A stretch of 64,000 nt of DNA from Schleiferiaceae bacterium (GTDB lineage Bacteria > Bacteroidota > Bacteroidia > Flavobacteriales > Schleiferiaceae), in contig JAGYKI010000012.1 in assembly GCA_018401735.1 (NCBI GenBank), positions 6,683 through 70,682 of the forward strand, given 5' to 3'. A model generated the notes under the pieces. That model saw nothing but the letters and a program-made list of their open reading frames with translations. It was not told the origin of the DNA and ran no database searches. Positions 1 to 64,000 of the stretch are shown piece by piece. How positions within the stretch are numbered: position 1 is the first letter of the stretch; every line of letters begins with the position of its first letter. The position numbers and the translations under genes are program-made.

Positions 1-1
1 G

Positions 2-478
2 TCGGCGGGGAATTTCTATGTTTTTTCGGGCTTAAAGGTTTTTGTAGATGATTATAATGATGGCTTTTTTCTCTGCCAACCCGATCTCTTCTTTCGCAAC
101 CATTTTCCATTAGAACAAAAATGGACTTTATTAGATAGTTCCTATTCGAAACAGAAATTCTTATCGTCTGCCCTAGTTTATGGCGCCGCATTTAAATTTG
201 GCATTTTCCCAATTTTAGAATCAAACTTTCACCAGGATATTACTAAAGATGAAGAGATTGTCTTTAATTTTCAAATTACCGATAGCTTTAACTTTGAAGA
301 TCTTTATCTCGAATTGCTTACCGAAAACAAGGTTTTGTCTTTTGAAGCGGACTCTATACACCTTGAATACAATACCCTTATTTTGAAAACCTCTTTTAGT
401 AAAAAAGGTCTTTACGACTTGCATCTCAAATTAGGAGAGGATTATTTGTGCAGTTATGTGCTAAAGGTGAAGCGTTAA
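2..478 (+). CDS. 3' part of a transglutaminase-like (Cyk3/KY-type) domain protein, truncated by the window start
   Basis: Frame +2 is open from base 2 to TAA at 476-478 and is not in the ORF track. It translates ...DDYNDGFFLCQPDLFFRNHFPLEQKWTLL..., resembling the YFLxxPxxFIxxHFPxxxxWQLL segment of that family. Confidence 0.6.
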   Translation, partial: SAGNFYVFSGLKVFVDDYNDGFFLCQPDLFFRNHFPLEQKWTLLDSSYSKQKFLSSALVYGAAFKFGIFPILESNFHQDITKDEEIVFNFQITDSFNFEDLYLELLTENKVLSFEADSIHLEYNTLILKTSFSKKGLYDLHLKLGEDYLCSYVLKVKR

Positions 479-561
479 GATCCTATCTAAAATTTGAAAG
501 GATTTTTCTACCCATTCAATTCCGAGGATGCCTTTTCTTAAGATCATTTATTGTTAAATTA

Positions 562-918
562 ACCTGAGCTCGATTATAACTCTTAGCCTCAGATTTTTAA
601 TTAAAAGACAAGTCTAGATCATGCAGCGGTAGCGGGCTATATCAAATAAACTAGATGAAGTATTTTTCACTTTTATTGGAAAATCCATTTGTACCCTTTC
701 TAAAAGAGGCTTTAATTTTAAAGGTCATTGAAAGGCATTGCCAGCTATCTATAGCCTTTGAGATATTCATCCTAAAGCTTCTATTTTTGATCCCAGCAAA
801 CCGGGGCCTTAGTCTCTCGCAGCTTGTGGGACCAGATCCACAACACATCCACGAATACGAGGGCTTCGAGAGGCTCAGCTACCTGCAAGGCCAAGGGATT
901 TAATTGTATCACTCGCGT
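562..918 (-). mobile_element. Degenerate, longer copy of the ACGTG...CACGT miniature inverted-repeat element
   Basis: 562-712 aligns by eye to the reverse complement of the 28431-28691 copy (agcctcagattt, tctagatcatgcagcggtagcgggcta, ctagatg, ctttctaaaa). A possible far end (atcactcgcgt) lies at 908-918. Confidence 0.6.
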
Positions 919-1096
919 TTAAAAACTAGGGCTTGGATATACCAATCCTACTAAAAAGTAAAATGGAAAAATCTAAAAATTATTTCAAAAGGAAAATGCG
1001 TTTTAAACCTGGCTTTATTTAAATACTTATTTTTTAAAAAGAATTTTGGCAATTCGTGATTTATCCTAAATTAGCCAGCATTAACTTCAAAATATT

Positions 1097-1738
1097 ATGC
1101 TTAAACCAACTATTCAAACCTATTTTTTAGCCAGTCTTTTTAGTCTCTTTGGCTTCACAACGATGCTGCAAGCGCAAGAATTAAGCTTTGGCATAAACCT
1201 TGGCTATGCCCAGACACAAGGCGATCCTTTTAACAACCCTAGCAATAGTACAAATGTGTTTTCATTGGGTATAGGATATGATCTTGACTTACTCTATGTT
1301 TTCGAAAACGTAGAAGGATTAATGCTAGGAGTTTCTTACAATCGAAACATATTTTTTACCGCTAGTGATGAATCTGTATCCTACCTTGGATTCTATGGTT
1401 TAGCCTTGTATGGCGCAAAGTTGCATTACACGCTTCTCGATGATAAAAAGCTTTTAAGCCCTTTTGCAAGTTTAACTCTGGGTCTAGGTCAATTTAGTAC
1501 ACCTCCTCTAAGCTATTATGAGCCTTTAATAGACAATATTCAAATCGTTATTCCTCCAGGTATTGCCTTTAATTTTGGAATTAGACCCGAGTTAGGAATA
1601 CAAATCAACCGCTTTACTTTGTCTGTTTCCTACATAGTCCCCATGAACTATAACATTGAATGGTTTATCCAAGATTTGGAAGCTAAGGTTGGTTCTCTGA
1701 ATATCTGTGCGGGCTATCGTCACAATTTTAAGTTATAA
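1097..1738 (+). CDS. Outer-membrane beta-barrel (porin-like) protein
   Basis: Signal peptide, alternating beta-strand pattern and C-terminal GYRHNFKL. Confidence 0.65.
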   Translation: MLKPTIQTYFLASLFSLFGFTTMLQAQELSFGINLGYAQTQGDPFNNPSNSTNVFSLGIGYDLDLLYVFENVEGLMLGVSYNRNIFFTASDESVSYLGFYGLALYGAKLHYTLLDDKKLLSPFASLTLGLGQFSTPPLSYYEPLIDNIQIVIPPGIAFNFGIRPELGIQINRFTLSVSYIVPMNYNIEWFIQDLEAKVGSLNICAGYRHNFKL

Positions 1739-1756
1739 ATTCATAATAATTCATAA

Positions 1757-1794
1757 AAAACCCTCTTAACGAACAAGTTAAGGGGGTTTTATTT
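1757..1794 (+). terminator. Rho-independent terminator
   Basis: aaaaccctcttaac-gaacaa-gttaagggggtttt followed by a T-rich run. Confidence 0.7.
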
Positions 1795-1828
1795 TTGGCA
1801 ACACTTATCTTTACCCTAATATATTTTT

Positions 1829-4108
1829 ATGAAAGTCTGTAAAACCCTATTTTTTCTTGGTCTTTTCATCAGCTTACAAGCTCAAGTTGCTCATCCAATT
1901 GATGGTCCCCTTTACGATCCTAATGCAGTCTCCAAACTAGAAATCCTTATCCATGCCGACAGTCTTGCGGTTATTTTAGACCCTGCCAATGCTAGCTCCG
2001 ATCACGAATTTCCGGCGACCCTTATTTTCACCAATGGCAATCTAAATGATACGCTGACTAATATCGGCTTTCGTTTGCGTGGCAACACATCGCGACAAGC
2101 GGATAAAAAATCCTTTAAAGTTTCGATCAACAGCTTTAACAGTGGTCGCCGTTACCAAGGTTTTAAAGACTTTAACCTCAATGGTGAGCATAACGACCCG
2201 AGTATAAGTAGAGCACGTATTGCTTGGGAATTCGCTGCTGCAGAAGGGATAGCGAGTTCACGTTGCGTTCATAGTGAACTTTATATAAATGGCGATTATA
2301 AAGGTCTCTATATCAATACAGAACACATTAATAACGATTGGCTTAGTCATCGTTTTGGTAACAATACCGGTAATTTATACAAGTGTACCTATCCTGCTAA
2401 TTTGCGGTTTGTAAGCAATAACCCCAACGATTATAAGCTGACCAAAAACAACGGCGAAAGAGTTTATGAGCTGAAAACCAATGAAGATGTGGATGACTAT
2501 ACTAAACTAGCGCAGTTCATTGACATCTTAAATAACACGCCTCAAAATCAACTAGTTTGTAGTTTAGACTCTGTCTTTAATATTGAAAGTTATTTACAAA
2601 CCCTGGCCTTCGAAGTGATTATGGGGCATTGGGATAATTACAGCTTTAATCAGAATAATTATTACCTCTACGAAAACCCACAAACTGGAAAAATTGAATA
2701 CATCCCATACGATATTGACAATAGTATGGGAGTAGATTGGTTCGGAATAGATTGGTCAAGCCGAGATGTGAATAATTGGCATAATGCCGGACAAAATTTT
2801 CCTTTAGCCAATCGACTTTTAGCGATATCTTCCTTGAAGGATATTTACAAATATTATTTGCGTGATTATGCTACCAAAATTGGAAGTAATACTTTTAGAA
2901 ACAGTATAGATTCCATTAAAAATCAGATTAATAGCTACGCTTACGCAGATACCTTTAAAAGTCTCGACTACGGTTTCAGCAACAGCGATTTCGACCAAAG
3001 TTTCACAACCAATCAAGCAAATCAACACGTGAAAAAAGGCATCAAGCCTTATCTTAATACGCGCTCTAGCACCGCTTTAAATCAGCTTGGAACTTTCGAT
3101 ATTACTCCAATCATTCATTCACCTATTGCTGATGCTTCTAGCTTGCCAGGTCAAATCGTTTTTAAGGCACTAGTTGTAGATGAGTCTTTAAGTTCTGTGA
3201 GCTGTAATTATCAGATTAATAACGGATCCACTCAAAGTCTCACGCTTTACGACGATGGTCTTCATAACGATCAGCAGGCTAATGATGGCATCTATGCTAA
3301 TGCAATAGCTCAGCCTCTTAGTGGAAATATTTCTTATCAAATTACCGCGAGTGACACGCAAGGCAAACAAAGCACAAAACCCTGTACTGCCAATAACCTA
3401 AACATTCGATTAATTGGCGATTTAGTAATCAACGAGTTTATGGCGGATAATGATAATACCATTGCTGATAATAATGGCGCTTATAACGATTGGATTGAAC
3501 TTTACAATAATAGCAGCGATAGCGTTTACTTGGGCGATTATTATCTAAGTGACAACTCCTCTACTCCATTCGAATGGCAGCTTCCAAGCGATTACCTGGC
3601 CGCGGGAGGCTTCATTATTTTTTGGGCTTCCAGCGATACCACTGCGGGGATTTACCATACTAATTTCGGCTTATCCAAAGGCGGCGAAGAAATTATTCTG
3701 GCTAAAAATACTAATGGTCAAGTTGATACCGCCGATTTAATCACATTTGGCGCCCAATCCTCCGATATAAGCTATGGCCGCTTCTATGATGCTAGTCCTT
3801 CTTGGATTAGCTTCCCGGTGCCTACTCCCAATGCTTCCAATGGTACTTTAAGCCTTGAAGTCGCAAAAGGAAGCTTAAATTTTAATGTTTATCCAAATCC
3901 TTACTCCCACAGTTTCAGCTTGGATAATTCCAATGCTTCTGACTTGCACTTCCAATTACTGGACTTGCAAGGACGGGTTTTACAGTCTGGGAAAATTGCA
4001 TCTGGAACAAGTATTTCAATTTATGACGAGAGCGCTAAAGGCCTGCGCATCTTGGCTTTAAGCCTACATGGAGAAGCGATGCTGCGATACCTTTTAATTA
4101 AAAATTAG
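1829..4108 (+). CDS. CotH-family kinase with lamin-tail domain and T9SS type-A C-terminal domain
   Basis: RLRGNTSR...KKSFKV, HWDNY and PYDIDNSMG CotH motifs; VINEFMADN...DWIELYN lamin-tail domain; VYPNPY CTD. Confidence 0.85.
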   Translation: MKVCKTLFFLGLFISLQAQVAHPIDGPLYDPNAVSKLEILIHADSLAVILDPANASSDHEFPATLIFTNGNLNDTLTNIGFRLRGNTSRQADKKSFKVSINSFNSGRRYQGFKDFNLNGEHNDPSISRARIAWEFAAAEGIASSRCVHSELYINGDYKGLYINTEHINNDWLSHRFGNNTGNLYKCTYPANLRFVSNNPNDYKLTKNNGERVYELKTNEDVDDYTKLAQFIDILNNTPQNQLVCSLDSVFNIESYLQTLAFEVIMGHWDNYSFNQNNYYLYENPQTGKIEYIPYDIDNSMGVDWFGIDWSSRDVNNWHNAGQNFPLANRLLAISSLKDIYKYYLRDYATKIGSNTFRNSIDSIKNQINSYAYADTFKSLDYGFSNSDFDQSFTTNQANQHVKKGIKPYLNTRSSTALNQLGTFDITPIIHSPIADASSLPGQIVFKALVVDESLSSVSCNYQINNGSTQSLTLYDDGLHNDQQANDGIYANAIAQPLSGNISYQITASDTQGKQSTKPCTANNLNIRLIGDLVINEFMADNDNTIADNNGAYNDWIELYNNSSDSVYLGDYYLSDNSSTPFEWQLPSDYLAAGGFIIFWASSDTTAGIYHTNFGLSKGGEEIILAKNTNGQVDTADLITFGAQSSDISYGRFYDASPSWISFPVPTPNASNGTLSLEVAKGSLNFNVYPNPYSHSFSLDNSNASDLHFQLLDLQGRVLQSGKIASGTSISIYDESAKGLRILALSLHGEAMLRYLLIKN

Positions 4109-4270
4109 TAGTCTAGGCACCTAGGTGTAATTCCATAATGACCGATATAAAAGTACCCAGCTGTACCTACTATTAGCGGCTTATTTGTAAAGAATCATAA
4201 ACTTTTTGTATACAATATTTTACATTTAGTAAATAATACCATACATTTGATCATCTTAAAAATCAAAATT

Positions 4271-4750
4271 ATGAGCTTATTACTGCCCCATCGTTTTAAA
4301 AAGGTAAGTCGGATTCTGTTTTATCTCTTTTTCGGCTTCGGGATTTATTACATGCTATTTTTAGAGGGAGATCCAAAAGTCGAGGAGCTTTTTACCTTTA
4401 AAGTCCCCGCTTTAATCAACGACGAAATATTCGGTCCTGCTGAAAGCGGTTGGATTGAAACCATTTACCTGGATGAACTGCTTTCTGTTTTCATTATCGT
4501 TTTTGGCCTTATGTCTGGCTTTTCTAAAGAAAAGCATGAGGATGAACTGATAGACAAACTACGTAATGATGCCTTGCGCATTAGCCTTTTTATAAGCTAT
4601 GGCATTTTATTACTGACAGTTTTAAGTATTTTCGGAATGATCTTTTTAACCTTTCTCTTTGCTCAACTCTTCCTCATTCTTTTTCTTTTCAACCTAATCT
4701 TCGACCTTAAGTTATTGAAGCATTATAAAACGGCTAGTAATGACGAATAA
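4271..4750 (+). CDS. Hypothetical membrane protein (about 4 TM segments)
   Basis: Hydrophobic segments and SKEKHEDELIDKLR motif. The ATG at 4271 is preferred over the TTG at 4247. Overlaps the HTH gene. Confidence 0.7.
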   Translation: MSLLLPHRFKKVSRILFYLFFGFGIYYMLFLEGDPKVEELFTFKVPALINDEIFGPAESGWIETIYLDELLSVFIIVFGLMSGFSKEKHEDELIDKLRNDALRISLFISYGILLLTVLSIFGMIFLTFLFAQLFLILFLFNLIFDLKLLKHYKTASNDE

Positions 4751-4934
4751 GATTAGAGTGTACCGCAGCATGAATAAGATTTCGCAGCAAGATTTAGCGG
4801 AAAAGCTAGCCGTTAGCCGACAAACCATTAATGCCATAGAAAATGATAAATACTCTCCTTCCCTAGAGCTGGCGCTAAAAATGACCAAACTTTTCGATTG
4901 TAAAGTTGAGGATCTTTTCTCTTTGGAAGATTAG
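4740..4934 (+). CDS. XRE/Cro-family helix-turn-helix transcriptional regulator
   Basis: 64 aa; SQQDLAEKLAVSRQTINAIENDKYSPSLELA. Confidence 0.92.
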   Translation: MTNKIRVYRSMNKISQQDLAEKLAVSRQTINAIENDKYSPSLELALKMTKLFDCKVEDLFSLED

Positions 4935-4960
4935 TTTATTTAAAGTTTTCGCAAGAATTT

Positions 4961-4999
4961 GAGGCAAGAAGGGATTTAATCTTCTTGCCTCTTTCTTTT
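4961..4999 (+). terminator. Rho-independent terminator
   Basis: gaggcaagaag-ggatttaat-cttcttgcctc followed by tttctttt. Confidence 0.75.
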
Positions 5000-5096
5000 G
5001 TCTTCAAGCGGAATCTTATACAAAGTTTACATTGCATAGCTTTACAGCCCTAGATTAAATATTGACTAGCCTTAACAGCAAACAAAAGTTCAGCAC

Positions 5097-5690
5097 ATGA
5101 AAAAACACAGTATCACCCTAATTTTATGCGTTTTTGCCTTATTCAGCTACGGGCAGCATCGCATGGAAATTAGAGGCTCCAACAATATTACTGGACTGCC
5201 TTTTAATTCTTACCCCGCCCTATTCTATTCTAATTTTCATCCGGGTATAGATTTAGGCATTCAACACCGAATTAACACTGGTGAAATACATCAATGGGCG
5301 GTGAGTGGTAACATTGGAATGTTTTACCATCGCTTTATTCAAACGGGAATAAAAATTTACCCTTCTCTAGACTACGCCTACACGATTGGTTCCAAGTGGA
5401 AATTAAAAGCGTCCCTTGACCTTGGCTATCTTATGGCGATTAATAATGTAGCGGTTTTAGAATTGCAAGATGATGGTAACTATCAGTCTCGCGCTTTAAA
5501 CAAGGTGCGTTCTCAGTTTATGCTAGGCTGGCGAATCGGCGCTTCTTATTGCCCTTCGGGAGATTCTCATGGTATGGCTTTTACTTTAGCTTTTGGAAGC
5601 TTTCTTCAGGGACCTTATGTTTCGGGCTATGTTCCCTTATTGCCTTACAATACTTTTTCGCTAGGTATTGATATGCCCATTAACCTTTAA
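5097..5690 (+). CDS. Hypothetical exported, probably outer-membrane beta-barrel protein
   Basis: Signal peptide and amphipathic strands; 9 bp upstream of the serine hydrolase. Confidence 0.6.
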   Translation: MKKHSITLILCVFALFSYGQHRMEIRGSNNITGLPFNSYPALFYSNFHPGIDLGIQHRINTGEIHQWAVSGNIGMFYHRFIQTGIKIYPSLDYAYTIGSKWKLKASLDLGYLMAINNVAVLELQDDGNYQSRALNKVRSQFMLGWRIGASYCPSGDSHGMAFTLAFGSFLQGPYVSGYVPLLPYNTFSLGIDMPINL

Positions 5691-5699
5691 TCTAAACCA

Positions 5700-6860
5700 A
5701 TGTCTATAAAAAATGTATTTTTCGCAGCTGCCCTCTTAAGTATAGCCGCCTGCCAAGAAGCAGATGTACAAGCTACAGAGTCTATAAACTGCACTGTTTC
5801 TACTGATGCTCATCCTAAATCACAAGCCTTTCAGGCCATTTTAGACAAGTATAAAAACTTAGGACTACCGGGGATTTCTGTTTTAGTCGAAGATTCGTCT
5901 GGTTCTTATATTGGCAGCGCTGGTTTCGCAGATCTTGAAGGTGGTGTGGAATTTACTCCTTGTCACCCTTCCAAAGCGGCCAGTATCACCAAACTGATGG
6001 TGGGTGTCTTAACCTTTAAACTACAGGAAGAAGGTCTTCTAGATATTGACGACCCCATCTCTGCTTATATTGATGCTGATATTTTAGATAAACTCGATAA
6101 TGCCGAAGGGCTTACTATTAAAGAATGTATGAATCATACCACGGGTATTTTCGACCTGATCACAAGTAGTGAGTTTTATTTGGCTGTTATCAATAACCCT
6201 AATCGGGTTTGGCGCCAAGAAGAGTTACTAGAGTTCGCTTATAATCAGGGGGCTATCGAATTTGAAGCTCCTTTTACCGCTAGCTATTCCAATACCAATA
6301 CCACTCTTGTTTCCATGTGCATTGAGAAAGCTACCGGCCGTGATCATGGCGAATTATTGAGAGAGAAAATATTGAACCCTTTAGGAATGTCAGACACCTA
6401 TTATCAGGGACGGGAAGATTTACCAAATAATGCAGCGCAGGGTTATTTCGATCTACATAATAATGGTACCATCGTAAACGTGTCTAATATGATTACCGGT
6501 AGCGGTAACGGTTATGGCGGCGTTTACTCTACCGTAGAAGACTTAAATGTATTTATTCGGGCACTCTATGTAGACAAAAGTATCATAAGCGAGGCTTCAC
6601 TTTTAGAAATGGAAGACTTTCATTTAGCACGCGATAATTTTTACACGGGAGTTGGCAACATTAAAAAGTTTACTGAAAAATCGGCTTTTGGCTTGGGCCA
6701 TACTGGTCGTGACTTAGGCTATAGTGCCGATTTGTTCTACTTTCCCACGGCTGAAGTTTCGATGGCATTTTTCGTGAATTACGGAACAAATGGTGCGAGT
6801 AACTTAAAAGAAGTTTTTGAAGATTTCGAAAGCGAACTTGTTGACGAAATTCTGCGCTAA
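5700..6860 (+). CDS. Serine hydrolase, beta-lactamase/AmpC-like family, lipoprotein
   Basis: Lipobox SIAAC; SxxK motif (ASITK); SYSNTN; GHTG. Confidence 0.88.
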   Translation: MSIKNVFFAAALLSIAACQEADVQATESINCTVSTDAHPKSQAFQAILDKYKNLGLPGISVLVEDSSGSYIGSAGFADLEGGVEFTPCHPSKAASITKLMVGVLTFKLQEEGLLDIDDPISAYIDADILDKLDNAEGLTIKECMNHTTGIFDLITSSEFYLAVINNPNRVWRQEELLEFAYNQGAIEFEAPFTASYSNTNTTLVSMCIEKATGRDHGELLREKILNPLGMSDTYYQGREDLPNNAAQGYFDLHNNGTIVNVSNMITGSGNGYGGVYSTVEDLNVFIRALYVDKSIISEASLLEMEDFHLARDNFYTGVGNIKKFTEKSAFGLGHTGRDLGYSADLFYFPTAEVSMAFFVNYGTNGASNLKEVFEDFESELVDEILR

Positions 6861-6882
6861 ATCTTACAAAATCATTAAAAAC

Positions 6883-6918
6883 AAAAAAGGCTAGCAGTAC
6901 CAACTCCTAGCCTTTTTT
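6883..6918. terminator. Bidirectional terminator between convergent genes
   Basis: aaaaaaggctag...ctagcctttttt. Confidence 0.75.
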
Positions 6919-6934
6919 ATTCTATTTTATTAGC

Positions 6935-7859
6935 TTAATTTTTCACCAATTTTCTGGTGGCTAATACTTTTGAGTCCCAGCTAAACTGTATTAAATAAGT
7001 CCCTCTCGATAAAGTCTTGGTATTAATGCTTAAGGTTTTTCCTTCCTGCTTTGACTGTAAATTTTGTACTTTCTTTCCACTTAAGTCTAAAACCGTAAAT
7101 TCTATTGCATCTGCGTAAGCGGGTATTTCTACTTTCAACTCATCACCCACAGGATTTGGGTAAATATTGAATTGCGACTTTTCAAACTCTTTTGTGCTAA
7201 TGTCGGCCGCGATATTATAGACTGCTGAGCTTGAATTATTGCCAATGCTGGTATATACATTAATATCCCACAAGCCAGTACTGGCCGAAAGTGGTACATT
7301 TAAGTCAGCGCTAAAACTTGTCCCATTAATAATTTGAATATTGAAAAGCCTTCAATTACCTGATTGCCTTTGCTTAACCAAACTTTCGATATTTTCTGAC
7401 GCCAGATTTTTAAAACTTGCCCCAGTTACATTGAAAGTTACATTTAAGTTTTGCCCCGGTTTAGCACCGGGAGAATTGGTGGAAATTACATTCTGCCCGC
7501 CGGTAATAACTTCAAAAGCCGCCAATCTTATTAATTGTACTTGAACCTGAATTAATCCATTAGATCATAAAAACCTAAAGTACTAGAACCAGGGACACTT
7601 AAATTGGCTGAAAGGGTAGTATTATTTACCGCTACAATGTTTGAAAAACAGTATTGCTACCCTGCCCCATAATTTGCTGAACCTTGTGACAGAATTAAAC
7701 TTACAGAGCCTTGGTAAAGGCTGTGTTCTGACCAGAAATTATAATGGGTAAAGTTTGTCCATTTTGCCCGACAGATGGGTTTAAAATCGAAACGGATTGT
7801 GCATAAAGTCCTCCTGCTAATAGGATTGCTAAGGATACAGAGAATAATTTTTTAGACAT
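6935..7859 (-). pseudogene. T9SS type-A cargo protein with repeated Ig/IPT-like domains, multiply frameshifted
   Basis: ATG at 7859 gives MSKKLFSVSLAILLAGGLYAQSVSILNPSVGQNGQTLPIIISGQN, then stops. Several frame changes are needed to reach the intact CTD (FNIYPNPVGD...GTYLIQ) at 6935-7273. Confidence 0.75.
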
Positions 7860-7942
7860 AGAGCTTGTTGCTAATTTGTTCTGCCATAGTAACGCTATTA
7901 ATAAAGAGATAGTTAGGTGAACTAGTTAAAGATTATCCCTTA

Positions 7943-9970
7943 TTACTCTTGCAGCCTTCGAAGAAGGGCTTCTTCAAAGCTAATTTCTTCCTGACGGGCC
8001 GCTTCGTAGCAATCCATTATGGTCTGCTCTGTTAAGCCCGCACAAAATTCGCGCAAGGCCTGATCAAATGATTGGCAAAGCAACTTAAACTGAGCCATTA
8101 CTATCGCTTTTCTATAGAGGCCCAAGCTTGGATGATCGGGACGATCTACGGCAAAAATTGGCTCGTACTTTACCAGAAATTCAAAGGCTTCCGTTATTCG
8201 GCCACCATTAAAATAGGCTGCCATTAAGTTTAAGGCGCCGTCTAAATATTTGGGAGAAACATCCAAAGCCTGCTGGTAAAAATTTATTGCGCTATCTAAA
8301 TCTCCTACTAAGAGGTTGATATTCGCCAAATTATTGATCACATGTATGTTATTTGGATGTAATTTATAGGCCAACTCAAAATCTGCTTTTGATTGACTAT
8401 AGTTTTGTAAATTAAGATGGGCAAGGCCGCTGTAAAAACAAATCGGTATGGACACTGGATCAATTTGATAAAATCTATTTCCCTCTAACGCATTAGTATA
8501 AATCAAAAGTTTCTGCCAATTGCCCTCTGAACGGGCCTGGTTAATTTTTACCGTCAACTTCTCACCCTGCCACCAATTCAATCCAAAGGTCAAGCCTAGA
8601 AGTCCAATTAAAGCGGCCAGCGTTTTAATTAGCAAAGAAGCTCTTAAACTTAGCTCTGCCTTCTTGCGAAAGCTTAGAATAGACGCTATCCCTAAATAAA
8701 GCAGAATTTGATGAAAAACTCTTTCACGCGGAAAGCTAAACTGCGCAGCAACTAAATAGGCTATCAGTCCCGCAAGTAAGAGTCTTACAAACTGCCGCTC
8801 TTCCTTACTTAAAGCACTATTTCCAGCGCTCTGTAAGGCAGAAGCCGATATAAAAACAAATAGCGTCAGATAACTCAGAAATCCTAAAATGCCCAATTCG
8901 GAGAGTACCCAAAGGAAGTCGTTATGCGGTCTCTGAAACTGCACCATTCCCTGTCTTGCGCGCCAAATATCCGAACCATAAGCAGGAAACTGAATTTTCC
9001 AATTACCCGCTCCTACTCCGCCCCAACCATTATCCCAAATCATATTTAAGGTGGCTTTCCAAAGTAAAAGTCGCTCCGAAACGGTGAAGTTTTTTTCTTC
9101 CGTAGATGAAATACTTACCGAAGTCTTTAATTCTTGCGCTTTTTTGATACTGCCTTCCTCTTTTATTTTAATTAGGATAAATACCAACAACAAACCTATT
9201 AATAAGCCCACAAAACTTAAAAGCCAGTATTTCATTTTTACTTTGCGAAAGGCTCGACTTGCTAGGCCGCTTAAAGCAAAAACCATGGTGAAAACCACGG
9301 CCGCAATCCAAACAGTTCGCGATTCAAGAACCACAATAAGCGCTATGGAAGCGAGTAAACTCACCGTGCCTAGAAATCGCCAAAATCCCTTTCCTTTCCA
9401 GCTAATAAATATTAACCATGGCCAGGCCAATAGCAAAGCTGAAGCGAGTAGATTACGATGCCCCATGAAGGAACTAACTTGGTATAACATTTCAGAGTTT
9501 TGCCAAGCTTGAAACTCAAATAATTGAAAGTACGCAAAGGCTAAAAGGATAATACTGCAAATAACTAATGCTTTAGCTAACCAAAATTTTGCTGAGTGAT
9601 TATTTAATAGGAAAACAATTAAAATTAAAAAACAAAAGAGCAGTAAATCGCCAAGCAGTGGCTTAAAAGCTTCATGAGGATTCTGCGCATAAAATAAACT
9701 GAGAGCCTCAATAATTAGAAAAGGGATAAAAACTCCCGACCATTGAGCGACTTGCCACGTCTTTTTGAAAAAGGCAAAAAACGCAAGGATAAACACCAGC
9801 AAACCTAAAAAGCTCAAGCGTGGCGCTAAACAAGGATCTAAGATATCCTTAATATAAACAAGTGGTATAATAGCGATGGAAAAGGACAGAAATACTAGTG
9901 CTAAGTGACCATTGCGCAAAGACTTAAGCGATACTCTCATGAGGCAAAGATGCCATTTTTCCTTAATCAT
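7943..9970 (-). CDS. O-antigen ligase (Wzy_C) family membrane protein with C-terminal TPR repeats
   Basis: Many TM segments; ERLLLWKATLNMI...GVGAGNW and RPHNDFL motifs; TPR-like tail. Confidence 0.85.
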   Translation of the reverse strand: MIKEKWHLCLMRVSLKSLRNGHLALVFLSFSIAIIPLVYIKDILDPCLAPRLSFLGLLVFILAFFAFFKKTWQVAQWSGVFIPFLIIEALSLFYAQNPHEAFKPLLGDLLLFCFLILIVFLLNNHSAKFWLAKALVICSIILLAFAYFQLFEFQAWQNSEMLYQVSSFMGHRNLLASALLLAWPWLIFISWKGKGFWRFLGTVSLLASIALIVVLESRTVWIAAVVFTMVFALSGLASRAFRKVKMKYWLLSFVGLLIGLLLVFILIKIKEEGSIKKAQELKTSVSISSTEEKNFTVSERLLLWKATLNMIWDNGWGGVGAGNWKIQFPAYGSDIWRARQGMVQFQRPHNDFLWVLSELGILGFLSYLTLFVFISASALQSAGNSALSKEERQFVRLLLAGLIAYLVAAQFSFPRERVFHQILLYLGIASILSFRKKAELSLRASLLIKTLAALIGLLGLTFGLNWWQGEKLTVKINQARSEGNWQKLLIYTNALEGNRFYQIDPVSIPICFYSGLAHLNLQNYSQSKADFELAYKLHPNNIHVINNLANINLLVGDLDSAINFYQQALDVSPKYLDGALNLMAAYFNGGRITEAFEFLVKYEPIFAVDRPDHPSLGLYRKAIVMAQFKLLCQSFDQALREFCAGLTEQTIMDCYEAARQEEISFEEALLRRLQE

Positions 9971-10031
9971 TTTTTATGCATCCAAGGCGGGTTAAATAAA
10001 GTCAGCCGAAAATTTAGCTACTTTTAAATCC

Positions 10032-10778
10032 ATGAAAAAATTAAGTATCTCATTCGCACTATTACTGTTCATTGCAGTTTCTCAACTAGCAGCGCAAGAC
10101 ACCTTTTCTATCGTCGCAGTTGATCCCAATACGGGTGAAGTAGGCAGTGCTGGGGCTTCTTGTGTGGATTTATTTGAGACAGAGCTTAACAGTGATGATT
10201 TTCTGGGCGAATTGTTTCCGGGAAAAGGCGCGATAAATAGCCAAGCCTATTACTTACCGGCCAATCAAAAGCTAGCGCGCGAGCAAATGCAAGCTGGTAA
10301 AAATGCCAAAGAAATAATCGAATGGTTAAAAACTCACGATGCCGTAAACAAACCTTTTTATCGCCAATATGGGATAGTAAGTATGTCTGGATCTGAGATT
10401 TTTTCTGCCGCCTATACGGGCGATAGCACCGATTCATTTACGGGGCATATTACTGGTCCTAATTATAGTATTCAGGGCAATATTTTATTGAATGAGGAAG
10501 TTCTTAAGTCCATGGAAAAGGCTTTTTTAGAAACTGAAGGTGAATTATCCTGTAGGCTAATGGCGGCATTACAAGGAGCGAATGTGGTGGGTGCCGATCG
10601 ACGCTGCTCCAACAATAAAAGTTCCTCCCTTTTTGCCTTTTTAAAAGTAGCCCAAACAGAAGATTCATTTGGTGAGCCTTCCCTGCTACTTTCGGTGCGA
10701 ACCCGCTCAGGTGACTCAATTGAACCTATTGATTCTTTGCAAATATTATTTAATGAGGCTTTGTATGCATGTCCATAG
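10032..10778 (+). CDS. DUF1028 family (Ntn-hydrolase-like) exported protein
   Basis: Signal peptide, then DTFSIVAVD; RQYGIV; YSIQGNIL. Confidence 0.88.
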   Translation: MKKLSISFALLLFIAVSQLAAQDTFSIVAVDPNTGEVGSAGASCVDLFETELNSDDFLGELFPGKGAINSQAYYLPANQKLAREQMQAGKNAKEIIEWLKTHDAVNKPFYRQYGIVSMSGSEIFSAAYTGDSTDSFTGHITGPNYSIQGNILLNEEVLKSMEKAFLETEGELSCRLMAALQGANVVGADRRCSNNKSSSLFAFLKVAQTEDSFGEPSLLLSVRTRSGDSIEPIDSLQILFNEALYACP

Positions 10779-10806
10779 CTTTCGCTAGATGCGCAAAAGA
10801 AGCAAT

Positions 10807-11203
10807 ATGAGGCGAAAACGAAGAAACTATTTTGTTATTTTCTGCGGAGTAATTGGCTTGGGTCTAGCTTCGCGCAGCCCTTGGGTGCCTACCTTAATTT
10901 ACCCATACTTTAGGAGATGCGCTATATGCAGTTATGATGTATTTTCTATTGGCTTTTATTTATCCCAATAAAGCGCCAAGGTTTCTTTTTTATCTAAGCT
11001 TAAGCATCTGTATAGGAATTGAATTGTTACAGCTCTACCAAGCCCCGTGGATTAATGATCTGCGAAAGCAAAAATTAATTGCGCTGGTTTTAGGCTCTGG
11101 CTTTCTTTGGAGTGATGTGATTGCCTATATAATTGGTTCCTTTTCAGGATTGATAATTCAGAGAAAATATTTGCAATTAATTCTCAATAAAAAGGGAAGT
11201 TGA
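10807..11203 (+). pseudogene. DUF2809 family membrane protein with a single +1 frameshift
   Basis: Removing one T at about 10909-10911 joins LGLASRSPWVPTLIYPY to LGDALYAVMMYF...IELLQLYQAPW...LVLGSGFLWSD. Confidence 0.8.
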
Positions 11204-11216
11204 ATTATTTAAACCA

Positions 11217-11546
11217 CTAATAAGTCATTTTAAAGATCTTCTTCTCCAAAATTTTACCGTCAACTTTGTAAAGACGCAGAATATACATTCCGAAATCTAG
11301 CTGGGGCAGGTAAACCCGATAAATACCTGTTGTAGGATTGAGACTCTCCTCTGCTACCAAATCACCATTAAAATTAACGATTTGGTATTTATTCACTCTT
11401 TCTTCGGCTATATAGAAATCGACATAAAAGGGATTGAGACAAACCACTACCTTTTCACTTTTGCTGAGTGCCTCGGCATCGATATTTGTTCCATCTGCTA
11501 AAACTCTTAAGCTTACCGCCTTGCGATAACCGAATGTAAGGTTCAT
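11217..11546 (-). CDS. Orphan T9SS type-A C-terminal domain, probably a gene remnant
   Basis: VCLNPF...YQIVNFNGDLV...LDFGMYILRL...KKIFK resembles a CTD. There is no signal peptide or cargo domain. Confidence 0.45.
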   Translation of the reverse strand: MNLTFGYRKAVSLRVLADGTNIDAEALSKSEKVVVCLNPFYVDFYIAEERVNKYQIVNFNGDLVAEESLNPTTGIYRVYLPQLDFGMYILRLYKVDGKILEKKIFKMTY

Positions 11547-11810
11547 TGGCTCTCGGTTCTCGCCTCTCTCAATCCCTCTCTAGTCTTGCCATCGAGATGT
11601 CGCACCTACGGCGCTTGGCTTCCTGACCATTGAATGATACTATCGAGATGTCGCACCTCTGGTGCTTTTCGCTACTCCTACCATTCAAACATCCCAACTC
11701 CAAACATTCAAACCTTCAAAAAACCGCAAATCCCAACTCCCCCGCATCCCCTCTTCGGTTCTCGGTTCTTGGCTCAGCCTCTCTCAAACCTCGGCTCTTG
11801 TGTCTCTCGA
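11547..11810. repeat. Strand-skewed degenerate 7-mer (CTCGGTT-like) and 8-mer (CATTCAAA-like) repeat tract
   Basis: tctcggttctcgcctctctc at 11551; ccattcaaacatcccaactccaaacattcaaaccttcaaa at 11681; cggttctcggttcttggctc at 11756. Confidence 0.65.
11591..11666 (+). repeat. REP-like doublet: two 25-bp direct copies 51 bp apart
   Basis: atcgagatgtcgcacctacggcgct (11591-11615) and atcgagatgtcgcacctctggtgct (11642-11666), each ending in a short gcacc-NNN-gg(c/t)gc hairpin. Confidence 0.65.
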
Positions 11811-12132
11811 TCTATACTAAGCCGGCCAGGTTATGATTTCGATGAATTAAAAGTATATCGTTGAGATATTGTAGATCGTAAACACTTAAGCCCATATAAT
11901 ATGGAAATAACTGAATTTCCAATATTATAGTAATTAGTAATAAAACAAATAGAGGGTAACGTATGGTTTATATTTAGAAAAAACAACAAAAATGATCTTA
12001 TATCCTCTCAGGCTGTAAGCTTAAAACTTTGAAATATAAGCTCGTATCTAAGTTCCTAGAACTGCCGAATGTCGTCAGCTATATCTTTCCGTCTTTAGGT
12101 AAAAAAGATATTTCCCTTGTTCATTTAGTCCT

Positions 12133-12184
12133 TCACCGACAATAATCTATTTTCTAACGACAAAACGGTACAACTCATCGAAAA
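12133..12184 (+). promoter_or_regulatory. Three direct repeats at exact 21-bp period (LytTR-type operator candidate)
   Basis: tcaccgacaa, ctaacgacaa and tcatcgaaaa, with CGA cores at 12137, 12158 and 12179. Confidence 0.45.
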
Positions 12185-12246
12185 GTGACTTCTATCAGCA
12201 AAAAATATTCGAATTTTGCCGAAATTTGTTTAAAGTCCCCACTCTT

Positions 12247-14256
12247 ATGAAAGCCCCACTTTACCTAAGCATTCTAGTGATAGCCTTTAGTGCTTGTAAA
12301 AAAGATGACGATTCTTCCAACACCGCGAATCCTATCCCTAGCGACATCAAAGAATTAAATATTCCCGCTAGTTTCAATTTCGAAACCGATCAAACTATAA
12401 ATGCAAGCATTAGCGTAAAAAGCTTATCGGATAATGACTTAGCAGGAGTGAAAATTAACTTTTACACGAATCACCCCGATTCTAACGGTGTGCTGCTGAG
12501 TAGCGGCTTTACCAATGCCAACGGAGTATTAGCAACAGAAGTAGCTCTTCCTGCTTATCTAAACCACCTTTACGTAGAAGCGGGCGCAGTAGGCTTTGCC
12601 AATATTCAAAAGCTCGCTGTTTCAACTAACCTTAGTGCACAATTCGGTGGTACTTTACCACCAAGGACTTTTAAGACTCAAAAAACTAATGCAACCCGAA
12701 TTCCGATTAGCGGAAAATACTATTACATGGGGGCTTTTAATGAAGGAAAATACAAAGGTTTGCCTCTTTACCTCGAAAACCCAGGTGATGTGGTAAGCCA
12801 AGAGTTTTTAGATGATGTAAATGCTTCGCTTCCCGAAGATCGTCCAGTACCCGTGCACAATCCACAATACCTAACCTCTGGTAATGAACTGGATGTTAAG
12901 GTTACAGCCATGAGTGATGTTTGGATTACCTTCATTGGTGAAGGCGCTGGTTATAAAAACTCTCTAGGCTATTACGTTTACGATTCAAATAATCCGCCTG
13001 CCACGGCTAATGATATAGATTCCGTCTTTATCATCCTGCCCAATGCTTCTTTAGCTTATAGCTCAGGTGAATTATACGCTGGAGACAAAGTTAAACTAGG
13101 CACCTTCCCTGCCGGCAAATCTATCAGTTGGGTTTTGTTTCAGAATGCATGGGACGGGACGAATGTTAATGTAAATGCCACTAAATTTTATTCTCGCAGC
13201 GATTTAAATACAAGTGAGAGTGACCCAACTAAACGCCAACATACCGTGCAGCTTTCTGATATCGGTCGTCAGCTTTTATTAAATGGCTTCGAAGATCAAA
13301 CCCGCTCTATTAGCAGTGATAATGATTTTAATGATCTTATTTTTTACGTTTCGGCAAATCCTTGGTCAGCTATTGAAACGGGCAATGTTCCTCCGGTAAC
13401 TCCCGAAGCCGACGACGATGGCGATGGGGTGTCCAACGAAAGTGATGCCTTCCCCAATGATCCGAATCGCGCCGTAATTAATAATTTCAGTGGTACTCTA
13501 GCTTACGAAGATTTATGGCCTTCACAAGGGGATTATGACTTTAATGATATGGTTATCGACTATGATATAGATCACATCGTAAATGGCAATAATGATATTG
13601 TAGATATTGAGGCAGATTGGACGGTTCGTGCCGTTGGCGCTGGTTTTGAAAATGGCTTTGGTTTTCAATTTAGCAATATAGATGATGCTAATATTAATGC
13701 CGTAAGTGGACAGAGCTTACAAGAAAACCTGGTAAGTACTAATGCCAATGGTACCGAAGCAAATCAGAATTCGGCTACAATTATTGCTTTTGATAATGTT
13801 TATAAAGTAATTCCTGCCTCGGGTTCCAGTTTCATTAATACCGTACCCGGACAAAGTACGGTAGCACCGGTAACGCTGAGCAATGTCATTAACTTTAGTA
13901 CACCTCAAAGCCTTGCTAATGTTGGACTACCACCTTATAATGCCTTTATATTCGCCAATGCTACTCGTGGTAGAGAAATTCATCTTCCTGGTTATGCCCC
14001 CACTAGCTTAGCTGATGCTAGTCTTTTTGGCAGCGGTGCCGATGCTACCAATCCAGCAAATGAATATTACTATAAAACGAGTTCCGGCTTGCCTTGGGGA
14101 ATAAATATTACGGAACAGTTTAATTACCCTATAGAGTTTAGCCCTATCAATCAGGCCTATCTAAATTTCTCTACTTGGGCTACTTCTGGCGGAACTTTAA
14201 ATACTAACTGGTTTACTGATGCCCCTGGGAATTTAGATCCGGCTTTTATTTATTAA
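12247..14256 (+). CDS. LruC/DUF4842 domain lipoprotein
   Basis: Lipobox FSAC; GFEDQTR...DNDFNDLIF; LAYEDLWPSQGDYDFNDMV; GLPWG...AYLNFSTWATSGG. Confidence 0.88.
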   Translation: MKAPLYLSILVIAFSACKKDDDSSNTANPIPSDIKELNIPASFNFETDQTINASISVKSLSDNDLAGVKINFYTNHPDSNGVLLSSGFTNANGVLATEVALPAYLNHLYVEAGAVGFANIQKLAVSTNLSAQFGGTLPPRTFKTQKTNATRIPISGKYYYMGAFNEGKYKGLPLYLENPGDVVSQEFLDDVNASLPEDRPVPVHNPQYLTSGNELDVKVTAMSDVWITFIGEGAGYKNSLGYYVYDSNNPPATANDIDSVFIILPNASLAYSSGELYAGDKVKLGTFPAGKSISWVLFQNAWDGTNVNVNATKFYSRSDLNTSESDPTKRQHTVQLSDIGRQLLLNGFEDQTRSISSDNDFNDLIFYVSANPWSAIETGNVPPVTPEADDDGDGVSNESDAFPNDPNRAVINNFSGTLAYEDLWPSQGDYDFNDMVIDYDIDHIVNGNNDIVDIEADWTVRAVGAGFENGFGFQFSNIDDANINAVSGQSLQENLVSTNANGTEANQNSATIIAFDNVYKVIPASGSSFINTVPGQSTVAPVTLSNVINFSTPQSLANVGLPPYNAFIFANATRGREIHLPGYAPTSLADASLFGSGADATNPANEYYYKTSSGLPWGINITEQFNYPIEFSPINQAYLNFSTWATSGGTLNTNWFTDAPGNLDPAFIY

Positions 14257-14277
14257 ACACTTTTGTTGAGATACATG

Positions 14278-14314
14278 AAAGCGGCTAATTGCAAATTGAT
14301 TAGCCGCTTTTTTT
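14278..14314 (+). terminator. Rho-independent terminator
   Basis: aaagcggctaat-tgcaaattg-attagccgcttttttt. Confidence 0.8.
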
Positions 14315-14400
14315 ATTTCCGCATTTTGTGCTGCTCCTTCCCCAAATTGTGAAATTCAAGCTTTCTTGAATTTGTACTATTGCATTAGAATTTAAAAGGA

Positions 14401-15309
14401 ATGGCAACAAATATCATCGAGTTCAAAACCATTAGTCAATTACACCAACAATTGGGTTTGGCGGAACCCAAGCATCCCCTTATTACCGTTATCGACGCGG
14501 CAGAAATGGAAATCAGCGATCAATATGTAGGCTTGCAAATGATGAGCGATTTCTACATGATTTCCATGAAAGATAAAAGCTGTGGTTTAGAATATGGCCG
14601 CAATAGCTTCGATTTTGCAGAGGGAGTCTTGGTTTTTAGTGCCCCCAAGCAGTTAAGCACCATTACCAACACTATTAACAAAGGCGATGTTAGCGGTTGG
14701 ATGCTCTTCTTTCACCCTGATCTTATTCGGGGCAGCCATTTACAGGAGAACATTAAAGACTTTAACTTCTTTAATTATGAAGTATTCGAAGCTCTCCACC
14801 TTTCGAGCGATGAAGAAAAGATTGTTAACCATTGCATTCGCGATATCAAAAACGAATACGAACAACGCATCGATAATCATAGCCGCCGAGTTTTAGTGTC
14901 TTTTATCGATCTACTATTAAGTCATAGCCTGCGTTTTTACGAAAGACAGTTTAATACGCGTAGTACCCAAAACCAAGACTTAGTACAGCAGTTTCAAAGT
15001 GACTTAGAGGCCTATTTTAAGGAAGAAAAACATCTCGATTTAGGCGCTCCAAGTATTGCTTACTTTGCCGAAAAAGCTGCTCTTTCCCAGCATTACTTTA
15101 GCGACCTTCTTAAAAAAGAAAGCGGCAGAGCGGCAAAAGATCACATCAACGACTTTATCATTGAAAAAGCCAAAGACCAATTGCGCAATACCAGAAATCC
15201 CATTAGTACTGTGGCTTACGAGCTTGGTTTCAATTACCCCCACTACTTCACCCGTTTATTTAAATCTAAAACCGGCCAAACGCCCCTCGAGTTTCGAAAC
15301 TTAAACTAG
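14401..15309 (+). CDS. AraC-family transcriptional regulator
   Basis: C-terminal double HTH (ISTVAYELGFNYPHYFTRLFKSKTGQTPLEFR). Confidence 0.93.
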   Translation: MATNIIEFKTISQLHQQLGLAEPKHPLITVIDAAEMEISDQYVGLQMMSDFYMISMKDKSCGLEYGRNSFDFAEGVLVFSAPKQLSTITNTINKGDVSGWMLFFHPDLIRGSHLQENIKDFNFFNYEVFEALHLSSDEEKIVNHCIRDIKNEYEQRIDNHSRRVLVSFIDLLLSHSLRFYERQFNTRSTQNQDLVQQFQSDLEAYFKEEKHLDLGAPSIAYFAEKAALSQHYFSDLLKKESGRAAKDHINDFIIEKAKDQLRNTRNPISTVAYELGFNYPHYFTRLFKSKTGQTPLEFRNLN

Positions 15310-15441
15310 AGGTATTACTAAACAAATCTGCGCAAGCCAAAAATAGAAAAGGTGCGATGCCATTTTTGTGTTAGTCTTTCCGCACTTTGTGTACTTTTCT
15401 CCACTTAAATAAAGTCACCTTTGCATCATAAATAAAAAAAT

Positions 15442-16500
15442 ATGACTACCATAGACCCTAAAAAACCCGTATTAGTAACTGGAGCCACTGGCTATGTGGC
15501 CGCTTGGTTAATCAAAAGATTACTCGACGAAGGCATTACCGTACACGCTGCGGTAAGAAATCCCGATAGTAAAAAGAAAACCGCTCACCTCGATGCTTTA
15601 GCGGCTAATTCGCCCGGCATCATACGATATTTCAAAAGCGACTTATTAGACATGGGCTCTTACGAGGCTGCCATGGAAGGTTGCGAGTTGGTTTATCACA
15701 CGGCCTCCCCTTTCACCTCAGATTTTAAGGATGCCCAAAAAGATCTAATTGATCCCGCCCAAAAAGGAACCGCTAATGTTTTAGAGAGCGCTAAAAAAGT
15801 GGCCGGCGTTAAGCGCGTGGTAGTTACCAGTAGCTGTGCCGCTATTTACACCGATGCCATCGATTGCACAAATGCACCCAATGGTATTATCACCGAAGAA
15901 ATTTGGAATACCACCGCCTCTTTAGAATATCAGCCTTATTCTTACTCCAAAACTGTCGCCGAGCAAAAGGCCTGGGAAATTGCTAAAAGTCAGTCACAGT
16001 GGGATCTTGTAACCATCAACCCTTCCTTTGTGATGGGACCACCTTTAAATCCACAGGCCACTACCTCCGAAAGTTTTAGCATCCTCAAACAAATGGGCGA
16101 TGGTACTTTTAAAACGGGTGCGCCCAAGCTGGGAATCGGTGTGGTAGATGTTCGCGATGTGGCCGAAGCGCATTATCAAGCGGGCTTTAACCCGGCCGCG
16201 CACGGACGTTATATCACTTCCGCGCACAATACCAATTTCTTAGAAATGTCGCTGGCCTTAAAAGATAAATTTGGGGCAAAATTCCCCATTGCCAAATCTG
16301 CGGCGCCCAAATGGTTATTAATGTTGGTGGGACCTTTTATCAATAAAACTCTCAGCCGCAAGTTTTTACGCAATAATGTAAATGTGGCTTTTAATGCCGA
16401 TAACTCCAAAATTAAAAAAGAACTGGGCCTTAAATTCCGTCCGCTACAGCAGACCATGGAAGACGGTTTTCAAGTTTTGGTGGACGAGAAAATAGTCTAG
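15442..16500 (+). CDS. NAD-dependent epimerase/dehydratase (aldehyde-reductase-like extended SDR)
   Basis: VLVTGATGYVA; HTASP; YSYSK catalytic motif. Confidence 0.9.
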   Translation: MTTIDPKKPVLVTGATGYVAAWLIKRLLDEGITVHAAVRNPDSKKKTAHLDALAANSPGIIRYFKSDLLDMGSYEAAMEGCELVYHTASPFTSDFKDAQKDLIDPAQKGTANVLESAKKVAGVKRVVVTSSCAAIYTDAIDCTNAPNGIITEEIWNTTASLEYQPYSYSKTVAEQKAWEIAKSQSQWDLVTINPSFVMGPPLNPQATTSESFSILKQMGDGTFKTGAPKLGIGVVDVRDVAEAHYQAGFNPAAHGRYITSAHNTNFLEMSLALKDKFGAKFPIAKSAAPKWLLMLVGPFINKTLSRKFLRNNVNVAFNADNSKIKKELGLKFRPLQQTMEDGFQVLVDEKIV

Positions 16501-16521
16501 TCCTTATATCTTACCTCCCAG

Positions 16522-16556
16522 AGACCTGTTCGCCTAAAGTGTTCAGGTCTTTTTTT
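16522..16556 (+). terminator. Rho-independent terminator
   Basis: agacctg...caggtct followed by a T-run. Confidence 0.6.
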
Positions 16557-16640
16557 GGGCCTTACCCTCCGGGTCGGGCTTTACGCTCCAAGTCCTCGCT
16601 CGTACCTCGCTGTGGGCTTTACGCTGCAATCCCTAAGGCG
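16557..16640 (+). ncRNA. Flavo-1-like structured RNA/repeat, copy 1
   Basis: 84 bp, 78/84 identical to 24049-24132. The gggtcgggct...gtcctcgct...gggcttt...atccct pattern recalls the Flavo-1 motif (from memory, not searched). Confidence 0.55.
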
Positions 16641-16739
16641 GGGTTTTCGTTTGGGAAACAAAAGCTCGTCATAAAATTATGACGCTGAACAGCTCTCTTT
16701 GCTAAATTTATATCTTTCATTATCAAACACTAAGCTGTC

Positions 16740-16829
16740 TTATTTAGAAAGTTTTTAAATAAGGCTTGCCCATTTTAACAAGGGATTTTAGATTTGCAGC
16801 ATCATACTATTTTAATTAAATCTAAATAA
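16740..16829 (+). promoter_or_regulatory. Two Fur-box-like palindromes flanking a Bacteroidota -33/-7 promoter
   Basis: ttatttagaaagtttttaaataa (16740-16762) and tattttaattaaatctaaataa (16808-16829); TTG at 16766-16768 and TAGATTTG at 16789-16796. Confidence 0.7.
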
Positions 16830-16834
16830 GCATA

Positions 16835-18070
16835 ATGCGTAAATCTCTGCCCTTACTCTCGGCTTTAACTCTTGGTTTTGTCTTTTTTTCCAGTTGCGAA
16901 AAAGAAGAAACTAGCACGTCGAATCCCAGTCCATCTCTTACTGCTCCTACTTTCTACAATTTTGAAAGAAACAATGCCAGCAGCGTTAATTTTTCGGGCC
17001 AAAGCGAACGCCTCGCCATGGGCGCAGAACTCAGTGCGGCCCTGCTCGACTTTTCTAAATCTGCGCAAGATTTACAAGAAATGTTTGCGAACGCCGACTC
17101 TCTCGGTAATGATGTAAACCCTTATTCGGCTGCCGCCCTTAATGCCTCCAGCAAAAGCATCCGTTCTAAGGTGGCGGCCTCTTATGAACTTTTCAGCGCC
17201 AATACCGCTCTTAGTGCCCGCATTAAAGCAGATATGGAATCTTTTATCGATTTACAGGTAGCCGAGATATATTCTACTCGTAATGAAGCTGCATCTGCTG
17301 GCAAAGCAGGACAAATTGCCGATGGTTCAGCTGTACGTTATGTAAACGCTCAAGGTTTCGAATACAATGAGTTCCTTATAAAATCTTTAATCGGTGCACT
17401 CTGTGTTGATCAAATGTTGAATCACTACCTCAGTCTCGCGGTTTTAGATGAAGCCAATAACCGCGAGGATAATGATAATGGCCTCCTTTTAGAAGGCACC
17501 AACTATACTAATATGGAGCACAAATGGGATGAAGCCTATGGCTATCTTTTTGGTCTAGCCGATGACCCTATAAATCCCTTGGTAAACCTAGGTGCAAATG
17601 ACGTCTTCCTTAATAAATACCTCGCAAGGGTTAATGGAGATTCTGACTTTAGTTCTTACGCCCAAGATATTTTCAATGCCTTTAAATTAGGTCGAGCGGC
17701 TATTGTAGCGGGTGAATACGCCCTACGCGATCAACAAATTGCGATAATAAAAGACCGCGTTTCTAACATTATTGGCAACTTCTCGGTTTATTACTTACAA
17801 GCGGCTAAAAATGCTTTTGCTGCCAATCAACCTGGAACAGCCCTACACGATTTAGGGGAAGCCTATGGTTTTATTTATAGCCTAATGTTTACGCAAAATC
17901 CTAATACTCAAGCACCCTATTTTACCGCTCAAGAGGTGGAGAATATTTTAAGCGACCTAAGCAACCAAGGTTCAAATGGTTTTTGGGATTTAGACGCTGC
18001 CACGCTTGATAATTTATCCAACCAAATTGCCGACCGTTTCAGCTTTAGCCTAAACCAAGCTGCCAATTAA
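16835..18070 (+). CDS. DUF4856 domain lipoprotein
   Basis: Lipobox FSSC; APTFYNFERNNASSVNFSGQSER; MEHKWDEAYGY; FKLGRAAIV. Confidence 0.85.
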   Translation: MRKSLPLLSALTLGFVFFSSCEKEETSTSNPSPSLTAPTFYNFERNNASSVNFSGQSERLAMGAELSAALLDFSKSAQDLQEMFANADSLGNDVNPYSAAALNASSKSIRSKVAASYELFSANTALSARIKADMESFIDLQVAEIYSTRNEAASAGKAGQIADGSAVRYVNAQGFEYNEFLIKSLIGALCVDQMLNHYLSLAVLDEANNREDNDNGLLLEGTNYTNMEHKWDEAYGYLFGLADDPINPLVNLGANDVFLNKYLARVNGDSDFSSYAQDIFNAFKLGRAAIVAGEYALRDQQIAIIKDRVSNIIGNFSVYYLQAAKNAFAANQPGTALHDLGEAYGFIYSLMFTQNPNTQAPYFTAQEVENILSDLSNQGSNGFWDLDAATLDNLSNQIADRFSFSLNQAAN

Positions 18071-18084
18071 TTGTATTAATAAAG

Positions 18085-19209
18085 ATGCAAATGATGTATA
18101 GAAGAATGATGGGACGAATACTAAGCTTGTTCCTAGTGATGATGGTGAGTTTTGCATGTTCTAACGAGGAATCTGGCGACAGCCAAAACCAAGATAACTT
18201 TGATAGAGCTACCATGCTCGTGCACTGGGCCGACGATTATATTTTGCCTGCTTATCTAAATTACCAGCAGGAAGTAATCGCTTTAAAAAGTGCCGCTGCT
18301 CAGTTTAGCAGCGCTCCTAGCCTTAGTCTGCATACCAATTTGCACGCCCAATTTGTAAAAGCTTATACAGCTTGGCAGTGGGTTAGCTTTTTGGAAATCG
18401 GTCCCGCTGAAGCCTATAATCTGCGAAACTTCACGAATATCTACCCGACTAGCGCCACTGAAATTGAAGAAGCGCTAATAAATAGCAATTACAATCTCAG
18501 CCTCCCTTCTACTTTTAACGAACAAGGTTTCCCCGCTATCGACTATTTACTAAGTGGCTTTGGCGATGCTGCTACAACAGTGAACCAATTTAGCAGCAAT
18601 GCTGATTATGGGCGCTACCTAATTGCTTTGACCGAACGTTTGGAAACTATGAGTACGCAGGTCTTAAATGATTGGAATACAAGTTACCGCAGTGAATTTA
18701 TAAGCAACACCGGCTCTTCTGCTACTGCTTCCACTAATAAATTAATTAACGATTTTATTTTCCACTTCGAGAAAGAACTTAGGGCCGGAAAAGTAGGCAT
18801 TCCCGCGGGTGTATTTTCGGGTAGTCCCTTGCCGCAAAATGTGGAAGGCTATTACAGCGATAGCCTGAGCAAGTCACTGTTTAGGGAATCTTTAAAGGCC
18901 CACCGTGCCTTTTTTCAAGGGAATGGTTTCTTAAATAGGGCTTCAGGCAACAGCCTTGAGCAATATTTAAACTACCTGAATATCGAACATCAGAACGAGC
19001 TTTTAAGCGCTAGAATTAGTAATCAAATGGTGATGGCCGAAAGCTTGGCCAAGGATTTACCGGCAAGCTTTTCTTTGGTTGCCGCTAATTCCAATCAGGA
19101 TTTATTAGCCCTTTACGATGAGCTCCAAAAAGCGGTGGTTTTACTCAAGGTAGATATGCTACAGGCCCTCAATGTTCGCGTAGATTATATCGACGCCGAC
19201 GGCGATTAA
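18085..19209 (+). CDS. Imelysin-family lipoprotein
   Basis: Lipobox SFAC; AWQWVSFLEIGPA; QGFPAIDYLL; acidic tail DYIDADGD. Confidence 0.85.
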   Translation: MQMMYRRMMGRILSLFLVMMVSFACSNEESGDSQNQDNFDRATMLVHWADDYILPAYLNYQQEVIALKSAAAQFSSAPSLSLHTNLHAQFVKAYTAWQWVSFLEIGPAEAYNLRNFTNIYPTSATEIEEALINSNYNLSLPSTFNEQGFPAIDYLLSGFGDAATTVNQFSSNADYGRYLIALTERLETMSTQVLNDWNTSYRSEFISNTGSSATASTNKLINDFIFHFEKELRAGKVGIPAGVFSGSPLPQNVEGYYSDSLSKSLFRESLKAHRAFFQGNGFLNRASGNSLEQYLNYLNIEHQNELLSARISNQMVMAESLAKDLPASFSLVAANSNQDLLALYDELQKAVVLLKVDMLQALNVRVDYIDADGD

Positions 19210-20579
19210 TGTTTACAAAGCTAAAATATTATCTCTCCCAAGATGTGGAGGCCGCTCCTTTAGCGGCCTTTCGCATTTTCTTTGGCATCATGATGTTTAG
19301 TAGCATCCTGCGCTTTTGGTCTTTTGGATGGATTGAAAAATTGTACCTCCAACCTAAGTTTCACTTTAGCTTTTATGGCTTCGAATGGGTGAAACCACTC
19401 GGAGTTTACACCTATCTCATTTTCTTTATCTGTGCTGGCGCGGCGCTTTGCATTGCCCTTGGCTTCTGGTATCGTCTAGCCATCAGCACCTTTTGGCTCA
19501 GCTTCACTTATATCGAGTTGATGGACAAAACCACTTATCTCAATCACTATTACTTTATTTCAGTTTTAAGCTTTCTCCTAATCTTCTTACCTGCCCAGCG
19601 CTACTTCTCGGTAGATGCTTATCGAAGGCCAAAAATCGCTTCTACAAAGATTCCACGTTACAGTATTGATGCCATTAAAGCCCTACTTTTTATTGTATAC
19701 TTCTACGCGGGTTTGGCAAAAATCAATTCCGACTGGCTCCTAGAAGCCCAACCTCTCGCCACTTGGTTACCCGGTAAATACGATTTGCCCTTTATAGGCT
19801 CCCTACTAGAAAAACGATGGTTGCATTATACTTTCAGTTGGGGCGGTATGCTCTACGATTTAAGCATCCCTTTTCTGCTACTTTATAAACCTACTCGCAA
19901 TTTTGCCTTTGTTTTGGTGGTGATATTCCACGTTCTTACTCGCATTCTCTTTCCCATTGGAATGTTTCCTTACATAATGATTGTGAGCGCCTTAATCTTC
20001 TTCGACCCTAGCCTCCATCAGCGCATGTTGAAATTCATTCAAAATATCTTGGGTCCTCCCGCCTTTCCTAGGCATCTGCCAGCGAGCAATAAACAGAAGA
20101 ATGGTGCCTTAAAAAAAGTGCAAATAGGCTTTATTAGCCTCCTACTCATTAGTCAAATCCTTATTCCGTGGCGTCACCTATTTTATCCGGGCGAACTCTT
20201 TTGGCATGAGCAAGGTTTTCGTTTTAGCTGGCGCGTAATGCTTATGGAAAAGGCGGGTTATACCAATTTTAAAATTTACGATCCGCAAAGGGGTGAAAGC
20301 TTTCAAGTGAACAATCAACAATTTTTAAGCGCTTTCCAAGAAAAGCAAATGAGCTTTCAGCCCGATTTTATTCTCGAATACGCCCATTTTCTCGAAGACC
20401 ATTTCCGCAGCAGCGAAAACCGAGGCGATCTAGAAATTTATGCGGAGAGTTATGTAGCCTTAAACGGTCGTTCGAGTCAACTATTTATTAACCCCAAAGT
20501 CGATCTCAGTCTCGAAAAACGTGGCTGGGGCAAGAAAACCTGGATTCTTCCATTCAATGATACGATTTACGGTTTATAG
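19209..20579 (+). CDS. HTTM domain protein (vitamin K-dependent gamma-carboxylase-like)
   Basis: LAAFRIFFG; DKTTYLNHYY; YFYAGLAKINSDW; QGFRFSWRVMLMEK. Confidence 0.9.
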   Translation: MFTKLKYYLSQDVEAAPLAAFRIFFGIMMFSSILRFWSFGWIEKLYLQPKFHFSFYGFEWVKPLGVYTYLIFFICAGAALCIALGFWYRLAISTFWLSFTYIELMDKTTYLNHYYFISVLSFLLIFLPAQRYFSVDAYRRPKIASTKIPRYSIDAIKALLFIVYFYAGLAKINSDWLLEAQPLATWLPGKYDLPFIGSLLEKRWLHYTFSWGGMLYDLSIPFLLLYKPTRNFAFVLVVIFHVLTRILFPIGMFPYIMIVSALIFFDPSLHQRMLKFIQNILGPPAFPRHLPASNKQKNGALKKVQIGFISLLLISQILIPWRHLFYPGELFWHEQGFRFSWRVMLMEKAGYTNFKIYDPQRGESFQVNNQQFLSAFQEKQMSFQPDFILEYAHFLEDHFRSSENRGDLEIYAESYVALNGRSSQLFINPKVDLSLEKRGWGKKTWILPFNDTIYGL

Positions 20580-23025
20580 CTTTTTAGTGTTCTGCGGCTT
20601 TTCCCTCAGTGCACAAGTAAAACTTGAAGGGCAAGTGTTTTCGGCCATCGATAGTAACGCCTTGGCCGCGGTAGAAGTCTTCCATGTGCAAAGTGAAAAC
20701 CTGGTGATCACCAATACCACAGGGGCATTCAAGCTTTTTGTCGATGCTAAGTCAACGCAAGACTTGGTCTTTTTCAGCTATCAATACCAAAGCACGAAAG
20801 TCCAGCTAAATCTTAGTCAAGATAGCAGCCTAAAATTCTACCTCCATCCTTTAGGTGAAGAGCTTGATGAAGTACTAATCCAGCAGAAACGCAGCGAGGC
20901 TTTTCGCGGCAGCAGACTGAACGAAGTGGAAGGAACCGCCGTTTATGCCGGTAAAAAGTCGGAAGTAATCGTCCTTGAAAATACCGTGGCCAATCTCGCG
21001 GCTAATAACGCCCGCCAGGTATTTGCCCAAGTGGTGGGTTTAAACATCTATGAAAATAACGATGCCGGCTTACAGTTAAACATCGGTGGCCGCGGCCTCG
21101 ATCCTAATCGCAGCAGTAATTTCAATGTGCGGCAAAATGGCTACGACATTAGCGCCGATGTTTTAGGTTACCCAGAAAGTTATTATACACCCACCGCCGA
21201 GGCTTTAGATGAAATACAAGTGGTACGCGGCGCCGCTTCTTTGCAGTATGGCACCCAATTTGGCGGCTTCCTCAATTTTAAAATGAAAGGGCCCGCAAAA
21301 GACACTTCTTTGGCTATTGTTCAGCGTAATACTCTTGGTAGTTTTGGACTTTTCACCAATTTCACCAGCCTTAGCGGGACCAAAGGTAAATGGGGCTATT
21401 ATAGCTTTTTTAATTATAAAGAAGGACAAGGATGGCGGCCCAATTCCCAGTTTAGCTCGCGTAATGTCTACGCCCATTTAGAGTATAACTTCACCTCTGA
21501 AACCCAATTAGCGGCCGAATATACGCTGCTAAATTATTTGGCCAAACAGGCAGGCGGCTTAACCGATAGCCAGTTTGAGCGCGATCCGCTGTACAGTAAT
21601 CGCAGTCGTAATTGGTTTCAGGTGAATTGGCAACTCTACGCTTTAAAATTCAAGCATCGCTTTGCCAATACGGCCGATTTCAGTGTAAACCTATTCGCCC
21701 TCAATGCCCAGCGCTATGCGGTTGGTTTCAGAGGAAACCCAAATAATCTCAACGCCAATCCTATCAGTCAGTTAGACGAGCAAAATGGCGATGATACCTA
21801 TCTCAATCCCCGTGATTTAATTAAAGGCCGCTTTGCTAATGCGGGCGCGGAAATACGCTATTTACAGCGCTATGCAATTAGGAACACCAAAAGTGTTTTT
21901 CTTATCGGCAGCAAATACTACCACGCACAAAACTCAGCCCTGCAAGGCCCCGGAAGCAATGCCAGCGATGCTAATTTTTCTTTGGCCCAAAGCGAATTCC
22001 CCGACTATGCCAGTCAGAGTGAATTCGAATTCCCCAACCGAAATTTTTCCCTCTTTAGCGAAAACATCTTTTACCTCAGTCCTAAATTCTCCCTCACTCC
22101 CGGAATGCGCTTCGAGTATATAAAAACCGCTAGTGCTGGCACTTACCAATTGGTAAATTTCGACAATGCGGGAAACCCTATTTTCCGCGACACACTTAGC
22201 GATAACCGCGACTTCGAAAGAGCCTTTGTGCTAGCGGGTTTAGGGGCCTCTTTTAAACCTAAAACGGGACTAGAACTCTACGCGAACTTCTCCCAAAACT
22301 ACCGCTCTGTAACTTTCAGCGATATACGCACCGTAAATCCAACCTTTATTATTGATCCCGATATCAGCGATGAAACCGGTTTTACCGCCGACATCGGAAC
22401 TCGCGGGAAAATCAAGGAAAAAATCAGCTTTGACTTAAGCCTTTTTAGCTTGCTTTACAATAATCGCATTGGCATTATCCTCAATAACCGCGCACAAAGA
22501 GTGCGGAAAAACATCGGCAATGCACTCATCTACGGAGCGGAAACTTTTTTGGAAGTTAATTGGCTTAATACCTTTGGAAAAAGCGACAGTCCTTACCAGC
22601 TGAGTTCCTTTGTTAATGCGGCCTTCACCTCTTCGCGCTACTTAGCTAGTGAAGATAATAATGTAGTGGGTAAAAGAGTGGAATTCATCCCGCAAACTAA
22701 TTTAAAACTTGGCCTAAAAGGCGGCTATAAAAAGTTGGTGGCAAGCTTACAATACACCTACATCAGCGAGCAATTTACCGATGTCGAAAACTCCGCTGTC
22801 CCTATGGCAGGCGACCTGCGCGAAGGGATTATTGGTTTAATTCCCGCCTATCAAATCCTCGATTTTTCCCTCTCGTATCAATACCAACGCTACACCCTAG
22901 AAGCTGGTTGTAATAACCTCGCCAATGAAATTTACTTTACCCGTCGCGCTACAGGTTATCCAGGCCCAGGTATTATTCCCTCCGATCCACGTAGTTTTTA
23001 TCTAAGCTTGGGGGTTAAATTTTGA
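20557..23025 (+). CDS. TonB-dependent receptor (FecA-like)
   Basis: Plug motif GLDPNRSSNFNVRQNG; VVRGAASLQYG; C-terminal RSFYLSLGVKF. The ATG at 20557 is preferred. Confidence 0.92.
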   Translation: MIRFTVYSFLVFCGFSLSAQVKLEGQVFSAIDSNALAAVEVFHVQSENLVITNTTGAFKLFVDAKSTQDLVFFSYQYQSTKVQLNLSQDSSLKFYLHPLGEELDEVLIQQKRSEAFRGSRLNEVEGTAVYAGKKSEVIVLENTVANLAANNARQVFAQVVGLNIYENNDAGLQLNIGGRGLDPNRSSNFNVRQNGYDISADVLGYPESYYTPTAEALDEIQVVRGAASLQYGTQFGGFLNFKMKGPAKDTSLAIVQRNTLGSFGLFTNFTSLSGTKGKWGYYSFFNYKEGQGWRPNSQFSSRNVYAHLEYNFTSETQLAAEYTLLNYLAKQAGGLTDSQFERDPLYSNRSRNWFQVNWQLYALKFKHRFANTADFSVNLFALNAQRYAVGFRGNPNNLNANPISQLDEQNGDDTYLNPRDLIKGRFANAGAEIRYLQRYAIRNTKSVFLIGSKYYHAQNSALQGPGSNASDANFSLAQSEFPDYASQSEFEFPNRNFSLFSENIFYLSPKFSLTPGMRFEYIKTASAGTYQLVNFDNAGNPIFRDTLSDNRDFERAFVLAGLGASFKPKTGLELYANFSQNYRSVTFSDIRTVNPTFIIDPDISDETGFTADIGTRGKIKEKISFDLSLFSLLYNNRIGIILNNRAQRVRKNIGNALIYGAETFLEVNWLNTFGKSDSPYQLSSFVNAAFTSSRYLASEDNNVVGKRVEFIPQTNLKLGLKGGYKKLVASLQYTYISEQFTDVENSAVPMAGDLREGIIGLIPAYQILDFSLSYQYQRYTLEAGCNNLANEIYFTRRATGYPGPGIIPSDPRSFYLSLGVKF

Positions 23026-23069
23026 TCCAACAGCCCTAACAACTGTTTACTCTCAATACCTTAGCCTCA

Positions 23070-24030
23070 TTGTTTACTACCATGACTATGAAAAAAATCC
23101 TTTTAGTATTCACCTTCGGCATCTTTTTTAGCCTCAATTTATATAGTCAAGATTTACAAATTTTCAATTTGAGCCAACAAGAGTTTTCGGGCAACAACTC
23201 TATCCTATACACCTCTCTATCTGATATTTATAGGATTTCCTCCAATCCCGATTCCTCTGCGCTACCTTTGGATTTGCTAGGCAATGACCGCGATACGGTT
23301 TACCCAATTATTACCCTCGACTCTAACTTTCGCGCCTTGTTTTTAGCCTGCACCGGACTGAGTGAAAGGCATAATGTATACCTCTACGACGCTATCCAAT
23401 CTAAAACCCAAATCATCCCCATTCATAAACTAAAATCTGTGGCGGTTTTAAGTATCTATTACGGTGATTACTATGGTTCGGTAGAAACCTATGATTATCA
23501 AATTGGTTTTGAAATCAATCCCAAATTTGTAGAAAATAAGATGGGTAGCTTCACTTTCATTGCCTTTGGTAAAGAAAACCCTTTTGCCGAAAAGCCACTC
23601 AGTCCCCTTATTTGGGAAGCCATAAGCCCTAATTCCGATCCCTATATTACAGGCCTACTTATCAAGTGACAGCCTCATTAAAACTTCTTTCACAAATACT
23701 CACCGCTTTGAAATACATAATCTTAGCTATTATTTAGCCGATATCGAAAATCACATGGCTAGTGCGCGAAAGCTCTGCGTATATGATGAGATAAGTAAAA
23801 ACTGGATTTTCGACCATAATTTCCTCGAAGGCGAAAGTGCTTCCCACACCCCCATTATCGCCACACCCGATACCGAGCCTAACAATGTTTATCAGTGGAC
23901 CGGTGATTTCTTTAAAAATCAACCTACTATGATTTTTGGCATGCAGTATCAATCCTTTGGATGCCCTAGCTTTTTCACGCTTGAAAAAAACGAAAAGGAA
24001 ATTGCGCTCAACTGCGACAACCGCCATTAA
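23070..24030 (+). pseudogene. Exported hypothetical protein split by one +1 frameshift
   Basis: Deleting one G in acaggcc (about 23651) reads ...ITAYLSSDSLIK...ENHMASARKL, fusing the two ORFs into one of about 320 aa. Confidence 0.75.
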
Positions 24031-24048
24031 GTTTTAAATCTTTTTTTT

Positions 24049-24132
24049 GGGCCTTCCCCTCTGGGTCGCGCTTTACGCTGCAAGTCCTCGCTCGTACCTC
24101 GCTGTGGGCTTTCCGCTGCAATCGCTAAGGCG
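24049..24132 (+). ncRNA. Flavo-1-like structured RNA/repeat, copy 2
   Basis: 84 bp near-identical to 16557-16640; directly follows a T-run. Confidence 0.55.
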
Positions 24133-24249
24133 ACTAAAATCTTACTTTTCGGTTATTAGCTAAAAACTAGTCTCGGCATTAGGCTTGGTCTTGATATCTT
24201 TGAAACTTTCTTCACCCTGTAATCTAATGTAATCCCAGTAAATCCCCAC

Positions 24250-26028
24250 ATGAGAAAATACTTTATACTTCTTTTCCTGAGTACATTTAGTGCTTTTTCT
24301 CAACCAAGTCCTTGGGGAACGGGTTCCGTTTTTAATCAGAGTTTGGATAGTTTAGACAAAGACTACATTCTTGTTTCCCACGTAGGCTTAAGCTTAAACC
24401 TCAATAACTATTTAAACAACTACAATTACAATATCCACATTCCTTCAAATTACAATGGAAGCGAAGCTTTTGGACTGATTACCTTTATTAACGCCGCGAA
24501 TAATGGTAATTTAATTAGTAGTTGGCTACCCGTTTTAGCGGAGAAAAAACTCATTCTAGTGGCTGGTAATAATATCGGTAATAGCGTTGCCGTAGATACT
24601 CGCATTGGCGTTGTTTTGGCTGCTTGCCAGTCGCTGCAGAAAACACTCAATATTGATAGCACCCGGATTTATAGTTCTGGCGCTTCAGGGGGCGGTCGTT
24701 CTGCTTCCCACCTTTTGTTCTGCTTTCCCGAAATATTTGCGGGTATGATTCCCAATTGCGGCGCTAACTATCTACGGCAAGTAGACCAAGACTATGAAAC
24801 CCAAAACCCTAATTCGCATTACGAATATATTTTCCCCTACACGAGCGCCCAATTCGTGTATGTAAAAAGCTTTAATCCCATTCTCGCCTACTTAACCGCT
24901 TACGATGATTTCCGCGAAGGCGACCTCATGAATATCTACCACAACGGTGCCGAGCCCGACGGTTTCGAGGCTAAAATATTAGAAATCAGCGGCGGTCATT
25001 GCAACACCAGCACCGAGCAATTTCGCGATGGCTTAAACTTTCTCGAACATCCATTTTGGGAAGTTGCAAAAGACTCTTTCGCTTCAAGCGGTCCCATTAC
25101 GGGAAATGGTTTTAAACTACTAAATGCGAACATCCTAAATAATAATTTGGTCTTAGCCCCAGACCTAAAAGCCCGCGCTTATACTCGTAATCCTCTACAA
25201 TGGAACGATCCTAAAGGCGCCATTATTCGGGCTTCCTTTCGTTTAGATAGCCTCAGCTTCGCGGAAAATTGTATACTCAATTTGGGCTTTTACGATTTAG
25301 TAGATACCAGTCTTTTCAATCAGTCAATTGGCGATTCCCTTCTTACTGCCACGCCCGGTCTTCTCATTACTTATAAGTTCGATTCTATCGCCCCTAAAGT
25401 TTCGGTTCTAATCAGTAGCCCCAGTAAAGGTTATAATGGCGATACTATATTTAGTGGCCGTTTTATTGATTTCAGTGCTAATAGCAAGCAGGCCATAAAG
25501 CTCCACCTCTGGCAAGATGAATGGCGTCTTGAATTCAGTCAGCATTTCGACCCCAATAGCGTTCAAGGAATTAATGCCGTGAAACTACTGGACGACCATC
25601 GCTCGCTCCGCATTAGACCTAGCACCAATACTTTATGGGATACCAGCGATTATCATTCAGGCACTTTAATTAGTCTCTACAGCGAAAGAATTAAGCCTAA
25701 TCTTAATAGTAGCACAGTGGCCTTTGATTACTTTCAGATGATAAGCGCCGACACCAGTGCTAGTGCACCCTTAGGGATATCAAAGCCTGATTTTCAAAAC
25801 CGCTACTTTAGTCTCTATCCCAATCCCAATAATGGCTTTTTCTACCTCAGTAGCTTAGATGCTGATCCGCTAACCTTTAGCATTAACAATAGCCAGGGAA
25901 AGCTTTGTGCTCAACACCGACATTCCGCTAAAAAATCGCAGCTTGATCTTAGGCATCTGCCGCAAGGCCTATATTACTTGCGCTCCGAGCAAGGAGATGT
26001 GCAAATTAAATTTATTATTGCCCCTTAA
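24250..26028 (+). CDS. T9SS-secreted alpha/beta-hydrolase (esterase-like) with type-A CTD
   Basis: IDSTRIYSSGASGGG nucleophile elbow; GGHC; SLYPNPNNG...GLYYL CTD. Confidence 0.7.
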   Translation: MRKYFILLFLSTFSAFSQPSPWGTGSVFNQSLDSLDKDYILVSHVGLSLNLNNYLNNYNYNIHIPSNYNGSEAFGLITFINAANNGNLISSWLPVLAEKKLILVAGNNIGNSVAVDTRIGVVLAACQSLQKTLNIDSTRIYSSGASGGGRSASHLLFCFPEIFAGMIPNCGANYLRQVDQDYETQNPNSHYEYIFPYTSAQFVYVKSFNPILAYLTAYDDFREGDLMNIYHNGAEPDGFEAKILEISGGHCNTSTEQFRDGLNFLEHPFWEVAKDSFASSGPITGNGFKLLNANILNNNLVLAPDLKARAYTRNPLQWNDPKGAIIRASFRLDSLSFAENCILNLGFYDLVDTSLFNQSIGDSLLTATPGLLITYKFDSIAPKVSVLISSPSKGYNGDTIFSGRFIDFSANSKQAIKLHLWQDEWRLEFSQHFDPNSVQGINAVKLLDDHRSLRIRPSTNTLWDTSDYHSGTLISLYSERIKPNLNSSTVAFDYFQMISADTSASAPLGISKPDFQNRYFSLYPNPNNGFFYLSSLDADPLTFSINNSQGKLCAQHRHSAKKSQLDLRHLPQGLYYLRSEQGDVQIKFIIAP

Positions 26029-26049
26029 TATCCAATTGTATTTAGTGCC

Positions 26050-26931
26050 ATGACTCATAACATCTCCAACGAATTATTTAGCCTTGCTATTCAACACCAA
26101 GGCGTAGAAATCTCCAGTTTTAAGTCACTAAAAACCGGCACCGAATACATTTGGGATGCTCAGCCCGATATTTGGGGGAGTCATGCGCCAGTACTTTTTC
26201 CCATTATTGGCGCGCTAAACCATGGCGCTACACAGATTGAATATGCTGATTTTGCCATTCCCAAACACGGTTTAATTCGTCACAACAATAATTTAGCACT
26301 CATCGCTGAAACCGAAAATAGTCTGGAATTTCAACTTTTATACTCAGAGGAGACTTTAGCGCTGTACCCCTTTAAATTCGTTTTTACTATAAAATATCAA
26401 TTAGAAGGCAATCGCTTAATTGTTTCGCATCTGGTGGAAAACCGCGACGAGAAAACCATGCCTTTTGCCTTAGGCGGACACCCAGCTTTTAAATGTCCTT
26501 TTAATGATGAAGAAGCTTATAGCGATTACTATTTAGAATTTGCGGAAGTGGAAACCGCCTCGCGTTGGATGCTAGACGATAAAGGATTATTAAACGGCAT
26601 TCAAGATCCTTATTTGAAAGGTACCAAGGAACTGCCCCTACAAAAAGACATGTTTAAAGACGACGCTTTAGTCTTTACCGATTTGAAATCTCGCGCCATA
26701 ACCTTGCGATCTCGCAAATCGCAAAGCAGTCTAAAAGTAAGCTTTACAGACTTCCCTTATCTCGGTTTGTGGGCCAAGCCGAATGCTAATTTCATCTGTA
26801 TCGAACCCTGGCAGGGATTAACCGACCCGAATGATCGTCCCTCTATTTTTAACGAAAAGAGGGGCTTAATTCATCTGCCCGCGAGCGAAAGTTATAAGGC
26901 TGAGTTTAGCATTGAAATAAAGGAAGCTTAA
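26050..26931 (+). CDS. Aldose 1-epimerase family protein (LacX-like)
   Basis: WGSHAPVLFPIIG; PKHG; FALGGHPAF; FICIEPWQG. Confidence 0.92.
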   Translation: MTHNISNELFSLAIQHQGVEISSFKSLKTGTEYIWDAQPDIWGSHAPVLFPIIGALNHGATQIEYADFAIPKHGLIRHNNNLALIAETENSLEFQLLYSEETLALYPFKFVFTIKYQLEGNRLIVSHLVENRDEKTMPFALGGHPAFKCPFNDEEAYSDYYLEFAEVETASRWMLDDKGLLNGIQDPYLKGTKELPLQKDMFKDDALVFTDLKSRAITLRSRKSQSSLKVSFTDFPYLGLWAKPNANFICIEPWQGLTDPNDRPSIFNEKRGLIHLPASESYKAEFSIEIKEA

Positions 26932-26971
26932 TGCAACAGTACGCAAATAATGCTTTGAACTCGTTTAGACT

Positions 26972-27703
26972 CTAGGACGCCACATTCAATTTTATTAGGC
27001 CTAATTTGTTCAGCACCCTCATAATCAAGTAAGTCGGATCAATTTCATGCCATTTCACGCCGAAATTGGCTCTTCCCCCGTATTTGTGGTGGTTATTATG
27101 ATAGGCTTCCCCCATCATTAAAAAGTCGATTGGCAATAAGTTTTTAGAGGTATCCTTCATCTTGAAATTGACATAGCCATAAATATGCGCATACCAATTA
27201 ATAATCAAGCCATGAATGGGTGCCATTAGCATAATCACTGGTAAGAAAAGCCACATCCACCAAGCAGCAGCAAATTTCACGAAGAAAAGAACATAAAGTA
27301 GAATCCAAAAAGCCCGCGTGAAATTTGAGCTCGCGAATTGGTCGAAAGAAGACCACTGCGGAACGTTTTTCGTGAATTTCTCATCCACCTCTATACGTTG
27401 CTGATTAATCGCTTGATATTTGGTCTTCGTGCGCCACATCATAACAAAGACGTTTTCATCGTATTTGGGCGAATGTGGGTCTAGTTCCGTATCGGCGTAA
27501 GCGTGATGCAAACGATGCATAATCCCATAGCCATAAGCGCTGAGATAGTTAGAGCCTTGAAAGAGCCAAGTGAGGAAAAAAGTAACTTTCTCCATGGTCT
27601 TTGACATCGTAAAGGTCTGATGTGCAGCGTATCGATGTAAGAAAAAGGTTTGAAAGAAAAGACCCCCATACCAGAGTACAATAAATAAAATTAAAATTTC
27701 CAT
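26972..27703 (-). CDS. Acyl-CoA/fatty acid desaturase
   Basis: Histidine boxes HRYAAH, HRLHH and HNNHH. Confidence 0.92.
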   Translation of the reverse strand: MEILILFIVLWYGGLFFQTFFLHRYAAHQTFTMSKTMEKVTFFLTWLFQGSNYLSAYGYGIMHRLHHAYADTELDPHSPKYDENVFVMMWRTKTKYQAINQQRIEVDEKFTKNVPQWSSFDQFASSNFTRAFWILLYVLFFVKFAAAWWMWLFLPVIMLMAPIHGLIINWYAHIYGYVNFKMKDTSKNLLPIDFLMMGEAYHNNHHKYGGRANFGVKWHEIDPTYLIMRVLNKLGLIKLNVAS

Positions 27704-27763
27704 CCTGTGTTTTAAGAGAAGGCTAATGTATAGGCTGCTCTTGGCGCTCGCAATGAACCTAGG

Positions 27764-28336
27764 TTAAGAAATGCGCTTGCGAATGCGGCTTAAAGCCTGA
27801 GGAGTAACGCCTAAATAAGAGGCGATAAATTTGAGGGGGATTTGCTTAATTACATTGGGACGATCCTTAAACAATTTAAGGTAACGCTCCTCGGCGCTGT
27901 CCGTCAATAAGGAGTGCTCCCGGCCTGATTTAATTAGGTATAGTTTCTCGGTAACGATACGCCCTATCGTATCGCCAATTTTGGTTTGTTTATACACCTC
28001 TTGTAAATGGGCATAAGAAATACTCCAAAGGGTGGTGGCCGATAGAGTTTCGATTTGATAAAGCGATGGAGCTTGTCTTAAAAAAGAATCATAAGCACTT
28101 ACCATTTCTCCTGGAAAGCTAAAACCAAAAGTGATTTCTTTCTTTTGCTCTTCGGCAGGAATGTAAAAGCGCACCTCCCCTTTCTCTATAAAGGAAACAT
28201 AGTTTTCCAGCTGGCCTTTAGCTAGCAAAATGGCTTTTTTAGGAAAGTGTGATTGAACCAATTTAGATGAAAAAAAGCTCCAATCACTGTCGCTAATAAT
28301 GGCAATGCTATCAATATATCGCCTGAAGTTATTCAT
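27764..28336 (-). CDS. Crp/Fnr-family transcriptional regulator
   Basis: cNMP-binding fold and SAEERYLKL...IASYLGVTPQALSRIRK. Confidence 0.92.
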   Translation of the reverse strand: MNNFRRYIDSIAIISDSDWSFFSSKLVQSHFPKKAILLAKGQLENYVSFIEKGEVRFYIPAEEQKKEITFGFSFPGEMVSAYDSFLRQAPSLYQIETLSATTLWSISYAHLQEVYKQTKIGDTIGRIVTEKLYLIKSGREHSLLTDSAEERYLKLFKDRPNVIKQIPLKFIASYLGVTPQALSRIRKRIS

Positions 28337-28430
28337 GCTGAAGGGTCGCTAATCAAAATTTATGGATGTGTTAAGAGATAGACAGAATGGAGTGCTATTT
28401 GTTCTGTTTCTTTAAAAACCTGCTTAATTA

Positions 28431-28691
28431 ACGTGAGTTCGACGTAATATTAGGCCTCAGACCTCTTGTAAATAGTGGGTTTCAAGTCGAAGCAGTGAAG
28501 CAATAGCGGGCTATTGTGAGCTGCTGAGACGTGGAAAACCCACTTTTTAGAAAGAGGCCTAAACAGATTTTCAATAAAAAGAAAATCCTGCATCTAGCTC
28601 ATTTGCTGTAGCCCGCTACAGCTGCATGATCCAGACTAGTCTTTTCCTTCCATTGAAAATCTGAGGCTCTAATTTATTGTCGAATTCACGT
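28431..28691 (+). mobile_element. 261-bp miniature inverted-repeat element (IS982-like ends), 6-bp TSD TAATTA
   Basis: Imperfect TIRs of about 31 bp (ACGTGAGTTCGACGTAATATTAGGCCTCAGA and TCTGAGGCTCTAATTTATTGTCGAATTCACGT); taatta at 28425-28430 and 28692-28697. Confidence 0.88.
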
Positions 28692-28774
28692 TAATTATGG
28701 CAAAGATGGGGATTCAACCGAAAAAGAGGCCTATTGAAGGTGGTGATTTTAAAGCTAAGCCAGACAACGATAAA

Positions 28775-29244
28775 CTAAAGCTCCTTCCCTTCTACCCAGC
28801 GGCTTTCATAAGGTCTGAAACCCAGTTTTCTAGCAGTCGTTGAGATACGGTATTTTCTTTTCAAATGCCCCGTGAATACAACTAAGCTTTCTTTCTTCAA
28901 AGCCATACTTAAGCAAAGCTTCCATTAATTCTGAGGCATAGCCTTGTTGCCAAAAATTGCATTAAGATGGCAACCCATGTGAATCAGTCTGGTTTGGGCA
29001 AATTGATTGAGATTAATGGTGCCGATAAAGTCCCATCTGCTTTGGATCGCACCGTCAAAAGAAGCAATTTTGTTTAAACTTATCGCACTTTCCGTTCAAG
29101 GAATTCTTGATAAAATTCAAGACTCTTATTTAGTAAAGGCGCAATGTATTTATTGGAGTCATCTTCTTGGTACATGTCCAAAACCTCCTTAAAATCCTTC
29201 TCATCTAAAGCTTCACAAAAGCAACGTTCGGTTTCTATACGCAT
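28775..29244 (-). pseudogene. GNAT (RimJ/RimL-like) acetyltransferase, frameshifted
   Basis: MRIETERCFCEALDEKD..., then in other frames DFIGTINL, QGYASELMEALLKYGFEE and LGFRPY. Confidence 0.7.
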
Positions 29245-29336
29245 CGGTAGAACTTAGCGGTAAAAGTAAAAATTTGAGAATTTCAAACCGTAACACTACA
29301 ATAAACTATCACCTCGCTTTTGGGGTTATGCTAACT

Positions 29337-29864
29337 ATGAAAATCACGTTAAGTCTCTACAGCCTTATTTTATTTACCCTAAGTCTTAACCTGCAGTCCC
29401 AAAGTATTGATAGCCAAAAGTCCATCGTTAATTTCGAGCTGGACAATTTCTCCTTTAATACCGTGGAAGGCAGTTTTAAGCAAATGACTGGCACCTTAAA
29501 TATCAATACCACTAATCTAGCGCAAAGCTCCATTAATGCTTGTATTGCAGCGGAAACGGTGAATACGAATAACCCAAAGCGCGATGAACATTTACGCAGG
29601 GAAGACTTCTTTGCGGTGCAAAAGTTTCCTCAAATTTGTTTTAAATCGCAAAGCTTTAGCAAAACAGGTACTGGATATTTGGTAAAAGGGCAATTAACCT
29701 TAAAGGGCATTACTAAAGAAGTATCTATTCCTTTTAATCTAGAAAACGGCGTCTTTAAAGGACAGCTAAGTATTAATCGCTTGGCCTTTAATGTGGGTGC
29801 CGACTATGGGACTTTCACTATTGGAGATGAAGTTCGGTTGAGTATTAGCTGTTTTGTGGAGTAA
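29337..29864 (+). CDS. YceI family protein
   Basis: VNTNNPKRDEHLRREDFF; VKGQLTLKGITKEV; INRLAFNVG. Confidence 0.9.
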   Translation: MKITLSLYSLILFTLSLNLQSQSIDSQKSIVNFELDNFSFNTVEGSFKQMTGTLNINTTNLAQSSINACIAAETVNTNNPKRDEHLRREDFFAVQKFPQICFKSQSFSKTGTGYLVKGQLTLKGITKEVSIPFNLENGVFKGQLSINRLAFNVGADYGTFTIGDEVRLSISCFVE

Positions 29865-30020
29865 TTGGGAAAACCCTTTTGAGTCAATTCGATTACTAGA
29901 AGTTACTATTTCCAAGTAGTCAATAGTAATATCATGCTGACCTTTAAAAAAAGCATGAATTCAATATTAACTCAAGTTGAAAGGTTCCCCGCTATCTAAA
30001 CCTCTGATCTTTTATTATAA

Positions 30021-31097
30021 TTGCCTATTATGAAAAACATGTTAAGCCTTATTCTGTTTTCCATGCCTTTCGCTTTACTCTGGTCGCAGGAACTAGTTGT
30101 GGTAAACGAAAAAAATGAAGCACTTACAGATTGCTTAATAGTTGGCAGCAAGGGCATTGTGGCCGAAAACTCAGCAGAAAAAAATAGATACTCCATCGCA
30201 AAGCTGAGTTTCCCTATTTCAATTCATTCCTACGGATACAACTCTTTTAGGATATATAAAGCCAAAGAAATTAGTACTCCTACTATTCTAAAAAGACTTT
30301 CTGATAGACTTGCTAGTGTTGATGTTTTGGCTCCAAAAATTAGTCCCTTGGAGGCATTGAAGAAAATATTAGAGAATACAGGTAACAGCTATAGGCCGCC
30401 AGACACATTATTGCAGGAGTTTAGCTACTCCCTGCAGGACTCTACCGGGAAAACCATTGCAAGGGCCAATGGAATCGTTTCCAGAGATATTTATTCAGAT
30501 TGGTATAATTCCATTCATATAGAGTCAATATTTCAACTTTACTTGGATTCTACACAACAAGAGCACCTGGCAAATATGTGGCCTTCACCATTTGTACACT
30601 GCGGCAGAAAAACAGATGTGCCCAACTACATTAACAATCTAGAAAAATCATCTAGAAATACTTTATCGGTCGAGCTGGATAGTGTCATAAACCTAGGCCC
30701 TAGCTTGAAATATTACTTTAGTGGCACAACTACTTATAAATCGATGTTTTTTAAGAAATATGTACGGAATTTCAAGTTTGTAGCGCAAGGACAATCTTTA
30801 AAAAATGCCATTTTAGAAAGTATGAGCCTCGAGCATTATTTTACTAATATGGGCTTAAAAAGCCACAACTTCTTTCAGTATAATTTCTCAACCGAATTAA
30901 ATCATTTTGACCAAGAAATTTATATTGCGAAATATACAGAGGAAGACAAAAAATGTCCCCGCTGTACAGAGGAATTAAGACTTCTTAACGTGAGGTCTAA
31001 TTCACAAACAAAAAGCAAAAGATTTAGAATTGGTTTCTTTAACTTATGGCAATTCAATGACACCGTTCGAAAAGATTCTATTCTACCTACTTATTGA
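30021..31097 (+). CDS. Hypothetical exported protein with carboxypeptidase-regulatory-like N-terminus
   Basis: Signal peptide; ISIHSYGYN...LASVDV pattern. Confidence 0.55.
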   Translation: MPIMKNMLSLILFSMPFALLWSQELVVVNEKNEALTDCLIVGSKGIVAENSAEKNRYSIAKLSFPISIHSYGYNSFRIYKAKEISTPTILKRLSDRLASVDVLAPKISPLEALKKILENTGNSYRPPDTLLQEFSYSLQDSTGKTIARANGIVSRDIYSDWYNSIHIESIFQLYLDSTQQEHLANMWPSPFVHCGRKTDVPNYINNLEKSSRNTLSVELDSVINLGPSLKYYFSGTTTYKSMFFKKYVRNFKFVAQGQSLKNAILESMSLEHYFTNMGLKSHNFFQYNFSTELNHFDQEIYIAKYTEEDKKCPRCTEELRLLNVRSNSQTKSKRFRIGFFNLWQFNDTVRKDSILPTY

Positions 31098-31192
31098 TTG
31101 ATCGGAAAGATAAATTTGATAGTCAATAGATTAAATGTGTTGAAAGCCAGAGGGGTAAAATAGGCTGTTAAAAAATTAACAGCCCTATTCGG

Positions 31193-31795
31193 TTAAACCA
31201 AGTCGATTACTTCCTCGGCGATCTGCGCTCCGCGATCTCTCGCGTACCACTTTTGAAGATCGATGTTAATTTCAGCCTTTTCTTTGCCAGCAACCTTACC
31301 TTCTTCCATTATTTGCTGAGCATCTTTAGGACGTGGTCCCCAGGTGCCAAGCTCCTCGCCTTCTTCATTAAGCCTTATTAACTTGGGAATACTACGACCG
31401 CCATGGGTCAAGTAATCGTCCATTAAAGGCAGATTCTCATCTCTTAAAACTAATCGTAAGTCAATCATGCCGCGCGAGGCTAGCGCTAACTTGGCTAAGA
31501 CTGGAACAACATGTGCCGCATCGCCACACCAGCCTTCGGTTATTACCAACCAAGTTTCCTTAGTTTCTACGTTTTCAAGTTTTGCTTTTTGTTCTTCACT
31601 CAAAAGAAAGCGCTTATCCCATTTGTCCATACGACCAATATTAAGATCGGTATAATTTAGGTAAGCATCCGAGTGATTGTCGCCCGTGGCTTTATTTTGC
31701 GCTCTTAAAGCGGCAATAAGCTGACGGTATTCTATATAGTTGTAGCTATTTTTTAAAGCCGCTTCTATGTTTTGGTTTTTTATCATGGTTTCCAT
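31193..31795 (-). CDS. Thioredoxin-family protein (Thioredoxin_9 type)
   Basis: VITEGWCGDA; GGRSIPKLI; WGPRP. Confidence 0.88.
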   Translation of the reverse strand: METMIKNQNIEAALKNSYNYIEYRQLIAALRAQNKATGDNHSDAYLNYTDLNIGRMDKWDKRFLLSEEQKAKLENVETKETWLVITEGWCGDAAHVVPVLAKLALASRGMIDLRLVLRDENLPLMDDYLTHGGRSIPKLIRLNEEGEELGTWGPRPKDAQQIMEEGKVAGKEKAEINIDLQKWYARDRGAQIAEEVIDLV

Positions 31796-31870
31796 ATTCG
31801 GTATTTAAAGAAATAGTCGTTGTCATTTACTTATCCTGACAAATCCTTTTCTTCTGCAAAATTACAAAGC

Positions 31871-31910
31871 AAAAAAGCTTGTTAGGCTTTTAGACCCAAC
31901 AAGCTTTTCT
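31871..31910. terminator. Terminator downstream of hbd, separated from it by the MITE
   Basis: aaaaaagcttgtt...aacaagctttt. Confidence 0.65.
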
Positions 31911-31950
31911 TAATGTGATTTGTCTCACTGAGACCGATAAAACCTAAGTA

Positions 31951-32106
31951 ACGTGAGTTCGACGTAAAATTAGGCCTCAGACCCCTTCTAAAAAGCGGCT
32001 TTCCACGCCTCAGCAGCTCACAATAGCCCGCTACAGCTGCACGATCCAGACTAGTCTTTTCCTTCCATTGAAAATCTGAGGCTCTAATTTATTGTCGAAT
32101 TCACGT
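31951..32106 (+). mobile_element. 156-bp rearranged copy of the miniature element, 6-bp TSD TAAGTA
   Basis: Both TIRs are intact; taagta at 31945-31950 and 32107-32112; the interior is inverted and shortened. Confidence 0.88.
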
Positions 32107-32993
32107 TAAGTAAACTGAGAGGAAACGGTTTCACTTTTTGGTCCTTCGCTATAATCGTAAAAACCTTCACCCGACTTCGCTCCTAGCTTACCTGCACGCA
32201 CCATATTTACCAATAAAGGACAAGGCGCATATTTAGAGTTGCCAAAGCCGTCGTGTAATACCTTCATAATAGAAAGACATACATCCAAACCAATGAAATC
32301 CGCTAACTTTAAAGGGCCCATGGGATGCGCCATTCCTAATTTCATAATAGTATCGATTTCCTTCACGCCTGCTACGCCTTCAAAAAGGGAAATAATCGCT
32401 TCGTTGATCATCGGCATTAGAATGCGATTAGCCACAAAACCAGGATAATCGTTACACTCAACCGGTACTTTAGACAGCTTTTTACTCATTTCTACCACGG
32501 CGGCAGTGGTAGCGTCACTAGTTGCATAACCACGAATAATCTCCACCAGTTTCATTACTGGTACGGGATTCATAAAGTGCATACCTATTACTTGCTCAGG
32601 ACGCTTCGTAGCCGCGGCAATCAGCGTAAGCGAAATGGAAGAAGTGTTAGAAGCTAAAATCGCTTCAGGCTTGCAAAACTCATCCATATCGCGAAAGATC
32701 TTTAGTTTAAGATCTACGTTTTCAGTAGCTGCCTCTACTACTAGATCCGCGGTAGCTAAGCCACTTTTTGAATCGGTATGTGTGGTGATATTAGCTAAAG
32801 TCGCTGCCTTAGCGGCTTCATCAATGCCACCTTTCGCTACTTGACGGCTTAGGTTTTTATCGATAGTTGCAATTCCCCTATCCAAAGATGCTTGGGAAAT
32901 ATCAATTAGATTTACTTTAAAACCATTCTGTGCAAAAACATGGGCAATACCATTACCCATTGTTCCGGCTCCTATTACTGCAATATTCTGCAT
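32106..32993 (-). CDS. hbd: 3-hydroxybutyryl-CoA dehydrogenase
   Basis: IAVIGAGTMGNG; ILASNTSS; GMHFMNP; HPMGPL. Confidence 0.93.
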   Translation of the reverse strand: MQNIAVIGAGTMGNGIAHVFAQNGFKVNLIDISQASLDRGIATIDKNLSRQVAKGGIDEAAKAATLANITTHTDSKSGLATADLVVEAATENVDLKLKIFRDMDEFCKPEAILASNTSSISLTLIAAATKRPEQVIGMHFMNPVPVMKLVEIIRGYATSDATTAAVVEMSKKLSKVPVECNDYPGFVANRILMPMINEAIISLFEGVAGVKEIDTIMKLGMAHPMGPLKLADFIGLDVCLSIMKVLHDGFGNSKYAPCPLLVNMVRAGKLGAKSGEGFYDYSEGPKSETVSSQFT

Positions 32994-33019
32994 GTATCTG
33001 TTATTTGAGAGATTGAAAA

Positions 33020-34249
33020 TTAATGTATTAATGATTGTATAAACTTGTCGTTTTCCGCCACAAAGTCTTCATACACGGGCGTTCCGGGTCCCGAAAATCC
33101 AGTGTGAATCTTCACCACTGCGTGATCTTTGTTAAGATAAATGGAAGTTGGATAACTCATCACATGATTGAGCATGGGTAATAATTCGGCCGCCTTATCA
33201 TCACGTGTTGCGCCGGCTAATAAAATAGGATAAGGCAGCGCCAAATCCCTTTCCATTTTAGTGGCTCTTTTTAAAGCCGTTTCATAATCACGTGCTCTTT
33301 CAAAAGTAAGTCCTACGATTTCCAAGCCATCCTTATGATATTGCTCGTATTGCTCTTTTAAGTACAAAGACTCATCGAGGCAATTCGGACACCAACTACC
33401 CATTATTTGCACAATCACAGGCTTACCTGCGAATTTCGGATCGTTGAGGCTAATCGTATCCCCTTTTAGATTTGGGAAGGAAAAAGCCAAGCCATCGTAA
33501 TCTTCTTTTATAAAGGTTAAACTATCGGCATTGCGCAGACTAAAACTATCATCGCGGTAAGCGATAAAATCCTCTTGGTAAGTTCGTCCTGAAAAGAATT
33601 TCCCGCGCAAGGTATCACCCATTTCAAAACGGAAATAGTACAAGAATCCGCCATCAAAAGTGGATAATTGCGCCAAGCCATTGCTTATGCCTCCTTCGAG
33701 AAAACGATAATCGCCCGTTTCGGTCATAATGGACCCATATACCTTCTCGCCTACAATTTGTAGATGCGCTAAGGCTGAATTCTCTTCATCCGAATTGGCT
33801 GAAAAATCCATGCGATAATTGCCACTAATGCTAGGGTCGATTGCTGCGAGCGGATAACGACTTTGCGTGCCCATCTCCGCTTCAAAAGGAAGCTTATAAT
33901 CTTCCGCGTCAGGATTATAGTACAAACCGCTCATTGTGCTATCGCCTAGTTTAAGCAGCAGATAATTAGCAAAAACGGGGACTTCTACTTTAAAACTATC
34001 GGATCCTAAAGCAAGCATCTGGGCTTCCACCACATTTCCCGCATTTTGAATACGAAAAGCGTAATTTCCCCCTTCTGCTTTAGCAAGAGTAAAGTTGAAA
34101 TTCAAATCTATACTATCACTTAAAGTAATTGTTCCTAGCCATTGTCCTTCAATGTTTTGACCTTGATTCGCTTCTGCTTCTTTGGGCGCATCTGCGCAAG
34201 CGGAAAACACAATAATGGCCAGCAGAAACTTAAAAGTTGATCGGATCAT
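33020..34249 (-). CDS. TlpA/redoxin-family thiol-disulfide lipoprotein
   Basis: Lipobox FSAC; QIMGSWCPNCLDE. Confidence 0.88.
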   Translation of the reverse strand: MIRSTFKFLLAIIVFSACADAPKEAEANQGQNIEGQWLGTITLSDSIDLNFNFTLAKAEGGNYAFRIQNAGNVVEAQMLALGSDSFKVEVPVFANYLLLKLGDSTMSGLYYNPDAEDYKLPFEAEMGTQSRYPLAAIDPSISGNYRMDFSANSDEENSALAHLQIVGEKVYGSIMTETGDYRFLEGGISNGLAQLSTFDGGFLYYFRFEMGDTLRGKFFSGRTYQEDFIAYRDDSFSLRNADSLTFIKEDYDGLAFSFPNLKGDTISLNDPKFAGKPVIVQIMGSWCPNCLDESLYLKEQYEQYHKDGLEIVGLTFERARDYETALKRATKMERDLALPYPILLAGATRDDKAAELLPMLNHVMSYPTSIYLNKDHAVVKIHTGFSGPGTPVYEDFVAENDKFIQSLIH

Positions 34250-35959
34250 TTATAAACCTAATTCTTGGGTTATACTGGCTAAACGAGCTTCTAATTCCGC
34301 TTTCTTTTCTTTGAAAGCCTCTGCAGAAGCAAGCTTATCGTTTACACTAACGTAAAACTTAATTTTGGGTTCCGTACCACTGGGTCGAGCGGTAATTTTG
34401 GTTCCTTTGTCTGTTACAAATTGCACTACATTGCTCTTAGGCAAATCAATCGCGGTGATAGCGCCGCTTTCCACCTCTTTCGATTCGCTGCTTTGGTAGT
34501 CTAATACCTTTACAATGCGCTCTCCCGCTATGCTTTCGGGGGTTTTATAACGGAAATCTTCCATCATTTGCGCAATCTCGGCCTGACCCTTAATTCCCTC
34601 ACGTTTTAAGGAAACAAGCGTTTCTAAATAGAAGCCAAATTTCACATAAACTTGCACTAAACTTTCGTAGAAGCTAGAGCCTTGCGATTTCGCGTAAGCT
34701 GCGGCCTCAGCTAACATCATGGCAGAGGCTACGGCATCTTTATCGCGCACAAACTCACCAATCATATAGCCATAGCTTTCTTCGCCACCGCCTATAAAAG
34801 TGTACTCACCTTCGTGCTTGCGAATAATATCGGCAATCCATTTAAAGCCCGTTAAACATTCTGGACAAGCCACATTATAACCTTCTGCGATTTTGGCAAT
34901 CAAGTCGGTGGTTACAATGGTCTTGGCCACATATTCCTTACCGGTAAACTTGCCTGCCTTTTGCCACTGACTTAATAAATAATCAATAAGCACACTGGCC
35001 GCTTGGTTTCCATTTAATAATTCTAATTCACCATCTAGGTTTCGCACGGCAATACCCACTCTATCGGCATCAGGATCGGTACCAATAACCATATCAGCAT
35101 TTTCTCTTTCTGCTTGCGCTAGCGCCATGCTTAGGGCTTCAGACTCTTCGGGATTGGGAGAAACAACCGTGGGGAAATCACCGTCGGGCTTGGCCTGCTC
35201 TTCAACAATAGAAAGCTTTTCAAAACCGGCGTTTTTCATGGCGGGCGGCACTAAAGTAATACTGGTACCATGGATGCTAGTAAAAACCACCGCAAGGTCT
35301 TTTTTACCTTCTGTGGTCAAACTTAATTTCTTTACTTCCGCGAGATAGGCTTGATCGACCGCATCGCCAATACTTTCAATTAAATCCTCTTTAAAAACGT
35401 AACGCACTTCGTCGGCTTTTACTGCGCGTACTTCGCTAATTACCCCTTTGTCGTGCGGAGGAACTAACTGTCCACCATCGCTCCAATACACTTTATAACC
35501 ATTGTAGGCGGGTGGATTGTGTGAAGCGGTTAAAACGATACCACTTTGGCAGTTCAAATGACGAATGGCAAAGGATAAAGCCGGCGTTGGTCTTAAGTCT
35601 TCGTATAAAAACACCTTGATGCCATTAGCCGATAAAACTTCCGCTACTTGGCGGGAAAAGCTTTTCGAATTATGGCGACTATCGTAGGCAATGGCCACTT
35701 TAATTTGTTCGTTGGGAAACTGAGCGTTGAGATAATTGGCCAAACCTTGAGTTGCGGCACCTAAAGTGTATTTATTAACGCGGTTGGTTCCCACGCCCAT
35801 AATACCGCGCAAACCACCGGTTCCAAAGTCAAGATCTTGATAAAAGGCATCCATTAAGGCATCCCCTCCTTCGGTTATAAGTTTTTGCGTTTCCGCTTGA
35901 GTAGCTGCATCGTAAGGCGCTTTTAGCCACGCCTCTGCTCTTTCAATTGCGTTTTTCAT
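34250..35959 (-). CDS. pgm: Phosphoglucomutase/phosphomannomutase
   Basis: FGTGGLRG; TASHNP; DPDADR; GGEES; RPSGTEPKIK. Confidence 0.93.
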   Translation of the reverse strand: MKNAIERAEAWLKAPYDAATQAETQKLITEGGDALMDAFYQDLDFGTGGLRGIMGVGTNRVNKYTLGAATQGLANYLNAQFPNEQIKVAIAYDSRHNSKSFSRQVAEVLSANGIKVFLYEDLRPTPALSFAIRHLNCQSGIVLTASHNPPAYNGYKVYWSDGGQLVPPHDKGVISEVRAVKADEVRYVFKEDLIESIGDAVDQAYLAEVKKLSLTTEGKKDLAVVFTSIHGTSITLVPPAMKNAGFEKLSIVEEQAKPDGDFPTVVSPNPEESEALSMALAQAERENADMVIGTDPDADRVGIAVRNLDGELELLNGNQAASVLIDYLLSQWQKAGKFTGKEYVAKTIVTTDLIAKIAEGYNVACPECLTGFKWIADIIRKHEGEYTFIGGGEESYGYMIGEFVRDKDAVASAMMLAEAAAYAKSQGSSFYESLVQVYVKFGFYLETLVSLKREGIKGQAEIAQMMEDFRYKTPESIAGERIVKVLDYQSSESKEVESGAITAIDLPKSNVVQFVTDKGTKITARPSGTEPKIKFYVSVNDKLASAEAFKEKKAELEARLASITQELGL

Positions 35960-35976
35960 TTTTAAAAATGGCTGTA

Positions 35977-36696
35977 TTAATTGCTTTCTGGATTGATGCT
36001 TGATGCACCGGATAATTCAGTTTTGGTGATTTTTGGACTGCCTTTATAGCGAATCATTGATGCGCCAGAAGCTTCCACCGATAATTCATGACTTACATTT
36101 ATGCGGGCTTCGCTAGCCCCACTTAAATCGAGACGCATATTGCGTACCTCTAAATCGAAAAGCTTTAAGTCGCTTGCGCCAGATGAACTGATACGCACAT
36201 CGCGCACAGTCCCGTGCAATTCTACTTCCGAAGCGCCGCTGTGCTCGCAGTTTAAGTCTTCGTAGTCTAAATGCAAGTTTATCCCTGCTGCACCGCTCGT
36301 TTCTAGTTTTAACTCATCTCCCTTTAAGGTGCCTTGGCTGTGCAAGCTTACTGCTCCAGAAATTTCTAATCTTTCAAACTCAGGAGCGCTAACTTGAATT
36401 TCAAACTGCTTGGATTCTCCAATATTTTTGGTGGTTCTAATAATTAAACGATCACCGTGCACTTCGGTAACAATTAAATCATGTAAATTTTCATCGGCTA
36501 TTATTTTCAGACTAGGCTCCCCTTGGATTAAGGTGAGCTCCGCCATTCCGCTCGCTTCAATTTTACTAATTGCACTTATACTGCGTGTCGCTTCTTTTAC
36601 CGTTCCATTACCTGAAACTCCTAACATACAAGAGTTTAAGCTAAATGCTAGCAGAAGAATACTAAGGATTGATTTCATCGTGTTTGAATTTGCCAC
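35977..36696 (-). CDS. DUF2807 (head GIN) domain lipoprotein
   Basis: LNSC lipobox; repeated SGAS units; ADENLHDLI. Confidence 0.88.
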   Translation of the reverse strand: MANSNTMKSILSILLLAFSLNSCMLGVSGNGTVKEATRSISAISKIEASGMAELTLIQGEPSLKIIADENLHDLIVTEVHGDRLIIRTTKNIGESKQFEIQVSAPEFERLEISGAVSLHSQGTLKGDELKLETSGAAGINLHLDYEDLNCEHSGASEVELHGTVRDVRISSSGASDLKLFDLEVRNMRLDLSGASEARINVSHELSVEASGASMIRYKGSPKITKTELSGASSINPESN

Positions 36697-36759
36697 TAAA
36701 TTAGGAATTATCGAGCGCTCTCTTAGGTTTCTGTCCTTAATAATTTAAAATTGGAGCAT

Positions 36760-36789
36760 AAAAAAAGGCTACCGTAAAACGATAGCCTT
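36760..36789 (-). terminator. htpG terminator
   Basis: aaggctaccg-taaaa-cgatagcctt, with the A-run giving a U-tail on the minus strand. Confidence 0.65.
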
Positions 36790-36810
36790 CCCTAGTAGTA
36801 AATTATGGTT

Positions 36811-38697
36811 TTAGTTGCTAAGATGGGCAAACTGTGCTTCCACAAAATTGGTGAGGTCTTCACCGTGTAAAAGATTCTGAGCCAACATCGCTAAATTCTT
36901 CGCTTCATTAATTAAAGCCTTTTGTTTTGCAGCATCACTTTCATCTAAAATTCGAGAAATTAAAGGATGATTGGTATTCACTACTAAATTGTACATATCG
37001 GGCATAGAGCCCATTCCCATCATACCTCCACCGGTAGCACTCATCTCCTTCATGCGACGCATAAATTCGGGAACGGTAATGGTAAAGGGCGATTCAGCAG
37101 AATCAAGCGGCTCTAGCATTACAGTATAACTCGATTTTTCAACGTTTTCTTCAATAATGGGCTTCAATTTTTCTTTTTGCTCATCACTCAAGAGAGAAAC
37201 CTGCTCCTCGTCCTTTGGAATCAATTTATCAATTGCTTCCGAATCTACCCGCGCAAAACGAACATTATCATCACCACCTTCTAGCCTTTGCATCAGGTGA
37301 CTTACTAATGGGCCTTCCAAAACTAAAACGTCGTAGTTTTTATTTTGAGCCTTCTTAACAAAACTATGCTGCGCCTTTTTATCGGCGGCATAAAGAATCA
37401 CCAAATTACCGTCTTTATCAGTTTGGCTTGGCTTTATCTTTTCTAAGTATTCTTCAAATGTGTAATAAGAATTCTCTACGTTTTGGTAAAGGGCAAAACT
37501 TCTCGCTTTTTCGAAAAATTTATCATCGCTAAGCATGCCATATTCGATGATCATTTTGATATCGTTCCACTTGTTTTGGAAGTCTTCACGGTCCTTTTTA
37601 AACAGTGAACTCAATTTATCGGCCACTTTTTTAGTAATGTGTCCGCTAATTTTTTTCACTGCGCCGTCGGCTTGTAGATAGGATCTAGAAACGTTTAACG
37701 GAATATCTTTGGAGTCGATAACCCCATGTAATAAGGTTAAAAAGTCGGGTACGATTCCTTCTAAATTATCGGTAACAAATACCTGATTTTGATATAGTTG
37801 AATCTTATTGCGTTGCAAGTCCATATTAGGCTTAATACGCGGAAAGAAAAGAATCCCGTTAAGATCAAAAGGAAAATCAACATTTAAGTGAATGTGAAAC
37901 AAAGGTTCCTCGAAAGTCATCGGATACATTTGTTTGTAGAACTCACGGTAGTCTTCGTCACTTAAATCTGCTGGCGCTTTGGTCCAAGCTGGATCAGTAG
38001 TGTTGATGATATTAGGCACCTTTTTCTTGGTCTCTTTTTTGTCATCTCCTTCGCCGGTAGATTCGGTAATTTCTTTTTCACCAAACTGAATGGGAATAGG
38101 TAAAAACTTACAGTATTTGGTTAGGAGTTCGCGTAAACGGCTTTCTTCCAAAAACTCTTCCCCATCGTCATTAATATGGAGGACGATATCCGTACCGCGC
38201 TCCTTTTTCTTGTCTGTTTCTTCTAGGGTAAACTCAGGTGTTCCGTCGCATGACCAATAAGCTGCTTTAGATCCATCAACGTGAGAAAGAGAAAAGATTT
38301 CCACTTTTCCTGCCACCATAAATGAAGAGTAAAAACCAAGGCCAAAATGACCGATAATGGCAGCTCCGTCTGTCTTATCTTCATACTTCTTCACAAACTC
38401 CTCGGCACCTGAAAATGCCAATTCATTAATGTATTTATTAATTTCATCGGTGGTCATACCTACCCCACGGTCAGAAATAGTGATGGTCTTTTTCTTTTTG
38501 TCGAGATCCACTTTAATCGTAAGGTCTCCTAATTCCGCCTTAGACTCACCAATTCTTGAAAGAGTTTTCAGTTTCTGACTCGCATCTACTGCATTTGATA
38601 CTAACTCACGCAAAAAGATCTCGTGATCTGAATAGAGGAATTTCTTAATTATCGGAAAAATATTATCCGCGGTAACATTAATCTTACCTGAACTCAT
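36811..38697 (-). CDS. htpG: Molecular chaperone HtpG (Hsp90)
   Basis: FLYSDHEIFLRELVSNAVDA; IGHFGLGFYS; PLNVSRS. The ATG at 38697 is preferred. Confidence 0.97.
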   Translation of the reverse strand: MSSGKINVTADNIFPIIKKFLYSDHEIFLRELVSNAVDASQKLKTLSRIGESKAELGDLTIKVDLDKKKKTITISDRGVGMTTDEINKYINELAFSGAEEFVKKYEDKTDGAAIIGHFGLGFYSSFMVAGKVEIFSLSHVDGSKAAYWSCDGTPEFTLEETDKKKERGTDIVLHINDDGEEFLEESRLRELLTKYCKFLPIPIQFGEKEITESTGEGDDKKETKKKVPNIINTTDPAWTKAPADLSDEDYREFYKQMYPMTFEEPLFHIHLNVDFPFDLNGILFFPRIKPNMDLQRNKIQLYQNQVFVTDNLEGIVPDFLTLLHGVIDSKDIPLNVSRSYLQADGAVKKISGHITKKVADKLSSLFKKDREDFQNKWNDIKMIIEYGMLSDDKFFEKARSFALYQNVENSYYTFEEYLEKIKPSQTDKDGNLVILYAADKKAQHSFVKKAQNKNYDVLVLEGPLVSHLMQRLEGGDDNVRFARVDSEAIDKLIPKDEEQVSLLSDEQKEKLKPIIEENVEKSSYTVMLEPLDSAESPFTITVPEFMRRMKEMSATGGGMMGMGSMPDMYNLVVNTNHPLISRILDESDAAKQKALINEAKNLAMLAQNLLHGEDLTNFVEAQFAHLSN

Positions 38698-38730
38698 AGT
38701 GCCATTGTTTTTGTTAATACTACCCAAAAG

Positions 38731-38771
38731 TCAAAGCCTGTACCACAGCGGCAAAACTGACAAGATTTCAG
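38731..38771 (-). promoter_or_regulatory. Sigma54-like promoter and CTGACA-N3-TGTCAG-like palindrome upstream of htpG
   Basis: The minus strand reads TGGTAC-AGGCT-TTGA (38745-38731); CTGACAAGATTTCAG at 38757-38771. Confidence 0.4.
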
Positions 38772-38927
38772 CCAAATTAATTTCTATCAAACGAAAATGC
38801 CCTGTGCTAATTCAGAGCCGATATAAGGATTCAAAAAAAAATCAAATTTAAAGCTAGCCCTGACAAAGGTCATAGTTCAGTGCTATATTAGCCAGTAATA
38901 TTGCAGGAGAAAATAGAATTTATAATT

Positions 38928-46933: not shown

Positions 46934-49819
46934 TCATCGTTTATGATCAAACTCATAAACAATCGAAAAATAAGCAAGACGGCCTACTCTTGGGCCACCA
47001 TAAACTTGAAAGACTTTATTATTTAATAAGTTAGATGCACCCAACTTAAAGGTAGAGTGCCAAGTATCAACTGTATAGCTCATTTGAGCGTCAAGTAGGT
47101 CATAGCTATTAATAAAGCCGGTAAATTGAGGCGAACCTTCAAACCGGAAACCTTCAATCCACTTATAAGTTACCGCGAAGCCCAAATTATTCTTAGATCC
47201 CTTCTTTAAGCGGTAATTTCTTCCGCTAAAACTTAGGTTAAACTTATTTTCCGGGGTGTTAAAAGCTGGGATAATCGGATCCTCTTCGCCGTCCTCTGAA
47301 AGCTGATCGGCGTAAAAAGTTTCGGTAATAAAGTTTCGGCCCGGGTTTAAATTAATGCTGTTATAAGAATAGTTTCCTCCTAATGATAGGTGATCATCTA
47401 TATAATAATTAACTCCGAAATTTAGTCCTTGCGTGGTTACCAAGGTTTGTGCGTTGGCTGCCACTCGATAGGCACGCACTGAGCGCACGAAATCGGGAAC
47501 GTTTTGATCGAAGGTTAGGTCTAAACCAAATTGAAAACCGATAAAACTAGTATACCAAGAATGGAAATAATTCACATCTACAAAGACCCTTTTAAACCAA
47601 GACCCGCGATAGCCAATTTCAGCGGTGGTTACTCGTTCAGGTTCTATTGGAGCTACATCGAAAAAAGTAAGATTATCACGATTTAACTGTGCTTGAGAGC
47701 GGTAAAAATCGAAAGACTCTAACGAAACCAAGTTATTGTAACCATCAATATTACCTAATAAAACCGCCCTACCCACATCATAACGTAAGTATTGATCTTG
47801 TAAAGTCGGATTGCGAATCGCTCGTCCTAAGCTTGTTCTTAAAGTATGCTTTGGATTAATATTGTATACCAATGAAAAGGCGGGTGAAAATAGGTAATCA
47901 AAATTTTGATTCTTATCCATCCTTATAGTAGCACTCGCTTTTAATACCTCACCAAAAAAGTTAGATTCTGCCCCATAATACACCCCAAACTCTTGATTGG
48001 TAATGGTGCGATATTCTTGGCTGATGATATTTCCCACACTGTCGGTAACAATTGAAGAAGGAATAATCTCGTCAAAAATATTTCCACGTGAGTCGGGGGT
48101 ATACATTCTAAAATTACCCCCCATGCGCATCTTCACTCTGTCGGCTACTGTAAGCTGATACTCTCCCATAATATGATAAAGCGCCGACTTATCGTAAAAT
48201 CGAGAACCACCCTCCGTAAAGGTTTTACCCGTTACATCATTAAAAATCGAGTCGTACTGAGCGGTACCAGGTGCAAATCTTCCTGTGGAAACAATATTTA
48301 GAAGGCTATCGTGAAAACCTGCTAACAATTCGTTGTATTCTCTTAAAATATTTTGGTACTCATTATTAAAAAAGGCCGAATCAAAAGTAGCTGCTCCTAC
48401 ATTAAAACCGGCTGCTGTTTGAAAAGCTTGATTAAAGCGAAAAGGTCTTTTCCAGGCTGCGGCATAATTCTGATTCCAAGTACCTTCATCGCCTAGCATA
48501 ATATCATTCATCTTAAAGGCAGTAAGTACCGCATCGTAACTTTCACCCGCATCTTCATTGGTCGCATAGGCGCGAATAAAGAATTTATCCTTTTTCTTCA
48601 CCTCTACGATATTCTGCATAAAGCGAATACCATTTAAGCTAAATCGATTCTCCCCTTGGTAAACCGTAGTTCCTGTTCCATAATTAAGAGTATAGCTGAA
48701 CTGCACATCCTTCTCGGTACGGTAAAAAAGACCAATGTTTCCTTTAAAGTTGCGGGTATCGTAATTTACTAAATCTGGCTCCTTGAAACCAGGACGATAA
48801 AAAGTTCCTAAACCTGGTACATCATTAAACTTCACGTCTGTAAAGCTGCCTCTTTCGTTATTAGAAGCTAAGCTTTCATCCCCATAGATATTAACTGCAT
48901 CAAAACGACCAGGGTTATCGGCTCCAACGTCAGAGTCATCGATGGGGTCGTAATTATCGGCTTCCCAATCATCAGCACGCAAGTAAAAAAGGTTAATCTT
49001 AAACGCAAAATCCTCGCGCTCTTTATTGAAAAGTTTAAAAGCTTCGGCATAGCGCACGGACGTTTCCGATAAGGCCCGCTCTCCTACTTTCTGACTAAAG
49101 GATAAGCCTTGAAAACGAAAAGGATCTTTGGTAGTCATCGAGATTACACCGTTAAATGCGCCTGGACCATAAAATGCCGTAGAAGCGCCCGCAATGATAT
49201 CTACATTTAAAATATCCAATTCATTGGCTCCTAAAAAGTTACCGAGTGAAAAGTTCAGACCGGGTGCTTGGTTATCTACCCCATCAATAAGCTGCAAGGA
49301 ACGAACGGGCGAAGTAGAGTTGAAACCGCGCGTATTGATAATCTTGAAACCAATACTAGCAGATGTTAAATCAACCCCCTTTAAGTTTCCTAAGGCTTCA
49401 TAAAAATTCGCTGCTGGGGTTTCTTTAATGGCTAAATTATCGAGCGCTTCTACCGTAAGGGCAGACTCACGCTGTTTTGCACTTAACCTTTGTTCGATGA
49501 TATCTACTGAAGCTAACATTTGGCTGTCTTCGCTTAGTTCTATTACTAAAGGATCTTTGAGGCTTTTTACCACTACTTCCTTCTTCTGATAGCCAATAAA
49601 GCTAAGTTCTAGGGTAATTGGTAAGCGGTTTTTCCCAAGAGCTAGTGTAAAATTTCCGTCAAAATCGGTGGAAGTTCCTGTACTGGTGCCTTTAAAAATC
49701 ACGTTGGCCATGATTACTGCTTCCCCGCTATTTGCGTCTATTACCCTGCCCTTAATCTCTTGAGCAACAGAATAATGCCCTACAAGAAGCAAGGCCAATA
49801 AAATGATTGTATTCTTCAA
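46934..49819 (-). CDS. TonB-dependent receptor with carboxypeptidase-regulatory-like N-terminal domain
   Basis: GTSTDFDGNF; INTRGFNS; GASTAFYGPGAFNG; C-terminal YFSIVYEF. Confidence 0.92.
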   Translation of the reverse strand: MKNTIILLALLLVGHYSVAQEIKGRVIDANSGEAVIMANVIFKGTSTGTSTDFDGNFTLALGKNRLPITLELSFIGYQKKEVVVKSLKDPLVIELSEDSQMLASVDIIEQRLSAKQRESALTVEALDNLAIKETPAANFYEALGNLKGVDLTSASIGFKIINTRGFNSTSPVRSLQLIDGVDNQAPGLNFSLGNFLGANELDILNVDIIAGASTAFYGPGAFNGVISMTTKDPFRFQGLSFSQKVGERALSETSVRYAEAFKLFNKEREDFAFKINLFYLRADDWEADNYDPIDDSDVGADNPGRFDAVNIYGDESLASNNERGSFTDVKFNDVPGLGTFYRPGFKEPDLVNYDTRNFKGNIGLFYRTEKDVQFSYTLNYGTGTTVYQGENRFSLNGIRFMQNIVEVKKKDKFFIRAYATNEDAGESYDAVLTAFKMNDIMLGDEGTWNQNYAAAWKRPFRFNQAFQTAAGFNVGAATFDSAFFNNEYQNILREYNELLAGFHDSLLNIVSTGRFAPGTAQYDSIFNDVTGKTFTEGGSRFYDKSALYHIMGEYQLTVADRVKMRMGGNFRMYTPDSRGNIFDEIIPSSIVTDSVGNIISQEYRTITNQEFGVYYGAESNFFGEVLKASATIRMDKNQNFDYLFSPAFSLVYNINPKHTLRTSLGRAIRNPTLQDQYLRYDVGRAVLLGNIDGYNNLVSLESFDFYRSQAQLNRDNLTFFDVAPIEPERVTTAEIGYRGSWFKRVFVDVNYFHSWYTSFIGFQFGLDLTFDQNVPDFVRSVRAYRVAANAQTLVTTQGLNFGVNYYIDDHLSLGGNYSYNSINLNPGRNFITETFYADQLSEDGEEDPIIPAFNTPENKFNLSFSGRNYRLKKGSKNNLGFAVTYKWIEGFRFEGSPQFTGFINSYDLLDAQMSYTVDTWHSTFKLGASNLLNNKVFQVYGGPRVGRLAYFSIVYEFDHKR

Positions 49820-49910
49820 GTTCCTTAAAAATTTTTAACAAGCCCCAAACTAAGCAATTCTTATTGAATAATGAACTAAGATTTAGCGGCTTATTTCTAT
49901 TTTTGCCGAC

Positions 49911-50651
49911 ATGATAAACGGAAAAAAAATTGTGGTGGTTCTCCCAGCCTACAATGCTGAGAAAACTTTAGAGCGCACCTATAATGAAATACCTTTCGAA
50001 ATCGTTGACGAGGTAGTTTTAGTGGATGATAATTCTACCGACGATACCATCGGCGAAGGACAACGTTTAGGTATTAAACATATCATTCCACACGAAAAAA
50101 ACAAAGGTTACGGGGGTAACCAAAAGTCTTGTTACAACAAAGCTTTAGCACTCGGTGGCGATATCGTAATCATGCTTCACCCCGATTATCAATATACGCC
50201 AAAGCTAATAGAATCCATGTCTTACCTTATTGCCAATGAGGTATATCCTGTAGTATTAGGCTCGCGAATTTTAGGTAAAGGCGCCTTAAAAGGGGGAATG
50301 CCTTGGTATAAATATTTGGCCAACCGTATTCTTACTCTTAGCCAGAATATTCTATTGAATCAAAAGCTTTCAGAATACCATACGGGCTATCGTGCTTTTT
50401 CTAAAGAAGTATTGGAGAGAACCGACTTTAATGTAAACTCCGACGATTTTGTTTTTGATAATCAGATGCTAGCGCAAATTTTTTACGCTGGCTTTGAAAT
50501 CGCCGAAATCACTTGCCCCACCAAATATTTTGAGGAAGCAAGCTCTATTAACTTTAAGCGCAGTGCTATTTATGGACTGGGAGTACTTAAAGTTTCCTTT
50601 CAATACCGTTTAGCAAAGTGGGGAATTAGTAAACCCAACTACCTCTCCTGA
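49911..50651 (+). CDS. Glycosyltransferase family 2 (polyprenol-phosphate sugar synthase-like)
   Basis: VVLPAYNAE; VDDNSTD; NKGYGG; HPDYQY; LSEYHTGYRAF. Confidence 0.92.
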   Translation: MINGKKIVVVLPAYNAEKTLERTYNEIPFEIVDEVVLVDDNSTDDTIGEGQRLGIKHIIPHEKNKGYGGNQKSCYNKALALGGDIVIMLHPDYQYTPKLIESMSYLIANEVYPVVLGSRILGKGALKGGMPWYKYLANRILTLSQNILLNQKLSEYHTGYRAFSKEVLERTDFNVNSDDFVFDNQMLAQIFYAGFEIAEITCPTKYFEEASSINFKRSAIYGLGVLKVSFQYRLAKWGISKPNYLS

Positions 50652-52303
50652 GCTGGTCTTCGGAAGAAATAAAATCCATTTTTACTATACATTAGCTCTG
50701 CATCAGGAATTTCCTTTTGTAGGGCTTCTACTTTAGTAAGCTTAGTAGAAATAAGTACATCACGGTCAATATCGCCATGGAATAACCATTCTCTATTAGT
50801 AGCTTCTGGATTTTCGTAATCTTCTATGCGGGCATAGAACCATGGGACATAACTTTTATAGCCGTAAGTACTTACATATACTTCTTTTCCTTGCTGTGCT
50901 TCAAAAAACTCTACTGCCGCTCTTTGGCTGATGCGCTCTACTTTACCAATAAAGAATACTAGGCTTACAAAGGTCCAAGCCGCTGTTCCGAAAAACAATA
51001 CTCGTGAAGAAAATATTGGGTGTTTTTGCTGATATAAGGTATAGACCATCAATAAACTAATCATCAAAATGGCTGGAATAAAGTCGAGCCAAGACCAAGG
51101 AACTTCGGCTTCTAAATTAGCCATGGCAAAAGCATCCTTCTCAAATAAGAACTTCACCTCTTCTAAATGTAATCCCGCCCAAGGCAGAAGCGCAGAAATA
51201 AGCGAAACTAAAATGCCTATAAATAGCAGTAAAACAAGCACCCAACGTGGATTTCTGCGCGGATATTCGCTCATTTGCCAAAGACTTAAGGCGGCTAAAA
51301 AGCTGATCGGATAATAGGCCATCGAACTGTAATGTATAATCTTCGTGCCTACCAAAGAGAAGAGTACTAAAATAACCACCAAAAGTATAATCATCCATTT
51401 TTGGAAATCGGCTATTTGAGTATGAATACCTTTTATTCTGCCCAATCCGCGTAAAGCGAAAACACTAGCGGGGAAACAACCGAAGAGTAAAACTACAAAA
51501 TGATATCCTGGAAAGCCGCCGTGTCCCGCATCATTTGTAGTTAACAGCTCCCATTGTCTAATAGTGAATTCAATTAAAAAATCGGGACCATGTAAACTGG
51601 CATCGATGCCAAACCATAGTAAAAATACCAGCAAGGCTACGAATGAATAGATAAAGAAATTCTTCAGGCTTAATCCAAAACGGAAAGAATGAAGCAAGGC
51701 ATAAGCTAAGACCGTCAGAAATATTATAAGATAGGCTACTGGACCTTTAGTTAGTATGGCTAAACCAACGGAAACCCCGCCTATTATTAGGTAATAGTGT
51801 GCTTTATGCGCAAGAAAAACGCGGTTAATATTATTCACCTTCCACAAATAGTGAATCAGAAAAAATAAACCATTGAAAATAAAAAAGTTGAAAAGCGGAT
51901 CGATAATTCCACTTTTAAAATAAAGGAAAGGTAAAATACTACCAAACCAACTAAGAGCCCATAAATAACCAAATTTACGGTCTACCAAAAATTTCCCACT
52001 GATGTATAAAAATGGTAAAACGATGATACCTAATAAGGCATTGGGAAAGCGGGCGGCAAATTCACTAACACCAAAAATTGACATCGCGATCGCCTGAAAC
52101 CAGAAAAACAGTGGTGGCTTTTCGGTAAAACGCTCGTAATTTATTTGCAATTGCAACCAATCACCCGTTACTACGATTTCGCGCGCCAGCTCGGCAAAAT
52201 TTATTTCGTCCCAGTCAAATAAGTGAACCCCGCCCAAAAAGGGCAAAAAGAATAGGGCAGCTAAAAACGCCCAAAACCAAGTGTTTTTATCGAAATACTT
52301 CAT
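50639..52303 (-). CDS. ArnT/GT39-like membrane glycosyltransferase
   Basis: HLFDWDEINFAELARE; EKPPLFFW; ARFPNA; LTKGP. Confidence 0.9.
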   Translation of the reverse strand: MKYFDKNTWFWAFLAALFFLPFLGGVHLFDWDEINFAELAREIVVTGDWLQLQINYERFTEKPPLFFWFQAIAMSIFGVSEFAARFPNALLGIIVLPFLYISGKFLVDRKFGYLWALSWFGSILPFLYFKSGIIDPLFNFFIFNGLFFLIHYLWKVNNINRVFLAHKAHYYLIIGGVSVGLAILTKGPVAYLIIFLTVLAYALLHSFRFGLSLKNFFIYSFVALLVFLLWFGIDASLHGPDFLIEFTIRQWELLTTNDAGHGGFPGYHFVVLLFGCFPASVFALRGLGRIKGIHTQIADFQKWMIILLVVILVLFSLVGTKIIHYSSMAYYPISFLAALSLWQMSEYPRRNPRWVLVLLLFIGILVSLISALLPWAGLHLEEVKFLFEKDAFAMANLEAEVPWSWLDFIPAILMISLLMVYTLYQQKHPIFSSRVLFFGTAAWTFVSLVFFIGKVERISQRAAVEFFEAQQGKEVYVSTYGYKSYVPWFYARIEDYENPEATNREWLFHGDIDRDVLISTKLTKVEALQKEIPDAELMYSKNGFYFFRRPAQER

Positions 52304-52947
52304 GTTAGATCAATCCATTTTTTCGACCAAAATTCAGATTTAAGTCGTTGCGCCCAATAGCTAGCAAAAAAAGCAATAAAGGTCCCTAAAAGGGCTCCAG
52401 CGGTAACGTCACGTAAAAAGTGCATCGATAAATACATACGCGAATAAGCTACTCCCACTGCTATTATTAAACATATTATTTTCCATGGCCATTTAGCCAC
52501 GCTTAATGCTATTAAACCCCATGCTGCAAAGGCTGCGGTGGTATGGCCACTAGGGAAAGAGCGGTAATAATGGGGCTTTACCCCTGGTATTTGCCGCAAA
52601 TCCGTCTCAATTATTTCAAAATACTTTATGGGCCTAGGTTCCTCTTTGTTGAGCTGTTTCAGCACGCCGCTAATCACAAGCGTAAGTAAAGCTGCTATCA
52701 ATAACGAAAAACTGAAGTATCGCTTTTGGAAAAGTGCGGCCACCAATAATAGTGGAAAAATAATACCATCACCCAAATAGGTATAAATAGGAAAGAAGGC
52801 ATCTGCCCACGGAGCATGAATACCATTTATAAACAGATGAATTTCTTCTTTGGAGTAATTTCCCAAAAAATAAGCAGCCCCAATTACACAAAGCGCGACT
52901 AGGGCTAAATAAATTCTATGTTGACGAAAATGGGCCGTCAAGCTCAT
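52300..52947 (-). CDS. PAP2-family phosphatase
   Basis: KxxxxxxRP (KEEPRP), SFPSGH and SRMYLSMHF motifs. Confidence 0.9.
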   Translation of the reverse strand: MSLTAHFRQHRIYLALVALCVIGAAYFLGNYSKEEIHLFINGIHAPWADAFFPIYTYLGDGIIFPLLLVAALFQKRYFSFSLLIAALLTLVISGVLKQLNKEEPRPIKYFEIIETDLRQIPGVKPHYYRSFPSGHTTAAFAAWGLIALSVAKWPWKIICLIIAVGVAYSRMYLSMHFLRDVTAGALLGTFIAFFASYWAQRLKSEFWSKKWIDLT

Positions 52948-52948
52948 T

Positions 52949-53338
52949 TTATGAACCTATAGTGTGGAGTAATTGATGAATTTGACTGTCCCAAAGTAGT
53001 TTATCTTCTTCCACTTCATCTTCTTCACTGTGATCAGTAATTATAATGGAAGTGTCATTGGTTAATTCGTCTACCTCAATGCGAAATTCGAAAAAATATT
53101 TGTTCCCTTCTTCTTCATCTTCATCCCAACGGAATCGAATAAATTGATCTTTCTTTTTTGCGATGCGATAGGCGTCTCTCTCATCACCATCCCAAATAAA
53201 GGTAAACTTGTCTCCTCGGGAATTAACGTCATCTGAAAACCATTCTGACAATCCACTAGGAGTTGATAAATAGGGAAATAACATGGCTGGTGAGGCCTTA
53301 ACTGGAAACTCTAACTCGATCTTTACTCTATCGGACAT
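52949..53338 (-). CDS. START-like domain protein
   Basis: LSTPSGLSEWFSDDV; FTFIWDG; IIITD. Confidence 0.85.
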   Translation of the reverse strand: MSDRVKIELEFPVKASPAMLFPYLSTPSGLSEWFSDDVNSRGDKFTFIWDGDERDAYRIAKKKDQFIRFRWDEDEEEGNKYFFEFRIEVDELTNDTSIIITDHSEEDEVEEDKLLWDSQIHQLLHTIGS

Positions 53339-53722
53339 TTGCTTTGTATTGCATTGCTATTGATTGTCGCAATATATAAAAAATTAAACCTGACTTAGAT
53401 TAATAATTGTCCACTTGGCCTTTTAGCTCGGCTGCAAAAAATGTAGTGGCCTTACTTCAAATCCAAGATCATTCTCGTTCCCTTAGGTTGAGATAATATA
53501 AAATCCAATGGGATCGGCAACTCAGACTCTGTGCTAGGGTGATTCCTGCTATGAATATCGCCTAGAGGAATTTCAAATAAAACTGTATTTTATCTCAAGT
53601 TTGCCTTGTACTCCGCGTCCCCATAAATGGCTACTACTCTATACTACAGACTTTTAGTAGCTCCTTTTTATTTTAAATTCCACGCCAACATAGTTTAAGA
53701 ATGAAAAACTGGTAAATTTCTC

Positions 53723-53752
53723 TTTGCGGATATAGATTAGTGTTTATATTTG
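53723..53752 (+). promoter_or_regulatory. Bacteroidota housekeeping promoter for the tRNA
   Basis: TTTG (53723-53726) and TATATTTG (53745-53752). Confidence 0.7.
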
Positions 53753-53764
53753 CCGCCCGTAAAC

Positions 53765-53838
53765 GGCGAGGTAGCTCAGATGGTTAGAGCGTCGGATTCA
53801 TAACCCGGAGGTCGCGAGTTCAATTCTCGCTCTCGCTA
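53765..53838 (+). tRNA. tRNA-Met (CAT), non-initiator type; CCA not encoded
   Basis: Cloverleaf with GGCGAGG/TCTCGCT acceptor stem, TTCATAA anticodon loop and GTTCAA T-loop. Ile2 identity is not excluded. Confidence 0.92.
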
Positions 53839-53846
53839 CAAAAAAT

Positions 53847-53875
53847 AAAAGGTTGCCAATTAGGCAGCCTTTTTT
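53847..53875 (+). terminator. tRNA terminator
   Basis: aaaaggttgcc-aatta-ggcagcctttttt. Confidence 0.8.
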
Positions 53876-54129
53876 GTTTTTTACCTCTCTTATTATTTTA
53901 GCTGAACTCGCTTCGCTTATAACCTATTCCTTATACCTATTTTAAGAAGGCATCTTATTTTTCCGCTATAAAAGCATATTGCCCTTTCGCAGAGGTAAAA
54001 GGGAAGTCATCTCTAGTATAAGCATATACATTCCATTTAAAAGCAGGCAGGGCCATAAAGGGCTAAAACATGGCTTAAAAATAATAAGGTAAAGGGAGAA
54101 CGGATAAGGTTTTCCTTCATTTAGTTCTA

Positions 54130-54375
54130 TTAATTTGCGCGACCCGCCCGAATAAAATAACGACCCGTGCCAATAAGAATAGCCGGAATAACCAGATGTA
54201 AAACCCACAAAAGAAGCTTATCCATCTCCCCTTTCATCTGAAACTCATCTGGCTCCGACTGGTAGGTTTCCCACATAACGGGAAGCTCATGGTATATAAC
54301 TTTGGCTTGTAGGGCCAAGTCTATTAAAATCACAATCGAAATAATGATAAGTAGGTAACCGATAAACTTTTTCAA
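54130..54375 (-). CDS. Small hypothetical membrane protein (2 TM)
   Basis: Two hydrophobic helices; the TTG start at 54375 is assumed. Confidence 0.5.
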   Translation of the reverse strand: MKKFIGYLLIIISIVILIDLALQAKVIYHELPVMWETYQSEPDEFQMKGEMDKLLLWVLHLVIPAILIGTGRYFIRAGRAN

Positions 54376-54571
54376 GGTGGTAATTTTATTGTTTGGGCAA
54401 ATATAATTAATAAGCTGAGCTTGTACTAAAATCATTTAGCAAAGCCATTGCAATAGAGAGACTTTCGTGAAAAATGGAGTAAAAAGTGGAAAGGAAGTAG
54501 ACACTCCATTATGCATGCCTAATAGGAATTTCCTCAAAAACATTAAGCACTTAGGGTGTCTTTCTATACAG

Positions 54572-57262
54572 TTAGAAGCGGTTAAAGTCTCCTACTCCTC
54601 TATTGCGTTGCAATTTAAGATCTTGTAGTATGGAAGACTTAACTCGAATAGTTAGCATATACGACTGTTGAAAGCCAAAGGGTACCCATGTACAGCTTAA
54701 ATCCCAACAATGTAAATCGCGGTGGAAGTTAAAAGTAGTAAAGGTAAAATCATTAGCTTTTAAATCATAACCGGTTCGAAAGCCGATTTTCCAACCTTTA
54801 CTTAGATCAATATCGGCCGAAAGATCAACACTTTGATTGATATTGGCTTCTGCTGCACCAGGTTTACTGAAACTTAAGTTATAATTTAAATTAAGCGACC
54901 AGGGCACGCTAAAATCTACGTAACCGGGCAAGCGGTAATAATCGATATCGCCCTCTGTTATTCCTAATGCCGAGGCCTGTGCTTGCTGTTTAGCTTTCTC
55001 ATCTTCACTGGCCTGTTGGCTTTCTTCACTATCCTTTTTCTTTTTAAAACGATTAGCATCTAATCGCGATCCTAAAGTAAAGCGCTGACTAGTAACTCGC
55101 ACAAGACCCGCTCCTCTATTTACGCTATACTCATCCACTCTTCTATTCAATTCAGCATCAAAGTGATAAGGATCAAGGGTTGCATTGTAGTTAATATTTA
55201 CCAAATTGTTAAAAATTGTCGATGATGCGGCCAAGCTAATGTTACTCATCTTAAATTCTTCTGCCGCCATATTATAGGAGCCATTCATGCTTAAACGCTC
55301 CAAAATTTTAATTTTCTTCAGCCCTGTAGAATCCGTTTTCGAGCGAATCTTCGCTTCTAATGTATTCTGTACTCCAAAGTTTAGGTTTCCTTGCCTTCCG
55401 GCAGATGCGGAACCGTAAACACCTCGGGAATAAGGATTTACTAAAGTGGTATTACCCAAAGTATCGCTTTGCACTTCCTCGAAGTATCCCCAAAAGGGAT
55501 CCGAAAAATCAGGGCGATAACTCAAACCAATCCGTGGCGTCATTACATGACGAATGGCCTTAACAAAGCCCTTGTAACGCCATAAACCATAAACCTTGGT
55601 CGATAAGTTTGCACTCGCATTAAACTCACGGTTGGCAAAGAAACCCGATACCGTGTCTATTATTTCTTGGCGATTGGTTTCTTCATTGAATCCATACTGC
55701 AATTTGTTGGGGTACCAGCGCTCGGTGTAGTTTATGCTTGGGTTGAAAACGAAAAACTTAAATACTTTATAATTGGCAGCGATAGGAATATTGTGCTGAA
55801 TTCCCATTCTACTACTATCCCTAAAAACCGTTTCGGTAAAAACGGGCTTGTCCATGCGGGTTTGAATTTGGTTCTTCGCATTAGCAGTATAGGTTATCCC
55901 AATTTCTTCGTACCATTTTTTTTTGCCACTAATCCCACCTTCGCTTTTAAAGGGCATTAAGCGGTTTACCGAAAAGTTGACCTGCGGTAAGGTTAAGGTT
56001 AAATCTTTACTTTGGTTATTTTGACTATGGTTTAAAGCGATATTTAAATTAAAGGGTTTATCGGCCCAACGGCGCGAGAAACTAATAGAAGAGTTTAATC
56101 GGTTCTGTAAAACTTGATCAGGATTTATACTGGTTACTTGATAAAACTGGGTGGTTGCTATATTTACATTCGCACTAAAGCGATAAAATGGATTGGCTTT
56201 AGCATCCTGCTGGTGATTCCAACTAATATTAAAATCACTTCTATTATCAAATGCTCCTCCTACAAAGGCAGCAAATTCAGGCTCCCCAAATTGTAATAAA
56301 TTATAACGCCCACTTAGGCTTCCCGAATATTTATAACGCTTCTTATAGTTGCTAGCGGTTTGTAAACCAAAACCTCCTTTGGTATAGATATCGCCCGTAA
56401 TGGTGAGGTCAAAAAAGTCGTTTGCTGCCCAATAAAATCCTCCGTTTTGCAAAAAATAGCCTCGAAATTGGGAGCTACCATAACTAGGGATTATAATTCC
56501 CGACTTTCGTTTATCGGTGGTAGGGAAAAAGCCGAAAGGAAGCATCAAAGGCGTAGGAACACCTAATAATTCCAAGTACGCGAATTGCGTAACTACTTTT
56601 TCACCAGGTATAACCTTGGCTTTAGGTGTGTGAATTGCAAAGTGAGGATGTTCATGACTACAAGTCGTATAGGAGGCATCTTTCACATAAAAGGCAGATG
56701 ACCCCGTTTTTTTAATCTTTTCGCCGTGTAAAAACCCTTCTCCTTCTTGGGTTATCATTTTATTAATTCGCGCTTTTCCCGATTTAAAATTATAACGCAT
56801 TTCATCCGAGCGATAGGTCTTTCCTTTTTCCGTAAAAAGTGGTTTTTGCTCCATTTTTCCGGTCGAGTCGGCTAAACCTGTGGCGTAAATTTCACTTTTT
56901 TCAAATTCAATGCGGATATAACCAGCCTCAATTTTCATTTCGCCATATTCAATTACGGCTTTATTATACAACTCGATAATACCTCCATCGATGGATTTAG
57001 GAATACTATCTTCGGCATTGTAAATAATATCTGTGTCAATAAAGGACTTTGATTGGGCTGGTTTTGCCTTGCGATTCGTGTCTTGGGGATTAAAAAAGCC
57101 TAAAGTATCAAGGGCATTAGTTGAGTCAACTGTTGCTGTAAGCGGTCTTGAAAGGCTATCCAAGGCTAATTTTGTACTATCCTGCTCTTGACCATAGGCC
57201 AAGTTAGCGAAGCCAACAATGGCCGTTAATAAAATGATAATCTGATAGCTCGATCGACGCAA
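54572..57262 (-). CDS. lptD: Putative LPS assembly protein LptD (Bacteroidota type)
   Basis: YTTCSHEHPHF; GFFPTTDKRKSG; HRDLHCWDLSCTWVPFG. Confidence 0.92.
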   Translation of the reverse strand: MRRSSYQIIILLTAIVGFANLAYGQEQDSTKLALDSLSRPLTATVDSTNALDTLGFFNPQDTNRKAKPAQSKSFIDTDIIYNAEDSIPKSIDGGIIELYNKAVIEYGEMKIEAGYIRIEFEKSEIYATGLADSTGKMEQKPLFTEKGKTYRSDEMRYNFKSGKARINKMITQEGEGFLHGEKIKKTGSSAFYVKDASYTTCSHEHPHFAIHTPKAKVIPGEKVVTQFAYLELLGVPTPLMLPFGFFPTTDKRKSGIIIPSYGSSQFRGYFLQNGGFYWAANDFFDLTITGDIYTKGGFGLQTASNYKKRYKYSGSLSGRYNLLQFGEPEFAAFVGGAFDNRSDFNISWNHQQDAKANPFYRFSANVNIATTQFYQVTSINPDQVLQNRLNSSISFSRRWADKPFNLNIALNHSQNNQSKDLTLTLPQVNFSVNRLMPFKSEGGISGKKKWYEEIGITYTANAKNQIQTRMDKPVFTETVFRDSSRMGIQHNIPIAANYKVFKFFVFNPSINYTERWYPNKLQYGFNEETNRQEIIDTVSGFFANREFNASANLSTKVYGLWRYKGFVKAIRHVMTPRIGLSYRPDFSDPFWGYFEEVQSDTLGNTTLVNPYSRGVYGSASAGRQGNLNFGVQNTLEAKIRSKTDSTGLKKIKILERLSMNGSYNMAAEEFKMSNISLAASSTIFNNLVNINYNATLDPYHFDAELNRRVDEYSVNRGAGLVRVTSQRFTLGSRLDANRFKKKKDSEESQQASEDEKAKQQAQASALGITEGDIDYYRLPGYVDFSVPWSLNLNYNLSFSKPGAAEANINQSVDLSADIDLSKGWKIGFRTGYDLKANDFTFTTFNFHRDLHCWDLSCTWVPFGFQQSYMLTIRVKSSILQDLKLQRNRGVGDFNRF

Positions 57263-57335
57263 TATGAAGATAACTTTGCTTGTTATAAAATTGGCAACGC
57301 AAAATAGCGGCCAAAACTAATCAAAATTCAAACTA

Positions 57336-64000: not shown

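What the first reader, a model, noticed from the sequence alone, without database searches (positions are those of the whole stretch)
16835..23025. Gamma-carboxylase homologue embedded in a Fur-controlled iron-uptake operon
The DUF4856 lipoprotein, imelysin lipoprotein, HTTM protein and FecA-like receptor are tightly coupled (14-bp gap, 1-bp overlap, 23-bp overlap). The HTTM protein keeps segments equivalent to those of the animal vitamin K-dependent carboxylase around His160 (TYLNHYY) and catalytic Lys217/218 (AGLAKINSDW). Flavobacteria make menaquinone, so a cofactor is available. Hypothesis: the enzyme carboxylates Glu residues on the co-encoded surface proteins, or a small ligand, to create metal-chelating sites. 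The cluster is common in Bacteroidota annotations, but I know of no mechanistic description.
Basis: partly seen in the sequence, partly recalled or inferred. Interest (0 to 1): 0.62.

Follow-up and report, generated by a model that had tools for sequence, protein, structure and literature searches.

The report
Iron-starvation operon with vitamin-K-carboxylase homologue
Four tightly linked genes form an iron-starvation uptake operon, conserved across Bacteroidota, that includes a bacterial relative of the human blood-clotting enzyme vitamin-K-dependent carboxylase; its cofactor site is intact, its substrate-docking parts are missing, and its role in iron uptake is still unknown.

Summary
DUF4856 lipoprotein (16835-18070), imelysin-like lipoprotein (18085-19209), HTTM/VKGC-like membrane enzyme (19209-20579) and TonB-dependent receptor (20557-23025) have a 14-bp gap, a 1-bp overlap and a 23-bp overlap. 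The same order occurs in 74-79 of 80 loci from other genomes. Two Fur-box-like sites bracket a Bacteroidota-type promoter. The motif recurs upstream of 98% of orthologous operons, against 13% of control intergenic regions. The Riemerella homologues are induced by iron restriction and fur deletion (PMC5609570).

The enzyme folds like human GGCX (TM 0.84). It keeps catalytic Lys218, His160, Asn159 and the naphthoquinol pocket. It lacks PBD-2, the Arch and the Cys99-Cys450 disulfide, and four of six Glu-pocket residues differ. MenA, MenB and MenD are present in the genome; no VKOR was found.

So menaquinol-dependent chemistry is likely, but Glu carboxylation of the co-encoded proteins is untested and only moderately probable (about 0.3). 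Rivals are action on an imported iron ligand or iron redox, or a substitute for the peroxidase of classical imelysin operons.

This scan has already reported the same operon in at least 27 other genomes. It is a new variant of known kinds, mechanistically uncharacterised and readily testable.

The parts
16742..16760 (.). Fur-box-like operator 1 (ATTTAGAAAGTTTTTAAAT), 93 nt before the start codon and just upstream of the -33 element
   Evidence: It scores 16.2 with a PWM built from the Riemerella anatipestifer Fur boxes (PMC5609570, Table 5). Only 29 sites score >=14 in the 3.2-Mb genome. Orthologous operons carry a site at -90 to -104.
16766..16796 (+). Bacteroidota-type promoter: -33 TTG (16766-16768), 20-nt spacer, -7 TAGATTTG (16789-16796)
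   Evidence: Read directly from the sequence. The consensus TTG / TAnnTTTG comes from established knowledge of Bacteroidota promoters. The promoter has not been mapped experimentally.
16809..16827 (.). Fur-box-like operator 2 (ATTTTAATTAAATCTAAAT), between the promoter and the start codon
   Evidence: PWM score 14.9; it is the second of the 29 genome-wide sites. Orthologues show a second cluster of sites at -27 to -30.
16835..18070 (+). DUF4856 lipoprotein (411 aa): lipobox Cys21, acidic tether CEKEE, all-alpha domain with the invariant motif M-E-H-x-W-D-E (227-233)
   Evidence: Pfam PF16148, E 2e-123. The AF2 model has pLDDT 93.3. No solved structure matches by fold or by profile. 88 columns are >=95% conserved in 74 orthologues. 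The tether is acidic in 66 of 74.
18085..19209 (+). Imelysin-like (M75) lipoprotein (374 aa) of the IPPA/PA4372 type, with a degenerate GxHxxE motif (G106-P-A-E-A-Y)
   Evidence: Pfam PF09375, E 7e-24. The best solved relative is IPPA 3pf0, E 1e-4. It is the only imelysin in the genome. It lies next to HTTM in 79 of 80 loci.
19209..20579 (+). HTTM / vitamin-K-dependent-carboxylase-like inner-membrane enzyme (456 aa): transmembrane domain plus the first lumenal lobe (PBD-1) only
   Evidence: Pfam PF05090, E 5e-83, and PF22777, E 9e-54. phmmer to human GGCX gives E 2e-44 over human residues 51-504. The AF2 model has pLDDT 84.9; Foldseek TMq is 0.81-0.84 to GGCX structures and to nothing else.
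19545..19547 (+). Codon of His113, equivalent to human His160
   Evidence: Alignment. It is invariant in 120 orthologues and in 140 of 142 distant homologues.
19719..19721 (+). Codon of Lys171, equivalent to the human catalytic base Lys218
   Evidence: Alignment. It is invariant in 120 orthologues and in 139 of 142 distant homologues.
20557..23025 (+). TonB-dependent receptor (822 aa from ATG 20557) with an N-terminal CarboxypepD_reg-like domain, a plug and a barrel; its start lies 23 nt inside the HTTM gene
   Evidence: Pfam. NCBIfam gives TonB-siderophore 107 bits (cut-off 223.5) and FecA 95 bits (cut-off 1100), both below cut-off. A 20- or 23-nt overlap with HTTM is found in about 46 of 73 loci. 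233 columns are >=95% conserved.

Best explanation
The four genes are one Fur-repressed operon that is switched on by iron shortage.

The two lipoproteins carry the acidic tether that typically sends Bacteroidota lipoproteins to the cell surface. There they would work with the TonB-dependent receptor to capture and import an iron species (inferred).

The HTTM protein sits in the inner membrane with its active site and PBD-1 lobe facing the periplasm (by homology). It binds menaquinol and deprotonates it with Lys171. It lets the quinolate react with O2 to make the strong base of the vitamin K carboxylase mechanism (inferred from a fully conserved cofactor site).

My committed guess for the last step is that this base is used to carboxylate an acidic residue of a co-encoded lipoprotein. 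The imelysin-like protein is the first candidate. The modification would happen while the protein is still unfolded and anchored at the inner membrane after Sec export. It would create a malonate-type (Gla-like) metal-chelating group.

Likelihood by step:
- Operon and iron/Fur control: about 0.9.
- An active menaquinol-dependent enzyme: about 0.7.
- A protein-carboxylation target among the neighbours: about 0.3.
For: Gene order and coupling:
- The order DUF4856-imelysin-HTTM-receptor holds in 74-79 of 80 loci from Flavobacteriaceae, Cyclobacteriaceae, Balneolaceae, Saprospiraceae and others, while the flanks vary.
- The HTTM stop lies 20 or 23 nt inside the receptor gene in about 46 of 73 loci. 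The imelysin-HTTM distance is <=30 nt in 43 of 77.
- In a 301-genome phylum sample, 38 of 45 DUF4856 genes lie about 2.0-2.4 kb from an HTTM gene.

Iron control:
- Two of the 29 genome-wide Fur-PWM sites lie in the intergenic region upstream of the operon, between the previous gene's stop (16500) and the operon's start codon (16835).
- 69 of 70 orthologous upstream regions beat the 95th percentile of shuffles, and the sites sit at conserved positions.
- 98% of operon-upstream regions score >=14, against 13% of 178 other promoter-bearing intergenic regions.
- Two Fur-family genes are present in the genome.
- The Riemerella anatipestifer homologues RAYM_09779-09794 rise under iron restriction and in a fur mutant (PMC5609570).
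- Ferritin or CxxCH haem-binding genes lie next to the core in 9 and 11 of 72 loci.

The enzyme:
- TMq is 0.84 to human GGCX over about 460 columns.
- K218, H160, N159, V210, A214, W223, G259, F286, F294, F299 and the D222-R476 pair are identical in the window protein, in 119-120 of 120 orthologues and in most distant homologues (105-141 of 142, lowest at A214).
- HTTM is the most conserved protein of the operon, at 58-65% identity.
- MenA, MenB and MenD are present.

Topology: both lipoproteins have a lipobox followed by an acidic tether, in 66 of 74 and 62 of 77 orthologues. They therefore pass the periplasmic face of the inner membrane, where the enzyme sits.
Against: - No modification has been observed anywhere.
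- The enzyme lacks PBD-2 (human 508-604) and the Arch, which the human enzyme needs for propeptide docking and activity (bioRxiv 10.1101/2025.02.09.637231, sections 6-7).
- Glu-pocket residues differ: N158L, L394G and R436Q are invariant, and Y395 is F in 66 of 120 orthologues. K217 is Ala and the Cys99-Cys450 disulfide is absent.
- The tethers hold about three times more Asp than Glu, and 28 of 74 DUF4856 and 34 of 77 imelysin sequences have no Glu there. No propeptide-like or Gla-domain-like motif was seen.
- No VKOR homologue is in this 99%-complete genome. This is weak evidence, because bacterial VKORs mostly lack epoxide reductase activity (PMC4555120).
- Paralogous HTTM enzymes with the same catalytic residues sit between ribF and serS, with no lipoprotein partner.
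Confidence: 0.33

Rival explanations
1. The enzyme acts on the imported cargo, not on a protein. One version: it carboxylates or otherwise deprotonates a small carboxylate ligand, as MloH does on a polyketide-peptide intermediate. The other version: it uses the Lys-deprotonated menaquinol as a reductant to release Fe from the chelate brought in by the receptor. Either way it would hand iron to an inner-membrane permease encoded elsewhere.
For: - The operon encodes no inner-membrane transporter.
- The genome has a cytochrome c-FTR1 fusion permease (C12:81823-83730, two REXXE motifs) with a Fur-box-like site 24 nt before its start. No clear FeoB was found.
- The linker that walls the human Glu pocket has gained invariant charged residues in bacteria: E334, R338, R342, E347, K348, against human N392, G396, D400, S405, R406. 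This suggests a different, more anionic substrate.
- PBD-2 is missing, so the site should be more open.
- No VKOR was found. That fits chemistry without epoxide formation.
- A small-molecule precedent exists: MloH, as cited in bioRxiv 10.64898/2026.08.19.745780.
Against: - This fold has no precedent for iron reduction.
- The conserved PBD-1 lobe and the R476-D222 and K154-D442 contacts suggest that a protein or peptide still docks.
- The charged linker residues are shared with the ribF-linked paralogues, so they are not specific to iron operons.
- The cargo of the receptor is unknown.
Confidence: 0.22
2. The enzyme is an epoxidase only. It stands in for the peroxidase (EfeB/DyP or di-haem cytochrome c peroxidase) that accompanies imelysin-like proteins in classical operons. 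It would supply an oxidant, such as a quinone hydroperoxide, for an Fe(II)/Fe(III) step at the imelysin.
For: [quoted passage not shown] Leptospira imelysins flank a cytochrome-c-type peroxidase (PMC7567364). Here no peroxidase is in the operon, and HTTM takes the place beside the imelysin in 79 of 80 loci.
- The cofactor and O2-activating site is conserved while the Glu pocket is not.
- FTR1-type permeases work with an oxidation step. This is established for Fet3-Ftr1 and proposed for EfeUOB (PMC3143127, PMC9174327).
- From my own knowledge: the Leptospira orthologue was reported as epoxidase-only.
Against: - Stoichiometric epoxide formation with no known recycling enzyme would drain the quinone pool.
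- There is no evidence that the vitamin K peroxide intermediate can leave the site or oxidise iron.
- Asn159 and His160, which hold the substrate carboxylate in the human enzyme, stay invariant. That argues a carboxylate substrate is still bound.
Confidence: 0.12
3. The HTTM protein has no catalytic role in the operon. It would be a membrane scaffold or chaperone that holds or sorts the two lipoproteins or the receptor.
For: - Its translational coupling to the receptor is conserved.
- Half of the human substrate-binding apparatus is lost.
- One orphan paralogue (L085) has lost the His160 and Asn159 equivalents.
Against: The catalytic Lys, His160, Asn159 and the whole naphthoquinol pocket are invariant in 120 orthologues at only 58-65% overall identity. 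This is hard to explain without catalysis.
Confidence: 0.06
4. The operon is not about iron. The receptor imports another nutrient or metal, and the Fur-like sites belong to another regulator.
For: - The receptor falls below the cut-offs of the siderophore and FecA models.
- The best genome-wide PWM hit lies between a LacI-type regulator and another TonB receptor.
- The PWM comes from another species.
Against: - The Riemerella homologues respond to iron and to fur deletion.
- The operator motif is conserved upstream of 98% of orthologous operons.
- Ferritin, haem-binding and imelysin genes are neighbours.
Confidence: 0.05

Closest known systems
Riemerella anatipestifer RAYM_09779-RAYM_09794 (TonB-dependent receptor, 'vitamin K-dependent gamma-carboxylase', imelysin lipoprotein, hypothetical protein; Guo et al. 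2017, PMC5609570)
   Same: It has the same four-gene set. The genes are up-regulated by iron restriction and in a fur mutant. The Fur-box consensus of that species (ATTTAGAATTATTCTAAAT) matches the two sites upstream of the window operon and the sites upstream of 69 of 70 orthologous operons.
   Different: Only expression data exist there. There is no mutant of these genes, no biochemistry and no proposed role for the carboxylase homologue. I did not align the Riemerella sequences themselves.
[quoted passage not shown]
   Same: The transmembrane HTTM fold plus the first lumenal lobe match (TMq 0.81-0.84, 26-27% identity). The catalytic Lys218, His160, Asn159, the naphthoquinol head and tail pocket, and the D222-R476 and K154-D442 contacts are conserved.
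   Different: The window protein has 456 residues against 758. It has no PBD-2, no Arch and no C-terminal region. The Cys99-Cys450 disulfide is absent and K217 is Ala. Glu-pocket residues N158, L394, Y395 and R436 are changed. It has extra invariant charges (E103, R322, E334, R338, R342, E347). It has no propeptide-bearing substrates and no VKOR partner in the genome. It sits in an iron-regulated operon.
Fur-regulated imelysin operons and EfeUOB-type systems (P. aeruginosa PA4370-PA4373, V. cholerae VC1264-VC1266, Leptospira LruB locus, EfeUOB; PMC3143127, PMC9174327)
   Same: An M75 imelysin-like lipoprotein sits in a Fur-controlled iron-uptake gene set. The window protein is closest to the IPPA/PA4372 class, which lacks the His of GxHxxE.
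   Different: Those operons pair imelysins with an EfeB/DyP or di-haem peroxidase, and often with an FTR1/EfeU permease. Here the neighbour is an HTTM enzyme, with a DUF4856 lipoprotein and a TonB-dependent receptor. An FTR1-type permease is encoded elsewhere in the genome.
Bacterial HTTM enzymes with a studied or predicted role: MloH of malonomycin biosynthesis, the Leptospira VKGC orthologue, and the HTTM-DUF5819 pairs predicted in bioRxiv 10.64898/2026.08.19.745780
   Same: These are bacterial relatives of GGCX with the cofactor site retained and the metazoan clamp incomplete. A partner protein or fused domain may supply the missing side of the clamp.
   Different: MloH acts on a small-molecule intermediate in a biosynthetic cluster. 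The DUF5819 partners are single-pass membrane proteins. None lies in an outer-membrane uptake operon. I did not align MloH or the Leptospira protein here.
Bacteroidota surface-lipoprotein plus TonB-receptor uptake pairs (SusCD-like, HmuY-HmuR, XusAB)
   Same: The receptor has the Bacteroidota-type N-terminal CarboxypepD_reg-like extension. The lipoproteins have an acidic export-signal-like tether and are encoded beside the receptor.
   Different: The lipoproteins are not SusD-, HmuY- or XusB-like. None of those systems has an inner-membrane enzyme as a fixed part.

Membership tests
HTTM / vitamin K-dependent carboxylase superfamily (Pfam PF05090 + PF22777) | HTTM transmembrane domain and VKGC lumenal domain above the curated cut-offs, with the GGCX fold | tested here: met
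   PF05090 scores 279 bits (cut-off 27.7) and PF22777 scores 181.9 bits (cut-off 27.7). Foldseek TMq is 0.81-0.84 to 16 GGCX entries and to nothing else.
HTTM / vitamin K-dependent carboxylase superfamily | Catalytic base Lys218 and naphthoquinol pocket (V210, A214, W223, G259, F286, F294, F299, H160, M401) | tested here: met
   All are identical except M401V, which is conservative. They are invariant in 119-120 of 120 orthologues.
Gamma-glutamyl carboxylase in the strict (metazoan GGCX) sense | Glu-binding pocket N158, N159, H160, L394, Y395, R436 | tested here: not met
   Only N159 and H160 are kept. N158L, L394G and R436Q are invariant in orthologues. Y395 is F in the window and F66/Y54 in orthologues. 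The AF2 model is least confident exactly here, at residues 108-111 and 334-339.
Gamma-glutamyl carboxylase in the strict (metazoan GGCX) sense | Propeptide exosite formed by PBD-1 plus PBD-2, and the Arch needed for activity | tested here: not met
   The protein ends at the equivalent of human residue about 504. TMt is only 0.55-0.60. PBD-2 (508-604) and the Arch are defined in bioRxiv 10.1101/2025.02.09.637231, section 6.
Gamma-glutamyl carboxylase in the strict (metazoan GGCX) sense | Cys99-Cys450 disulfide | tested here: not met
   Both positions are Phe in the window. Position 99 is Phe in 120 of 120 orthologues.
Gamma-glutamyl carboxylase in the strict (metazoan GGCX) sense | Substrates with a propeptide and a Glu-rich Gla domain; demonstrated Glu-to-Gla conversion | not testable with these tools
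   I saw no Gla-domain-like or propeptide-like motif. The lipoprotein tethers are Asp-rich, and Glu is absent from 28 of 74 DUF4856 and 34 of 77 imelysin tethers. Mass spectrometry is needed.
Vitamin K cycle | Cofactor supply (menaquinone biosynthesis) and an epoxide-recycling VKOR | tested here: inconclusive
   MenA, MenB and MenD are above cut-off. No VKOR PF07884 match was found in a 99%-complete genome. Bacterial VKORs mostly lack epoxide reductase activity anyway (PMC4555120).
Imelysin-like (Peptidase_M75) iron-uptake proteins | M75 domain | tested here: met
   PF09375 scores 85.3 bits (cut-off 23.5). PDB 3pf0 (IPPA) matches at E 1e-4.
Imelysin-like (Peptidase_M75) iron-uptake proteins | GxHxxE metal-site motif of the canonical imelysin/IrpA class | tested here: not met
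   The motif reads G106-P-A108-E-A-Y. Ala108 is conserved in >=95% of 78 orthologues. This resembles the IPPA/PA4372 class described in PMC3143127.
Imelysin/EfeUOB-type operons | Co-encoded EfeB/DyP or di-haem peroxidase, and often an FTR1/EfeU permease | tested here: not met
   Neither is in the operon. An FTR1-cytochrome c fusion lies on another contig.
Fur regulon | Fur operator overlapping the promoter; iron-responsive expression | tested here: inconclusive
   The motif evidence is strong and Fur genes are present. Expression data exist only for the Riemerella homologues.
FecA / TonB-dependent siderophore receptors | Score above the curated NCBIfam cut-offs | tested here: not met
   FecA NF041676 scores 95.3 bits against 1100. 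TIGR01783 scores 107.5 bits against 223.5. The plug and barrel domains are present. No FecA-type signalling domain was reported by Pfam; the N-terminal domain found is CarboxypepD_reg-like.
Bacteroidota surface-exposed lipoproteins | Lipobox Cys followed by an acidic lipoprotein export signal | tested here: met
   The window has C-EKEE and C-SNEESGD. At least 2 acidic residues occur at +1 to +6 in 66 of 74 and 62 of 77 orthologues. hhalign aligns only this region between the two families. Surface exposure itself is inferred from published export-signal work, recalled from my own knowledge.

The most novel reading that the evidence does not exclude
This would be the first vitamin-K-dependent protein carboxylation system in prokaryotes. 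Under iron starvation, the HTTM enzyme would use menaquinol and O2 to install Gla-like (or beta-carboxy-Asp) malonate groups on the imelysin-like and/or DUF4856 lipoproteins as they leave the inner membrane. The cell surface would thereby gain high-affinity chelating sites that feed iron to the co-encoded TonB receptor.
Probability: 0.3. Interest if true: 0.85.

Novelty: new variant of a known kind. Interest (0 to 1): 0.58.

Why it matters
Bacterial relatives of the vitamin K-dependent carboxylase are very numerous. I counted 1665 clusters at 50% identity with E <= 1e-30, and more than 8000 clusters at 90% identity. Almost none has a known substrate.

This operon fixes one such enzyme next to two candidate protein partners, a receptor and a clear inducing signal (iron shortage), in at least several hundred Bacteroidota genomes. 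That makes the question testable with one deletion, one mass-spectrometry experiment and one epoxidase assay.

Each possible answer would be new:
- Carboxylated surface lipoproteins.
- A quinol-driven step in iron release.
- A replacement for the imelysin-associated peroxidase.

Any of them would also explain a widespread iron-acquisition route of marine and animal-associated Bacteroidota.

Tried and rejected
1. DUF4856 as a second, divergent imelysin. This is rejected for this family. hhalign aligns only the signal peptide, lipobox and acidic tether. Foldseek finds no PDB match (best E 0.25; Algp7 ranks 48th with TM about 0.2). The profile search of PDB is empty. In a few relatives (L083, L089) an ORF lying beyond the core imelysin, in the place of DUF4856, does match the imelysin profile.

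2. Oxygen dependence tested by co-occurrence with haem-copper oxidase. This was uninformative: 272 of 301 sampled genomes have COX1. My guess that the HTTM-free family f22 was anaerobic was wrong, since 45 of its 63 genomes have COX1.

3. VKOR as a required partner. None was found, but the argument is weak.

4. Expression in this organism.

5. Naming the organism. The nearest HTTM clusters (69-79% identity) carry no names. The genome search kinship labels suggest a class different from that of the largest HTTM-positive family. I leave it as 'Bacteroidota, family undetermined'.

6. Literature. No paper holds 'DUF4856', and none holds both 'HTTM' and 'imelysin'.

7. The sigma-70 promoter and terminator scan gave no more hits than shuffles. 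A Bacteroidota-type promoter was read by eye instead.

8. The downstream ORF 23070-23669 as a fifth operon gene. It is not conserved in any of 80 loci and has no family.

9. Complex prediction of HTTM with its neighbours could not be done with the tools offered.

Full report
**Observation.** The window carries four + strand ORFs at 16835-18070, 18085-19209, 19209-20579 and 20521/20557-23025. Pfam assigns them to DUF4856 (E 2e-123), Peptidase_M75/imelysin (E 7e-24), HTTM plus VKGC_lumenal_dom (E 5e-83 and 9e-54), and a TonB-dependent receptor with a CarboxypepD_reg-like N-terminal domain, a plug and a barrel. The junctions are a 14-bp gap, a 1-bp overlap (TAATG) and a 23-bp overlap. The last holds if the receptor starts at ATG 20557, which gives a good signal peptide. 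Both small proteins have lipoboxes.

**Conservation.** The HTTM protein has more than 8000 relatives at the 90% cluster level, and the listed orthologues are 61-90% identical. An exhaustive search finds 1665 clusters at 50% identity with E <= 1e-30. In 80 loci fetched from named genomes, tblastn finds imelysin in 79, the receptor in 79 and DUF4856 in 74, always in the window's order and strand. These genomes include Flavobacteriaceae, Cyclobacteriaceae, Fulvivirga, Ekhidna, Saprospiraceae and the Balneolaceae genera Gracilimonas, Rhodohalobacter and Balneola. The window's flanking genes are found in none of them. HTTM is the most conserved protein (58-65% identity), followed by the receptor (49-58%), DUF4856 (39-56%) and imelysin (34-50%). 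The HTTM stop codon lies 20 or 23 nt inside the receptor gene in about 46 of 73 loci, and the imelysin-HTTM spacing is <=30 nt in 43 of 77. In a 301-genome phylum sample, HTTM occurs in 77 genomes and DUF4856 in 45, and 38 of those 45 DUF4856 genes lie about 2.0-2.4 kb from an HTTM gene. Where Pfam misses DUF4856, my own profiles still find imelysin-HTTM-receptor, often preceded by a divergent DUF4856 or, in L083 and L089, accompanied by a second imelysin-like ORF.

**Iron control.** The homologous Riemerella anatipestifer genes are RAYM_09779-09794 (receptor, 'vitamin K-dependent gamma-carboxylase', imelysin lipoprotein, hypothetical protein). They are up-regulated under iron restriction and in a fur deletion strain, and that paper gives the species' Fur boxes (PMC5609570). 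I built a palindromised PWM from those boxes.
- It scores 16.2 at window 16742-16760 and 14.9 at 16809-16827. Only 29 sites in the 3.2-Mb genome reach 14.
- The two sites bracket a Bacteroidota-type promoter: TTG at 16766 and TAGATTTG at 16789-16796.
- Upstream of the orthologous DUF4856 genes, 69 of 70 regions exceed the 95th percentile of shuffles. The sites cluster at -90 to -104 and at -27 to -30.
- As a stricter control, 98% of operon-upstream intergenic regions score >=14, against 13% of 178 other promoter-bearing intergenic regions of the same loci.
- The genome has two Fur-family genes.
- Ferritin and small CxxCH haem-binding genes lie next to the core in 9 and 11 of 72 loci.

I rate iron/Fur control at about 0.9.

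**The enzyme.** phmmer aligns residues 5-448 with human GGCX residues 51-504 (E 2e-44). An AlphaFold2 model (pLDDT 84.9, pTM 0.86) matches only GGCX structures in the PDB. TMq is 0.81-0.84 but TMt only 0.55-0.60, so about 40% of the human enzyme has no counterpart. I took the functional residues from the cryo-EM study (bioRxiv 10.1101/2025.02.09.637231, sections 6 and 8) and mapped them.
- Conserved: the catalytic base K218; H160 and N159; the naphthoquinol head pocket (V210, W223, F286, F294, F299, with M401 as Val); the tail tunnel (A214, G259); and the D222-R476 and K154-D442 contacts. These are identical in the window and in 119-120 of 120 orthologues, and they are kept by most of 142 distant homologues (105-141 at most positions; K154 in 64).
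- Different: K217 is Ala. N158, L394 and R436 are invariantly Leu, Gly and Gln. Y395 is Phe here, and Phe in 66 and Tyr in 54 orthologues. The Cys99-Cys450 pair is Phe/Phe. PBD-2 (508-604), the Arch and the C-terminus are absent.
- The linker that walls the human Glu pocket reads E-[EQ]-G-[FY]-R-F-S-W-R-V-M-L-M-E-K, against human N-G-L-Y-G-Y-S-W-D-M-M-V-H-S-R. It has gained two Arg and two Glu that are conserved across bacteria.
- The model is least confident exactly at 108-111 and 334-339, the two pocket loops.

I conclude that the menaquinol-binding and deprotonating half of the machine is intact, that the substrate-recognition half has been rebuilt, and that the canonical propeptide exosite does not exist.

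**Cofactor.** No VKOR homologue was found. This is only weak evidence against a vitamin K cycle, because bacterial VKORs mostly lack epoxide reductase activity (PMC4555120).

**The partners.** DUF4856 gives a very confident all-alpha model (pLDDT 93.3). It has no structural or profile match in the PDB and no detectable relation to imelysin beyond the leader. Its invariant residues include M227-E-H-x-W-D-E233, H338 and E342, which look like a metal site (inference). The imelysin-like protein is closest to IPPA (3pf0). It lacks the His and Glu of the GxHxxE motif, with Ala108 conserved. Both proteins carry an acidic tether right after the lipidated Cys, in 66 of 74 and 62 of 77 orthologues. By published work on Bacteroidota lipoprotein export signals (my own knowledge), that tether marks surface exposure. 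They must therefore pass the periplasmic face of the inner membrane, where the enzyme sits, which makes modification in transit topologically possible, as in the ER. But the tethers hold three times more Asp than Glu, and many have no Glu at all. I saw no propeptide-like or Gla-domain-like motif.

**Context in the genome.** The operon has no inner-membrane transporter. Elsewhere (C12:81823-83730) the genome encodes a 636-aa fusion of a CxxCH cytochrome c domain with an FTR1-type permease. It has two REXXE motifs, and a Fur-box-like site lies 24 nt before its start. No clear FeoB was found. The operon's imelysin is the only one in the genome. Classical imelysin operons pair the imelysin with an EfeB or di-haem peroxidase (PMC3143127; PMC7567364). 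Here HTTM takes that place.

**Paralogues.** Relatives of the window's order carry a second HTTM class, about 30-34% identical to the window protein, between ribF and serS, with its start overlapping ribF. These keep K218, H160, N159 and the pocket, and are more human-like at N158, N290 and M401. Residues that mark the operon class are E103, L111, T244, V343, E347 and Q380. So the enzyme family is not confined to iron operons, and a lipoprotein partner is not a general requirement.

**Mechanism.** Shown:
- a conserved, translationally coupled operon;
- a conserved Fur-type operator;
- an intact cofactor site;
- a menaquinone pathway.

Inferred:
- periplasmic orientation;
- surface location of the lipoproteins;
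- menaquinol/O2 chemistry.

Guessed: the target. I commit to carboxylation of a co-encoded lipoprotein in transit, imelysin first because it is the invariant neighbour, at about 0.3. The rivals are action on the imported ligand or quinol-driven iron release feeding the FTR1 permease (0.22), an epoxidase-only surrogate for the imelysin-associated peroxidase (0.12), a non-catalytic role (0.06) and a non-iron function (0.05).

**Comparison and novelty.** The closest described case is the Riemerella locus, for which only expression is known. The enzyme is a member of the HTTM/VKGC superfamily. It fails three defining tests of a metazoan-type gamma-glutamyl carboxylase: the Glu pocket, the exosite and the disulfide. 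The operon works like a Bacteroidota lipoprotein-plus-receptor uptake system and like the imelysin iron systems, but with an enzyme that neither has. No paper in the library mentions DUF4856 or links HTTM with imelysin. Earlier notes of this scan report the same operon in at least 27 other genomes, with similar verdicts. My analysis agrees with them and adds the following:
- the residue-level split between the cofactor site and the substrate site;
- the controlled Fur-box statistics;
- the Asp-rich tethers;
- the absence of a VKOR;
- the Fur-box-preceded cytochrome c-FTR1 permease;
- the ribF-linked paralogue class.

I class it as a new variant of known kinds, of moderate to high interest, because it makes the function of bacterial vitamin K carboxylase homologues directly testable.

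Noticed in passing
window 16568-16644 (-) and 24060-24139 (-): Two Flavo-1-like RNA motif copies flank the operon and the ORF downstream of it. Rfam RF01705 scores them 30.7 and 40.7 bits, both just below the gathering score of 42.
   Followed up: partly
window 16667-16684: A perfect palindrome, CGTCATAA-AA-TTATGACG, lies between the Flavo-1-like element and the Fur boxes. The scan lists it as terminator-like on the - strand. Its function is unknown.
   Followed up: no
window 23070-23669 (+): A 199-aa ORF with a signal peptide starts 44 nt after the receptor stop. It has no Pfam, NCBIfam or PHROG family and is not found next to the operon in any of 80 related loci.
   Followed up: partly
own genome G000 C12:81823-83730 (outside the window): A 636-aa fusion of a CxxCH cytochrome c domain with an FTR1-type iron permease. 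It has REGLE and REAFE motifs, and a Fur-box-like site (ATTTTTAATTGGTCTAAAT) lies 24 nt before its start. It is a candidate inner-membrane step for iron brought in by the operon.
   Followed up: partly
loci L082, L084, L086, L087, L088 (relatives of the window's order): A second class of HTTM + VKGC_lumenal proteins (437-442 aa) sits between ribF (FAD synthetase/riboflavin kinase, start overlapping) and serS. The catalytic Lys, His and Asn are intact. This is a housekeeping-looking context with no lipoprotein or receptor.
   Followed up: partly
locus L085:7799-9169 (-): An orphan HTTM copy, 50% identical to the window protein, has lost the His160, Asn159 and Arg338 equivalents (Ala, Ser, Leu). 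It is probably a decaying or repurposed paralogue.
   Followed up: no
own genome G000 C88:98875: The best genome-wide match to the Fur PWM (24.5, ATTTATAATAATTCTAAAT) lies between a LacI-type regulator and another TonB-dependent receptor with a CarboxypepD_reg-like start. Other hits precede an IscA-like gene (C56:105010) and an MBL-fold plus rhodanese gene (C55). The latter recalls the rhodanese gene in the Riemerella Fur list.
   Followed up: partly
loci (for example L034, L077): In 11 of 72 loci a roughly 157-aa CxxCH haem-binding-domain protein lies within about 100-200 nt of the four-gene core, and in 9 of 72 loci a ferritin lies within about 900 nt. These are variable iron-related add-ons.
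   Followed up: partly
window 12226-16500 and 24250-26931: The neighbours are unrelated to the operon and not syntenic elsewhere. They are a DUF4842/DUF4114 protein, an AraC-type regulator, an NAD-dependent epimerase, a T9SS-tailed S9-like peptidase and an aldose 1-epimerase.
   Followed up: no
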